Part shown: piece by piece, positions 1-64,000 of the stretch
Layout: every line of letters begins with the position of its first letter
Numbering within the stretch: the first letter of the stretch is position 1
Source of the DNA: Catajapyx aquilonaris
Lineage: Eukaryota
NCBI GenBank assembly: GCA_000934665.2
Contig: KZ538365.1
Location: 1-64,000 of the forward strand
DNA length: 64,000 nt
Direction of reading: 5' to 3'
The notes under the pieces: model-generated
The model's database searches: none
What the model saw: the letters and a program-made list of their open reading frames with translations, nothing else
Told to the model about the DNA's origin: nothing
Position numbers and translations under genes: made by a program

Positions 1-599
1 GTCGTACTCTCACCAGTGATCATCCCAACTTGAATATCAACATTTGCACTGAGCAAGGTGGGGCGATTTGCATGTTGGGTGTACCCATCATAATGACAAC
101 ATAATATGGAGGGGGTCTCGCTTAAGAGGCCCAATCTTCCTTAGTATTATACTAGCCAACAGGACTGATATGGCCACATGTAGTTCACATGTAGGGCTAC
201 AACATACGTGAAAACCAGCGAAAAATAAAGGGGTATAATTTTAAAAATTAAATGTTTAAAATTTGCAATTTCAATATTTTTAACGCAACTGTCTACACCC
301 CTCAGTTGTACGTTATTATAGAAAGTCAGCCAACAAAATTGTTGGATACGCAATTCGTGTTGTACAGAAATTCACTCACGGAGAATAGGCCCTGCATTTA
401 GTTCTTGCCCTAGGCCCCGCACCCACCTAGGGCCGGCCCTGGGGCCAAGTGCTTAATTATGACAACAATAATGATGACCACAACGATGATGATGATTGTT
501 GTTGTTATTGTTGTTGGTTTGTTTGTTTATAATAATTTTTTTTTGTGAAAATATATTTTATCCTATGTCAAATACAATGTCATAATTTTACATGAACAG

Positions 600-795
600 G
601 TTTGAGTTTGACAAGTTCACTGCAGCTGTAAATGAAGTGAGACATGGCTTGACTGAAAGACTACAGCAGTGGTCAGAATATGAGAACACATTTGACAGAC
701 TGATAGCTTGGCTCAATGAAGCCGAATCAACACTGAAGAATTACACCACAAGGTCCACTCTAGAAGAGAAAGAGGAGCAGTTGGAGCGCTATGAG
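600..795 (+). CDS. Msp300: Msp300 exon w1 (FEFDKFTAAV...LERYE)
   Basis: aacag|G acceptor, GAG|gtttgt donor; spectrin repeat. Confidence 0.9.
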
Positions 796-3700
796 GTTTG
801 TTGCTTTTTTTTTGTATATGTCCCAAATGAAAAGTTGTGGCTTTTTAATGTCATATCATAGTAATTCCCCTGCTTACAGTTCTGAAACAGTATTAATAGC
901 ACTAAACGAGGAACCTAATGTTCACAATAATTACATCCCACACTTATAGCATAAATTTTTACCGTGCAGCAGAATCAGCATTTATTTCGAATAATTTATA
1001 CAATAGTTCTGTGAACGACTGTTTTCACCTATGATGCCAATAATACTTCCTTTGATTTGTGAAAGGTTGATTCTACTGCATGTATCATCCTGCACAGAAG
1101 TTTTTCCATGTCACTCACAGCACAGTGCAGCACATAATGAGGCACCAAATAACTCGAAAGTGTTTCCCCTTAGATTGGCATGCATATTTATGTGTGGACC
1201 ACTTTGGAACTGAGTTTTTCTGTAGGTTTAATTTGCAACTGCAGTTCTGTTACACATGAATGTATCATTGGTGCTCAGTTCAAGATAGTTCATTGAGAAA
1301 TATTTTGCATTTTTATGCTTATTTTTACAGAAAATAAGGGAATTATTGCAAGAAATGCTATTAATATTTTTGCTTCATTAATTTGTTTGTTCATAGGATT
1401 GCGTTAAAATTGTAGAATCAAGGACTAGAATGGTCCAGGAATTTGTGTCCCTTGCCTACCACCTAGAACAAGTAAGATTTGTTTTAAAATATGTGTCACA
1501 TGAATTTGTTTGTGTTGTAATGTACTGCAGTGTTCGTGCTACTCAGAGAAGTGTTTGTCATTTTATGTGTTTCATAACACACATCTTTTTTTATATAGAT
1601 ATACTACATTTTGTATCACTGAACAGTGTTAAATGTTGTCCTATGAGGTGGTTGTTGAATAATGAAATGTCTGTTTTGTTTTAAACTGTCTTTAACTACT
1701 TTTTATTGTTTCAGTCATTAATGATTAGTCTAAAGAAGAATGAAGCTGAATTTGACAAGATGAGTGATGATTCATCTGATCTGGTGCAGATTAGTGGCGA
1801 AACTAGAATATCTGTCAGCGTCCAACAGATCACTTCACGATTCCAGTCCATCCAAGTCACTGCAAAGGTAGACAAAACAAGTGATTTTCAAAGAGCTGCT
1901 AGTAGTCAGCTATCTAAGTACAGTGAAACCTGTCTACAGCAGAGTCACATGCTCCACTTCTTAAAAAATGGATAGGTTTACATTACATGCAACAGAAATT
2001 AATTGAGTGTATTGTGTCAGACCCAAGCTCAAGTTCTGTAATGGGCAAGTTACCACTGCAGCCAGGGTCTGTGGTAGACAGATTTTGCTATACAAGTAGT
2101 CTCCATAATTCTAATGTTTATACAGTGCATTATTTAATCCATTTTATAGGGTGATTTAGGCATGAGACGCTTTAGGATGTAATGCATTATTGTGATCCAT
2201 ATTAAGTAATAATAATGCCTGGAATATTTGTTCAACAGGAAATCTTGAAAAAATGTGACCAAGCTGCTACAGACCATCGTGCTTACCTAGAAAAGTACAA
2301 CCAGTGCTCCTCTTGGCTGGCATCAGCCCAGGACAAATTTACCAACTGCAGTGACCCTACTGGAAGTCGCTCTGAGCTGGAACACAGGGTCCTGGTGATC
2401 AAGGAGCTCCTGGCTGAAAGACAGAGTGCAATTACCCTTCTCAACACAGCAGCTGAGCTTGGGGAGAAGTGCTATCCTTCAACTGCTGTGGAGGGAAGGG
2501 AAAACATCCGGCTGCAGCTTCAGGATTTGCAGCAGACCTTAGAGACATTGTATGATGGGGTGTCAAGTGCAGAGAGGGAGCTGCAGTCCAAATTGAACCG
2601 TTGGAGTGGGTATGAGGAATGCTGTGAGAGGCTTAGGCTATGGTTGAGAGACACAGCCGCTGAGCTTCCCAGTGAAATTGAATTGAAAGCCACACTGGAC
2701 GAGAAGAGAGCACAGCTACAGACATACAGATCATTGTTGTATGCAGTCACAAGCCACCAGCAGGATGTACTTGATCTTAGGGAGAAGGCAGAACATCTGC
2801 CAGAAAGGAGCCCAAAGGTGGACCAAGTACTTGAGCAGGTTTTCCAGCAGCATCAGGAGATTCTCAAGAGGGCCCAGGTTAGTTTTAGAGACGACATTTT
2901 AATTACAGTGGAGCATCGATTATTATCCGAAACAATGGGGGACTGGAGGTGTTCGGATAACTGATTTTTTGGATAACCGATCATTTACGGAAAAAAATTG
3001 TACTCGTGTCATAGGAGCAATATTAAACAAAGAAACAGTGATATTAAACACAAAACTGTATATTTTGTATCACAGTCACGTCTTAAAAATACATATACCT
3101 TACATAAAGTAGTATACAGTACACTATATACATTAAAGTAGGCCTACAGTTTAGGAAAAGAAGTCCAATACATGTATTTTCTTTTGCTTCAGAGCTGAGA
3201 GTCGTTTTTTTGGCCCTAAATCTGGCGCACAAATTTGAATTTGCCAACTCAAAAGCTTTCGGTTGATCGATATTCGGATAATCGATGCTCCACTGTATGT
3301 GCCTTTACACATTTGACAACAAACTCACAAACTATCACAATATGTCCGTACAAAGGAGTAGTCAGTGATGCTGGGGACCCAAGTTCAGTGATAAAAATAT
3401 GCTTACAAATAAGACACAAAATTAGAGAAATTTTGGGAAATACAGCCAGTCCCTGACTTACATAAGTGGATTGTTCCAGAACAATATACTGTATGTAAGT
3501 TGAATTTTATACAACACAAAATTTGCAAATATGCTTCTTGTGATGTGGCAGTTTCCAAAATTACGATGTACCTACCAAAATCAATTATTTTGAAGGTGAC
3601 CCTTTTTATAAATTTTATGGCCCTGTTTGGAATGAAATAAAAACTGGGCAATGAACTTTTTGTATACACCTTGTATGATTGTGCAGGATTTTTGTTTCCA

Positions 3701-6700
3701 CTTTTTCAATATGAAGTTATGTCTTGATTATAGTTGTGCATTGAGTAGATATTTATGCTCCAATGTATCTTTTTACATACATACATATCTTCACGGCATT
3801 GTCCCAAAGATAGGGTAGCCAGCGATGATATGGTGTACTACACCTTGTCATATCTTTTGACCAGATATGAAAATCCTAAGGTGACTGGTCAGGTACAAGC
3901 AAAGGATATTATGAGTTTGATGATAATGAAAGATGATATGAACACCACATATTATACACTGTGCACATACATCCTTGTAAAATACATATACAAAAACAAT
4001 GTAAACAACTGGTCCAGGGATGCTTGTTGATAGCTCACGTCCAGGCGGTCATTTTTATATGCAATAATGTATTAGAGACGCTAACTTGTGGTTGTGTATT
4101 CCATAGAAATATGTGGAGCGATATGAAGCCATAGTGAGTGACCATCAGCAGTACACAAAAGCAGTCATGGACACTTTAGAATGGCTGGATGCTACTCACA
4201 ACACAGTGCTTATGTGGGGTGATGATGGATTGGAGAGGATCACGCTTCATGCAAACCTTGAGAGACTGAAGGTATGAAAGACAATATACATGGCCAGCCA
4301 TTCATTATTCTCGCAGTTGACCAGCCCAAAGGAAAATTCCATCTGGAATAGAGCCAGGGAGACATAATCTGCACGTGAGAGAGGGAAGCCTGGGCTTGGG
4401 ATATCTAGATATTAATGTCATGTCGACCTTATGCAGCTATATTGCATACTGGGTGGAAAATAAAATATCTCAGATTGATGCTCATTCCTGCTGTGATAAG
4501 TGCATAATCATGTTCTCTTGGTCATTGGTTCTGTTGAAAATTGCCCTAGTTGATTTTAGTGACTTCAGCTTCATAATGTCAATATCCATCTCAATTCTCA
4601 TGACATAACCCATACGTGTGTTGGATAAGGTTCTTTTGGTCTGATCACCTGACAAGCACAGATAGTTGGGGGGGGGGGGGGGNNNNNNNNNNNNNNNNNN
4701 NNNNNNGGGGGGGTTAGCACAACAAATCCTTGGCATGCAAGTAGGGGACTTCACAAGAATTGATGTGCATTTATCTCTGTAATTGAGCTGAAACCATCAA
4801 AATCAACTAGGGTAATTTTGTCTTAGAAATTCACAGTGCCATCAATGGTCAACAGGTAGAGTGCATCTTTCACTCAAGCCTGAATTGGAAAGCTTATGTG
4901 CCTGGCCCAATGGGGAGTATATGTAATGCCCTGCCATGCTTTATGGGTAGGCAAAAGTGAATGCATCAGTGACTTTCTTTACTGATATGGAGCTGAGTTA
5001 ACCATCTTCCCAACTGTTGTATGGTACATTGTAGCATTATACAGGCCTATTCTTTTCCCAGGCCTCTTAGTCTGGTGTGGGCCCTCGTACTTTTACCCTC
5101 CTGCCTTCCCCTCTCTCTGGTCCTGATTCTCAGGGTAGTAGGACATAGAGGCTGGAATCAGGCAACTTTTTATACCTATCCCATACTTTTCCTCCTTCAT
5201 TCCTACCTATATGTCATCTGCTGCCCTCCCTTCAAAATCTGAGTGGACTCCCTGAAGGCTGAATTTGAGTGACATGTTTCTTTTTTTTAGGACTCTTTTT
5301 AGTTGCCTTGGCACTATGGTTTGGCATTGGGTTCGCCTTAATTCAGGCATATCACCTTGTTGAGATTTTTCTTCATGGCCTAGACTTTATCGTTAGTGTG
5401 TAGTAAGTTTCACATGGTGTTAGATGAACCTGAGAATATACCTCAATCTTAAACCTAACCTGGCTAATTCCCCCCCCCANCCCCCCCTCAAATTCAAGAA
5501 CCATTTTTAAAGCTTTTGCTCATTACCATCAATATATTCAGAATCTGCAACTGAGCCTTCCTGAAGAGCAACCACGCATTGATCAAATCAAAGTCCTTGG
5601 CGAGAGAGTGATTCCTGGTACCAATGAAGCTGGTCAGATGAATGTGAGGTCCCAGATTGACTCCACCCAGCAGGAGTGGCAAGGACTTCTCTCTGCCTTG
5701 GAGTAAGTCACATGTACTTTTTGGAAAGGCACAACATAATTGTTTGGCTTTTATAGATCTACCATTGCCAACCTAGAGAACAAACTTCAGCACTGGAATG
5801 AGTATGAAGCAATGAAAGACCGCTGCCTGGCCTGGCTCAGGGAGACAGACACAAAGCTACATGCAGTAGATTTGAAGGCCACCTTGCCTGAAAAAAGAAC
5901 TCAACTAGAAGCCTTGAAGGTACAGTTATTTATGGGTGATTCCAGGGATAAACTTATTAGTTGAAGAAAACACAATAAATATGTCCAGTATTTTCAGTAG
6001 GGGAATTCAGTGTGTTCAGAAAGTAATCCTTGAAAAAAAGTAATCTCCTTCCTATAAAAAATATCCCAAATGAAATGACATTAATTTTTCTTCGACTACA
6101 TTTCCAAACACAACTGTCAGTCCTGCATAGGCCTTATGAAATAACCTTTGCCACAGTTTTCAAATTTATACTACCCAGAGATAATTTTTTGTGTCTTGAA
6201 ACTAATAGTGGAACTTATTCACTGGCCATTATGTAACTTTGAAATTCTTTTTGTACAAACAGATACTCCAAGGTGAGGTGCGAGCCAAAGAGCTGGAGAT
6301 TGATTCACTTACTGAGAAGGCACAGCAGCTGTACAAGAGTGCCTTGAGTAGCCGCAGCTCCCAAGTGTCTGAAATAAGCACACGGTATCAGCAGGTGAAC
6401 CACAAGGTGAAAGAATTGACATCCAAGTGGCATGGGTATGTCGGAAGCCACCAAGAGTTTGAAAGCCAGTTGAACGAGTGTGTGAGATGGATGGGAGACA
6501 TAAGAGAAAAGCTTGCCTATTGTGCAGACCTTAGTGCTTCCTCCCAGAAGGACTTAGAGGCTAAGTTGGGCACCATACAAGACCTGCTGATGTACAAGGA
6601 GGAAGGGTTTTCTAGAGTTCAAGGAATCGTGGAACTGGCTCAGTCTGTACTATCAAACACCACTCCTCCAGGGCATTCGGCTATCAATAAGGCACTTGAG

Positions 6701-9700
6701 AGGATACAGGAGGAATGGAGCTTGCTGGCATCCAAGATGGTTGAAACTAAAGTAAGTTTTTTGGGTGAGGCCTGAAGTATTATTTTTGATGCAGCAGTAT
6801 TTTCTGATTTTTTAATAAATTTATGAATCCTAAGAAATGCTTTGTTAAATTTTCTGCTATGAGTGTGTTGCTATTTGAATGCATAGCAGTCATGTTTTTT
6901 CTTAATTCTAAATGCTTCTTACTATGAAATGCAATTAGTAAATTGAGTACCAGAACATTTTGTCAGGTTCTCCTATTTATCTATTTTCAGACCAACTTGG
7001 ATGAATGCATCCATTGTTGGTCCGGCTTCTTGGAGCAGGTCCATCAGCTGAGCAAGACAGTTGAGTACATTGAGACAGCATACAACGAAGTTGTGGAGCT
7101 TCAGACATCCATGTCTGAGAAGAAGGCCCAGTTGGAGCGCCTCAAGAGCCTAGATGAGAAGGTGACATGTGAGAAAATGGAAGTGGACAACCTAAAGGCT
7201 AGGTCAGCTGAGATGCTGGCTGGTGGACAGCAGAGTCATGCAGCTTTGCAAGCGCAGGAGATCTTGCGCAAATTTGACATCTTGGCAGAGAAGGTCAAGG
7301 TAGGTCTTTGTTTTGATATCATTTGAAGAGCACAGATAGAGTTGTTTTAATATCCAGGTGAATTTGACTAAATTACAAGAAAGATTTCTTGATGTGTAGG
7401 TAAAGGTGGTAATATCATAGTTAGTGTTATTGTATTCTTTATATGTCATGATAGTATTACTGCACATGGTAATCTGCCAGCACCAAATTCAGAATGGTGA
7501 ATATGTAGGACTAACTGGGAAGAGCTAAGTGTCCCTTCAATAGAATGTTACACTGACAATTGCAGAAATTGCTTGATGAGACAGTGTTGTGTGATGACAT
7601 TGTGCAATTTCAAATGTTAGGTCACACTTTTCAGTAAGAATAATGTCTGGGAGTATTTTTTAGTAACTTATATGCAGACAAAGCATAAGTCACATATAGA
7701 ATTGTCTTTCTTTTAGTAGGTAGTGTTTTTTGTTTTTCTCTTAGTGTTATTTTATTTCCTTGCACTTTTGCAAGGCACAATTCAATACTAATGAAGTTAT
7801 TAGGTAGTCAAAGTCATATTTACAAATTAAATTGTTACTCTTCAGTACTGTCATGAGTATGCCTTAATTACCGGTATATATTTACAGAAATTGAAAGCTG
7901 ACCGTGAAGAGCAGTTTAAGGACCATCGCAATTACAAGGAGGCTCAAGATGAGTTAGTTGCATGGCTGAATAGAGCAAGAGAGAAGATTCCAGCAACTAA
8001 GCAGAGGTCTCTTGGTGATCGTCCAGCTGTAGAGACTGCACTGTCTGCTCTCACAGTAAGGTTTGCACTTCAGTGGTGAAGACATGTTGGGTTTCAACTT
8101 TCCCACTTTCCAGACATTACTGAATAAGCAAGCCCAAGGACAGATGCTAGTGGAAAGGCTGCAACATACAGGCAGTGTAGCAATGGCTAGCACTTCTCCT
8201 AAGGGAGTGGAAATAATACGAAATGAAATTCGAGCCCTTGAGGAGAACTTTGATGGACTTTTCAAGGGTGAGTTTTTAAACAACACTTAAATCTTTCTGC
8301 AGAGATTTAACCCTGCCATCCTGAAAACAGAAATTCAGGAGTCCAAGGCCTTGATGGAAGCCACTATGCGGCAGTGGACTGAGTACAAAGATGAGTATGA
8401 GCGCTTGTCTGACTGGCTGCAACAGACTGACATCATAATCAAAACTGCCAAAACGTATTTGCCTGCCAATGTCGAAGAAAAGAAGAAACAAGTTAAGGAC
8501 ATGCGGGTAAGAATTAGTAATCCTTCATGTCCATTGCCTTTGTTGCATACAAAAATTCAAGATGGTTGATTTAATCTCGGAAGACACCTTGATATTGGGG
8601 GCAAGACAGTTCAACGAAGGTTTTGCATGTTTGTAGCAGACCCTGATAATAATTCAGGGTGAGTCTTTTAAAATGCAACCCACATAAAGTATTTGGCTGT
8701 AGATGATGAATAGTTGGAGAAAGTAATATACAATATAATTTAAGGGCTACTTGCAAGGATGTTGAAGTAGATGTCTTTTTTTTATGTGCATGAGGAATCC
8801 GAACCATGATACAGATGGCAAACTGAAGCCCAACAGATGCTTCAGGTTATTTATTTCCCCTTAACTGATATGAATGAGGGACCAGGAGGACAAAATATTT
8901 TTTCCTCTTATTTGTACCCTCCCTTAGCCTGATGTGATTCCCCCTTTGCTGGTCTCTGTCATTCAGCAAGCTTCTAAGCATCTCTCTCTATGCTCCATAT
9001 GCATTTGAAAATGAACTTGAGGGGGATGTAGAAGAATTGTCCATTTTGCACATGCCACTACTGTGGCTCATCTGGCACATTTTTGTATGCTTGATGAATG
9101 TTGTAAGTGGTTTAACAAAAAAACTTACCCTACATAATGTAAGTTATGTACACTGTGTATCGTAGCTATGGCAATGCTCTGGAAATGAAGGCCATCACAA
9201 TCTGTCGCTTCTTTTGGAAAGGGCATGTGAAACATGTGACAATTTATCATGAAGGGCTCTTTAATTAAAAAATAGTGTTCAAGGCAATAACTATAACTAG
9301 CAGGTTACCCGGCTTTGCCCAGGTATGTTGTGGTGGTAGTGGTCAGGATATCCATATCTATATTATTTTTAGGAAGTTTGTTTATAAAATTTGAATTCCA
9401 TATACACTTGATATGCCTTAAAACTGGCCTCATGGGCTAACTAAAAACAATGAACTAAAGTTTGTCAATGCCTGTGAAGGTCCTGCACATGGTGATGATT
9501 CCCATTCTTGTACCAAACGATCCGGCAATTTCTTATCAATCTAGTCTACCCATTAAATGAATGACAATTAACAATTGACTTACACCCTTCTTGCACCATA
9601 CCCTTCAATATTATTGCAGCAATTCTTGATGATGTTGCACATGTTGTAAAGTCAGGTGTCTATTGTTATAGACACAACTTTTTAGTAGGTATGTAGAAAT

Positions 9701-12700
9701 GGAAAGCCATTGTTTTGTTACTGCCTCTGTGCAGCTTGTGTCTGGCTACTTTATGTTCTAGACGGGACTGGCATTGACTGTTTTATGCTGCCTTTTAGTT
9801 CGTTTGCATTTGGCAGGAGATTGTCCAAATGTGTAACGCTTCTTTGGAGGCATTTGATTGAGAGAAAGGAAGGGGTTCAAGTTTCCATCGAGATGCTCAA
9901 AATAGTAGTAAAGAGTATCTTTTGATATTGTTGTCGGATAATGGTGCAAGGAGTGGAGGTATAGGGTGTTGTGGGAGTAAGGCTCATTTTCGGAAGCTTA
10001 AACATGCGGCATTAAATTCCTCGAAAAAAGTAACCCCTGGTGTGCTTGTTTAAGGCAGTGTAGGGGCATACCCCTGGATTTCTATAGTGAACAAACACAC
10101 CCGCCCACAAACCCACAAACATCCTCATTTATAGATATGTAGATAATTGATGATGTGGATGATCTAGACCGAATTATGTGGATTGCATTGTAAAAGGTTG
10201 AGTGTGTTTTGTAATGTATCATTACAGTCCATGTATCATGACAATCTTTGTATTTTTATTATGTGGCAGGAACTGCTGGCCAAGTTGGAAAAGGGTCAGG
10301 AGCAAATGGACAGGTTCACCCAAATTGCTTCAAGCCTCCTCTCAACACATCTTGATACATTTGTGAACAACCAACTCCGCCAACTGACTTCAAGATACCA
10401 GGTGCAAACAAACCTGGCCAAGGATGTCCTCCGCAAGGTAGAAGCCAACCTGGAAAATCACCAGCAATATGAGGAGAGTTATGCAAAGGCTAAGGCATGG
10501 ATAGAGAAGGCTAGGGAAATTGTCTGGGATTGCAGTGAGTGCACCTCCTCCAACAGCAGCAGGGAGTCACTTGAGTCCCAGCTAGGAAAGATACAGGTGT
10601 GTGCATTGAGGTTTACTTTAAGTCCATAATTATACTTTAGTTATTGAGATATTGCTGACTACTGCATTCTTCTGGCATGGTTTGTTTTGTTTTGTTTTCT
10701 CTACCATGGGCCCTTTTAGGGAGGGAAGGGGAGGTTCCCAAGGGAGGGTACTATTTCCAGTCATTTCGGACCCTCTTAAATACCAGACCTTTTCTCTTGG
10801 CCTTGGGCAGAGAAGGGAGTGCCAGTCTGCCTGGACATGTCGGGTGAAAAGCGGCAAAAGACCCGACCAAGCGAAGGTGACAGGGATGAGATTTGATCCC
10901 TGGTTTAATAGGTCCACATAGTCATTCCCAGGATTGGATTTTAACCTGTACAGTTTTCATGTTCCTAGTAAGTAATATTTTGTTCAATGCATTGACCTTG
11001 GGTGAAAGTCGAGGCCATGCAAAAGTTTGTCATGGGTTATATTGCTCAGAAAGATGGATACAATTTTGCATTGACAAATGAAAAATTTTCTCCATTATTT
11101 TTAGCAATATAGTACTTATGCAAAGTCTTAACACAAAACAAACAAACCATCTGATGTTCTGATGCAAACATTTATTTTTCTGTGGAGCCAAATGCCATCT
11201 GTTACTGGTGTGCTGTATATGTGTTCTGGGAAGTAAGCATGAAAACACTCTTGATCCTTTTTAGGAGCTTTTGAAGCACCAGGAGGAAGGTCAGGCCCTA
11301 GTTCACTCCACTGTGAACCTTGGTGAGAAGTGCCTGCGTAACACTCGCTCAGATGGTCGAGATGTGATCAATACCCAGATCAAGGAGATTCAGACTGACT
11401 GGGACCGGCTTGTACGCAAAATGGCCAATGCCAAGGTGTCCCTGGAGACCAGTTTGCTCCAGTGGGCTGATTACAGCTCCTCATACACCCAGCTCCAAAA
11501 ATGGATCAGTGAGAGGGAGGCCAAGCTTCAGCAAGTATGTGGGCAAAAGCCCACAGGGACCAGACAGAAGAGCAAAGGTGGTGCATCATCACTCAGCATT
11601 GGAGAGAGGAAGGCCACCTTACGCAAGACCAACAGCATTGTCCAGGATATTGTGTCTTTTGAGCCAGTTATTGAGTCTGTTACTTCTAAGGCAGAGGACC
11701 TCATGCAGCAGCAGCCAGCATCAGAAATTTCTAGCAAATACCAAACTTTGAGCAAGCAGGCCAAGGAAATCTACGCCAAGCAGAAGGAGATAGTGGAGCA
11801 ACATCAGGTTAGCGTTCATTTTTGGGCATGTTTGATTTGAGGTAACAAGTGATACATGTCAATATACAGCCTACAATCATGGTCCTTTACGTTTGCAGAC
11901 TTGAGTTGGGTTAACTTACTTGTCATTTCATGATTGTATGACTCATTTCTTACATAGGCAGTGACTGTCAAGTCAGATGTGTATAACAGGTTGGATCCGA
12001 TAACTCTGGAAAAAATCACAGGGTCGGTAGAGGCCCCACAGGCAAGTATTTTGAGCTTTGGTACTCATATCCGGAAATGCCCCCATACAGGGGTATGGCC
12101 GTTTCCACCTTTGGTCTGTTGTGCCTGGTGGGTAGGCAACCCATCGTACTCGAGGCTTGCATTAATCAGGCGTTCATCAGGTTTTGCATTTGACATGACA
12201 CTTGCAATTATTGCGAGTGTCAAGTGCTAAACCTGATGAACGCCTGATGAACACAACCTTCAAGTATGATGGGTTGCCTACCCACCAGGTGCAACAGACC
12301 AAAGGTGGAAACGGCCGTACTCCCGTAAGGGGCCATTTCCGGACATGGGTACCAAAGCTCAAAATACTTGCCTATGGGGCCTCTACCGACCCTGTGATTT
12401 TTGCCAGAGTTAGCGGATCCACCCTGTATATGTATTCATATGTATGTGACTTGGCCCAAAAAATCAGATGGTGATGGTTGATCAGATCCATTGGGAACAA
12501 TATTTTTGTGAGTTTTAAATGACTGGCTAATGGGTAAAGAGAATGAAGGGAGCAAGCAGGCAGAGGTGGGTACTCTGGAAGTGGGAGTATGGAGGCAGCT
12601 GAAGAAGGGGAATGTCATCAGTCTCACCTCATAGGTTATAACATATCACTTGGAGCAGTTGGAGGGGAAGATCACATGCAGCATAGCATAGCACTAGTAG

Positions 12701-15700
12701 TAGTGGTCATAGATTATTGAGTGTCATTAAACTACAGACTAGGAAAACCCTCGCTCGTCCGCTTGCATTTTCCTAGGGCGCAGGCCTAGAAACCACTCGC
12801 TGCACTCGCTCTTTTCTAGGCCTGCGGCCTGGGGTACCTATTAGGTGCACCGTATCGCCGGGGGCGCCGGGGGAGGGTGTAACGTTAGCCCTCCAGCAGT
12901 CTTCGAACAACCCGATTAGTGACAAGTGAGAACATGTCTGTCCTGTGTCTGTCGTTCCATAAAGGAAACTGACTCTGTAAACAACTTCACAGTAGTGCCA
13001 ACTGGGCAACAATACAGAGAAGTAATGAACAGTTTCCCCGGCAACTCAACAGAGGAGTTGTTTACACCCCATGGGGCATGAGTGGAACGTGGGCCAATGG
13101 GGAAGTGGCGGTAACAATATATGGGTGGACCAATCAGAGGGCTTGGCCCCCAAACTCCAGCATTTTAATATTATAGATTCCCTGACATTTGCTGGAGGAT
13201 ATTACTGACTGGGACAGATCAAGGTGACTCCATATTCCCCACCCGACTCTAAATCACCCCCTCTGCCCATCTGCTCTGTTTCCTGGAGGTGTCACCTACA
13301 GACCTAGTGATCACTAACAAATAAAAAATAGATCGTGAACTTCAATCATGAACTTGCTGATATGTGAACTCGGATTCAGTCTGAATTTGACCATGGAGTT
13401 ATGAATTTTCAATTTTACTGGGGTATGAATGCAGTGATGGGTCTGTTGCTCTTGAGAGGCTGTATTTTAAAAGTACCATTGTTTCCTTTTTTATATAAGG
13501 AATCTGCTAATGTTTATAAACTTTGATTCTAGATTATAGCTTTACTATACTACCTGCAAAATGCTGGTGTAGTAATACGTCTTGGTCATAATCAAGCACC
13601 CCCAATGGTATATATGTTATGGTAATCATGATTATAATTTGCAGTCATTCATTGATGCTGGAAATGAGTTTATGCAGTGGATAAGAGTGGCCAAGGAGAA
13701 ACTAGGAAAAATATCTGAACCCACTGGTGATAAGGAATCACTAAGCAGTAAAATCACACAATTGAAGGTACAATAAGAAATTTTTAGTGCATTTTGCAGA
13801 AATTGAATGAGGATAACTTGTGTTACAGGTCCTACAATCAGAGCAAGAAGAGGGTCAAAATAAATTGGACATTGCATTGGAAAAGGGAGATGTTGCCTGC
13901 AAAGTGGTAGATGAAGAAGATAAGGAGATTGTAGAGGAGGAAGTGGCACTGATGCAGGAAGAATTTGACACTTACTCGTAAGTATTTTAGTAAATAATAT
14001 TATACCAGCAGCTTTGTTGGACTGGTTTATTTTACAGAGACTCACTGAACAAAACCAAAACTCTCCTGGAGCAAGCCATAGTGAAGTGGACTGAGTACCA
14101 AGAGCAGTACCAGGAGGCCAGCGAATGGCTGACTCAGACTGAGGGTGTGGTCCAGGGCTTTAACAAGTTGCAGGACTCTCTCCAGGAGAAGAAAAATGTC
14201 CTGGAGCTCTTCCAAGGACACTTGCAGACTATATTTGACTGGCAGAAGGAACTGGATCGACTAAACATGAAGGCTCAAACACTGCTGGAAACCTGTTCTG
14301 ATTCAAGGATTTCTAATGCAGTGACCCAGCTGACAACCAAGTACAACACTTTGCTTTCTGTTGCCAAGGAAGTGATGAGGAGGTTGGAAATGCACTATCA
14401 GGTAAAGAATATACTCTTACGTTTATGAATGGTGAGAGAAGAGATGGGATTTATTTCTAGGAACATCAACAACACAACACCCTGTTTCAAGAATGTCAGG
14501 ATTGGATTGACCGAACACGTGAAAAGCTAACAGAATGCTCTGAGCCTTCAAGCAGCCTTCAGGACATTAACAACAAGTTGCAGACCTTGAAAGGAATCCG
14601 TCATTCTCTTGAGCAAGGCCAGAATAAGCTGAGGTCAGTAATGAGCAGCAGTTGGAATATCTTCTTAAATGCACTTATATGATATTTTTCCTCTAGATAT
14701 GTGTTAGAACTGAAGGAACGAGTGATCCTTAACACTGAACAGACTGGAGCTGCCAAAATTCAAGAGGATACTGAAACTCTAAAGCAGGAGTTTGAAAAAC
14801 TTATGGCAGATATTCATGATACAAGACAATCCCTCACAAACAGAGCCGCACAGCTGGAGGAACTCGAAAAGGTATGCTTGGCTGTCAGAAACTGTTCTTT
14901 GTTTCCAATCTGAAATATTTTTGTTATTAGACCCACAAGTTGCTGAATGAATGGCTGGAAGAAATGGAACTAAAAGCCAATGCTGATGGTGGAATTCTAT
15001 TGAGTGAACTGAGTGAGAAAAAGGCGATGCTCGAAAAGTACAGGACAATGCTACGGGATATTGCTTCACATGTGGAGCTGGTGAAGAAACTACAGAGCAA
15101 GTTGGACCAAGCTGGAAACGTTCCCCGAGAACCTTACATGCCAGCCCTCAAGAAGTATACCGAACTGAAAGAACTGGTCATGAAAAATGTGAAGGTCAGT
15201 TCTTCTTACAAAAAACTGCACCTTGGGTTTAGTATTGCTTTAAAGTTGTATTTTATTGGTTTTATGACTTGTAAAGTATGTGCATAGGGATGTCATATTC
15301 AGTACTGCACAAGTAACATAACTACATGTTGCTGTTAACATTTTTCCTCCAGTTATCCATGTTTTTGGCCTTCCTACAATTTGATCCTAATTTTGAATAT
15401 CCCCACAACTACCCAACCCTTATCAGCTGTTGAACCTTCCCACTTTATCATCCAATGTGTTGAAAGAGGACTCAAAGCATTCGTGGTTTGCTGCTGCATT
15501 CCAAGTCTGTAGGACTATTGCACCTGTCACTGTTGTAGGTGTGTCAGGTGGTGTTGATAGATAAGTGAGGAAATATAACAATAGAATGCTGATTAACAAA
15601 AGCTGGGCTGTGTGGTCAATTGTATTTTTTTAAATGTATATCTGCAATGCTATGCTTTATGTCTGATCATCATGTGTGTATCATGTTGTATGGTTTTTTT

Positions 15701-18700
15701 CAGGTGTATGAACAGCAAGTGAAAGATCATGAGGAGTATCGCCAGGCCTACAATGAGGCGTCTGACTGGGTACGTAAACTTCGTATTGAGGTCCAGCAAT
15801 GCAGCGACTCTCATGGGGAAAAAAGTCAGGCTGAAGATAAGCTGCGCAAGATCAGTGAGATTCTGCAGATTATTCCTGAGGGGGATGTGCTGGTGACTCG
15901 AGCAGTGACCTTGAGCAAGAAAATAATGGAGACAACGTCACCCGAGGGACAGGATATTCTTCACCAAGAGATGCGCCAACTCAAGTCTAACTGGGAGGAT
16001 CTGTGTGCCATGTGCAAAGAAGCACAAAAGACTCTTTCAAAGTGCCTCTCTTCATGGGAAGAATTTGATGATGTTCATGGGAAGGTCAAGGCCTGGCTGG
16101 AGGGTTTCCAGAGGCGTTTGGCAGCCCAGCCTGAGACTGAAAAGAGCAGCCTATCTGACCTGGAACACTGCAAGGATTTGCTTTCAGAGGCAAATCAGAA
16201 AAAAGCAGCTATGGAGGAACTGAATGATCGTTGTGAAGTGCTCATGGAGTACAGTGCATGCAACAGGGTCAGGGACCAAGCAGTGGCTCTCCAGGCAGCC
16301 TACACTGCAAGCTTGACAGCTGCCCAGGCACTAGCAGCCAGAGTGCAGAAGAACTTGTCAGACCATACAGAGTTCCTGAAGGTCAGGGATGAGCTGAGGG
16401 AGTGGCTGCGAAGAGCAGAGGGCACAGTTCAGGACTGCACTGGGGTCGGGGATGAGGAGGCAACCAAAGAGAAGCTGGACATCATTAAGGTAAAGGAATG
16501 TGTAATACCGGAAAGAAATTGTTTAAACTTAGGCTAATCCATATCCTGTAAGGCTAATTTTTCAGGTGATGAAAGCCTCTGAAAATTTCTATTTGCTGTC
16601 CTCTTTTTGATATTATCTCACCTACTGTATGTTTACTGTTATTGACACTCTGACATTCCCATTATCTCCCATCAACCATTTATTTTTCTGTTAACAGGGT
16701 ACTTTGATTCATTTCTGTTACAAAAAAAGTTGTTCAATATTGTGTAGTTGCTCCCATTTAAAAACATTTGAAGGACATCTGTTCATAAGATGGTTGTCCA
16801 CAGTGTGCAATTTAAGCCATCTTCACATACACATGGGACGAGGTTGCGTAAAAATATGGAGCATTTGACATTCACATAAGGTTCTGAAAGTGGGTGGTCA
16901 GGTCATAGCACACCTGATCCATTCCTTTCCATGTGACATTTATTAGCAATATTAGGCATCTGACCTGGCATGCCTTCTGCATAAATGACAGTATAATGTT
17001 ATGTATGCAGGGAATATTGAGAGAGAGTGGAAGTGGGTAAAAAACATCGATACCAGAAAGATGCTGCATAGAGAAAAGCAAAGGCATCAACCAGTGCAAA
17101 AATCTTCACAGGAGGCAGAGGTGGAATTTTCATCCCACTGCTAGTTACTGCTAACTTATCAGTACCATTGCCAACACTCTGGTACTGCTAAGTTAGGAGT
17201 AACTAACAGTGGGACGAAAATTCCACCCAAGGTTCCCCGATATCTGAGAACTGCTACAGACATACATATTTGCCAATCCAGTTTGCCTCAGGTCTTGAAG
17301 AATACTGAACTGCTTCTTTTTCAGTTGCTATCAACTCGTATGACAGAGGGCCACCACCTACTCAACATGATGCAGGAAGCATTCACAAAGGCAGTAAACA
17401 CAACCCCTTCAGACCAGCAAAATGTAATGCGCCAGGAAGTGAACGACATGAGAGCTGCCTGGAATAAGCTGTCCAAGGATGTGGAGTCTCTCATGATGCA
17501 ACTTGAGGCATGTACCATTTAATTTATTACCTTCCAGGGAGGCATGGTGGTCTGGTGGTTACGCCACTGGCCAGCCAAGAGGGAGGCTGGGGTTCAAATC
17601 CCGTCCCCGTCACCTCTGCTTGGCCGGGTCTTTTTCCGCTTTTCACCCGACATGCTGGGGCAGAATTGCACTCCCTACTCTGCCCAGGGCCAGGAGAAAA
17701 GGCCTGGTGTATTTCAGAAAGTCAGAAATTACTAATTACAGCGCCCTCCCTCAAGAACCTCCCCTTCCCCCCTAAAAGGGCTCCGCCCTATCATGGGGTA
17801 CATTAAATAATAAATAATAAAAATTATTATCTTCCATAACTTACAATTGATCTTACGCTACAGAATGCTGTCAGTCGATGGGAGGAGTACACCGAGAACA
17901 AGAGCAAGATTGCACGATGGATACTTGAGATGGAGGAGATGCTCAAGGATGTTCCTGACTCAAAGGGAGAGCTTGGAGAGATGAAGACCCTTATAGAGCG
18001 CTATAAGGTATGGAAGCATTATTTTGATATCACTCAATTTTGATTAACATCTTCGATCATCGATCTTGTTAAAGGGGGTCCACCAAGATATTTAGGGTAA
18101 TTGCTGGGGTATATTTGTCCAGTAAATATTCTAATATCAGTATGAGTAGTTCTCAGGTCCATCATTCTCATACAGCACAGTATGAACAAGAAGGTTGGCC
18201 ACATGCACATGTGTTAATTTGATTAAAGTATGATATTGTTATTATGTTTGCATAAAAAGAGTGTTACTTCCCAATATTGCATGGGGTTTCCCAAGTTTGT
18301 AGAAAGCAAGAGAATTTTGTGCTAAGAAAATGATTGAAGACTGCTGTATTGGTTGCTTTTCATGCATTATTTTCTGACATGCATCTCTAATATATTATTA
18401 CGTTCAGTTCAAGGTGCACATGTGCTAAGAGATTGAATGACAATGACACCTAGGGAGTCTTTTATTTATTGTTGGGCCTCTGCTGGTTGAAATTTTTAAT
18501 TTAAATTTTTTGACATAATGTTGTTCAGTTATATCTGTAATGTGAATCTTTCACTGGACTTTTTTGCAGCACATTCAATCCAAAGTTGAGAGCAAAAAGG
18601 CAGATGTGGATCGCCTGGTGTCAGAGGCTTCTGAGCTGTCTAGGTGGTCCCGAAGCAGAGAAATTTTACAGGAGGCCCACATGCTGCAGAAAAAGTGGGA

Positions 18701-21700
18701 GGAATTGATGCAGAGAAGTCGCAATGTGCAAGATCAGCTGGAGAGAGAGATGCAGGAGTACACTTCCTATCATCAAGCATTGCAAGACACAGAGAAGTGG
18801 CTACTTCAGATATCTTTCCAACTCATGGCTCACAACTCTCTTTACATAACAAACCGGGAACAGACACAAGAACAAATATCACAGCATGAGGTGAGTTTTG
18901 TACAAACCATTATATTCTACATTATTTGCAGTGGTCAGAGGGATGGAGTTGGCGAAAGGCATGTTGAACTGAATTGGGTGGTGGGTCAAACCTGAGCAAA
19001 TTCCAAATGTTTTAAAATACCCACCTCTCATTTCCTGGTAATGAAACACCTTTTACCAGTAATTTTTTGTGTACTTAGGCACTCCTGGATGAGATCAAGC
19101 AGTACCAGTCCACACTCAATGACGGTAAGGAGAAAGGTCGCAGGCAGATTGAACGATACATCAAGTCCACTCCAGGCATCAAAGAGGCTATTGAGAAGCA
19201 GCTCACCAATGTGCAGGATAGCTATAACTCACTTCTCAACACTGCTGTGCAGATCAAGGTCAGCCACTAGTTTCCTGATCTCTCTGATGTTTACCTCCAT
19301 TTTAGTTGGATTAATAGAATCTGATAATGTGTGTGATGATTCTCCAAATTAATTTAAAGATTTCATTTTGCAAAACTTTGTTTCTTGAGCCCCATAACAT
19401 TCTAAGCATAAACATTTTACAGTAAAGTAGTTGAACTAAGTTGTCCATGATATTGGTTGAAGAGGGTGTCATTGCTAAGATGTATGAGTTCACTGACTCT
19501 TATTCGTGTAGCCAAGCTCTTGGTGTAGCTCTAGAAGTGCTGAACATGGGGATTTTTTTGATTATTTTAGAAGCGCCTATTGGAGTCACTGGCAAAGTTT
19601 AATGAGTATGAGAATACCCTGGAGAGCATTATGAAGAACTTAGAACTGTGGGAACCTCAAATCTCTGCTGAAACTGAAGCAAGGGTACATAGCCTGTCTG
19701 CTGCAACAAAGTCACTGGAAACTGCACAGGTATTAAAGATTCTGAATATAATATTGGTCAGGCACTACAGTTAGCATTTTATTGGTAGGGCTTGCACAAT
19801 AAGCTGCAAGGAGAGAAGAACAGACTAGCCATGGCAGTGCAGGCTTGTGAAGCTGCGACAGCTTCCATTTCACGTCCAAGTAGTCCACAAGACACTCTGC
19901 CACCACCCATTCCAGATAAGGAGTTGGAAGTACGGGCAAAATTGGAAGACTTAGTTGATCAGGTAATGAACTGCATAATGGTGCATGCACGAAACCGTGT
20001 TCATAATTTTATATAAACATGCATGGCCAGTGAATTTCATTCTCATTTCCCAGACCCATTGCTTCGTAGAAGTTGTAATAGTTAAAGCTTATGAAGGGTG
20101 GAAATTTTTTGTTTGTAATGTGTAATCAGTAGTTAGCCATGTCACTGTTTATTTGCTTGAAAGACAAGTATGCTTTGTTTGAAACTAAACTAGATAGCAG
20201 TCCCCTCGCATTTTATAAGAAATAGAACTTTTTCATCAACATCGTCACAATGAATCAGTTACCAACTCAGTACATTTCCCAGCAGCACATGAATGTTCAG
20301 TGAACATTCAGGAATATACAGTCAGCATTATATTGAACATTGAGTGGAGTAAGTGAATGATAAGCAGTAGGCATTGGATTGTTTGTTCAGTGCCATTATG
20401 AGTAGCCCCTGTTTTACGATATGGTTAAGTTCCAGCAAAACAGAGTCATAAAGTGCAATGTCATAGGAGACCAAATTATAATGTAATTGAATGGGATAAA
20501 TTCCAAAATTTCCCTAATTTTCCCATGTACAGTACAGGACTAATATTTCTGATTTTTATGCTGATGAGTATTTGAAACATTAATGCACACATTTAATGAG
20601 AAATTCTGTGTTGAGGGTCATCAGATTCTGAGGGTTCCTTTCACGTCTTTGTCAAGAACTGCAGCATAATATAATATATTATGTAGTGTCTTGTAACAAC
20701 AGCTACAGTAGGCATGACAGTAGGCCTACTGAAGGAGTGCAGAGATCAATTATACAGTATTGCATATATCTATACACTCTGCCACAATGCACCACTAAAA
20801 ACAAAAGAAGTGTCTATTGCATCTTTGGGTTCACAGACATTGTATTGGGACAGAGATGTGTTACTGATTTTGAATGTTATCAATATTTTGCATGAAACAT
20901 TTAAAAGAAAATTGTAGGTCATTATTTTGGAAAAGGTGGTTAATGTGAAATGTCATAAAACAGGGACTACTTGCCTTCTATGACTGCCAGTTAAATGGTA
21001 AATGACCTACATGACATTTGATGACAAATTATATCCAACTGATGCTAATTACTGTGTGAGTATGTTTTTAACAGAAATTATCTGTGAATGTCTACAATGA
21101 GACTTGTGGATGTTCATCAAACATTAGCAGGATTATGGCTACGGCATTCACTAAACATTCATGTTACCCTGGGGATTGGGACGTTGCAGAGTACTCCTTG
21201 TGGAAAGGCAACAGATTTTGCTACCATTACTGCATTTACTATTGACTCTTCTATTTCCAAAACTGCTAATTTTGTGCGTCTTAAAAATGAAAATAATAAC
21301 TTTGGTTTTCCACAAGGAGTCAACCAACATTTGATGAAAGAGTGTACTCTGCTTGTTCCTGATAATTTTTGCTGTGGGTCTGGTAAAATATCATTGTCAT
21401 GTGAGTCATGTAATTAGTAGTTGTAGGCAGGCTCTTGGCTGCCATAGTTACTGCACTATATATGCATGGCATGTCTTTTAATGTTGTGTGCGTGTTATGT
21501 TGTGTGCCACAGGAATTGCCTGAAGAGAGTAGTCAGCACAGACTGAGATTGCTTTTAAAGATGGTCGAGGAATCTCAGGCCTTTGCTACCCTTGAAGCGC
21601 TAACCTCTAAGGTAAACTCATTCAACAAAATTGTGTAATTACATATCCACCAAATAAAATTTGTGGATATTTGTTAGGTCCAAAGCTGGATGTCATCTCT

Positions 21701-24700
21701 AACATCTATGGTCAATGAGCTGGATGACATAAAGCGTCAGAAAGAGGCCCTACACAAATGGGCTGGAGAGCAGGAGGCCCAGCTAGCAGACATGAAGTCT
21801 CGTCCATCCAAGTTGCGGTCAGATGCCTTTCAGCTTGAAATGGGACAACTGGGAGACCTGAAACAGGCTATTGCAGAAAAAAAGGCAGTACTGCAGGATC
21901 TGGAGGAGAGGGAAGGAAAACTTGCCCCTGGAGCCTCTATAAGCAAAGACCTCAAGGACCGTATTAACAAACTTGAAGATGAAGTGAGTATGAATACAAT
22001 TTGCTGGGATATAATTTTTTAAATGACCTGTGGTGAATTGGACAATAGATTAATAGTATTTGGTCCATATGTGACTCACCCCCATCCTCTCTTCTGCAAG
22101 CACTGTAAAAAAAATCCCCTACCTATAGGGAAAAGTATATAGGCATTGGCCTCTGAAGGAAACCTTTGGCATAAGATTTTAAAAATAAGTTGTATATCAC
22201 ACCTATGTGGATGTATTTATTGTATAAAGACAACTTTACTTATCAAGCAATGGTATTAAATTTAATAAATTACACTTACATTACAAATACAATTACATTT
22301 AAGTAGTCTTAAGGGCATTTTAAATATTAAGTTATATTTAAACCCACACGAAGGTCCGGTGATAGTCCCTATGGTGGGCAATAGGGGGTGGTTGCCACTG
22401 TTTTGGCACCAGATAAAAGGGTCAATCACAAAATGGGCTACAATGCTGGTAATTCTTAGTATGGTAGACTAACTTAAGTTACTGAAATTCCTTCTGTGAT
22501 AATATAACTTTGCAGGTGAACAAGTACCTCAGCAACAAGTCTGGGATCCAGCAACAGATTGGTGACTACCGTGCTATGTTCCAAGAGGTTCAGGCATGGT
22601 TTGATCAGGTGATTCACAAGCTTGAATCCCTTGACAAGGGCTCAGGGTTGACATGTGGCCAGAAGGTAGACCGTGTGCATGAGATTGCCACTGAGTTTGA
22701 ATCCTACAAGCCTCGCATTGACAACCTTAAGCGCAAGGCAACAGAGGTAGTGGGCCAAGTAAGCAACTTGGATGCACAGCAGATTGAGGAACAGCTGAAA
22801 TCTGTGGACCGAAGGGAGAATGACATACAAAAGAGAATTCTACGAAAGATGCAGGTTAGTAGGTTGGTTCAACTTCATTATGGAGTTGATGCAATAGACA
22901 CCACAAACCTGAACCTGTCACTTTTGTCAGTTGCCACAGTTGATGACACTACCTACAGTAATTGCTAATTTTATTCACTCACCATTTGCTTGTGAAGGAA
23001 TTTGGGTTAACAATCTACATCCCTTGTAACTAGCTTCAATGATGAATGTCAATTGTAATTGTTAGTGGATTTCATTTTTAAGAGAAGTACTAAAGCAATC
23101 ACACTGCTTTTGTGATTGCTAGATTCCCAGGATGCATAAATACTTAGGATAGAAAGTTTGCATCTTTTGTTACGAATTTAAGAAAAAATTTGTTTGCTCG
23201 AGATATTGTGCATCAGCAACCTACAAAAAGGTGTTTTGATTACAGTTGGTATGAATGCCTATTTTCCAGGTTCTTGAGTCAGTCAAGAGAGGCTTTGATA
23301 CCACGAGAGATGAGATCAATTCTGCAAAGCAGTGGGTTCGTGACTGCCTGGAAGAGCTGCAGTCATCATTGCTGCCCCTGGGATTTGAGAGTAGTGCAGT
23401 GGAACTGAAGCTTGGAAGGGTTAGAGTAACCCAGAAGGAGGCAGAGGGCAAGCGGGTACTACTGGACACCCTGGAGAAACGGGTGGAGGGGATGAGGGGT
23501 GAGCTGGAGGCTAGCGAATGCCAGGAATTAGAGGCAGGTCTTAGGACATTTGGAACCGACTACCACCTTTTGTGTGATAAGATCAGGCAGGCTGTGTCTC
23601 AACTAACCACTGCAGGGGATGCAAGGAGGAAGTTTGAGTCTGACGTGGATGCAGCTCATCAGTGGGTGAAAGACAAGAAAGGAGAAATCACAGATTTGTC
23701 TACACTGCCTCTTGCAGCCAAGGACATAGAGGGTCAGATCAACAAGTACAAGGTGAGGTTACTGGAAATTTAAATGCAGTTTTGAGTAGCTAATGTTTAC
23801 TATCCAATCAGCCTATGAGAACAAAACTCAAATCTGTGTTATGTTGAAGATCACATTATGCCACAGTATTAAATTTTACCTACTCTGGGATCACTCGGAG
23901 GTGGCGAAAATTATGAGATTCATAAGTACAATGCTGGACATTAATTCCGTCATACTGCTAGCGACATCTTCCAATGCGGCAAACGTGCGAATCGAAGTGA
24001 TAGAGTGCGAGCCGTGCGAGTAAGAAATGATAGGCCTTGGGTGACATCACTGGCTATGGACAAACCTTTTTTTCCATTGCCCCCCAGCTGGTGACGTAAC
24101 AATAAGGCCTACCTCTTCTTACTCGCATGGCTCGCACTCTATCACTTCGATTTGCACTTCTCGCGCATAAGAAAATGTGGCTAACAGTATGCCGTGATTC
24201 ATGTCTAACACTGTACAAGGTTCATTAATGAAAGTGAGCCTGTCAAGTGGACAATGTTACAAATCAGTCAAGACAGAAGTATTATAAAAATCCCAAGTAG
24301 TATCTTTTATCCATTTTGTTGACATCATAATGACAGGAGAGCTAGAAAATATTCCCAAAGGACACCATCCCTGTGTCATTGTTGTCCCCTCCCTCCACTC
24401 ACCAGGCCTTATCGAGTCAAACCACTATGAGGACAGGTGACACCCAAGAGTGTACAGTTGAATAGAGGAGGCTGGCAAGAGAAAATGAGAGCCAGTAATG
24501 GCCAGTAATGATTTGTTCAAATGTATTCCCCAAGACCACAGCTGTCCCACTGCCAGACCAAGCATCCAACACACTACCATAAAATTGCCATGATGACTGA
24601 TGGAGAATCCTTGGACATCATTGTCAGAGGCAGATGTATATTGGATGTTTGGTCCAGCAGGAGGACACACATGGAGTGGTCAAGAATAAAATTGCCAAGT

Positions 24701-27700
24701 TATTTGCAAAAATAATTGTGTGCCGTTGCATGAAGGTTGTGAAGTAGTGATCAAGGCCAATGACAGGAGAATCTCTGCCATAAATACAATAAACATCATA
24801 ACCTAAGCATAATAAAATCAGGTCAAGTAAAATGTTATGACTGCTGCTTTCACCTCCTGTCAAAAAGGGATATGAGTATAAAATGTTTGTTTTGAGGTTA
24901 TTTGTGTTGACCTTATGGCATTCTTGTGCAGAAAATTGAAGCTGAAGCTGAGAATTTTTACGACAGTCATCTGGCTGAGCTGAATAAACAGGGAAACAAT
25001 TTGATGAAAGATACTGATGAGAGGGATAAAAGCCGCCTCAAGAAGATTTTGGATGGTTTGTATCTGATTTTTAAAATACTTTCATTGCAATGAAGAAAAT
25101 GCATTTTTTGACCTTTCCTTTTAGAATTAGAGAATGACATTTTGAGCCTCAAGAATCTGATTCAGGGGAAGATTAGTAGCCTGACAGATGCACTTTCAAG
25201 TCGTAAGGACTTTGAAAAGGAACTTGAGAGTTGCCAGCAGTGGTTGCATCAGGCAGAAGTCTCTCTCTCATCTGATGTTACAGGGTCGACTAATCCTGCA
25301 GTTTTGGAGGAACAGCTGGCCAAGGTGAGTGACATAAGGATTATGGTGGGGCGAATAAATTTTTTACAATTTCTTACCGACCCTTTAAGGTTAGTGCTGT
25401 GACATGAAGTTTGAGTAAAGTACTTTTATAATTTATTACATGATGCTCAGACAAATCAGTTCATAATTGAGTTTCTGAATGCTTCCCTCAATTTAAGGGT
25501 CCCATATCTTAATCTCAATTCCCCAACTTTCAATTCAGATGTTGTAAGCGCCAATGTCACACTTAAATCACTTTTCAGTATGAAAAGCTGCGTGATGAAG
25601 CACAAGCTCTGTCAGGCCAGATTGGTGACCTCGTCCACAAGGGTCAATGTTTGGTCCCATCGCTCGCTGAGGCTGACCGTCTGACCCTTCAGGACAATCT
25701 CTCTGAGGTGGCCCAAAAGCATGGGCGCATATCTGCTTTGATATCTGACAGGATCAATGCTTTGCAAGGCAACATGCAACAGTATAAAGAGATGGAGTCA
25801 GCAGTTCAGGACAGCCTGGCCTTCCTGGGTGGAATCCAGAAGGACCTTGAGGCAGCTAACCGTCCTGCAGGGAGTAAACTGGAGGATGCTCAGGCCTGTC
25901 TTGAGAACTACGAAAAGATTCTAGATGACCTGAAAAATTACAAGCAAAAATTGGATGGCTTGCACAGCCAGAACTTTGGGAATATTGCTGAGTTGAAATC
26001 TGTGATTGCTCAGCAGGATGAACTAATCCGGATGATTGAGGCACAGATAGAGCGACTGCGTCGCCTCCTAATGCTCCAGCAACAGTTCCTGGAGCTGGTA
26101 ACAGAGATCACTACCTTCATTACAAAATACACTGAGATTGTGAAGGAGATTGAGCAAGGTGGGCGCACTGTGGAAGAGAAAATCAAGAGGTATGATGAGG
26201 TGATTGGGCGGATACAAGAATGTGAGGCACTGCTGACCTCTGCGGTGGACAAAGGCCAGCAAATAGCAGAGGAGGGGACAGTTACAGACAGGAATGCAAT
26301 CACAGAGCAACTTCAGTCACTCAAACAACAGCTTCAAGGGCTCCGTAGGGCAGTAGAGAAGAAACGGGAGGAGCATGAGATGACTGCTGCTGAGTACAGA
26401 AAGATGGCTGAGGAACTGGATGCAGCTATGGATTGGCTGCATCCTAGGGAAGTAACAGTACAGTCTAGGCCATTGCTGGAAAGGTCCATAGCTTCTGTAG
26501 AAGCTGAGATACAGATACATAAGGTAAGATATTGAAGTTGCTAGATGACACTAGGTAGGCCTACTGAATTAAAGCATAAATTTTACTTCTGCTAATGAGT
26601 TGTTGGAAAAATAATAGACAGGCCAGACTACTGCCAAGAATCCAATATGTAACGAAGTGTAACAGAAGAAACATATACAAGGAATTCATTGTGAAACATG
26701 GCACATTCTATTGTTAAATAATTGATGGAATTTTGTAATATAATTTTTAATCAAGTTGATATGAGTAAATCATAATAACCAAAAAGTCTCTTCCAGCTGC
26801 GAAGTGTTTAAGGCTGGCAACATATCATATACTCTAATTGTGAAATGTAGGAAAAACTATACTCAAATTGATGAAACATTGCGCAGAAGTAAGGTGCCAT
26901 GTGCATAAGAATGAGCCCATTTTTCTTCGTCATGTGGAGCAGATCATTGTCGCATTATATTATTTTCTTTGAGCATAGTACATTGGAAGGCATTCTTTCA
27001 CATCCATTGTATCAGGCATTGGAATGCTTGTTGTCTTTAGTTTTTTGACTGGTGTTCCAAGGTTTGGCACTGAAGAAAGGGACTATGAAAAGAACCATAT
27101 TTTTTGGTTCCATAAGGCCCCAAGTGTAATAATTTTACATATTTGCATTTTCAGACTCTGGCAGAAGAAATAAACACTCGTCTTGATAAGATTCGCTCAA
27201 TTCATGAGACTTTAAAGAACGAGGATGGTCTGCCGTATTCTCTAGTAGAGAAGCTGAGTGAGTCCAAGGTCCTCCTGAACACTATACCTAAGGCTCTAGA
27301 GGAGCGCTGGGAGTACCTGGAGAACAATTATGGTTACCGTGAACAGTTCATGGAACTGGTTGACAAGCTGCAGGGATGGGTGCAAGAAGCCAAAGAGAAG
27401 CTCAAGGCTGTGGAGAGTGGAGTTGACTTTGAAAATGTCATCACTGATCTGCAGGAGCATAAGGTATGTCTGGGCATAGCCAGCTAGCCTTGGTTGCTTT
27501 GGCTCTCTCCCAATAAAACAAACAAAACAAACCTAAAGGTGCTTTGACAGTCTGAAATTAGTGTTGGATATGTGGTGATTTTGTAGAGTTTTCTAAAGTA
27601 CAAGGGTGAATCAAATGAAATTCCAAAATCCAAAAATTTTAAACCAATGATGGCGCCCAAAACTTCGAATTTGCCCCCCACGATCTCTTTTGAATGGCAC

Positions 27701-30700
27701 TTAAAATGACAAGGGCAAGGTTTACTTGACATTTCCGAAAAATCTGGAGAACCGATTTTCAATATTTGCCAACAATAATAACTTTTTTGTTTCCAAACGC
27801 ATCCCGTAAATATAGTCACCTCATTAGTATTGTAGGACCATAACTCGGAGAAGGTCAGGTCAAATCTTATATTTGATATGTGCATTAGAAAGGAATTGTT
27901 ATGCTCTATGACAGTGGTTTCCAACCTTTTACCAACTGCAACCCCCTAAACATGTTTTCATAAATGTGCGACCCCCCCCCCCNCCCCTCAACCCCTTCTA
28001 CAACTGCCCCATTTCCAGAAAACATACACTCTGTACAGTCGGAAAAATGGTTCAATCTACACGGAAATTGTAAAAAAAAAAGCTGAACAAAGGCTCGCGA
28101 CCCCCCATGACCCTGCCCGCGACCCCCAGGTTGGAAACCACTGCTCTATGAGATGGTCATACTCAAAATTGAAAATGCAAAAATTTTAAATCAAAGATGG
28201 CAGACAAAATTTTGATTTTGATATTGATCAATGATCGCCCCCTACAATTTCTTTTGAATAGGACTTCAAATGATTAGGGTAATGTTTACTTGAAATTTCC
28301 GCAAAATATGGGGAACCGTTTTTTTGATAGTTGCCTAATATTTTTTTCAATTGTGCAAGACGCGTACCGTAAATGTAGTCACCTCAATTAACAATAAAAT
28401 TACTCAAATTTTGTTACGTTAAAAATTCATGCTACACATCATGAGAATGCCTGATTCTAGCACTCTCCATTGGTAATAATACAAACCGATTTCAGTGGCA
28501 GACTAAAAAATGATTTGCCACATAAAGTTAACAGAGACACCCATATTTAAAAGCATGTATTAACTTTTTCTGGCTTATTTTTTTTACTAGGCAATCGAAA
28601 TCGGTATTTATTATATTCTTTGTAGAGTGCTTAAATCAGGCTTTATCCCGATGTGCAGCAAGAATTTTTAACGCAACTAAAAATGAGTAATTTTATTGTT
28701 AATTTCGGTGACTACATTTACGGTGGTCTTGCGCCAAAAAGATTTTTATATTTGACAAATATCGAAAAACGGTTCTGCAGATTTTGCGGAAATATAAAGT
28801 AGGGCCTAAACATTACCCTGATCATTTTAAGTACTATTCAAAAGAAATTGTAGGGATCGATCATTGATCAATATCAAAATCGAAATTTTGGCCACGATTT
28901 TTTATTTAAAATTTCTTTATTTTCAATTTTGAGTATGACCATCTCATAGAGAAAAAAATGCCTTTCTAATCCACATATCAAATAAAATTTGACCTGACCT
29001 TCTCTGAGTTATGGTCCTACAATACAAAATGAGGTGACTATATTTACGGGCTGCGTTGGGAAACAAAAAAGTTATTATTGTTGGCAAATATCGAAAATCG
29101 GTTCTCCATATTTCTCGGAAATGTCAAGTAAACATTGCCTTTGTCATTTTAAGTGCCATTCGAAAGAGATTGTAGGGGGCAATTAATAAGCAATATCAAA
29201 ATCAAAGTTTTGTGCACCATCTTTGATTTTAAATGTTTTGATTTCATAAAAATAAGCATGACCATCTCATAGAGCATAGAAATACCTTTCAAGTGCGCCT
29301 GTCATATATGAGATTTGACCTGACCTTCTAGGAGATATGGATGTCTAAGTGACAGCAAATGGAGCAAAAAGGCTTGAAAATTGGAATATTTAGCACCTTG
29401 TAGTTTTGCAACCATGTGTCGTAGAGCCAAACAGACTTGGTTTCGTACATACATGTATGGGCTGTACAACATACTAGAATTTGGTCAAAATCAGAGGAGG
29501 CAAAGGGTGGCCCACTTGAAGTGGAATATTTTTTAGTACGTCATACTTGCAGTACCTAGTAATATATAATAATTCATTTCTCCAGAATTTCTTTGGAAAA
29601 GAACCATCAATGAAGGAACTCATGCAGTCAATACGCCATGTGGCTGACAAGATATGGCAATCCCTGAAGGCTTCTGAGCAGGAGATACTAAGCCATGATC
29701 TGGAAGAGCTGAACAACCTATTGAATAATGCTTTGAACCTGGCCCGGAGCAAAGAGGCTCGTCTAGAGCAGCATGCTGCCATATGGAGGGAATACCTGGA
29801 TCTATTGGACAAGCTGAGGCCAGTATGGGACAAGCTGGAGGTCAGAGAGGAGCCAGGGGCCACGTTAGCAGGGGTCAGGATCAATATACAGAAGGTGGAA
29901 GCAGTTCTCAAAGAAGTTGAGGTGAGTGAAGACCATATTGCAATTATTCCATGTGCAGCTCTTGTCTACAAATTGAATGTTGTGTTCTATTTTGATGTGC
30001 ACTTCATTGGTGGAAAATAATATTGGACTTTTAGTTTAGTGCACAACAGATAATCTACTATTAATGTGTGTATGGCAAAATATATATATCGTCGGCCGGC
30101 CATCAAAACCTCGTAACTCCATTTTGCGCGAAAATGGACTTACGTACCTCGTAAGTCCCTTTGCACAACTTTGCAACGGTGTACATGAATTCAACATCAT
30201 CCTCATGAAAGGTAAAGTTTACGTTATGCTATACTGTAGGAATAATTGTCAGCATGAACAGAAAACATGATTTTACAAAATGTTTTTTGTCCCTCCTGTA
30301 AAATTTGGTCTTGAGGAGTTACGAGGTTTTGATCGCCGGCCGACTTTCTGATATATATATATAATTATATCAGAAAGTCTGTTTTATTTCCAGTATGACA
30401 ATAGGTGCCTCATCATCACAACTGACATTTTGCCCTGGATTTTTTCGTACATAATCATTGTTTTTGGCCTACTTTTTGCCAGGAGAGTACTTTGTTCATT
30501 GTAACTTGCAAAGAGATTTTCACAGATTTCATATTTCATTGTATAGTAGAACATATCGCGGGGAGGTGTGGTGGCCGTGATGGTAACGTCTCGGCTTGCT
30601 GAGTGAAAGGCCCCAGGTTCGATCCCCACCTGGGGAACTTTCCTTTCACCTGCGTCAGGAGGGTCTCTGACCTGCACCAAGAAGGTGTCTGGCAACCTAA

Positions 30701-33700
30701 CCTCCTGGGGAACAGCACATGACCCATTTGTAGACATTGCACTTGCACCTATGTTCCCTCCCCAAAAATCCCTACCCTTACCCCATGTCCTTTCATCCTT
30801 GCACCGGAGTTAGAAGAAAACTAGAAAATTGAAGGAAGAATGGTGGTATTCCACTCCCCTATAAGGGCCTATGGCCCTATCACGGGATATATACTGGTAT
30901 ATATAATAGTAGAACATATCGCTACATATATGAAAAGTACACTCCCAGATTTCTGACATGCACAGTTTTTAAATTGAAAATGTCTCTTGGCCGCCTCCCA
31001 TTTCATCCGCACAAGCGAGATATCTATGGATGTTTAAAAACAAAAAAGTGACTTGTCTGTTCACCTGGGATCAGATTAACCCCAGGTAGGCACCTCTGAA
31101 AAAATACAATTATGTCCAATGATACAATCCAAAAAAATATTTATGTTCAGAAAGAAATTTGGGACAGTCGCAGAAGAACCTTTCTAACACAGTAACCTGT
31201 GGGGTCTAATTGACCCCAAGAGAGCAGTAAAAGGTTACCAGTAATTATTTTCATGACTGTGCACCACTGGTTTACACAATATGATGTTACTTCAAATAGG
31301 ATGTGATAGCTCATCCCAGAAATTATAGGCTTATCGCTAGGTATAGAGAGACCAGTCAGGCAGTGAAGAAAGGCAATCCAATTGTTCAAGACAAGAGAAA
31401 ATAAAGTCATAAGCTCTGCTTATACCAATTAATTCGATGTAATTACATTCAATAATGCTCTTCAAGGTACCACCAAAAAGTAGCATTATATGTGGGAATT
31501 TGTTTTATGCAGAAAATGCAATTTAATTAACCATTTACTCAGGAAAATAATGCCTGCACTCTTGCTCTGTAGATGGATGCCTATAAACTACACTTACCTG
31601 ACTTGAGCTAACCTAACCTGCCCACACACCCCGTACATCCCAAAAATAATATCCCCTGAAGAATGCAAAACAAACTTGACTAACCAGGGTCATAGTTCAC
31701 ATAAGCCGCCTCTCCTCAATGTTCACATATGCAACTCTTGGCCCACCTCCTTACACCATCCCACAATCGCCATTCATACCTCCAAAGTGTATAGAAAAAA
31801 TGCCCTGTTGTTGTCATTTGTGACGTTATATGAGGGCTAAGTTTTTCAGGGAAACCGAGCGGTATATGCGGGAAAGTGTTATAAGCGGGAACAATATATT
31901 CCATTGGGCATTATGGGACTGATCAAGGGGCCGGAACAAAGGAGCATTAAAAGCGGGAAAGCGTTATATGTGGCAGCATTATATCGAGGTTTTACTGTAG
32001 TTCATTATTGTTTACATTGTTATTTCATTTTGTCATTCAGAAGGAACAACAACAGATTGACCTGCTAAATGACAAGGCCAGAGAAGTGGATAGACAGGCT
32101 GATTTGAGGAACCGAGAGCGCATTCAGCATCAGCTCCAGCAAATAAACAACCAATGGAGAGAAGCAGTTGATGGGCTGGAAAAACGTCTACAGGAACTTA
32201 CTGACATAGCCAGCAAGTGGGAGGTGAGTAACAAACTAAGAGTACCTACATAAAATTTCAAATAACTGTCAATTTTCTTTTGGCAGGAATTTGAAGCAAA
32301 ATGGCAGATGTTTGAATCTTCTGTTGTCTCCTGTGATGAGAGGGCACAGCATTTGGATCCAGTGATAAGATCGCTGCCACAAGGAGGCGAGCTGAAGCAG
32401 GCTTTGAAGGTGTGTCCAGGTGCTGCATAACAAGTGGAATATGCCAAGGCTTTTGTCTCACCTTTTGCAGGAACTTGTAAATGAGGCTAATGAACTGAAC
32501 CTGGAGCATGACCAAGTGCAGACTCTGGCCGAACCTGTGCTGGTGTACTTGAATGGCACATCAGATAGTGGGGCATTGGATATCCTTAAGACCAAACTGC
32601 ACAAACTTTCTGACCATTATGGAAGGTATGTCTACTCTCATTAATAAGATTAATGAACTAGTTGCTAAAGTGCTGTGGTCTTAATTGCCACGTCCTCTGG
32701 TGTGTTCTCTATTGAGGACATGTGGGAGGCTAAGAATAGTCTTGCCCTGAAGCCTAAATTAGGCTGGAACAAATAGAGCCGTAAACCTATAGGCTTGTCA
32801 CCCACCTCCCTACCCCCAACATCCAAAAACATAGTCCCCTCGTGCTTGTAGAGGCTTACTGTGCAACAGTTTTAGTAAGGCGTGGAGACTGGATGGCTGG
32901 AATGGTCAGAGGTGCAGGATCTTGTTAGTTGATATCAGTGGTGGTCTGTGAAAGTGTCTGCCAGGTGGGTCTGAGTTATAAATAACTATGGGGATGCATT
33001 TGGGGGGGGGAGGGGGGAAAGTGATGACAACAGATGGCTTTTTAATGTGGTAAATATTGCATGGAAAAACTTGGGTAGGAGTTGGCTGCATATCTAAATG
33101 CTGAATATACAAGTGTATAATAATCAATAATGAGAATTCTTGAATATTGAATGTCTGTTGTTGTAGCTACTAGTAGATGCTTGAAAAAAAGAGGAGGGTA
33201 GGGGGGAAAAAACTACAAACACATAGTTGACACTTTGCCAGAGTCAAAAGCACACTTTTAGCCTCTGGTCTTCCTGGCCTCGGTTGCAGAAAGTGTGGGC
33301 TGAAAATTCTCAGTGTCGGTGACTTTTCACTGCAAGTGGGAAGGGAGTGGTGTCTCATGCTCTGATTTTTGTGCGTGTGTGTCTGTGTTGCCTCTTTGCT
33401 CAGCGTGTAAAGCATAGAGATTAGTCTTGGTGGTGAGTCAGGTCAAGTTAGGTGAGCCAAGGAGCATCAGCAATATTTTCACACTTCCTGTTGGCAAAAT
33501 TTAGATGTTTTGCATGTGTACACTTTTACCAATGATGCTAGAGGAATTTTTAGCAATTAGTATTCACTGCTCTGGCAACTACTTTCGCAGAGGAGGTGTT
33601 TAGCAGTACTTTCTTTTTAGGCTTGTGGAGTCATTGGTGACAAAGTTAAGCAAACTCACTGAAGAGCTAGAAAATCTTCAAAAGTTGAAGGACCAGGTCT

Positions 33701-36700
33701 TTCACTTAGACCAAGAGTTAAAGAGCCTTAAATCTGAATTGGAAAGCATACAAGTCTACAGCAAGGATCAAGATCAGGTCAACACAAAATTAGAGGTACA
33801 AGTAGCATACACTTGAATCTATGTAACAATTTCATCTTACCTGGCCATTGTCTTTTCAGGTACTGAAATCCAAGGTTGATAGTTCAGTGAATCAGGCCAA
33901 GAGTCTGAATTCAGACAGTCGAGAGAGATATCTGGACATCCAACAGCTTGTTCCAGTTGACATTGTTCAGGAGGTAAAGATTTCAATTTATTATTCTGAG
34001 AACAAGGTTTGACTTCTTCTTTTTGCAGTTGTCTTTGCTAGAACTTTTGGCAGAGACAGTCTCCCACGCAATGGATGAGAAAGAACGGGAGTTTAAACGG
34101 GCAAGAACAGTCCGCTATGAGTATGGCAAAGATGTGGAGGATGTGCAGCAGTGGATCCAGCAGGCAGGCACAAAACTCCAGGACCGATCTGTGGAACCTC
34201 ATGCCCTAAAGGAAGTCTTGCAGCACATCCAAAATGAGATTGGGGGTGTAGCAGACAAACTGGATCGGGCAACGAGAAATGGACAGATTTTGTGTGAGAA
34301 GACTGACAATGAGGAGGAAAAAGAACTGATTAAAAACACTATTGCCAATCTGACTGAGAGATTGCAGCAAATCAGGAATTGGCTGGAAGAAAGAAAATTA
34401 CAGGTATACTTTTCTTTACAACTTCATATATGGGCCAGGTACTCACATATGCGAATTATTTCAGATAAGCAGTTCACTCGACTCCTGGCAAAACTTTCTT
34501 CAACTTCTGGCCTCAGTGAAAGCATGGGTTGATGAGAAGAACAAGTTCCTTTCAGAACCACTGCAACTTTGCAATTTAACCCTAGCTCATCAAAGGTGTC
34601 AGGATTATTTGGTAGGTTTGTGACAAAATTTACTAGTGGAACATGTGTGATAAATTTTCTTTCTTAGAATGCTGTCAAGAGTTGCAAGCATGTTAGCAAG
34701 CAGCTCAGTGAAATGGGAAAGGAGCTGGAAAGGATTGCTCAAGTTTCTAGTGTTGGGCCACTTGGTGAAAAGATGACAGAAGCAGAAGAGATGAAATCTG
34801 AGGTTGAATCTAAACTGATGGAAAGGGTAAGTGAGTCTGTAGCTTTATTGCATATTGTGAAGTTATTTAAATTCTCATCACTCCTCAGAATGCATTGCTG
34901 CAAGAAACCACTGAAGAATGGGAGCAGTGTGAAAAGAAGCTCAAAGACATTCGATCTTGGATGGATAAAACTCGACAAAACCTGGATTCACCTCAAAACA
35001 AGAAGAAACCCCTGAGGGATCAACTTGCCCTGAGGGAAAAAGTCTTGGCTGACATTGCTATACAGAAAAACAAAATTACCATCTCTCTTAAGAAACTCCA
35101 GGTAAGATTACTATATTGTTTTTGCTATTCTGGTGATTCACTATCTGACATTTGTATTGCTTCTCTGCAGTTGCATTTCACATCAGGGATAGGTGGTGAT
35201 GCTGAAGTAACCTCAAATGTGCAAGAACTTCTCCAAGATCTTGACAAGATACATGGTGAAGTGAAGGAGCAGTGTAAAGTTTTGGAGGCATGCGTGTCTA
35301 AAGTTGACCAATACCAGCAGGTAATCAGATAATATAATAAATGCGGCCTGTTTGCATTACTAGATGCATTACTGTTGTTAATGCTACACAGGAAATTCAG
35401 GATCTTCGACAAAAAATGGCTGATGAAGAGCAGAATCTCAGGATAGTTTCCAGTCCCACCTACTCACCAAGCGACAGAGACAAAGCAACCACCGAGCAGA
35501 ATGTAAGTGCAAAATTTTGTTTGCCACGGAAAGCACAGATCTGCCGTAGTCAGGTTCAAAATTTTTGAACAGGTTGTAAATATCCAGCTTTTCATGTAAA
35601 TACTTGTACAGTCAAGTGACACTGACCTTTCCATGACGTATGCTGTCGAGAGTAATTTTTGCCATGAAATATATAATGGCAACTGCATTGTGATAGTAAA
35701 TGTTTTGGCTGACAGGATGCGATTGGAAACATTTTGATGAAGATTAGAATCCTAGAGATGCGCAGTGGCAGCGTGGTCATTTCATCAAGGTGTTTCCACC
35801 TCATTTGACCACACCTTGAATGACAAAAATTTATAATGGGTTCCACAAACACAAGGCACAAAAGTTTATGCTTAATTTTCTTCTGTCACATCTTGTTTTC
35901 ACTGCTTTGGTTGCAAATATTGCTTGGAGTTTTCAGGGGTTTTTGGTATGGTTTCTTTATTTAAAGGTTCACACTTCCTATGGGACATAGTTGACCAATA
36001 CCTTGCATGTACCCCAACAGTTGACCCTCTTTTACCCATGATTTTCACTTCATTATTTCCGGACTTAAAAACTTTTCTTTTCTGCTGTCTTTGTTGTCCA
36101 TCAGGCCTGCAGGGAGCGCATAAAAGGCATTCAAACCAGGATCACTGCGCTCAATGAGCGAGTCAAGCTTCTCATGCAGCAAGGGACACCTGAGTTGGAG
36201 CTTTTAGACTCTTAGTTGCCACTTTGTACTGTTTATTTTTATGTTCCTCCCTTTCACCATCACCTGTTTTCACTATGTAGACTCTCTTGGGCTCAATACA
36301 CATGCGGGAACTGTAGCCTCAAAGTGCTTTTTGTTGGATCTGCACGATAGGAACACATGCAACCCCTGAATGAAATGAAACGCAGCCACTGGCATTGAAA
36401 ATGGCAGATTCTGAGGAGTTGGTTAGGTTGGTTGGTCAGTGTCTGAATCTTTCAATGCAGTGGCTGCTTATGCTGCTTTGTTGAAATTTACATTGGCTGT
36501 GATGAAGAAAGAATATGAACACCTATTACATGATGTGAAGCCAGAACAAAATAAAAATGATATAGGCCTATTTTAGAAAGTAACCAGTATTGAAATAAAG
36601 GCTAACATGCAGGTAAAATGTTTCCCTAACAACATCGATTGTACTGTACTGGAGTGTAGGATGGCATTTTGGTGTTCCATGTAGACTTGTGTGTAGCACT

Positions 36701-39700
36701 CAAAACTTGTGAGACATTAAGCATGGGAAATCACTATTTACTAGCTATAAGTTATTATTTCGTATATTGATAAATGCAAAGCTTTCAAAACTGCACCACC
36801 AAAAAACTTTACACGATAGGTTATTGATATCTAAAGTTATGGTTTCCCTTACATCAAGTAAAATATTTATTACGGGATCTTACCAGTATTGATGGGGAAA
36901 AGAGGATGATGTAGTGGATGATTAACATTAATATTCAAAGTTTTATGGAGTAGGCTGACACATGCTGTGATTCGGAAACAGTCATTAACTTAGCGAGAAA
37001 CTGGTACCCTATGTTACAAACATCGCAAGTTTATGTAACATGTCTTATTGGGATATATCTGCTTCTCTCAAATTAGTCACTTTTCAGCTGGCTTGAGTGG
37101 TAGAATATCATGGATGTTGTACCAAAACGCTAGCTGTACCTAATGGAGCTCACACTACACCTCTAGAATCTACATCAAAGGCAGATATATTGATGTATAA
37201 ATTTACAGAGATTTGCCAGGTGTGTCACATTGTTAAGACTGCCCCATAAAAATCATCTTTCAGTCAAGGTCAAAAGGATAATTTGAAATGAAGATACTTT
37301 GGTAGTACAATTGGACGCCTTGTTTAAAATGCCACCACATGTGTGTCACAATTGTATTCAAAACAGTTTCCAAGCTTCCTGAGTCCTGACATACTGAACC
37401 AATTGAAATATGCAAAACAGTTACCTGTGAACTGAGAAAATGCTTATAAAAGAGATGTACTGTACAATTGGCAAAACTGTCAGGAATTCTCTTATGATAC
37501 TTTGTTCGTTTTCTCCGTAATATGCAGGTGTAGTGTTTGCTTGATGTGTCAAAAACATGCCGGTAATTATCACAGAGTAATTTTAGAATTGAGAGGTGAT
37601 TGAAATTTTTTAAGGGTGACCATATTAAGGTAGTATAAGGCTGCACTACCAATGTAGGGCTTCTAGAGGTAGCGTGAATCATTTTCTTCTTCCATATAAA
37701 AATGAAGATTGGGTTTTCACAACTATTTTGCAACTATTTTATAGCCCTGCTATTTTATATCAAAGTGCAAAACAGTGAAAAATTATTATTGTCTCAAAGA
37801 TTCTACACCATAATAATTATGGACATTCTCAAAAGAGTTGTCTAGAAACTAAAGTTTTTCCTGTAATGATAGGAAGAACTTCAGGAAAAACACTGACCTG
37901 ATATTGTATTATTACAATGTAATTGACAAATTTAACTATTTTCATTAGTGGGTAATTAAGTAAAGTCCTGTCAGCCCCCGTAAACTGCATTTAAGCCTTT
38001 ATTCAAGTGGTTAAAAAGTGGCAGTATTAAAATTTATGACAGTATTGTAGCATCTACAGCCTGTAATGATATTGTACCACATATATCATTATTCTGTACA
38101 GTATATTCTTAAGCTATTGCATTTATGCATTCAGATCTTATTTTGTTCTGGTTACCTCCGCCGCCTGCAACTGAGATGTTTCTCTCTTATTCGGGTTGGT
38201 CTCACAGGCTCTGCGGGACAAGATTGAATTACTTCAGCATGATATTCAGGTGGCAATGATCAAGGTCCGAGAGATCGATCCAAATGAAGTAATAAGTTCG
38301 GAAATCAGTGTGCTGAAGACAATCAGAGCCTACGTGAGCACCAAAGATGGCGGCGGTGCGCGTACTTCCAATAAGACATCCCACGTACACGTAGGGTCTT
38401 CCGAAACAGAGCTTCTTAGCAGCAGGCCCTCATACGCTGCAGTGGCTGCAGGAAGGGTCAGTCCGACACCCTTTCAGCAGTCGGAAGACGAAAGTAGCAA
38501 AACAAATGTTGAACTGGGAAGGGTACCGAAGCAAGCATCATCCGTTGAGGTTGAAGAGCAGACTTGCACATCATCACAACCCATCATCTTGGTAGAGGAA
38601 GCTTCAGAAGAAATGATTGAGACAGTCAAACAAACTAAGCAGCCTCAGAGATGGTCGAGAAGAAGTGATGATGGTACCAGGCGAAAAAGCAAGGGTCCTC
38701 AACAATCACGTGCGGCAGCTGCGTCACCAACAACACCATCATCTCCCAGAAGCCGTCCATCATCAAGAAAAACGGGAGAATTGACCCAACGTTCCAGACC
38801 TGAGATTGTCTCAACTAGGCAGACTTTGGAGGCTCCCAGTGCTACTCGCCGACGAGCACAGAGCCCGGATGCCCCAAGAGGGCAACATGCTCGGTCTCCC
38901 AGCCCAATGTGGATACCTGGAGCAGGACCATCATATGCTGAAATTGTGCGAGGGCTGGCAGAAAAAGGTGAAGAAGTCAAGGATGGAAATAAGCAGTTTG
39001 TGGAATTGGGAGTCAAGTTGGAAGAGACATTCATGCAAAGTGAGCCAATGAGAGCAGCTGAATATGAGGTTACGACTCCTCAACCAGAGCCAATTGGGAA
39101 TTGGGAAGATGCAGCCTCTTCAATCCAACCAGGATCTGCAAGCATGGAAAATGTATCAACCGAAATACTATCGCCAGTCGCTTTTGCATCATGTGTGGGT
39201 CAAAGCAATGAATCTGCTGAATCCCCGCCAACCTATGAAGAGCCATTTATTCCTGCATATGACGAAGAATACTGCCAGCAAATAATTTACCCTGACTTGA
39301 CTCAGATATCTCAAACTCCTCCATACACTTTGATACAGGTGATGGAGCCTGGCAGTCAGCTAATGTATTCCCCAACGGGATCTTTTTCATCACCTGTTCA
39401 GCAATCTTTTATGGAAGAAATAACTGCAAATGTAGCATTAGAAAGAGATGTATTAGAACCATACACCATGGAACAGAGTTGTGCTCCTGTGCATGACTTG
39501 CAAAAAGAAGAAGCATCAATGCAACAAGAAGGCCCTGCAGCAAGTCCACATGTGCCACAACCACAATATCCAGGGTTGTCGCCAGAGCCACAATATCAAG
39601 AACAACCGCAGTACTATGAGCCCGAGCAGTTTCAGGCAGTGCAACCACCACAGCAAGAAGTTGCAGCTGCTGAACCACAGGCAAGGTTGTCTTACGCACA

Positions 39701-42700
39701 AATCTTGGCTGCAGGAAGATTAGGGCCAGTCCAGCCATCCAGTCCCAACGAACCAATTGTCGAACGACCGAAATCTTCACCCTTACATACTGAGCCTGCA
39801 CGCGTAGAAGACCTGCCAGCGGTACCTCAAGAGTCTAGGGAATTGAAGAAAAAGAAGCCTGTAAAACCTTTCGAGGCAATGTCCTGGCATGAAAAGCCTA
39901 AACATTCGTCAGGGTTCCAAGCTGCTGCAGCGACCAGGAAGACAAAGCCAGAGCAAAATGTGGAAAAGCATAAAAAGCGTAGACAAATATGGTCAACTAC
40001 GACCCTATCCTGGGATGAACATGAAGAAGAAGTCGGTGTGGTGCAAACGGAACCTGTGCCAAAAATTCCCGAACCCATTGAAGTACTGGCTGTGCCGGAT
40101 GAGAAAGCGATCGAATCGGATGAAAAAGAGGAAGAACCGCAGCAGCCTCTCGACGAAGAAAAGAAGAAGAGGAAGAAGAAAAAGAAGGCGGAAAAATCTG
40201 AGGACGAGATTGAAAAGGCCCTAAGAGAAATTGCAGCAATGGAAAAGGGGCATGACACCAAGGAAAAGAAGCAAGGAAAGTCTTCCGAGCAAGATGTATC
40301 GAAAAAAGAAATGCCAGGAAAGCATTCTAGCCGAATTTCCAAAGATAAGCCTTCTGTGGAAAGCAAGACCAAAAAATATACTGGGACAGCTGTGAAAGTC
40401 GAAGCATCACATCAGGACATTGCTCAAGAAGAATTGCCATCAAAATATGCAAAGAATCAGAAGTCGAAATCTTCTTCTACGCAGGCTGCTGTTTCTGCGG
40501 AAGAAATATCAACCGCGGATTCTAATTTAGACTATCAGGGTCAGGTTGCTGAAACAGAGCCTGAAACAAAGAAGAGAAAAATTAAGAAGAAGAAATCGCC
40601 AATTTCAGCGGAATCAGTTGCACAGGTTATTGAAACTGCCACTGCGTCCCAAGAGGGTGAGTCACCTAGTTTTGAATGCGAAAACCAAGACAAGCCTATC
40701 CAAGAACTAGCAACTACGGAAGTGGGCACAGGCGAAACATTTAGAGAGGCAAAGCATTCTGAAAAGACTTCCTCGGAAAAATCCAAGCCCAAAAAGAAGA
40801 AAGATTCTGCTCCAGCTGCAGTTGAAGGAACTCAGCTGGAGACAGAATCTCTACCTGTAACAATTGCTCTTTCCCTTGAGGTAGCTGAACCTCAAGACAT
40901 ACGACCGTTAGAGGAACAAACATATGTTTCAGATATCATAACTACAGACGATGCCATAACATCACAAGAAGTACAACTAACAGGAGAAAATACAGAAGAA
41001 GTGAAACCATCCCCTGAAGTGGACACCAAAAAGAGAAAAGCAAAAAAGAAACGAGTGACCACTGATCTTCCAAATGGCTCGCAAGTCTCAGAAGACTCTA
41101 AATTGCAAGGTCAAGAAGACATTGCTACTGTCGAAAAATTAGAAGAAATTGAATACGTTGCAGAGAGAGCTGAAGAAACAACTGCTGACACGAATCCCTC
41201 GCCAGATGATGATGTAGCTCGCAAGAAAAAGAAATCTAAGAAGAAGAAAGGTTCAGAAATTTCAGATTCGATTGTAGTTTCGGCTTGCCAGACTGATTCT
41301 GAAACGGACAAGGTTCTAAAAGGAACCACATCACCAGAAGACTTCAGCACTGGTCTCCCGGATATTGAAACAATGGCTGAAGGACAACCGGACCAACCCC
41401 AGTCAGAGGATATTCCAGAAATAGAAAAAGAAGAACAAGGGGTGAAGGAGGAAGATGTAAGAACTGTTGACTTACATATGGTTGAGGAGAAACTTGAAAC
41501 ACAGCCAGCGAAAAAGAAGAAAAAGAAGAGCAGAAAAGACGCTCGTTTGCACGAGACTATGTCATCTAAAGTTGAAGAATGTGAAGCTTTTGATCAAGAT
41601 AAATCTGAAACCCATTTTGAAGAGCAGCATTCAGCAGAGCTTGGTGTCGAAACCGAAGTTACGTATGAATTAGCACAATCGCCAACACTACCTACTAGTG
41701 ACGAATATGCGTGTGAGGCCACAATTGAACCTTCAATGGAACATGGTGAAGGAGAAACTGCAGCTGTTGTGGAACCTATGGTACACGAAACAGAAGAACC
41801 AGAGGGTATACTTTCAAAGGGAACCAAAGCGAAAAAGAAACACAAGAAGCTCACTTTTAAAGATGAACCTCAAGTGGCAATTCTGCCAGAAGAGGCTCCA
41901 TACTCAACTCCATATCCGGAGAAAGTGGAAATGCCCGTGTTTGTTGACCCTGGGTCTTGGATTCTCACCGATGAAGAGGAGGAAAGAAAGAGAAGGGAGA
42001 CTAAACGTGGCAAGCCGATAAAGAAAGTTAGTTTCTCCGAGGTAGTGCAAGAAATTTTGCGAGAGGATGTTCCTTTGGAAGAAATCGAACCTCTTGTATC
42101 GGAAACCGCCATGGAAGTTATGGATGAAAAGGAATTCCTCTTGGATGAGTGCAGAGTTAGTGCCTTGCCGGATATTCTCATGAATTTGAAAAGTACTTCC
42201 CTAGATCAAGGCCAGGATACGTCTGTAGAAGCAGAGACTGAAGTTATTTCTGGAAGCCCTGTAGAAGCAATATTCTCAAAAGATGACTCTGAGGTGGTGG
42301 AAAAACCATTTCAAATGGCTACCACAAGTGCTGATGAAGAAGCAACAGTGGACAGCAATTTGGACCAAGAAGATAGGTTCGAGGAATCAGATATTGGTGT
42401 AGTCATGAAAAAGGATGCTGACAAAAAGGCTTCACCACTTGGACGCAGAAATGTGAAAAAGAAACTCAAACGACCCAAGTTTGTCTTGGCAGAAGAAGAG
42501 AGTGTAAGTTCAGTTCCCCCAGAACCGGAGGAAATGGTGACATCTCCAGTCCCTACCGGAAGCGTCGAGGAAACGGAAGTGCTGCAGGAACAATCGGAAC
42601 CTCAGCATTTAGAAATTACTGTTCCAGTTGAATCTCACCTATTACCATGGAGTGGCAGCGATGAAGATGTCCTATTAAGTCCTCAATGGATGAAACGTAG

Positions 42701-45700
42701 CAGTCCGGGTCCAGACGAAAAGTCGGCTGTGGAAGTGCCGCCTAGTCCATCAATCACACCAGACATTCCATCGACAACTGACGACGAGGCCACATCATCG
42801 GGCAAGTCCTCCCCATTAGTGCCTCACTTTGCCTCTGCAGATGCTTCGCAATCTCAGGAAGCAGAGGAAGTGTATTGGAGGATCCGAGATAAGGTGAAAA
42901 AGAAGAAGAGACGTGTCAGACTGCCATCGGTTCCAGAAGCACAATCTAAAGTAGAGGAAGTCCAGGGAGTGGTCCAAGAGGCAGTCCAAGCTTCAGAGCA
43001 AACGACATGTACAGAACCTGAATTGATACCTGAGGAAGCACCTATGGAAGTGACAATCGAAGAAGACCAAGTTCCAAAAGTAGCGGATGCAACTCCTGTA
43101 ATTCCTAACTTTCCTAGGCAAGAGCTGAGTGGGGCTTGGTTAGAGGCTTTGGAGCAGCCGTTGACGTTTGACGACGAAGAGGATGAAGCAGCTTCGCCGA
43201 TTGTCACAACTATGGATGAATTTCCTCCTATTACTGGCGTGCCAGAAGCCCCACAAATACATGTCAAGATAACAAAAGAAATTACTAAAGTGATGTCGGC
43301 TGTGGAAGAAGGGGGCTATATTCCGGAAGAAGAGTCCAAAGTAAAAGTGACTTTTGAAGTTGAAACTGTCCCAGTTTCCGAGAAAATGACGACACCTATG
43401 CCTGCAACATGGGCTGACGTGGTATCTTCGAGCAAATCGCCGGACCAAGAAGAGGAAGTACTAGAATCCCCAGTCATAGATTCTAGCGTGCAAATTGTAA
43501 AACCAAAGACTATTGTCATATCTGCTGAGAAAGAGAAAGGAGACAAGAATGAAGAAATGCAACCAGACCCAGAAGGGTTCCTACCGGTAGCTAGTAAAAA
43601 CGAACGACGGCGGAGACATACCCGATCAACCTCTAGAGAACCTACACCCTCGAAAGACACTTCCGAAGTTCATGCTGTAGCGCCCCCAGAATCTCCAGAA
43701 TTAGCACAATCCGAAGATGATGAGGAAGATGATGAAGATCAATCGTCAGCTTTAGAAACACCAGAAATAAAACCTGGGAAAGCAAACAAAGGCTGGAGGA
43801 AGCGTAAAGCAAAGTTGTCTGACGTTGAAAGGGAAGCCTTGGAAATAGCTGATGCTATAGAAAGTGGAGGAGATGTACCTGCCAAAGTTTTGGAAGCACG
43901 GCGAAAATGGGACTCGACCCTCCTGGCTCTAGAATACCTTTCCCAGGATGTCTGGCATGATTATCACAGCGTGAAAGCCGCGGAGAAAAAATTGCACGAA
44001 AATCGAGCAAACCTTGCTGTTGCTGTTACCAGCAGTAATGTGACCGAAATAAGTGCTGGAGAAGCCCAGGCGAAGGTAGAGGAACCTCCAGTGGTGTCAA
44101 TTAAACAACCACCATCAGTAACGACAGAAATGGCAGAACCGTCCCTAGTAACAGAATTATTACCTTTTATGCCAGAGGGGAAAACAGTACCTCTGTCGTC
44201 TACAGTGACTTTGGAACCCAAAGAGCCTGAGGATCTATGCGCTATTGTCGGCGTACCCATTGAACCCCCGCCTGCTAATGAGCCTTCTGCAACAGCTGCA
44301 ACAGAAGTGACGATCGCGACAGAACCTTTAGCAATAGATGACTCTTCGGAAGACAAGGATGTCCAGGTTTCTTTGCTGCCAGTAGTTCCTACTGTAGAAG
44401 CGGGGCCTTTACAAGAAGATTCACTCGCCATCGCAGAAGATAATACATCCGGTCTAGTTCCTACTTCGCCACCCATTGATATCGATGCTGGCAGAGATTC
44501 TGCATCTGAGGAAGCAGAGGTTACACCTGTGATCGATCAATCTGTTTCCAACGAAATACCTATATTCAGGGACGCCAGTGTCAGATTCACAGATTCACAG
44601 ATACAGGAAATGTCGGATGAATCTGTCACGGAAATAGTATTACCCAACAACGATCAAGTGTGGGTGGAATCTCCATTGTACAGCGAGGCAGAAGTACAAC
44701 GACCAAGAGTGCTTCCTCAAGCGCCTAAGCGTGAAGTAAGCGTTAGTCGTTGCTTGGCACGCGACATATTTTGGTACGACAAGTGGGTTTACGACGACGC
44801 AGAGACCTTGTGGTACGAATTAGCTTCTCAAAGAGCACGAGTGTCGGAAAAGGCGAGGTCTAGGTCAAAGTCTCCTCCTCCACCGCCTCCTCCTGATGAC
44901 GACCACGATTCCAGTAACGACGGTGACGGCAATGGCGGCGGCGGTAGTAGGTCTTCCACTTCTGAGGCTTGGTCCGGTTGTGGTTACCAAACACGGTCGG
45001 AGTACTTTACAGCTGATCTTCCTGCCGGAATAGGTCACTGGCGTGACCTCAGCACATACCTTAGCAAAGATGTGGGCCAGGTCGGTGAGGTGGTTGTGAT
45101 GGAGGACACTGAAAGCGCGACTTTTAGAATTGCAAAGGAGATGGCCGAACAGGTGATTGGTACTCTGGACGATGAAGATGCAGACAGCTTTAAAGAGCAG
45201 CCAGCGGTTTCGTTCCGCGAAAACAAGGTTGGCACCAACACCTGATGCTGGATGATTTGCGTAATGTGCCGACTAAATCTGTGTTTAGAAGCACCCTCGA
45301 AACATTTCGTATAACCTGTGTAACTAATAATTGCAATCCTTTGATTCTTTTCATCGCTGCTACTATACTACTGCTATGGTACTATTACTTTGGGCTTTCT
45401 TGCTTGATATCTTCCTGCTGGCTGAAGCAATCATGTTTGCCAGCAGGAGGGGCGACCTTTATATATGCAGTTGCAATCATGATATCACATGTCTGCATCT
45501 CGCACGCGCGTAAAATGACAGATTGTGTGATTGTGTGACATAGCATGTTGTGGAATGCCATTTTGTGTTTCTTATGTAGGTTACTCCTATGTGGTGTAAT
45601 TGTATGAGCGCGGGTGTGTGTGTGTGTGAACGGGTTGTTATTAATAACACCTAGAGGAGACCTTGCTTTTGGCATGCCCGCTCAGTTTATTTCCATCTTT

Positions 45701-48700
45701 GCAGTCATTTACCTGCATAGGTATTGTATTGTATCATAATCTTGTTTGTCAACTAAAGAGTTAGTCTGAATGAAATGAGAACATTTGAATGCTGTGGCCG
45801 TATAACGTGAGCCCAGAAAGCACAATACAGTGCAGTGGGGCGATTTTATTTTAGATTACCGAAGGTGACAATAGGTCAAAGAGTCGAAATTTCATAAATT
45901 CAGCCACATGGGATTGCAGTATTACTGCCTGCACGTTTTCACCCAACTTGGCAACTTTGCGGCCTGTCTTCTCTCACGTATAGTCGGGAAGGTCGCGACC
46001 TGTTGATAGATTAGGCCCACCTAGATGATAAATAATAATGTAATTTATTGCTGCGGTCACTTATTCCAGTCTTTCTCCGCCATCAAGCATAAGCTCGACA
46101 GACATGCAGTTAAGAATCAAGTCATAAAACCGGATTTGTTCAGTAGTGTATAAAGAAGCAATCAATTGACAACACGTTGTGAAATGAAACCGTGCCAAGG
46201 ATGGGTCACGTAAAGTGACAGTGATGTTTAAGAAGGACATGATGATCAAATAATGTCACGAGGCTGCCCTTGAAGCATCCTAATTTGTTTTTCTAGCCCC
46301 ATGCAGTTATTTTTTTATTATTCATCAGCAAGCATGATGGCTTCTTAGAAAAATGCAGTCCTGCGTGACGGACTATATGGAACAGGTAGAAAGCAAAAGT
46401 TGGCCTGTTGGGGTGGTCATGCAGGCAGGAAAGACTGCGGGACATGATGTTATTTGTGGGGGTGAGTCACACATTTTGGGCGCCGGCGTTCCACTTGGCA
46501 GGCAGCTACATTAGAGCTGGTGGCGGGTGGGAAGGCTGCAGCGCTTCTGCTGCACAGCCTACAAAACCATCACTGTGATATTCGAGAAGTTCCGTAAGTT
46601 TGAACCGAGGCTATTGCCGCCGCTTGCTAGCTGCAGCTTCTATTCTTGGTTGTCAATGGAAACCGGAAGGTGCTGTGGGAGTGGGGAGGACATGTGTAGT
46701 CTGTGTGTGTGTGTGTGTATGTGTGCGCGCGCATGGTGTGTTTCAGAATGTGTGGAAAGTAGAACTCATCTTCTCCTTTTTGCGTGGGGTGTGTAGGAAT
46801 CTGCTGGATCAGAGTTGAGGAACCTTCAGGATAGTCTGCAAGACATAATACAACGACTGGCCTTGGTCGAGCAAGAGGATATTTATTCCCAGTTGGCCAC
46901 TCTTCGAGTAAGTGTCGTTTTGAATATTATATTCGGTCATTTGTCACTGTGATGGGTGAAGTGTCTAATACTTAATATATTATTATTATTGAATGTAAGT
47001 TATAAATATATTGGCATATCCAGATCATCTTACAGCTTTAGCCGTAGGCAACCTCTTTTATTGCTCGCAATATATGCAAATATTTGTCGAAGAACATGTT
47101 CCATTACTAGTGGAATGGGAGAAAAAAAGAGCCACGCTGGTCCATCTCACGTCAACACTTGTTTTTTTAAATGCAACTTATGAATTAGTTGAATGCAAAC
47201 CGCTGTGGAAGAGTAGATATTCAGAAGCGGATGATAGTCATTGTCATACAAAAGGCTGGTAATAAAAGGATGTTATTAGTGAAAACCGATTAGACCTTTC
47301 GCCGGGTGCACACCAGCAGTGTCTCAAGAACGAATAGAGTCGTACTTGTATTAATCGCCCTTGACTTGACCTTTTGGGTAGACAGATGTGCAGGTGCAGG
47401 CGCTTCGATCTGTCAAAAGCATTCATCAGCAATGTTTAAATCATTATGAGCTTACTGTAATCTGCTGCTCTGTCATGATGTTTATTTCAGAATACTGTAT
47501 ATATACAGCCAAGAGTTATTAGCTCTTGATACAGCATAGGCTGGGTACTTTTCTAAATTATGGACATTGAAAAAGTACCGCATTACGTGAAACTGCACTG
47601 ATTTGCGGAAGCCAAGTTATTTTCGCCAGTACTGGTACACATTTTTTTGTGATCAGGCAAGTTCTATCGACAACTTCCATAGGCCAACTTTTTCCAGAAA
47701 CACATTGCGTTTTTGGGAGGCTCTTCGTGTCTGTGGTGCGATGATGAGATTGAGTCAAATCCAGGGCAATTTCTTTTACTATGCATTTAGCCTCACGAGT
47801 CGCAAACATAAGATCACCCAAACTCACATCTGAATCTCGGAATAAAAGCTTTTGAAATATGGACTGTTTTCCGGTGAACTGACCTGCTCACGCCATCTTT
47901 ATCATTGCCACAAAAAGGACATACTGTATTATATGTTCTTACAAGCCTAAAATAAATATCAATATCGCCTCCCGTAATTTACAACACCGGTAATGACTAG
48001 TGCTCTGGTCTGATAAGTGAACAAGTGTACAACTTTCAGTGCTGAATACGGCGAAAAGCCAATGCAAATTCCTGAGAGGCCGATAGTAGTTGGCATACCG
48101 AAAATTGCATTCGTAATGCGATACACTGACATCACGCATTTCTTTCAGATTATTGTTGACAATCTCGCGACCTTTGACAAGACAGCCAGCACCCTCGATG
48201 CCAAATTGCAAGACGTGGGCTTTGATCCCGACTTTCAAGCCCTGCAAGTTCAGTTGGCAGCTGTGAAAACCAAGATAGTAACTGTCACCACACAAGCGGA
48301 AGCTTTACAGAGGGGAATAGAAGTAAGTTTGCAAGACCGCCGGTGAGATCACCGTTTTACATGTGTGGGCGTCACCCAATATTTGTCTACTCACTTGGCA
48401 CAATAGCAGTGTACTTGTGCTATATTGGACATAATTTAATCCGGCTGACATGTGTCCTTAGGCGTACCTCAAGGAAAGAGAAAAGAGACATCAGGAGGTC
48501 CGCAACTACGAAGGATTGCTGAATGAAATTGGCCAGTGGCTAGGTGACACGTGTGCGGCTCTCTCTTTGCAGCAGGGTCAACCCGGATCTTCCCAGGCCA
48601 TCCAGGAGGGCATACAAAGCACTCAGGTAATATTTTTATCCGCTTGGCAATCAGTCAGACGGGTTTTGTCAACGGAAGGGCTGGTCACGCTCACACGATA

Positions 48701-51700
48701 CTAGTACAAACGGGGAAACAGTTTTATGAGCATTTTGAACGTGTAGGTCAAGGTCGCGCCAATAGCAGAATCGGCCATGTTTTTTTTAGCCCCTGAGGCG
48801 TGAGGTGACCGGCATCACTGCTATAAATATATGATGGCAGCTCAGACCCAGAATATTTTTTTGCCGGTGATGTGATTCTGGCATGTGTTACAACAGACTT
48901 GCGCAATGACCTGGAAACGTTTTTGGTCTGTGTGGGGAACTGGTACAGTGCAGATAATGAGCAAACTTTGGTCAGCAGCAGATTTAAGGTGGTGCTGTTG
49001 TTCCATTTCCACAGAGCGTCTTGAATGAACTAGGCACCAGGGAGCAACAGTTGCAGAATTTGCTACTGCAGTGCCAACAGTTGCAAGGACATCGAGATGT
49101 GCAGGTTCTTGCCACCCGTCTGTACGAACAGCTCGTCGGTCTGCAAAGGACTATTCTCGAAACGAAGGGAATTCTGCATGCGCGACTACAGGACTTGCAG
49201 GTAAGATTTGACCTTCAACTGTTGGACACCATGAGTGAACGTTTTCTGGGCGCATGATATTGCATCAAGAATGATATGTTAAAAACTGTGTGTGTTCATC
49301 ACAATCATCCGCCTGGGTTTGTTCATTTTTGAGCCACCTTGGCGGACTGTGAGGAGTGTATAGGCCCGAAGTGGATATCACATCTTATAACCAATCCGTA
49401 TGCGGAATGTTACTACACAAGTTTAGTCGTGTATACGGGGTGTTAAACGAAAATCGTACACCGATGGCAGAATTCTATGGGGAAGATTTGCGAACAATCG
49501 CATTTACGTCACACTTTTGCGATATCCGCGAGGACAGCATAGTAATATTTCTAACTTGTTGATATGTGCAGTGAGTGACGGATTTACATAATGATCCTGA
49601 GAACTGACGTGCCTATTTTTTATGTTCGTGGAGGGAAGGGGAACCTGATACCCCCACCTTCCTCCTCTCATTGGATAAACAGTGGAGTGCAGTCTCCCTG
49701 CTGGGGACAGTTCTAAATCATCTCTGCAAATTAAACCTTGTCTTGCTTCCAAACGTTGTCCTGCTTAAAATAATTTGTCTTCTGATAGGCCTTTTAATTA
49801 CGAAACGAGCGTTACAGGAACAGCAATAATTAACACAGGGTGCTACATGAGATCACATAGTTGCCTCATTTGCTTTGTATATCGGAAACGACAAAGATAG
49901 TTTCGGGAGTTATTGTGAATATTATGGTCACCCCTTATTGCATGTGTCACTCGTTCTGTTATACCCAAATAATAAGGCCTGCCCAGATGGCCAAGGAAAC
50001 TCGTGCACGAGTTGTCCCAGGCGGTGGAGTACTATGGAGTGGGGAAGGATCAGGATCAGTCATTTGCAGATCTGGATTATTGAGGAAAGCCCAGAATTTT
50101 AAACTCATCTCGCGCTGCCAGGTGCGTGCGTGGTGCACGAGGCTCCTAGGAATGCAGTAAATATATTTTCAACTTTCTTCGGATCCTCGTACAATAATTC
50201 ACACCACGTGACTTCCGAGAGACAATCCGGAGGATATAATCCTGCCAGACTGGATCTGAGCGCTGTGCCCGCCGCAACTCTTTCCCCACTCCTTATATGG
50301 TCCACTCGTATCCATAGAAAAAAGCGGATGAACATATTTATTGTCACTTTTTTCGCCATTCTGTATGGATGATACCAAGTGTGTATGTAGCATATGAAAT
50401 ATCTGGAGATTATTCGTAATGTTTTGTGAAGCAATCAAAATGCAGGGTGTCCACAATGAACGTCCTTAGTTTCAAAGAGCAGTAAAAAATAGACATGAGG
50501 AGGCATTTAAAGTTTTGCATAAACTTGATGAGTGTCCCTTCTCATTTGTACAATTTCGACACCATGGTCCAGTTACTTGCGTAATTATAGCAAGTTGAAA
50601 CTAGGGAGGTTCATTGTGGACACCCTGTATATATTTTGAAATAAAAAATGCCGCAAGTTTTGAAATTATGTCAATATTCACATCGGGAATATTTCGACTA
50701 TACCGTACATCACTAGAGGTAATAATCGTTTCAGCCAGAAAATACTTGAAGCAAAATGTGTGCAAGGTGCATTTTGGAAACGATCCAGCAACCCAATTGT
50801 CGCTCATTATTGCATAGTCTACTAATTTGTATAGTAGTAGTTCTATATACAGCGTGTTCCATTTGAAATTTCCGCTTTAGCTAGTGCCTTTGGCACTAAC
50901 AAGGGAAGTGTCTGTAGGGCCATCGGCCAATCGGCCCGAAAATGACACTAGGGGTAAATCGCAGGCCAGAAATTCATTGGTGAAAGTAAAAAGTCGCATT
51001 AGCCAAGCGTTTTCGAGATATGGGCGACTATAGGTGCCCGGCAAACACGAATAAGTTATTATTTACTGAGCTTGTGACTATTAATTTTTCCGAATATGAA
51101 GCCATGGAGAGAGTAGGTAAGCATCGGCAGAAGAAAAAAAAAGTAATACACTTCCCAGCAAGCTGTTTATTTATTCCTGTTGATTGCAAAAGGGAAGATA
51201 TGCGGTGATAAACGGTGTTGGGGAAGAAAGAAAAAGAAAACGATGCTCCGAGACGAGAGAGGGAGGGGGGGAAAAAAAGTCGCTTCCCGCGGACTTGAAT
51301 GCGGAGACTTCAGATCATGACGCGGACGCGCTACCGACTGAGCCACGAAGACGGTTTATAATTTCTTCTGCCGAATGCGCCCCATTGTCACCGAGCAGGT
51401 TTGCCGGGCACCTATAGTCGCCCATATCTCGAAAACGCTTGGCTAATGCGACTTTTTACTTTCACCAATGAATTTCTGGCCTGCGATTTACCCCAAGTGT
51501 CATTTTCGGGCCGATTGGCCGATGGCCCTACAGACACTTCCCTTGTAAGTGGCATATTGTTTTAAAGCAGTTACTAGGGCAGGTTTCACCGAGAACGGTA
51601 CCGGTATATGAGAAACCAGGGTTCTTTTCGGAAAATCCCTACATATATCCCTTCCGGTAAATGAGCTCGTAAATGGGCGAGTACATTCCATTTTAGAGCT

Positions 51701-54700
51701 TGGACAAATGATTCAAGCCACCTAATATTAGGAGCTAATGCCGCTGATAACCACTGAAAGTAACTAGTCCAAAGTCCAAAGTGCTTACAGATAAGCGGCT
51801 TAGAGCTTCAAAAACTCTAACTAAAGTAACGTTTATTTCAATTGTAACACCCTGTACACACACTTCCTAAATACGGTACTGTAAAGATGTTTTTAAAAAA
51901 CTCCAGAGCGAAATATTATTACCTCACTGATGATCGCAGGTTATGTAAGTTACTGTATATGCATACATTAACGTCAAAAAGTTTGCAACATGTACAGTTG
52001 TACAGTACCTTATCTTTATTTGCTTATCAAATCAAATACTGGGCGGTCAGTAACTCCAGCATAAAGGGCACTTTCGTGGCCTATTCCACAGCATTATGCT
52101 CTACCTGACTTTTTCCTTAGTTGGGAGCTACTGGTATCGTTATAGCTCGTCATTCGGCGACAATACGTTCCCTTGTGAAAAATAGGGAGTACCCTGCCCA
52201 TTAGATGACCCGGCTGCCGGCGATGGAAGCCGGGTCATTTGAGCGGCAGGAGCATCCAAAAGTCTGTATACTGTGTTATACATGGAACCTGTGTAGTAAG
52301 TGCAAATATGGTTTTTGTTTACAGAATTCTCTAGTGTCGCAACAGCAAAGGCATCCTTTACTGGAAGGAGCAACTTTTGCTGCAGCACAGCAGCCAACAG
52401 CTGAGCCCTTGGAAGTGTTGGCTGTGCAAATTCCCCAAGAATCTGAAGAGACGTGGGAGGACGTGACAGTTCCAGAATTACCCAAACGGATTAAAAAGCC
52501 TCCAACTCAGGGCAGGAGCACAGTAGTTAAGAAGGTGAATAAGCGGGTTCGGGTGATTCGTAAAGTTGTATTTGTGGATGGAAAGGAGCACGTCACTGAA
52601 GAAGTAGTGGAAGAACCAGAGGAGGAAGAGGCGGGTGCTGCGAATGACTGCCAAGTTTTGGAATTTTCAGTACCGATAACGAGTAGTCATATGTCGTCAG
52701 GAATGGACCCAGTGGAGGAGGCCAAGCTTCAGGCACAGCGCCAACATCCCGATGGGGTAGTGGAAGTAGTGGAGGATCCTGACGGTACTAAAAGGATAAT
52801 TGTTCGGAAAGTGCGAACTGTACTCACGCGACAGCAGCAGCAGACTGCAGTTTTACACCGCACGACGACACAGTATGGCGATGGGGAACCACAGACTAGC
52901 ACCAGTACGTCCTTTTCTCAGGTCAATGTTCAGGGTCAGCAGGTTACCAGCTCGGTAACAAAAGATGGCAAGACCGAGACAGTTACCTCTCAGTCTTTCC
53001 AAAAACATTACGTTGCTGGTTGTCCGGAGGAGAACAAAATGGTGGAATACACTGCCCCACCGGAGGAATCTGTGACTTTCCATTCCTCCGAGTCACCAGC
53101 TGCTATTTCAGCATCTGATATGCAGATTGTTCCATCGGCAGAGAGTGGAGTGATGGACGTTGCCGAAGGATACACTGCCGCCACAGTACGCACTGTGGTA
53201 CAGCAAGTGTCTCGAAAGATTATCAGACGGCGCAGGAGAATCATTCGTAAAATTGTAGTAATAGATGGGAAAGAGCACGTGACGGAAGAGGTTGTTGAAG
53301 AACCAGAAGAAGTCGAGATTAGCGAATCGGGAGCGCCAAGTTTCAGCATCGAAGTCAATCGGGAGCTTGGGTCCGAAGACATCGTGCAAGGCGTGCTGAC
53401 TTTGCCTGACTCTGCAGCAACTTTGAGCATTATGGAGAGAAGTTTTCACGAAGACGATTCATCAGTGGCGGAAGATGCTGGAGAAGATTCGCAATCCATT
53501 CCCGTCTTGGTCTCGCACCCAGCGGACGAAGTAGATCGTGCAGTAACTCCGGAAATTATTTCCTCAAAAGTAACTGATGTTCTTGAAAAAATGTTTCATG
53601 CCGAAGCCACAGAAGCCCAACCACTCGAATCGGCTGACGCAAAGAACTATGAGGCCATTTCGAAGGTTGACATTGTCAAGGCAGTTGTAACTAGTGCCAA
53701 TGATTCCAAAGATCAGGAATGCATGGCATCCAAAGAAGTTTCTGCGGATGCTGACTTGGAGAAAATGCCTTCGATCAAGGCAAGAAAAAAGAAGCCACGA
53801 AAGAAGGGCATTGTAACGCACGATCCCGAGGATGAGGCTGTGGAAGACATTGCAACATCTTTGGAGGAAACGTCAGAATCAGCAGAAGTACCAGTAAGTC
53901 CTCATCAAACCCCCGATGTGGCAAAAATGAAGAAGAAAAAGAAGCCCAAGAAGCCCCTCGACATGAGTCAACAAGCTCCTCTGCCAGAAATACAAGTGCA
54001 AGCACCAACTCCTTTGAGTGCAGAAGCCTTTAAATTGCCGCAAGAGTGTGAAGAAACGGCAAAAATAGTAGAAATAGAAACTGGAGAAATTCTCGAAGCA
54101 CCTACTGTTCCAGACAGGAAAAAGAAGAAAGAGAGCCTGGATGACATTGTGGAAGAAGAACAAGCTTCTTCTGATGCAGCATTGCCAACAACTAATGACG
54201 TGATCGCGGAAGCTTTGAAACCGTCACTTCCCACCAGAAAGAAGAAGAAACGCGGGAAGAAAAAAGGACCTCGTACTGAGATGGAATCTTCCCAGATCGA
54301 GCCTGGAGATGATGAGGAGGAAGATGGCGACGAAGCTGAAGAAGATGCTCAAGAAACAGTGCCTAAAATACCGGAGCGAAAGAAGAAAGTGCCTTCTGAC
54401 ACCCAGGAGCTACAGAAAGTTGATCAAAATATTGAAGCAGAACCATCGGTACCAGAAAGGAAAAAGAAGAGAAAGAATAAGGGAAAGAAAGATGTCATCC
54501 AGCCAGTTGTACCAGCCAAATCAGGGCCAATGTCAGTACCAGAGGACTATGAATCTGAAACCACTACCGAATCTATCTACGTATCTACTGAGCCATCCTT
54601 CACTTCCTACGTGTCCAGCACAGATATTGCTTCCCTCGAATCTATGGTTGCAGATGATCTGGAAACACCTGCTAACGCCAAAGAGAGTTTGCCTGAGCAA

Positions 54701-57700
54701 CTTGCACAAGTATGTGTCACTTCTGCTGCCATATTAACTGACATAGAAGAACAGGCTCCAGGACCGCCGCCATGGCCACCTGACAAAGGCCCGTTACAAA
54801 CGGAATCACTTGTGACACAAACTTCTACAAATGTTATTACTGGACTTATTCCTGACGACCCCCGCGATTTGAAGGAAGGACCCCCTAAACCCAAAGAAGT
54901 GTTTGGAACGGCGACAGTCGAATCAGAGCTGCAACAAGCTCCAATGTTGGCAACCCACCGAGAAGACATAGTTGGTCAGGTCAGCACAATCGATATACAA
55001 GCAGGAAGTATTTCAGAACTTCCTCCAGGAGAAAAGGCCACACCTGTGGACCATAATACAGAACTGTTGCCTCGCACAACTGCTCAAGAAGTGTGTCTCG
55101 ACAATGTGATACTGACAGCTGACGAAACCAAAACTGTGTCTTTTGAACCTGATTTGGAAATTGAAATACCTGTGTTGCCTGACGCGGTGGTAACTCTGGA
55201 ACCAATTACTGCAGAAGGGCTTGAAACTGATCAAATTAGTGTTAGTGCAGTGGAAACCAAGATTGGACTGATTCCACCCGCCACAGAACACGAGGAAACT
55301 ACACATTGGGGGAAAGAAGACCCTCTTGACATTTCTTCAGGCCAGCAGGAGACGCTGCCACTACCAGTTACAGAACAGGAGATTGAAACCGGTTCAGTGA
55401 CAATTACGACTGTAGAGACTAAGATTGGTCTGCTTCCACCTGCCGGAGAGCACGATGAAACCATGGATTGGGGCGTGGAGGAACCTCTTGCTGTTTCTTT
55501 AGGAGAGCCAGAGATGCTGCCGCTGCCACTGACAGAACAAGAGATTGAAACAGGGTCAGTGACTGTCACTACCGTAGACACGAAAATTGGGCTAATTCCA
55601 CCTGCCGAGGAGCACGAGGAAGCCACAAATTGGGGCATCGAAGAACCACTTGAGATATCTCGTGAGCAACAGGAAATGTTATCCCCACCTCTGGTAGAAG
55701 AAGGGCCTGAAACTGACTCAGTGAAAGTCACGACGGTTGAGACAAAGATCGGGCTATATCCACCTGCAGGAGAGCAAGAAGAAACCACGAATTGGGGTAT
55801 GGAGGAACGTTTTGATGTTTCTCTAGCACAGCAGGAAAATCTGCCACCACTAGTGACAGAGGAAGGGTTTCAAGCGGGTTCAGTGACAGTCACAACTGTT
55901 GAGACAAAAATTGGGCTTATTCCCCCAGCCGGGGAAAATGAAGAGAATATTCCTTGGGGAACAGAGGAATCTTGGACTGCCTCTTTGGAACAAAGGGAAA
56001 TTCTTCAGCCACCAGAGACCGAAGAAGAGCTCTATCCAGCGTCGGTGACAGTCACTACTGTGGAGACGAAGATCGGACTAATTCCACCTTCTGAAGAGCA
56101 AGAGGAAATCACGCATTGGGACACGCATGAACCACTACAACCGTTCTCTGTCCAGCAGGAAGTTTTGGCGCCACCAATTACTGAGAAAGGCTTTGAAGTT
56201 GGCTTGGTAACATCAACTAGTGTGGATACAAAGATTGGCGAAATTCCACCAGCCAAGGAGAGCGAGGGAACTGCACGTTGGCACACGGAGGAACCTTTGC
56301 CAGTGTGTTCTGTTCAACAAGAAGTGTGGCCGACACCAGTGACGGAAGAAGGTGTTGAGTCTGGTCAAGTGACAGTCCTGACTGTGGATACAAAAGTCGG
56401 ACTAATTCCTGAAGCGGCTGCTCAACCCGAAGAATCACTGGAGCGTGTATGTAAGGAACCTGAAACAGAGGGAAAGCCGGATACGTTGCAGCCTGAGTTA
56501 CCGACTAAATCGCAACCATCGCAAATAGAAATCGAACCAATCAGTGTGCCTTTGGGGCAACAGCAGCGTGAAGAGATCTGGGAAACGGAAGAACCTCCGA
56601 GCACTCTCACTATGAAAGAGGAAACCATAGTTGAACATATCGAACCGTCGTCTCCACTATCTGAGACATTCAGGGTCTCTACGAGTGTGACTGTAGCCCC
56701 TGACGTGCAAACCGTAATCACTGCAAGAGCAGTTCCTTTTGAACCAACTCCTGGTGAACTTGCATTGCAGCCAGAACAGCCGGTTCCTGTCAAGGAACAA
56801 GCCAAGCCAACGATGGAAATAGCAAAAGTCACCTCTGGTGAAGAAGTCATATTTCCCTCGAAAGAAGCCAAACTCAGAACAAGAGAACAGCAAAACGGAT
56901 CTGCCGGCTTTGCCAGTCAAGGTTCTACTCCTCACGACCGCGTGGAAATAACTGAAATTAGCAGTATGGGACACCTACCAGAGGGGGATGAGGAAGACGA
57001 GGACAATGCGGGACGACCATTTTTCCCGTCAGACGTGCCTATAACAGTAGTGTGCAAACCTCTAGAGGTAGAAGAAATCATTCCTCCGTTGGTGGAACAA
57101 AAATTAGCGGCTGGATCAGCAGCAGTCCCCGTGGTTGAATTTCAAGAAATTGAGAGTGAAGACTACGGGCAAACTGAAGAAGCAGTGCCTCAAGTTCAGA
57201 TTGTTGAAGTTGTGGAAGGTGGCGACGTTCTCGAAGACCAACAGATGCAGCAGGCGAAAGTGCAGAGAACGAGAAGCATCATTTTGCATTACTTACGTCA
57301 ACACCCGGTAACGATACAGGTCTTCCACATTGTTCCTATGCCATCGTCTGCGGACCCAATGGACACCGACATGGAAGAGAAGCAAGACAGACTGGAAGAG
57401 TGTGTGTCTAGGTTGAAAAGTGCTATCGGCAACGGCGAAGAGTTAGTAGTAGAAGAAAACATTGCCACCATGGTTAAGACCATCACTACCTGGCTAGAGA
57501 CGATCGAATACCGTATCTACGTAGTAAAGAAAATGGCCAATGTAGACGAACAACGGAAACAATTTGAAATGCTGCAGCAAGAGATTGTGGTTATTGAGGA
57601 TACTTTAGTGGTGGTCGAAGAAGTGACTGAACGATCCCTGGGGTTGCAGGAAGGGACTACGTTGTTTATCAAGCAGTGCATGAAAGACTTGCGTCTGCAA

Positions 57701-60700
57701 GCCAAAGCCGTTGAACAAGTAAACCAAGAGGGAGGGCAAAAGCTGCAAGCTACTCAAGAAAAATGGGAAGAATTTACGGAAGGCCTACAAACCGTCAGTC
57801 AGCTGATCCAAGAAGTTCAGCTGCAGCTCAAGCAAGTTATCGAGTCAGAGCAACCGATGGAGAGCAAAGTGGAAGAACTGGACTTAATTGAAATTGCCAA
57901 CAAGAGCCACACCACCAAGCTCATCTATTTAATCGCCACTGGGAATCATTTGCTGCGAGATCTTCCCAACTACGACATGCCTCCCATGATATTCGAATTG
58001 TATGACACTGTTCGGCACATTGAGAAAACCGTGACATGGGAGCGAGAACGGCTCTTGCAACTCATGTCACTGACCGAGGAATATGAGCAGACTCTAGAAG
58101 AATTTGCGCAAATCATCGAGGTAGCAGACGCCCTGGTGGAGAGCCCCATCATTGCCTTGCATCTGAATCACCTTCAGGAAGAACTGCAAAAGCACCGCAG
58201 GTTCTTTGCCAATCTCAGCCACTGCCAACAAGTTTTGGAATCTCTGGAGGCCAACCTGGATCCAGCCACTCGTGCCTCCCATCACGAGATGCACTCGAGA
58301 TTGCATCATCAAGCTTCAGTAATCCTGGACAAGGCCGCCCAAAGAGCACAGCAGATGGCCATGGCTGCCTCGAGATGGACGGTGCTGGAGAGAGGAATGC
58401 AAGAAGAGAGTGGTTGGCTTCAACTTACACAGCAAAGAGTGCCGGGCCTGGAGTCAGTATCTTGTGCCGATTACGAGCAATGCTTTGCATTATTCCAGAG
58501 CCTGTATTCGGACGTGGTGGTCCACCAAGCGCGTCTGACTCAGCTCAGGAGCATTGCTGAAAATCTTCAAGGCATCCTGACATGTTCGGGCCTAGAGACA
58601 AAGTATGACTACCTTGCCGAGACTATTCACAGGCTGCAAGAGGTGGTGACTGCAGGTCTGCAGAGACTAGTCGCCTTCAGAGAAGCTTGGAATAACTACG
58701 AACAACTGACCGACCGCCTGCAGGGCTGGCTGGAAAAATCAGAGAAGAAGCTTGATGCCATCCTGGCGCACAAACTTTCTGGTCGAAATTTGAAAGAATT
58801 TTGGGAGTTAAAAGCACAGTTAGAAGTGCAGCAAGCTGTCAGGAACGAGATTATCGTGTGCTTTGAACAGGCTCTAAGAGCGTTGCCCATCATTGATGAA
58901 CCGGCTCAAAGACAGTTTTACAGTCAGCTGGACGACCGATGGACCTCCCTGTCCGCGAGAGTGATGGCAGTTGACGCTACCTTGCAGCAGGACGACACAG
59001 CTGACGAGATTAACGTCGAGGAAACTCTCCACACCGTGGGTAAGGAGTTGGACGAGATTCAAGAGGTGGTCGAGAGCCTTACCGTCGTCATCGAGACGGA
59101 AGACGACTTGTACGAGTATCTGGAGAAGTTGCAGGTACTCAAAGCCCAAATAGTCAACAAGCTAAACCATTTGAACGTTCTCAAGAGTCGCAGATTGACA
59201 ACAAAAGAAGCAGAGACCTTGGGTGGATTGCTCCACACCATCCACACCTTGGATTATCAAATCACCGAAGAACTGGAAGCAGCTCAGGTTATCCGGGATA
59301 AGTTTACCAGTTTTAACAAGATGGCTATCAAAGTCAAACGACTCCAGGACAACCTGAAAGCCAAGGTGGACCAGTGGACTACGTTCGTTGAGCTGTCTCA
59401 CGATATACTCCAGCAGACCATCAAGAACTGCGACGGCATCGACGAAGAAGTTGAAACACAAAGGCACGATCTCCGAAGACTCTCGGGAGTGTTGGTTGGC
59501 TTTCCTTCAACGGAGCACTTGTCCATCAGCACTGCCAAATTGGAGAGCGAAGTAGCCGAATTAGAAGCCAACCTTCAGACGCTGACCACCCGGGTCAAGG
59601 AGCTGCAGAAGAAAGTTCAGGAGCACCTCGGCTTGTGGCAGCAGTACGAACACACCCTAGAGTTGCTAAACCAGTGCGTCCACGAAACTCAGTACGTCAT
59701 GGACATCCTGGACGTCAATGGAGTTGTCGACTACGATCGAGTTCAAGCGGCCACCGAGAAGCTAGAGGTATGTATTGGATTCATTTCTTGCGTTTTTGTG
59801 GGCGTGGCTAATTCATATCAGACCAAATTGGATTTTTATCGTCATATCTACCCCCATGCTAATTGAGGATAGTGTCGCAGGTTTTAAGTAAGATCCATCC
59901 GATTACTGGTTACCGACAAGGATGCCAAATTCTTGCGAACAATATTTCTTAGCTGCATGTTTTTCCTGACTGATCTTGTGTGCTGTTTTGTTATTGTAAC
60001 TCGAAGGAATGTCTGACTCTCTGATTTGCTATAGGTCGCGACTCACGAGTTATTCCAATTCAGATCACGCCATCTAATATTGGTTGCACTGGTTTGGTTA
60101 CAAGCCAAGGACCAGGGTGTAAAAATAGGATGACGACATAGCACACTGGGAATAATATATGCCTGTATTTCTTTCCATCGGATGCAGAGGTGACGTATAA
60201 GCGCCGAGATGCGTGCTGAAATATCTGGTTCAAAATAGTGGTCCTAGCTGCTTCAGACTGACCCGATGGTGGGGTAAGAACTATCTGCATAGTGCATCTT
60301 TATGGATGTCAATGCGCTCTGTAAATAGGTTAGTGAATCAGGACGGGGAGATTATGCCTTGCGGTAAGATGTAAGAGGGCATCTTGTGATAACTCCGAAC
60401 TTGGCCTCTGCCCCCACCCCTTTCTGTATCGGAAAATGCGGAAATAAGTGATACACTGAGATATACAAAGCTCCAGTGTTGGTAATATGTATACCGCCAG
60501 TGTCAGGAGCGCCTAGGACCACGTGACTAATCCGAACCGGAGATAAAATAAGGAAAAGTTCCGTTCTCGGGAATTTTGTCGCCTATTTTCTGGAAGAGAG
60601 CCAAGGTGATGACGAAGACATGCCATGACTTTTTTTTTTAAACGCTGGTGGCATTTAGGATTTACGACCGTGTTTATGTCATTCACGTGTATTACCAGTG

Positions 60701-61767
60701 CGTGATGTCATACCTTTCGCGCCCAGGGTGCGTGAATATTTGTGGCGGAAGATGTGAGTGGAATGGACGAATTCCTTGAGCTGCATAACTGCGTGCCGTG
60801 ATATTTACACGAGTCGTTGGCCCTTCGTGCAGAAAACTATTGAATGAATGACCGTGACGTATTTGGGGTATAGCGAAAAAGTCACGGCTTTGGCTGCCGG
60901 GATGCCAAGGACGGTGAAGAGTTGTGTGGGTCGTTAAAGAGACGTGTTGATTACATGCTTGCTGCTGTGATTGAAAAGGTCATTCCCCAATTATAACTGA
61001 TCCCGAGCTTTCGTGTGCCGGCCGACATGGAGAGTAGAGTCTGACGGGATGCTCCGAAGGAATTTTTGAGAGAAAGTTTTGTAGGGCAAAAGTCAGCGAA
61101 ACACAGCAGATTGTTTGTGCATATTTCGGTTCCAAGTTAGTCACTAGACTGCTATTGTTAGTTCAGCAACGTTCCATACAATCTTATCGATTCGTAGAAA
61201 AACCACTTGGAAGGCCAGTCCGTCTCATCCACTCCAGATAATGAATCTATCCCACTGATGTTTCTAGTGTCTACAGTAATTAGTTTCGCAGTCCTCGACA
61301 CTGCATTATCAGCTAGAGTAATTGCTTCCAAATGGGTCGGGCAGCCCCCCGCGTTGTACCGGCCTTATTGGATCCTGTTCTGGCGCGTGCCAGGGGCCAA
61401 TTAACACCGCCAGCCCATTTGATCGGCCAAGAGACACGTGGAAGCTGCCTCTGATAACGATTGTTTCCAATAGGAACTTGGTGGCAAGTTGAAGGAGCGT
61501 GAACGACTAGTGGACGAGCTTCGCAACTCGGCGTCCACCTTGACTGCCCAGTGTGCTCCCGAGGTACGTGAGGAAGTGGAGGCTGCCGTTGGATCAGCTG
61601 CTCGGGCTTGGCATGCCACGTGCGATACTCTCAACTCCTTGCGGGACAAGTACCGGAAGGCTCTGGGACTTTGGGACACCTTCAGAGACGACTGCCAGGG
61701 TGTTCGGGCTTGGACTGAGGAGAAGATTGAGGCCGTTGCTCACATGTCATGCCCTGGAGATATCAAG
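600..61767 (+). CDS. Msp300: Msp300 / nesprin-1-like giant spectrin-repeat protein, internal part of a multi-exon gene (5' and 3' ends outside window)
   Basis: 52 exons join in frame via AG/GT (one GC) boundaries. The product is tandem spectrin repeats (W..Y......WL...E helix-A signature) followed by giant low-complexity exons, the architecture of insect Msp300. Recognised from memory, not by search. Confidence 0.85.
1397..1471 (+). CDS. Msp300: Candidate cassette exon (DCVKIVESRTRMVQEFVSLAYHLEQ)
   Basis: tttgtttgttcatag| acceptor, CAA|gtaaga donor, 75 nt, phase 0-0, no stop. Confidence 0.5.
1715..1867 (+). CDS. Msp300: Msp300 exon w2
   Basis: tttcag|TCA...AAG|gtagac, 153 nt. Confidence 0.9.
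1921..2090. mobile_element. Degenerate pogo/Tigger-like MITE
   Basis: TA-cagtgaaacctgtctac ... gtagacagattttgcta-TA imperfect terminal inverted repeats. Confidence 0.5.
2239..2877 (+). CDS. Msp300: Msp300 exon w3
   Basis: caacag|GAA...CAG|gttagt, 639 nt. Confidence 0.92.
2906..3295. mobile_element. pogo/Tigger-type MITE with transposase 3' remnant
   Basis: TIRs cagtggagcatcgattat...tccga / tcggataatcgatgctccactg, TA on both sides; minus strand 3151-3210 reads KKRLSALKQKKIHVLDFFS*. Confidence 0.8.
4107..4271 (+). CDS. Msp300: Msp300 exon w4 (KYVERYEAIVSDH...LERLK), absent from ORF track
   Basis: ccatag|AAA...AAG|gtatga, 165 nt. Confidence 0.9.
4683..4706. other. Assembly gap (24 N) within a poly-G tract
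   Basis: N run flanked by G runs; single Ns also at 5480 and 27983 in poly-C. Confidence 0.95.
5542..5702 (+). CDS. Msp300: Msp300 exon w5 (NLQLSLPEEQ...LLSAL)
   Basis: ttcag|AAT...GA|gtaagt, phase 0-2. Confidence 0.9.
5757..5919 (+). CDS. Msp300: Msp300 exon w6
   Basis: ttatag|A TCT...AAG|gtacag, phase 2-0. Confidence 0.9.
6263..6751 (+). CDS. Msp300: Msp300 exon w7
   Basis: aaacag|ATA...AAA|gtaagt, 489 nt. Confidence 0.92.
6991..7299 (+). CDS. Msp300: Msp300 exon w8
   Basis: ttttcag|ACC...AAG|gtaggt, 309 nt. Confidence 0.92.
7888..8055 (+). CDS. Msp300: Msp300 exon w9
   Basis: tttacag|AAA...ACA|gtaagg, 168 nt. Confidence 0.9.
8114..8267 (+). CDS. Msp300: Msp300 exon w10
   Basis: ttccag|ACA...AAG G|gtgagt, phase 0-1. 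Confidence 0.9.
8331..8506 (+). CDS. Msp300: Msp300 exon w11
   Basis: aaacag|AA ATT...CGG|gtaaga, phase 1-0. Confidence 0.88.
9296..10144. mobile_element. Helitron-related non-autonomous element (DINE-1/Lep1/HINE-like)
   Basis: Starts actagcaggttacccggctttgcccagg; ends with a (CA)-rich tract then ...tttatagatatgtagat, the end pattern of insect Helitron-associated elements; no TSD. Confidence 0.55.
10270..10596 (+). CDS. Msp300: Msp300 exon w12
   Basis: tggcag|GAA...CAG|gtgtgt, 327 nt. Confidence 0.9.
10680..10905 (-). mobile_element. SINE family A, 5'-degenerate copy
   Basis: Reverse complement aligns with 17537-17823 (gtcacc...ccgcttttcacccgacatg...cctaaaagggc); (CAAAA)n tail. Confidence 0.8.
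11265..11807 (+). CDS. Msp300: Msp300 exon w13
   Basis: tttttag|GAG...CAG|gttagc, 543 nt. Confidence 0.92.
11987..12426. mobile_element. Fully palindromic Tc1/mariner-type MITE (~440 bp)
   Basis: Arms of about 210 bp are reverse complements meeting near 12209; ends cagg(t/g)tggatccg ... cggatccaccctg-TA. Confidence 0.85.
12738..13178. mobile_element. Helitron-related non-autonomous element
   Basis: Starts actaggaaaaccctcgctcg; subterminal hairpin gcaggcctagaaa/tttctaggcctgc; ends ttttaatattatagat. Confidence 0.5.
13645..13767 (+). CDS. Msp300: Msp300 exon w14
   Basis: ttgcag|TCA...AAG|gtacaa, 123 nt. Confidence 0.9.
13829..13977 (+). CDS. Msp300: Msp300 exon w15 (VLQSEQEEGQ...EFDTY)
   Basis: ttacag|GTC...TC|gtaagt, phase 0-2. 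Confidence 0.9.
14038..14401 (+). CDS. Msp300: Msp300 exon w16
   Basis: tttacag|A GAC...CAG|gtaaag, phase 2-0. Confidence 0.9.
14461..14633 (+). CDS. Msp300: Msp300 exon w17 (EHQQHNTLFQ...GQNKL)
   Basis: ttctag|GAA...AG|gtcagt, phase 0-2. Confidence 0.9.
14697..14871 (+). CDS. Msp300: Msp300 exon w18
   Basis: ctctag|A TAT...AAG|gtatgc, phase 2-0. Confidence 0.9.
14931..15194 (+). CDS. Msp300: Msp300 exon w19
   Basis: ttattag|ACC...AAG|gtcagt, 264 nt. Confidence 0.9.
15704..16489 (+). CDS. Msp300: Msp300 exon w20
   Basis: ttttcag|GTG...AAG|gtaaag, 786 nt. Confidence 0.93.
17120..17227. repeat. 108-bp hairpin (48-bp arms, 4 mismatches, 12-nt loop), probably a tiny MITE
   Basis: ggtggaattttcatcccactg...cagtacca / tggtactg...cagtgggacgaaaattccacc. 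Confidence 0.85.
17325..17507 (+). CDS. Msp300: Msp300 exon w21 (followed by GC-AG intron)
   Basis: ttttcag|TTG...GAG|gcatgt; only this donor keeps frame with the next exon. Confidence 0.85.
17537..17823 (+). mobile_element. tRNA-derived SINE family A, full length
   Basis: A box tggtctggtgg, B box ggttcaaatcc, A-rich (TAAA) tail, 13-bp TSD ttatta(c/t)cttcca at 17524-17536 and 17824-17836. Confidence 0.88.
17864..18007 (+). CDS. Msp300: Msp300 exon w22 (NAVSRWEEY...IERYK)
   Basis: ctacag|AAT...AAG|gtatgg, 144 nt. Confidence 0.9.
18570..18890 (+). CDS. Msp300: Msp300 exon w23
   Basis: tttgcag|CAC...GAG|gtgagt, 321 nt. Confidence 0.92.
19079..19258 (+). CDS. Msp300: Msp300 exon w24 (ALLDEIKQYQ...AVQIK)
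   Basis: acttag|GCA...AAG|gtcagc, 180 nt. Confidence 0.9.
19571..19729 (+). CDS. Msp300: Msp300 exon w25
   Basis: ttttag|AAG...CAG|gtatta, 159 nt. Confidence 0.9.
19789..19962 (+). CDS. Msp300: Msp300 exon w26
   Basis: tggtag|GGC...CAG|gtaatg, 174 nt. Confidence 0.88.
20401..20971. mobile_element. Degenerate Tigger-like MITE
   Basis: agtagcccctgttttacga ... tcataaaacagggactact inverted ends. Confidence 0.5.
21513..21611 (+). CDS. Msp300: Candidate cassette exon (ELPEESSQHRLRLLLKMVEESQAFATLEALTSK)
   Basis: ccacag|GAA...AAG|gtaaac, 99 nt, phase 0-0, no stop. Confidence 0.6.
21678..21983 (+). CDS. Msp300: Msp300 exon w27
   Basis: tgttag|GTC...GAA|gtgagt, 306 nt. Confidence 0.9.
22516..22854 (+). 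CDS. Msp300: Msp300 exon w28
   Basis: ttgcag|GTG...CAG|gttagt, 339 nt. Confidence 0.9.
23270..23752 (+). CDS. Msp300: Msp300 exon w29
   Basis: ttccag|GTT...AAG|gtgagg, 483 nt. Confidence 0.92.
23929..24213. mobile_element. TA-flanked MITE with ~130-bp inverted arms
   Basis: TA-caatgctggaca...atcgaagtgatagagtgcgagcc / ggctcgcactctatcacttcgat...tgtctaacactg-TA. Confidence 0.8.
24932..25055 (+). CDS. Msp300: Msp300 exon w30 (KIEAEAENFY...KKILD)
   Basis: gtgcag|AAA...GAT G|gtttgt, phase 0-1. Confidence 0.88.
25125..25324 (+). CDS. Msp300: Msp300 exon w31
   Basis: ttttag|AA TTA...AAG|gtgagt, phase 1-0. Confidence 0.9.
25579..26523 (+). CDS. Msp300: Msp300 exon w32
   Basis: ttttcag|TAT...AAG|gtaaga, 945 nt. 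Confidence 0.93.
27155..27463 (+). CDS. Msp300: Msp300 exon w33
   Basis: ttttcag|ACT...AAG|gtatgt, 309 nt. Confidence 0.92.
27625..29245. mobile_element. Foldback-like palindromic element (~1.6 kb) with internally repeated arms
   Basis: Arms are reverse complements centred near 28545; a ~320-bp subunit recurs within arms (gaccatctcatagag at 28937 and 29260); true ends uncertain. Confidence 0.8.
27912..28143. mobile_element. hAT (Buster/Charlie-type) MITE nested in the foldback element
   Basis: TIR cagtggtttccaacct / aggttggaaaccactg; 8-bp TSD ctctatga at 27904-27911 and 28144-28151 (nnnTAnnn). Confidence 0.9.
29586..29921 (+). CDS. Msp300: Msp300 exon w34
   Basis: ctccag|AAT...GAG|gtgagt, 336 nt. 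Confidence 0.92.
30091..30344. mobile_element. MITE with ~30-bp TIRs in TA-rich context
   Basis: gtcggccggccatcaaaacctcgtaactcc ... ggagttacgaggttttgatcgccggccgac. Confidence 0.8.
30560..30905 (+). mobile_element. tRNA-derived SINE family B, full length
   Basis: A box tggccgtgatgg, B box ggttcgatccc, (TA) tail, perfect 17-bp TSD atagtagaacatatcgc at 30543-30559 and 30906-30922. Confidence 0.9.
32041..32223 (+). CDS. Msp300: Msp300 exon w35
   Basis: attcag|AAG...GAG|gtgagt, 183 nt. Confidence 0.9.
32287..32409 (+). CDS. Msp300: Msp300 exon w36 (EFEAKWQMFE...KQALK)
   Basis: tggcag|GAA...AAG|gtgtgt, 123 nt. Confidence 0.88.
32471..32625 (+). CDS. Msp300: Msp300 exon w37
   Basis: ttgcag|GAA...AG|gtatgt, phase 0-2. 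Confidence 0.9.
33621..33795 (+). CDS. Msp300: Msp300 exon w38
   Basis: ttttag|G CTT...GAG|gtacaa, phase 2-0. Confidence 0.9.
33860..33973 (+). CDS. Msp300: Msp300 exon w39 (VLKSKVDSSV...DIVQE)
   Basis: ttttcag|GTA...GAG|gtaaag, 114 nt. Confidence 0.88.
34029..34403 (+). CDS. Msp300: Msp300 exon w40
   Basis: tttgcag|TTG...CAG|gtatac, 375 nt. Confidence 0.9.
34465..34611 (+). CDS. Msp300: Msp300 exon w41 (ISSSLDSWQN...CQDYL)
   Basis: tttcag|ATA...TTG|gtaggt, 147 nt. Confidence 0.88.
34668..34826 (+). CDS. Msp300: Msp300 exon w42
   Basis: tcttag|AAT...AGG|gtaagt, 159 nt. Confidence 0.9.
34889..35101 (+). CDS. Msp300: Msp300 exon w43
   Basis: cctcag|AAT...CAG|gtaaga, 213 nt. Confidence 0.9.
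35171..35320 (+). CDS. Msp300: Msp300 exon w44
   Basis: ctgcag|TTG...CAG|gtaatc, 150 nt. Confidence 0.9.
35392..35502 (+). CDS. Msp300: Msp300 exon w45 (last shared exon before the isoform fork)
   Basis: acacag|GAA...AAT|gtaagt, 111 nt. Confidence 0.9.
35716..35808 (+). CDS. Msp300: Weak candidate second alternative terminal exon (DAIGNILMKIRILEMRSG...HLI*)
   Basis: ctgacag| acceptor in phase 0; hydrophobic spacing matches exon 36105; polypyrimidine tract is poor. Confidence 0.3.
   Translation, partial: DAIGNILMKIRILEMRSGSVVISSRCFHLI
36105..36215 (+). CDS. Msp300: Alternative terminal exon, KASH-less isoform (ACRERIKGIQTRITALNERVKLLMQQGTPELELLDS*)
   Basis: Long pyrimidine tract then catcag|GCC, phase 0, amphipathic helix, in-frame TAG 36213-36215. 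Confidence 0.8.
   Translation, partial: ACRERIKGIQTRITALNERVKLLMQQGTPELELLDS
36550..36599 (+). terminator. Candidate polyadenylation signals for the short isoform
   Basis: AATAAA at 36550-36555 and 36594-36599, 335-385 nt after the TAG; the hexamer is common in AT-rich DNA. Confidence 0.4.
38208..45227 (+). CDS. Msp300: Giant exon 1 (7020 nt, 2340 aa), disordered E/K/P/S-rich region
   Basis: ctcacag|GCT ... AAC AAG|gttggc within ORF 38196-45245; phase 0-0; donor is weak, and read-through stops at 45243-45245. Confidence 0.85.
46797..46907 (+). CDS. Msp300: Msp300 exon (ESAGSELRNLQDSLQDIIQRL...LATLR), absent from ORF track
   Basis: gtgtag|GAA...CGA|gtaagt, 111 nt, heptad pattern. Confidence 0.75.
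48149..48322 (+). CDS. Msp300: Msp300 exon (IIVDNLATFD...QRGIE)
   Basis: tttcag|ATT...GAA|gtaagt, 174 nt. Confidence 0.85.
48462..48626 (+). CDS. Msp300: Msp300 exon (AYLKEREKRH...IQSTQ)
   Basis: ccttag|GCG...CAG|gtaata, 165 nt. Confidence 0.85.
49015..49200 (+). CDS. Msp300: Msp300 exon (SVLNELGTRE...LQDLQ)
   Basis: ccacag|AGC...CAG|gtaaga, 186 nt. Confidence 0.85.
50443..50627. mobile_element. Tc1/mariner-type MITE
   Basis: cagggtgtccacaatgaac...tagtttcaa / ttgaaactag...gttcattgtggacaccctg-TA. Confidence 0.8.
50900..51545. mobile_element. Young non-autonomous DNA transposon with ~145-bp near-identical TIRs
   Basis: caagggaagtgtctgtagggcc...ggcaaac / gtttgcc...ggccctacagacacttcccttg; TAA on both sides. 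Confidence 0.88.
51281..51352 (-). pseudogene. tRNA-Met(CAT)-like degenerate sequence inside the transposon
   Basis: Minus strand GTCTTCGTGGCTCAGTCGGTAGCGCGTCCGCGTCATGATCTGAAGTCTCCGCATTCAAGTCCGCGGGAAGCG followed by T7; good A box, degenerate B box and stems. Confidence 0.6.
52325..59767 (+). CDS. Msp300: Giant exon 2 (7443 nt, 2481 aa): disordered region, 54-aa repeats, then spectrin repeats
   Basis: tttacag|AAT ... CTA GAG|gtatgt within ORF 52205-59866; phase 0-0. Confidence 0.9.
55200..56420 (+). repeat. Coding tandem repeat, 162-nt / 54-aa period, 8 copies (last partial)
   Basis: [ED]TK[IV]G codons begin at 55253, 55415, 55577, 55739, 55901, 56063, 56225, 56387. Confidence 0.95.
61474..61767 (+). 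CDS. Msp300: Msp300 exon (ELGGKLKERE...PGDIK), last exon found in window
   Basis: caatag|GAA...AAG|gtagga, 294 nt, spectrin repeat. Confidence 0.88.
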
Positions 61768-64000
61768 GTAGGATAAGTTTGGATTGCTCTTTCCGTGGCT
61801 TCTTAGGGTTGATTAGACAGTCTGACCTGCGATGCACTCGTGTGCCATTTGAAAATAATGTTGCTCAAGTGGTTGCATCAGCATTCGGCAAAATTTCATG
61901 CAGCATACGGATGGTTCACCGGAGAAAAAAAAACTTGAAATTAGGCAAAATTCGTAAGAGATTGCGCACTTCCTGCTTTACTGAAATGTCAAGTTCATTT
62001 CCCTGGATTATGACTGCGCTGATAAGACAAGTTGCACAAAAGAAGACCGACTCATACCTTCACACCCATAGAGGAATCACCCTAGACTGACTTTCGTCTT
62101 GCATGTTGTTCATCCAGGCCCTGTAGTGTACGCAGGGCACTTTTTATTACACTTTCAATTCTGCCGTAGCTATACAGTTACTAGAGAATGCGGAATTTAC
62201 GATCTTTGTCTTTTGCCATTCGTTTTGTTACGGCAAAGCACCAACCAACGCGCGATAAGGCAGTGTTTGCAACATAGGTCGTAGATTTCAAGGTGAAGAC
62301 CGTATCAGCTTCTTGCATCGTTAGGTTGGAAGGGGGAAAAAATTAAGCCCCCAAGAAATGTGTAAGAAATTTCCGGACGTAAAAGAAGTACACAAGGGCG
62401 GAGTCTAGGCGGGAATTACATCAACACCATTAGTGTAGCGTTGCCCCCGGCGAAATCATATGAACGAGGCTGAATTGTTCTTATAAGCCGAACAAGTCCA
62501 CTTACTAATAAGCTGAAAACTTCAAAAATGGAGTTAGTATCGAGTGATATATACTTGTTTGTAAGCATGATATAGATGACTTGAGAAACTACAACTAATA
62601 GGTTATAAAGAGGAAAGGTCGCACGCAACTGTCGACTACGATCGGAATATTGGCATATCAGAGAACTGACCCCCCTTACCCACAGGTCCTTCTGTGTATA
62701 AATTTAAATATTAACGGTGTAGGGGGAATATAGAAGGCGACCTTCGACAGAGGTTAGGTCATCGAGCAAGTCAAGAAGGAACTGCGACTCGAGACCGAGT
62801 TGTTCCGCACTAAATATAGAGGTGATGTCGGTAGCTGCATGTTTTGCCTCCTTCACCTGTTTGCATAATGTTGGTTGCAGCCGCAGGACAAGGAGGTGTC
62901 TGTGACTACCGGAGTACTTTGCAACGTTTTTTTTTTTTTTCACGATGACTTTCAAATCGGTAAACCGCATATTTAAAGAGCGGGGGTAACCTGCTGATTA
63001 CCTGGGCGCAGGCGCAGGCAGGTACTGTACAGTACATTACCGGCAAGTTGCGTAACACGTGTATTCCCATCTGGGCTGCGGCAGGAAACGAGCTATAGAA
63101 TTGTGCGGAGCATATCTGCAGTTGCCAGCTGTACTGCCTCGATAGAGGATCCCTTACTTGGATATGCGAACTGTGTCTGAATGGATGTAGTGCAAAGTGT
63201 TCGTTTCAATATGGGTGCTGTGTATCGGGACACTCAGGAAAAACGGCAGAAATCGGTGAGACTTTTTTTCAAAGGCATGTTTTGTAACTGCTGCGTGAAG
63301 TGAATATTTAAGCGTGTGTACTGGTGTCGCAATCTCAAAGTGGCGTAAGTTGTGTGGTAGGCGTATAAGGGAAAAAATAGTCGTGACGATAACGCTCAAC
63401 GTTGATACGCGCGCAAATTGTATTTGCTATTAAATTAACCTTAGAGATAGCGTCACCCGTCCGAGTGAACAACATGATGTCATGTTTGTTGACAAATAGT
63501 GATGTCCTACTCAATGCCGGTATTTAGCCAGTAAAAGTGACGGGTGCTGGGAGTGCATGACCGGAACTTGACATCACACTGGTGACTTTTCGGGAACCTT
63601 GAGTAATAAGTTATGGCCAAGACGTGACGCGATACAGGTGAAAGGCATGCTTCCGAGACGGTGCTACGGAGGTGAATATAATCGAAATGCCAAAAATAGT
63701 TCAAGGCGATTAGGTCGAGGAGAACTGCAAGAAATGAGGATATGTCTGTCCCATCCCACTTTCATTCATTCGTTCATTGATTCATTCAGCCGTGATCTGA
63801 CAGAATATGATTTCTCACATGCGCGCTACGTGTCACTGTACCATTGCATGCTGGTACCTTGACGCAGCGGGAACCTGATAGTATATGTGAATAGGAATAG
63901 GCAGGCATGTGTCGACGAATTTATGAGTCAACTCGCAAGCCATTGCATATAGTACTGCACCTGTGGTTCCTTTCGAAGCTGAGATTTCTAATGGCCATGT

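Follow-up and report, generated by a model that had tools for sequence, protein, structure and literature searches.

One splice donor in the Msp300/nesprin-1 gene of Catajapyx aquilonaris leads to three exits, one of which ends the protein in a predicted two-helix spectrin repeat

Duplicated mutually exclusive exons are well known from arthropod Mhc and Dscam. In Drosophila Msp300, 11 isoforms and 4 poly(A) signals have been described, among them isoform B, which is CH+KASH-, the short isoform F, and isoforms E, M and G, which share exon 28 (PMC8616381, in its accessible part). The same part of that paper proposes that the CH+KASH- isoform is located at Z-discs and holds them in register, and states that there is no means to deplete this isoform alone. 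KASH-less variants of vertebrate nesprin-1/2 arise via alternative 3′ ends, by which the nuclear anchor is removed (PMC3388047, accessible part). A rod with an incomplete last repeat is known from beta-spectrin, whose C-terminal partial repeat, with helices A and B and without helix C, is the tetramerization site (PMC4466138, accessible part).

The window analysed here, a stretch of 64,000 nt from Catajapyx aquilonaris, belongs to the arthropod Msp300/nesprin-1 gene, as judged by the match of its exons to named orthologs. Its exons are 39-55% identical, with near-full coverage, to proteins named nesprin-1/Msp300 and cluster with D. melanogaster isoform F. The first bases of the window are already within the rod, the last exon read (61474-61773) is still rod, and a pattern search of the + strand of the window found no KASH-like end. 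The Pfam family PF00435 was matched above cut-off in the ortholog P0005 and PF25034 below cut-off in orthologs; the isolated exit exons of the window gave no spectrin match, and exits B and C alone no Pfam match. The five shared upstream exons (Table 1) encode three complete spectrin repeats, with a Met at 34071 as the counterpart of residue 1 of Drosophila isoform F. The last shared exon, w45, encodes the end of helix A, the A-B loop and the first third of helix B, within limits taken from a model.

Table 1. Features of the fork and its surroundings in the window.
Feature	Position	Strand	Basis
Five shared upstream exons	34029-34403, 34465-34611, 34668-34826, 34889-35101, 35171-35320	+	introns spliced GT..AG; tblastn to orthologs
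Last shared exon (w45), 37 codons	35392..35502	+	helix limits from wasp ortholog model
Candidate exon, rejected as intron sequence	35716..35808	+	joints, homologs, scores (see text)
Exit A, terminal coding exon, 36 codons + TAG	36105..36215	+	joint 35502>36105; conservation
Probable short 3′ UTR of exit A	36216..36320	+	sequence and computed contig end
Exit B, giant exon 1	38208..45245	+	joint 35502>38208; ORF; homology; 3′ end without contig cover
Exit C, 37-codon phase-0 exon	46797..46907	+	joint 35502>46797
Three further rod exons, exit-C path	48149-48322, 48462-48626, 49015-49200	+	one contig with 46797 and 52325
Giant exon 2, 2481 codons, exit-C path	52325..59767	+	joint 49200>52325; ORF

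A sequence-only reading of this DNA had proposed a choice at one donor, either of a stop exon that leaves out KASH or of forms that are much longer. That the short form would be soluble, as it also supposed, is a conjecture; the CH+KASH- isoform of the fly is placed at Z-discs by the proposal cited above. Its two junctions, from donor 35502 to 36105 and to 38208, are both present in spliced contigs, and together with the stop they bear out the proposal; the switch is real and three-way, with a third exit at 46797 that had been overlooked. The donor (35502|GTAAGT) is in phase 0, as is the same donor in 8 genomic related loci, and all three joints are GT..AG. The junction data are contigs of one sequencing run, of unrecorded library type and shown to be spliced by its joints, and 7 introns upstream and 4 downstream of the fork are spliced in the same run. 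The short side of the three fork joints is 28, 28 and 24 letters, the advised bridging length being 31. Contig depth (252 at the A joint, 47 at C, 7.5 at B and 41 in the shared upstream contig) is one mean per contig and gives no isoform ranking, and the gaps in contig cover at 36336-36543, 44853-45006 and most of 45007-46796 are uninformative.

Exit A reads ACRERIK...ELLDS. As had been read, it stops after w45, with TAG at 36213-36215; joint and acceptor are both confirmed, and the acceptor is the best among 238 scored. It encodes the remainder of helix B; a loop with the conserved R/Q-G-T-P and a short tail follow. In Drosophila this exon is the annotated end of isoform F of Msp300 (NP_001162885.1), with 19/36 residues identical, and a decapod sequence is identical at 22/36; the constitutive exon that precedes it gives similar values (19/37 and 27/37, respectively). 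Insects, decapods, copepods and water-flea-like sequences retain it, the stop has an unchanged position in four genomic loci, and a 7983-aa Scaptodrosophila nesprin-1 also terminates in it. Since exit A is about as conserved as a constitutive exon, the comparison of sequences indicates that the KASH-less end is selected at the protein level. That exit A could be an ORF arising by chance in the intron, or a product of faulty assembly, finds a foothold only in its joint, whose short side is below 31 letters; given the identities, the rank of the acceptor and the stop position shared by four loci, this is hardly credible.

Behind the stop, AATACA is found at 36295-36300 and CA at 36320, followed by a G/T-rich stretch, and the end of the deep contig was computed by bin arithmetic at ~36308-36320, although contigs cannot show RNA ends. 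These hints place the poly(A) site of exit A probably near 36310-36320 rather than at 36.5-36.7 kb, where it had first been sought and where two AATAAA motifs, at 36550 and 36594, may act as distal signals. From the ortholog and the accessible part of PMC8616381 we infer that D. melanogaster isoform B also ends in the exit A exon. The exon and its short UTR are sequence private to B/F-type ends, which makes the role of the CH+KASH- isoform at Z-discs directly testable.

A weaker candidate exon had been suggested at 35716. Its score is at background level, with rank 12/126 among intronic AG-started peptides against the exit-A profile and rank 24/238 for its acceptor; tblastn found a homolog in 0/17 related loci, and the spliced contigs hold no joint from 35502 to it.

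The AlphaFold model of a 407-aa wasp ortholog with exit A (pLDDT 91.5) has helices at residues 295-354 and 360-397 and an unstructured tail, and the junction lies at 371|372. Superposition of residues 12-325 of this model with spectrin/plectin structures of three repeats gave Z 17.0 and rmsd 6.0 with 307 aligned, such superpositions ending near residue 325; a Foldseek search with the exit-A model gave no match at E<=0.001, the top rows being actinin/spectrin. The alternative exons had been read as supplying a spectrin helix. In the model this helix does not close the repeat: exit A forms helix B from its second third onward, and no helix C follows. Exits A and B are hence modelled as finishing helix B of an A+B repeat without helix C, from an ortholog rather than the window protein, with the exit A form folded and exit B placed by register. 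The related claim that the alternatives supply the same helix stands for 36105 and 38208 and falls for 46797. Within the hairpin, K383, R390, R397, P400 and D401 are invariant surface residues (alignment A1). A homodimer prediction for ortholog residues 215-407 scored 0.00, with controls not folded, and is no evidence either way. The model suggests that the unfinished spectrin repeat at the KASH-less end may be a binding surface.

Exit B opens with ALRDKIELLQHDIQVAMIK and stays open for 2345 codons to TGA 45243. Its start is in the register of exit A, as had been noticed, and lies at 38208 rather than at 38209, one base later; at offset 0 this start outscores 99.9% of 7178 rod windows with the exit-A profile. 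A helix of ~24 residues in exit A register is followed by 'IDP' and then by ~2300 low-complexity residues with short conserved motifs. Homologs are the D. melanogaster cDNA HL01686p (Q8MSD6) and termite, shrimp and water-flea-like proteins. In HL01686p the same junction leads to a helix followed by DP, to SYA-type and RSPSPMW motifs and to a giant low-complexity exon, as here, although only 7/25 residues of the start are identical between the window and the Drosophila ortholog. On these sequences we infer that exit B corresponds to the Drosophila E/G/M class with 'exon 28'. The 108- and 101-aa repeats of Drosophila PE are reported as Drosophila-specific (PMC11230431, accessible part).

The 3′ end of giant exon 1 is either a putative phase-0 donor (45227|GTTGGC), with 2340 codons up to it, or TGA 45243; the frame contains no hydrophobic segment (best 19-residue mean 0.85). 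Were the exon terminal at the TGA, its product would be one more isoform lacking KASH, comparable to isoform E of Drosophila, which ends without KASH according to the accessible part of PMC11230431. The contigs show no joint leaving the exon and the donor GTTGGC is weak, both in line with such an end. However, contig cover stops at the low-complexity tract, which makes the missing joint uninformative, and phase-0 donors are available at 45080 and 45152 as well as at 45227. Moreover, in the protein P0146 the conserved motif at the end of exit B leads on into the sequence of the exit-C exon, and the fly ex28-ex30 junction has been assayed by RT-qPCR (PMC8616381, accessible part). A terminal giant exon 1 is therefore unlikely in our view, and we favour splicing onward from it; a gain of at least 5000 aa, and a KASH domain, are presumed for the giant-exon form. 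An ORF at 45194-45538 was also considered as an E-like membrane tail by its hydrophobicity; this is unsupported, as no stop-free in-frame acceptor was found and 2/26 intronic ORFs are equally hydrophobic.

The giant exon had been taken as a simple extension of the full-length protein. This may fail, because the matching Drosophila isoforms start internally and without CH (PMC8616381, accessible part). Exit B might be used mainly in CH-less transcripts from an internal promoter, as in Drosophila E/G/M, in which case the fork would be coupled to the promoter and the CH-bearing rod would not be lengthened. The exon-28 isoforms of Drosophila start at exon 21 and are untagged by a trap upstream of it (accessible part of the same paper), and HL01686p and the termite protein P0169 start at the Met matching 34071 and continue into exit B. 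Yet gene models starting at this Met may be truncated predictions, and in one run, whose contigs drop rare forms, the contig is continuous from the upstream exons and no alternative first exon joins between 33001 and 35502. We consider the chances of the internal-promoter reading to be even. It refines the best explanation of the locus and does not replace it.

Exit C appears to be the start of a new repeat. The possibility that all exits supply one helix was rejected, since 46797 is unlike that helix (hhalign <=1.3%). Its join is also found in the cricket protein P0168 and in P0015, and no Drosophila exit-C protein was found among the proteins matched. Downstream, giant exon 2 encodes a low-complexity part and then spectrin-like repeats, with a putative donor GTATGT after 59767, and the rod route via 46797 can bypass giant exon 1 entirely. 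The fold model of exit C is weak (pLDDT 70, pTM 0.43; an alignment of 5 rows, 2 of them spanning the junction); it is BAR-like over residues 38-223, and only the last repeat is spectrin-like.

Comparison with orthologs, as the earlier reading had advised, reveals both exit A and exit B in further insects and in crustaceans. Of 92 junction-bearing rows, many near-identical and hence not independent, 48 lead to exit A, 7 to exit B and 2 to exit C; 2 are chelicerate run-ons, and the other 33 are intron read-through or off-target. The order of donor, A with its stop and B with its long ORF is found in the genomic loci L004 and L016, A with the stop in L002 and L017, and the spliced L001 terminates in A. 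By these sequences the fork is not fly-specific and is kept across insects and crustaceans. We regard it as very probably a conserved isoform fork of arthropod Msp300/nesprin-1, in which A is the stop, B a disordered insert and C the rod resumed.

The starts at 36105 and 38208 had also been thought to be old duplicates, which they probably are. In a thin outgroup sample (3 spider proteins, 1 horseshoe crab and 2 lophotrochozoans, with tick and mite fitting poorly) single exons match both in register, with hhalign values of 95.6% against A and 89.9% against B. In the spider ORF P0316, intron-like sequence, an A-like helix, R.PD.DP and a tail with B-type SYA motifs follow each other unbroken, and an exon combining a 36105-like helix with a 38208-like tail supports an old tandem duplication. 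There may be a second, terminal exon in chelicerates. Alternatively, the shared register of A and B could have come about by convergence, since whatever exon is joined halfway along helix B has to prolong an amphipathic helix packed against helix A. The direct hhalign value of A against B (48.6%) is indeed not above the control in which helix A of that repeat is compared with B (58.7%); among rod windows, B starts rank no better than in the top 0.1-2%, one of six other B starts having no score against the A profile; and even between orthologs, in the window and in Drosophila, the B start agrees at only those 7 residues. On the other hand, the outgroup matches are far above controls, the loop motif of A and the tail motifs of B occur together in the spider exon, and exit C, which follows the same donor, lacks the pattern, which is thus not imposed by the donor by itself. 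We thus hold convergence to be improbable, and favour, with some reserve, the tandem duplication of one ancestral exon with a helix and a long disordered tail, the upstream copy of which gained a stop.

In the mechanism we propose, the phase-0 intron would interrupt helix B of a rod-terminal repeat having helices A and B only, and three acceptors would compete to set the exit, in a choice linked to whether the proximal poly(A) site is used. Exit A would complete helix B, stop and be polyadenylated ~100 nt on, giving a KASH-less protein with an open two-helix hairpin. Exit B would finish helix B with a diverged copy, add ~2300 disordered residues and probably rejoin at 46797. Exit C would skip A and B and resume the rod toward a C-terminal KASH presumed to lie beyond the window.

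As the ortholog of annotated Drosophila isoforms, the splice switch itself is little surprising; it is known in kind, the arrangement being already annotated in Drosophila. What is gained is a fork conserved beyond flies and a KASH-less end modelled as an unfinished spectrin repeat. The literature searched, mostly non-subscription text without figures or supplements, yielded no description of the unfinished repeat, the A/B duplication or the conservation of the fork. Drosophila isoform F shares exit A as its last exon after the same junction and is KASH-less; here the arthropod is another one, and the F-like internal start is that of the fly. The fork resembles the KASH-less vertebrate nesprin-1/2 variants in that alternative termination removes the nuclear anchor; a counterpart of the fork itself in vertebrates did not turn up. 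With duplicated exons of the Mhc/Dscam type it shares tandem and probably homologous starts, the same phase and one donor. Unlike those exons, which are of similar length, internal and used exactly one at a time, A and B differ 65-fold in length (36 vs 2340 codons), A is terminal, and B and C are probably present in one transcript, P0146 holding B and then C. A structural parallel is the partial repeat of beta-spectrin, which ends in A and B without C as does the exit A model. Beta-spectrin has a helix C as partner in trans, whereas Msp300 has no known partner helix C, and binding by its hairpin is a hypothesis. In a conjecture that we think quite unlikely to hold as a whole, the Msp300 rod would have been interrupted in ancient times, at a single point, where a repeat lacks helix C. 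In the brachiopod Lingula the B-C loop holds a long disordered insert, behind which comes a helix-C-like segment; chelicerates would have kept helix and insert in one exon, and the insect/crustacean ancestor would have duplicated that exon and shortened its first copy, from which the KASH-less isoform arose. The free A+B hairpin would then dock a partner whose helix completes it in trans, as happens when spectrin forms tetramers, and might serve the CH+KASH- isoform as a C-terminal anchor linking Z-discs, in place of desmin.

On its plus strand the window carries a long intron-rich gene, made up of exons for spectrin repeats together with two giant open frames; the first base of the window already lies within the rod. 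A search with one open frame near the fork retrieved 23 proteins, of which the named ones are nesprin-1/Msp300-like models from insects and a crab, and the cluster look-up from window homologues leads to D. melanogaster Msp300 isoform F. Judged by homology, the gene is the arthropod Msp300/nesprin-1 ortholog. No end resembling KASH, the C-terminal domain for nuclear-envelope anchoring, was found within the 64-kb window.

The contigs of one public sequencing run covering the region (library type unrecorded) join donor 35502 to three alternative next exons, designated exits A, B and C. The run is spliced RNA, since its contigs skip 7/7 upstream and 4/4 downstream introns, all at GT..AG. The short sides of the joints are 28, 28 and 24 letters, below the advised minimum of 31. 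If the contigs were assembled from 31-mers, which we take to be the assembly word, the 28 letters plus the 2 common to exons A and B would form a 30-letter graph-branch overlap. Acceptors were ranked with a matrix from 11 read-confirmed introns. The core idea of the sequence-only reading, a switch between exits A and B at one donor, holds with corrections: both joints are present, and the third joint makes the fork three-way. Its weaker alternative exon at 35716 is intron sequence, with no joint from 35502 in the run contigs, no match in 17 related loci and a peptide that comes 12th when 126 AG-started peptides from introns are scored with the exit-A profile.

Features at and around the fork (acceptor rank is among 238 AG sites)
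Feature	Position	Acceptor rank	Observation
Search frame	34871-35329
Last common exon	35392-35502		phase 0 end, donor GTAAGT
Exit-A and shared upstream contigs	33619-36320		depth 252 over exit A vs 41 over the shared upstream exons (~sixfold)
Rejected exon	35716	24
Exit A	36105	1	36 codons, then TAG
AATACA	36295		just upstream of computed contig end
Computed contig end	about 36308-36320		G/T-rich stretch downstream
A-B intron contigs	36544-37684		depth 5-7
Exit B, giant exon 1	38208-45242	5	open frame of 2345 codons
Contig break	38927-38987		mean depth 7.5 before, 29 after
Hydrophobic frame	45194-45538		114 codons, overlaps giant exon 1 end in another frame; 19-mer, mean 2.08
Exit C	46797	34
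Exit-C route exons	48149, 48462, 49015
Inverted-repeat-like element	50900-51650		by eye, ~50910-51090 recurs reverse-complemented at ~51395-51550; numerous mismatched, loose-ended contigs stack here; likely a dispersed mobile element
Giant exon 2	52325 (start)		preceded by the intron holding this element
Tandem array in giant exon 2	55200-56400		about 8-9 units of ~47 residues, V.V.TVETKIGLIPP...W..EE.L (translation, by eye)

A junction profile searched against the protein set gave 92 rows, many of them near-duplicates; 48 continue into exit A, 7 into exit B, 2 into exit C and 2 into a chelicerate run-on, and 33 read into intron or are off-target. Exit A terminates Msp300 isoform F, a 7983-aa Scaptodrosophila nesprin-1, and stick insect, wasp, beetle, thrips, copepod (Caligus), decapod and water-flea-like proteins. 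After the same junction, exit B is found in the D. melanogaster cDNA HL01686p and in termite and shrimp proteins, and exit C in a cricket protein (P0168) and the homologous protein P0015; no Drosophila exit-C protein was among the sequences recovered in homology searches. Two related loci (L004, L016) keep the genomic order of donor, exit A with stop and exit B with long frame, two more (L002, L017) have exit A with its stop, and L001, a spliced contig, ends in exit A.

Exit A of the window is identical to that of fly at 19/36 residues (preceding constitutive exon, 19/37) and to that of decapod at 22/36 (27/37). Bin arithmetic on the deep exit-A contig hints at a proximal poly(A) site at its computed end, nearer than the 36.5-36.7 kb previously expected. 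The depth excess over exit A may be reads piling up 3′ at a poly(A) end, or it may come from a short transcript with an internal start, and the A-B intron contigs are either pre-mRNA or a longer UTR past the proximal signal.

In an AlphaFold model of a 407-aa wasp ortholog (12-row alignment, pLDDT 91.5), residues 12-325 can be overlaid on crystal structures spanning three repeats (plectin 7-9: Z 17.0, rmsd 6.0, 307 aligned), helices span 295-354 and 360-397, and the tail is unstructured. The splice junction falls at 371|372, therefore the final 26 of the 38 residues of helix B come from exit A. As modelled, the fourth repeat unit, ended by exit A, has no helix C and leaves an open A+B hairpin, a candidate docking site, although we regard that role as rather improbable. 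The exit-B start matches the exit-A profile at offset 0 with a score above 99.9% of 7178 rod windows, confirming the proposed common register; five of six other exit-B starts are also best at offset 0 (top 0.5-2.3%) and one fails. Exit C needs a shift, and its profile match is at most 1.3% with A, B and the outgroup but 30.9% with helix A. Hence the same helix is supplied by 36105 and 38208, not by 46797. In Lingula, the segment homologous to exit C comes after a helix-C-like stretch; exit C, whose own model is weak, most likely starts a new repeat. Within residues 731-1140 of Lingula protein P0205, a disordered insert separates helix B from the helix-C-like segment, and the repeat of this brachiopod may therefore be whole on either side of the insert. 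The end of giant exon 1 in the window shows no clear helix C.

Giant exon 1 has start, middle and end motifs in common with exit-B proteins of fly, termite and shrimp. From insects to crustaceans it is otherwise unalignable, apart from the short motifs SYA..AAGR.SP (twice), RSPSPMW.PG..SYA, LS..E.EAL..A.AIE.G, FW.DKW...DAE..W.E and LP.G.G.W.D.STYL, which may serve in binding or be phosphorylated; motifs of the SYA type are also present in the tails of spiders and horseshoe crab. The contig break may reflect an acceptor or start within the exon, or simply the averaging of depth across a long contig. No joint out of giant exon 1 appears in the run contigs, which leave most of its last 400 bases uncovered; in the homologous protein P0146 exit B's end motif runs on into exit C, and B is probably spliced to C. 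A single contig carries exit C through its three route exons to giant exon 2. For the hydrophobic frame no usable acceptor was found, and 2/26 intronic frames equal its hydrophobicity. Reading the termite giant exon on past its donor gives a hydrophobic stretch plus about 34 residues, resembling the membrane tail in isoform E of the fly.

In two named spiders an A-like helix and loop motif are followed, with no intervening stop, by a low-complexity tail that carries B-type motifs. In P0316, a spider-like ORF, the same arrangement directly follows intron-like sequence, so helix and tail lie in one exon; chelicerates may nevertheless possess an unsampled second exon. Horseshoe crab, Lingula and Patella likewise have a helix, then a disordered tail; the fit of tick and mite is poor. 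Both exits match the outgroup profile in register, A at 95.6% and B at 89.9%. The direct A-B profile match (48.6%) is no better than the control (58.7%), and the A/B likeness may be convergence under a packing constraint. We favour, with some reserve, a tandem duplication that gave rise to exits A and B and in which the upstream copy was truncated.

The fate of the rod would depend on competition of three acceptors for a single donor and on a proximal poly(A) site: it would stop at an open hairpin, gain a 2300-residue disordered spacer or continue toward KASH; the fork may be coupled to promoter choice. The Msp300 splice fork is already annotated in flies. One study counts 11 isoforms in flies, which arise through 4 starts and 4 poly(A) signals, with isoform B having the N-terminal calponin-homology domains without KASH (CH+KASH-), isoform F being short, and exon 28 common to E/M/G and absent from all others; there, the CH+KASH- form is proposed as a Z-disc stabiliser, and no tool depletes it alone (PMC8616381). 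In another account, isoforms E/G are linked with a microtubule centre in the perinuclear region (PMC11230431). Exit B may correspond to fly exon 28, and exit A to the end of isoform B. Within an incomplete literature coverage, we found no published description of the unfinished repeat or of the exon duplication. According to PMC4466138, the last helices of beta-spectrin are A and B, to which its partner contributes helix C, and spectrin-repeat B-C loops accept large insertions; for Msp300, both are analogies only.
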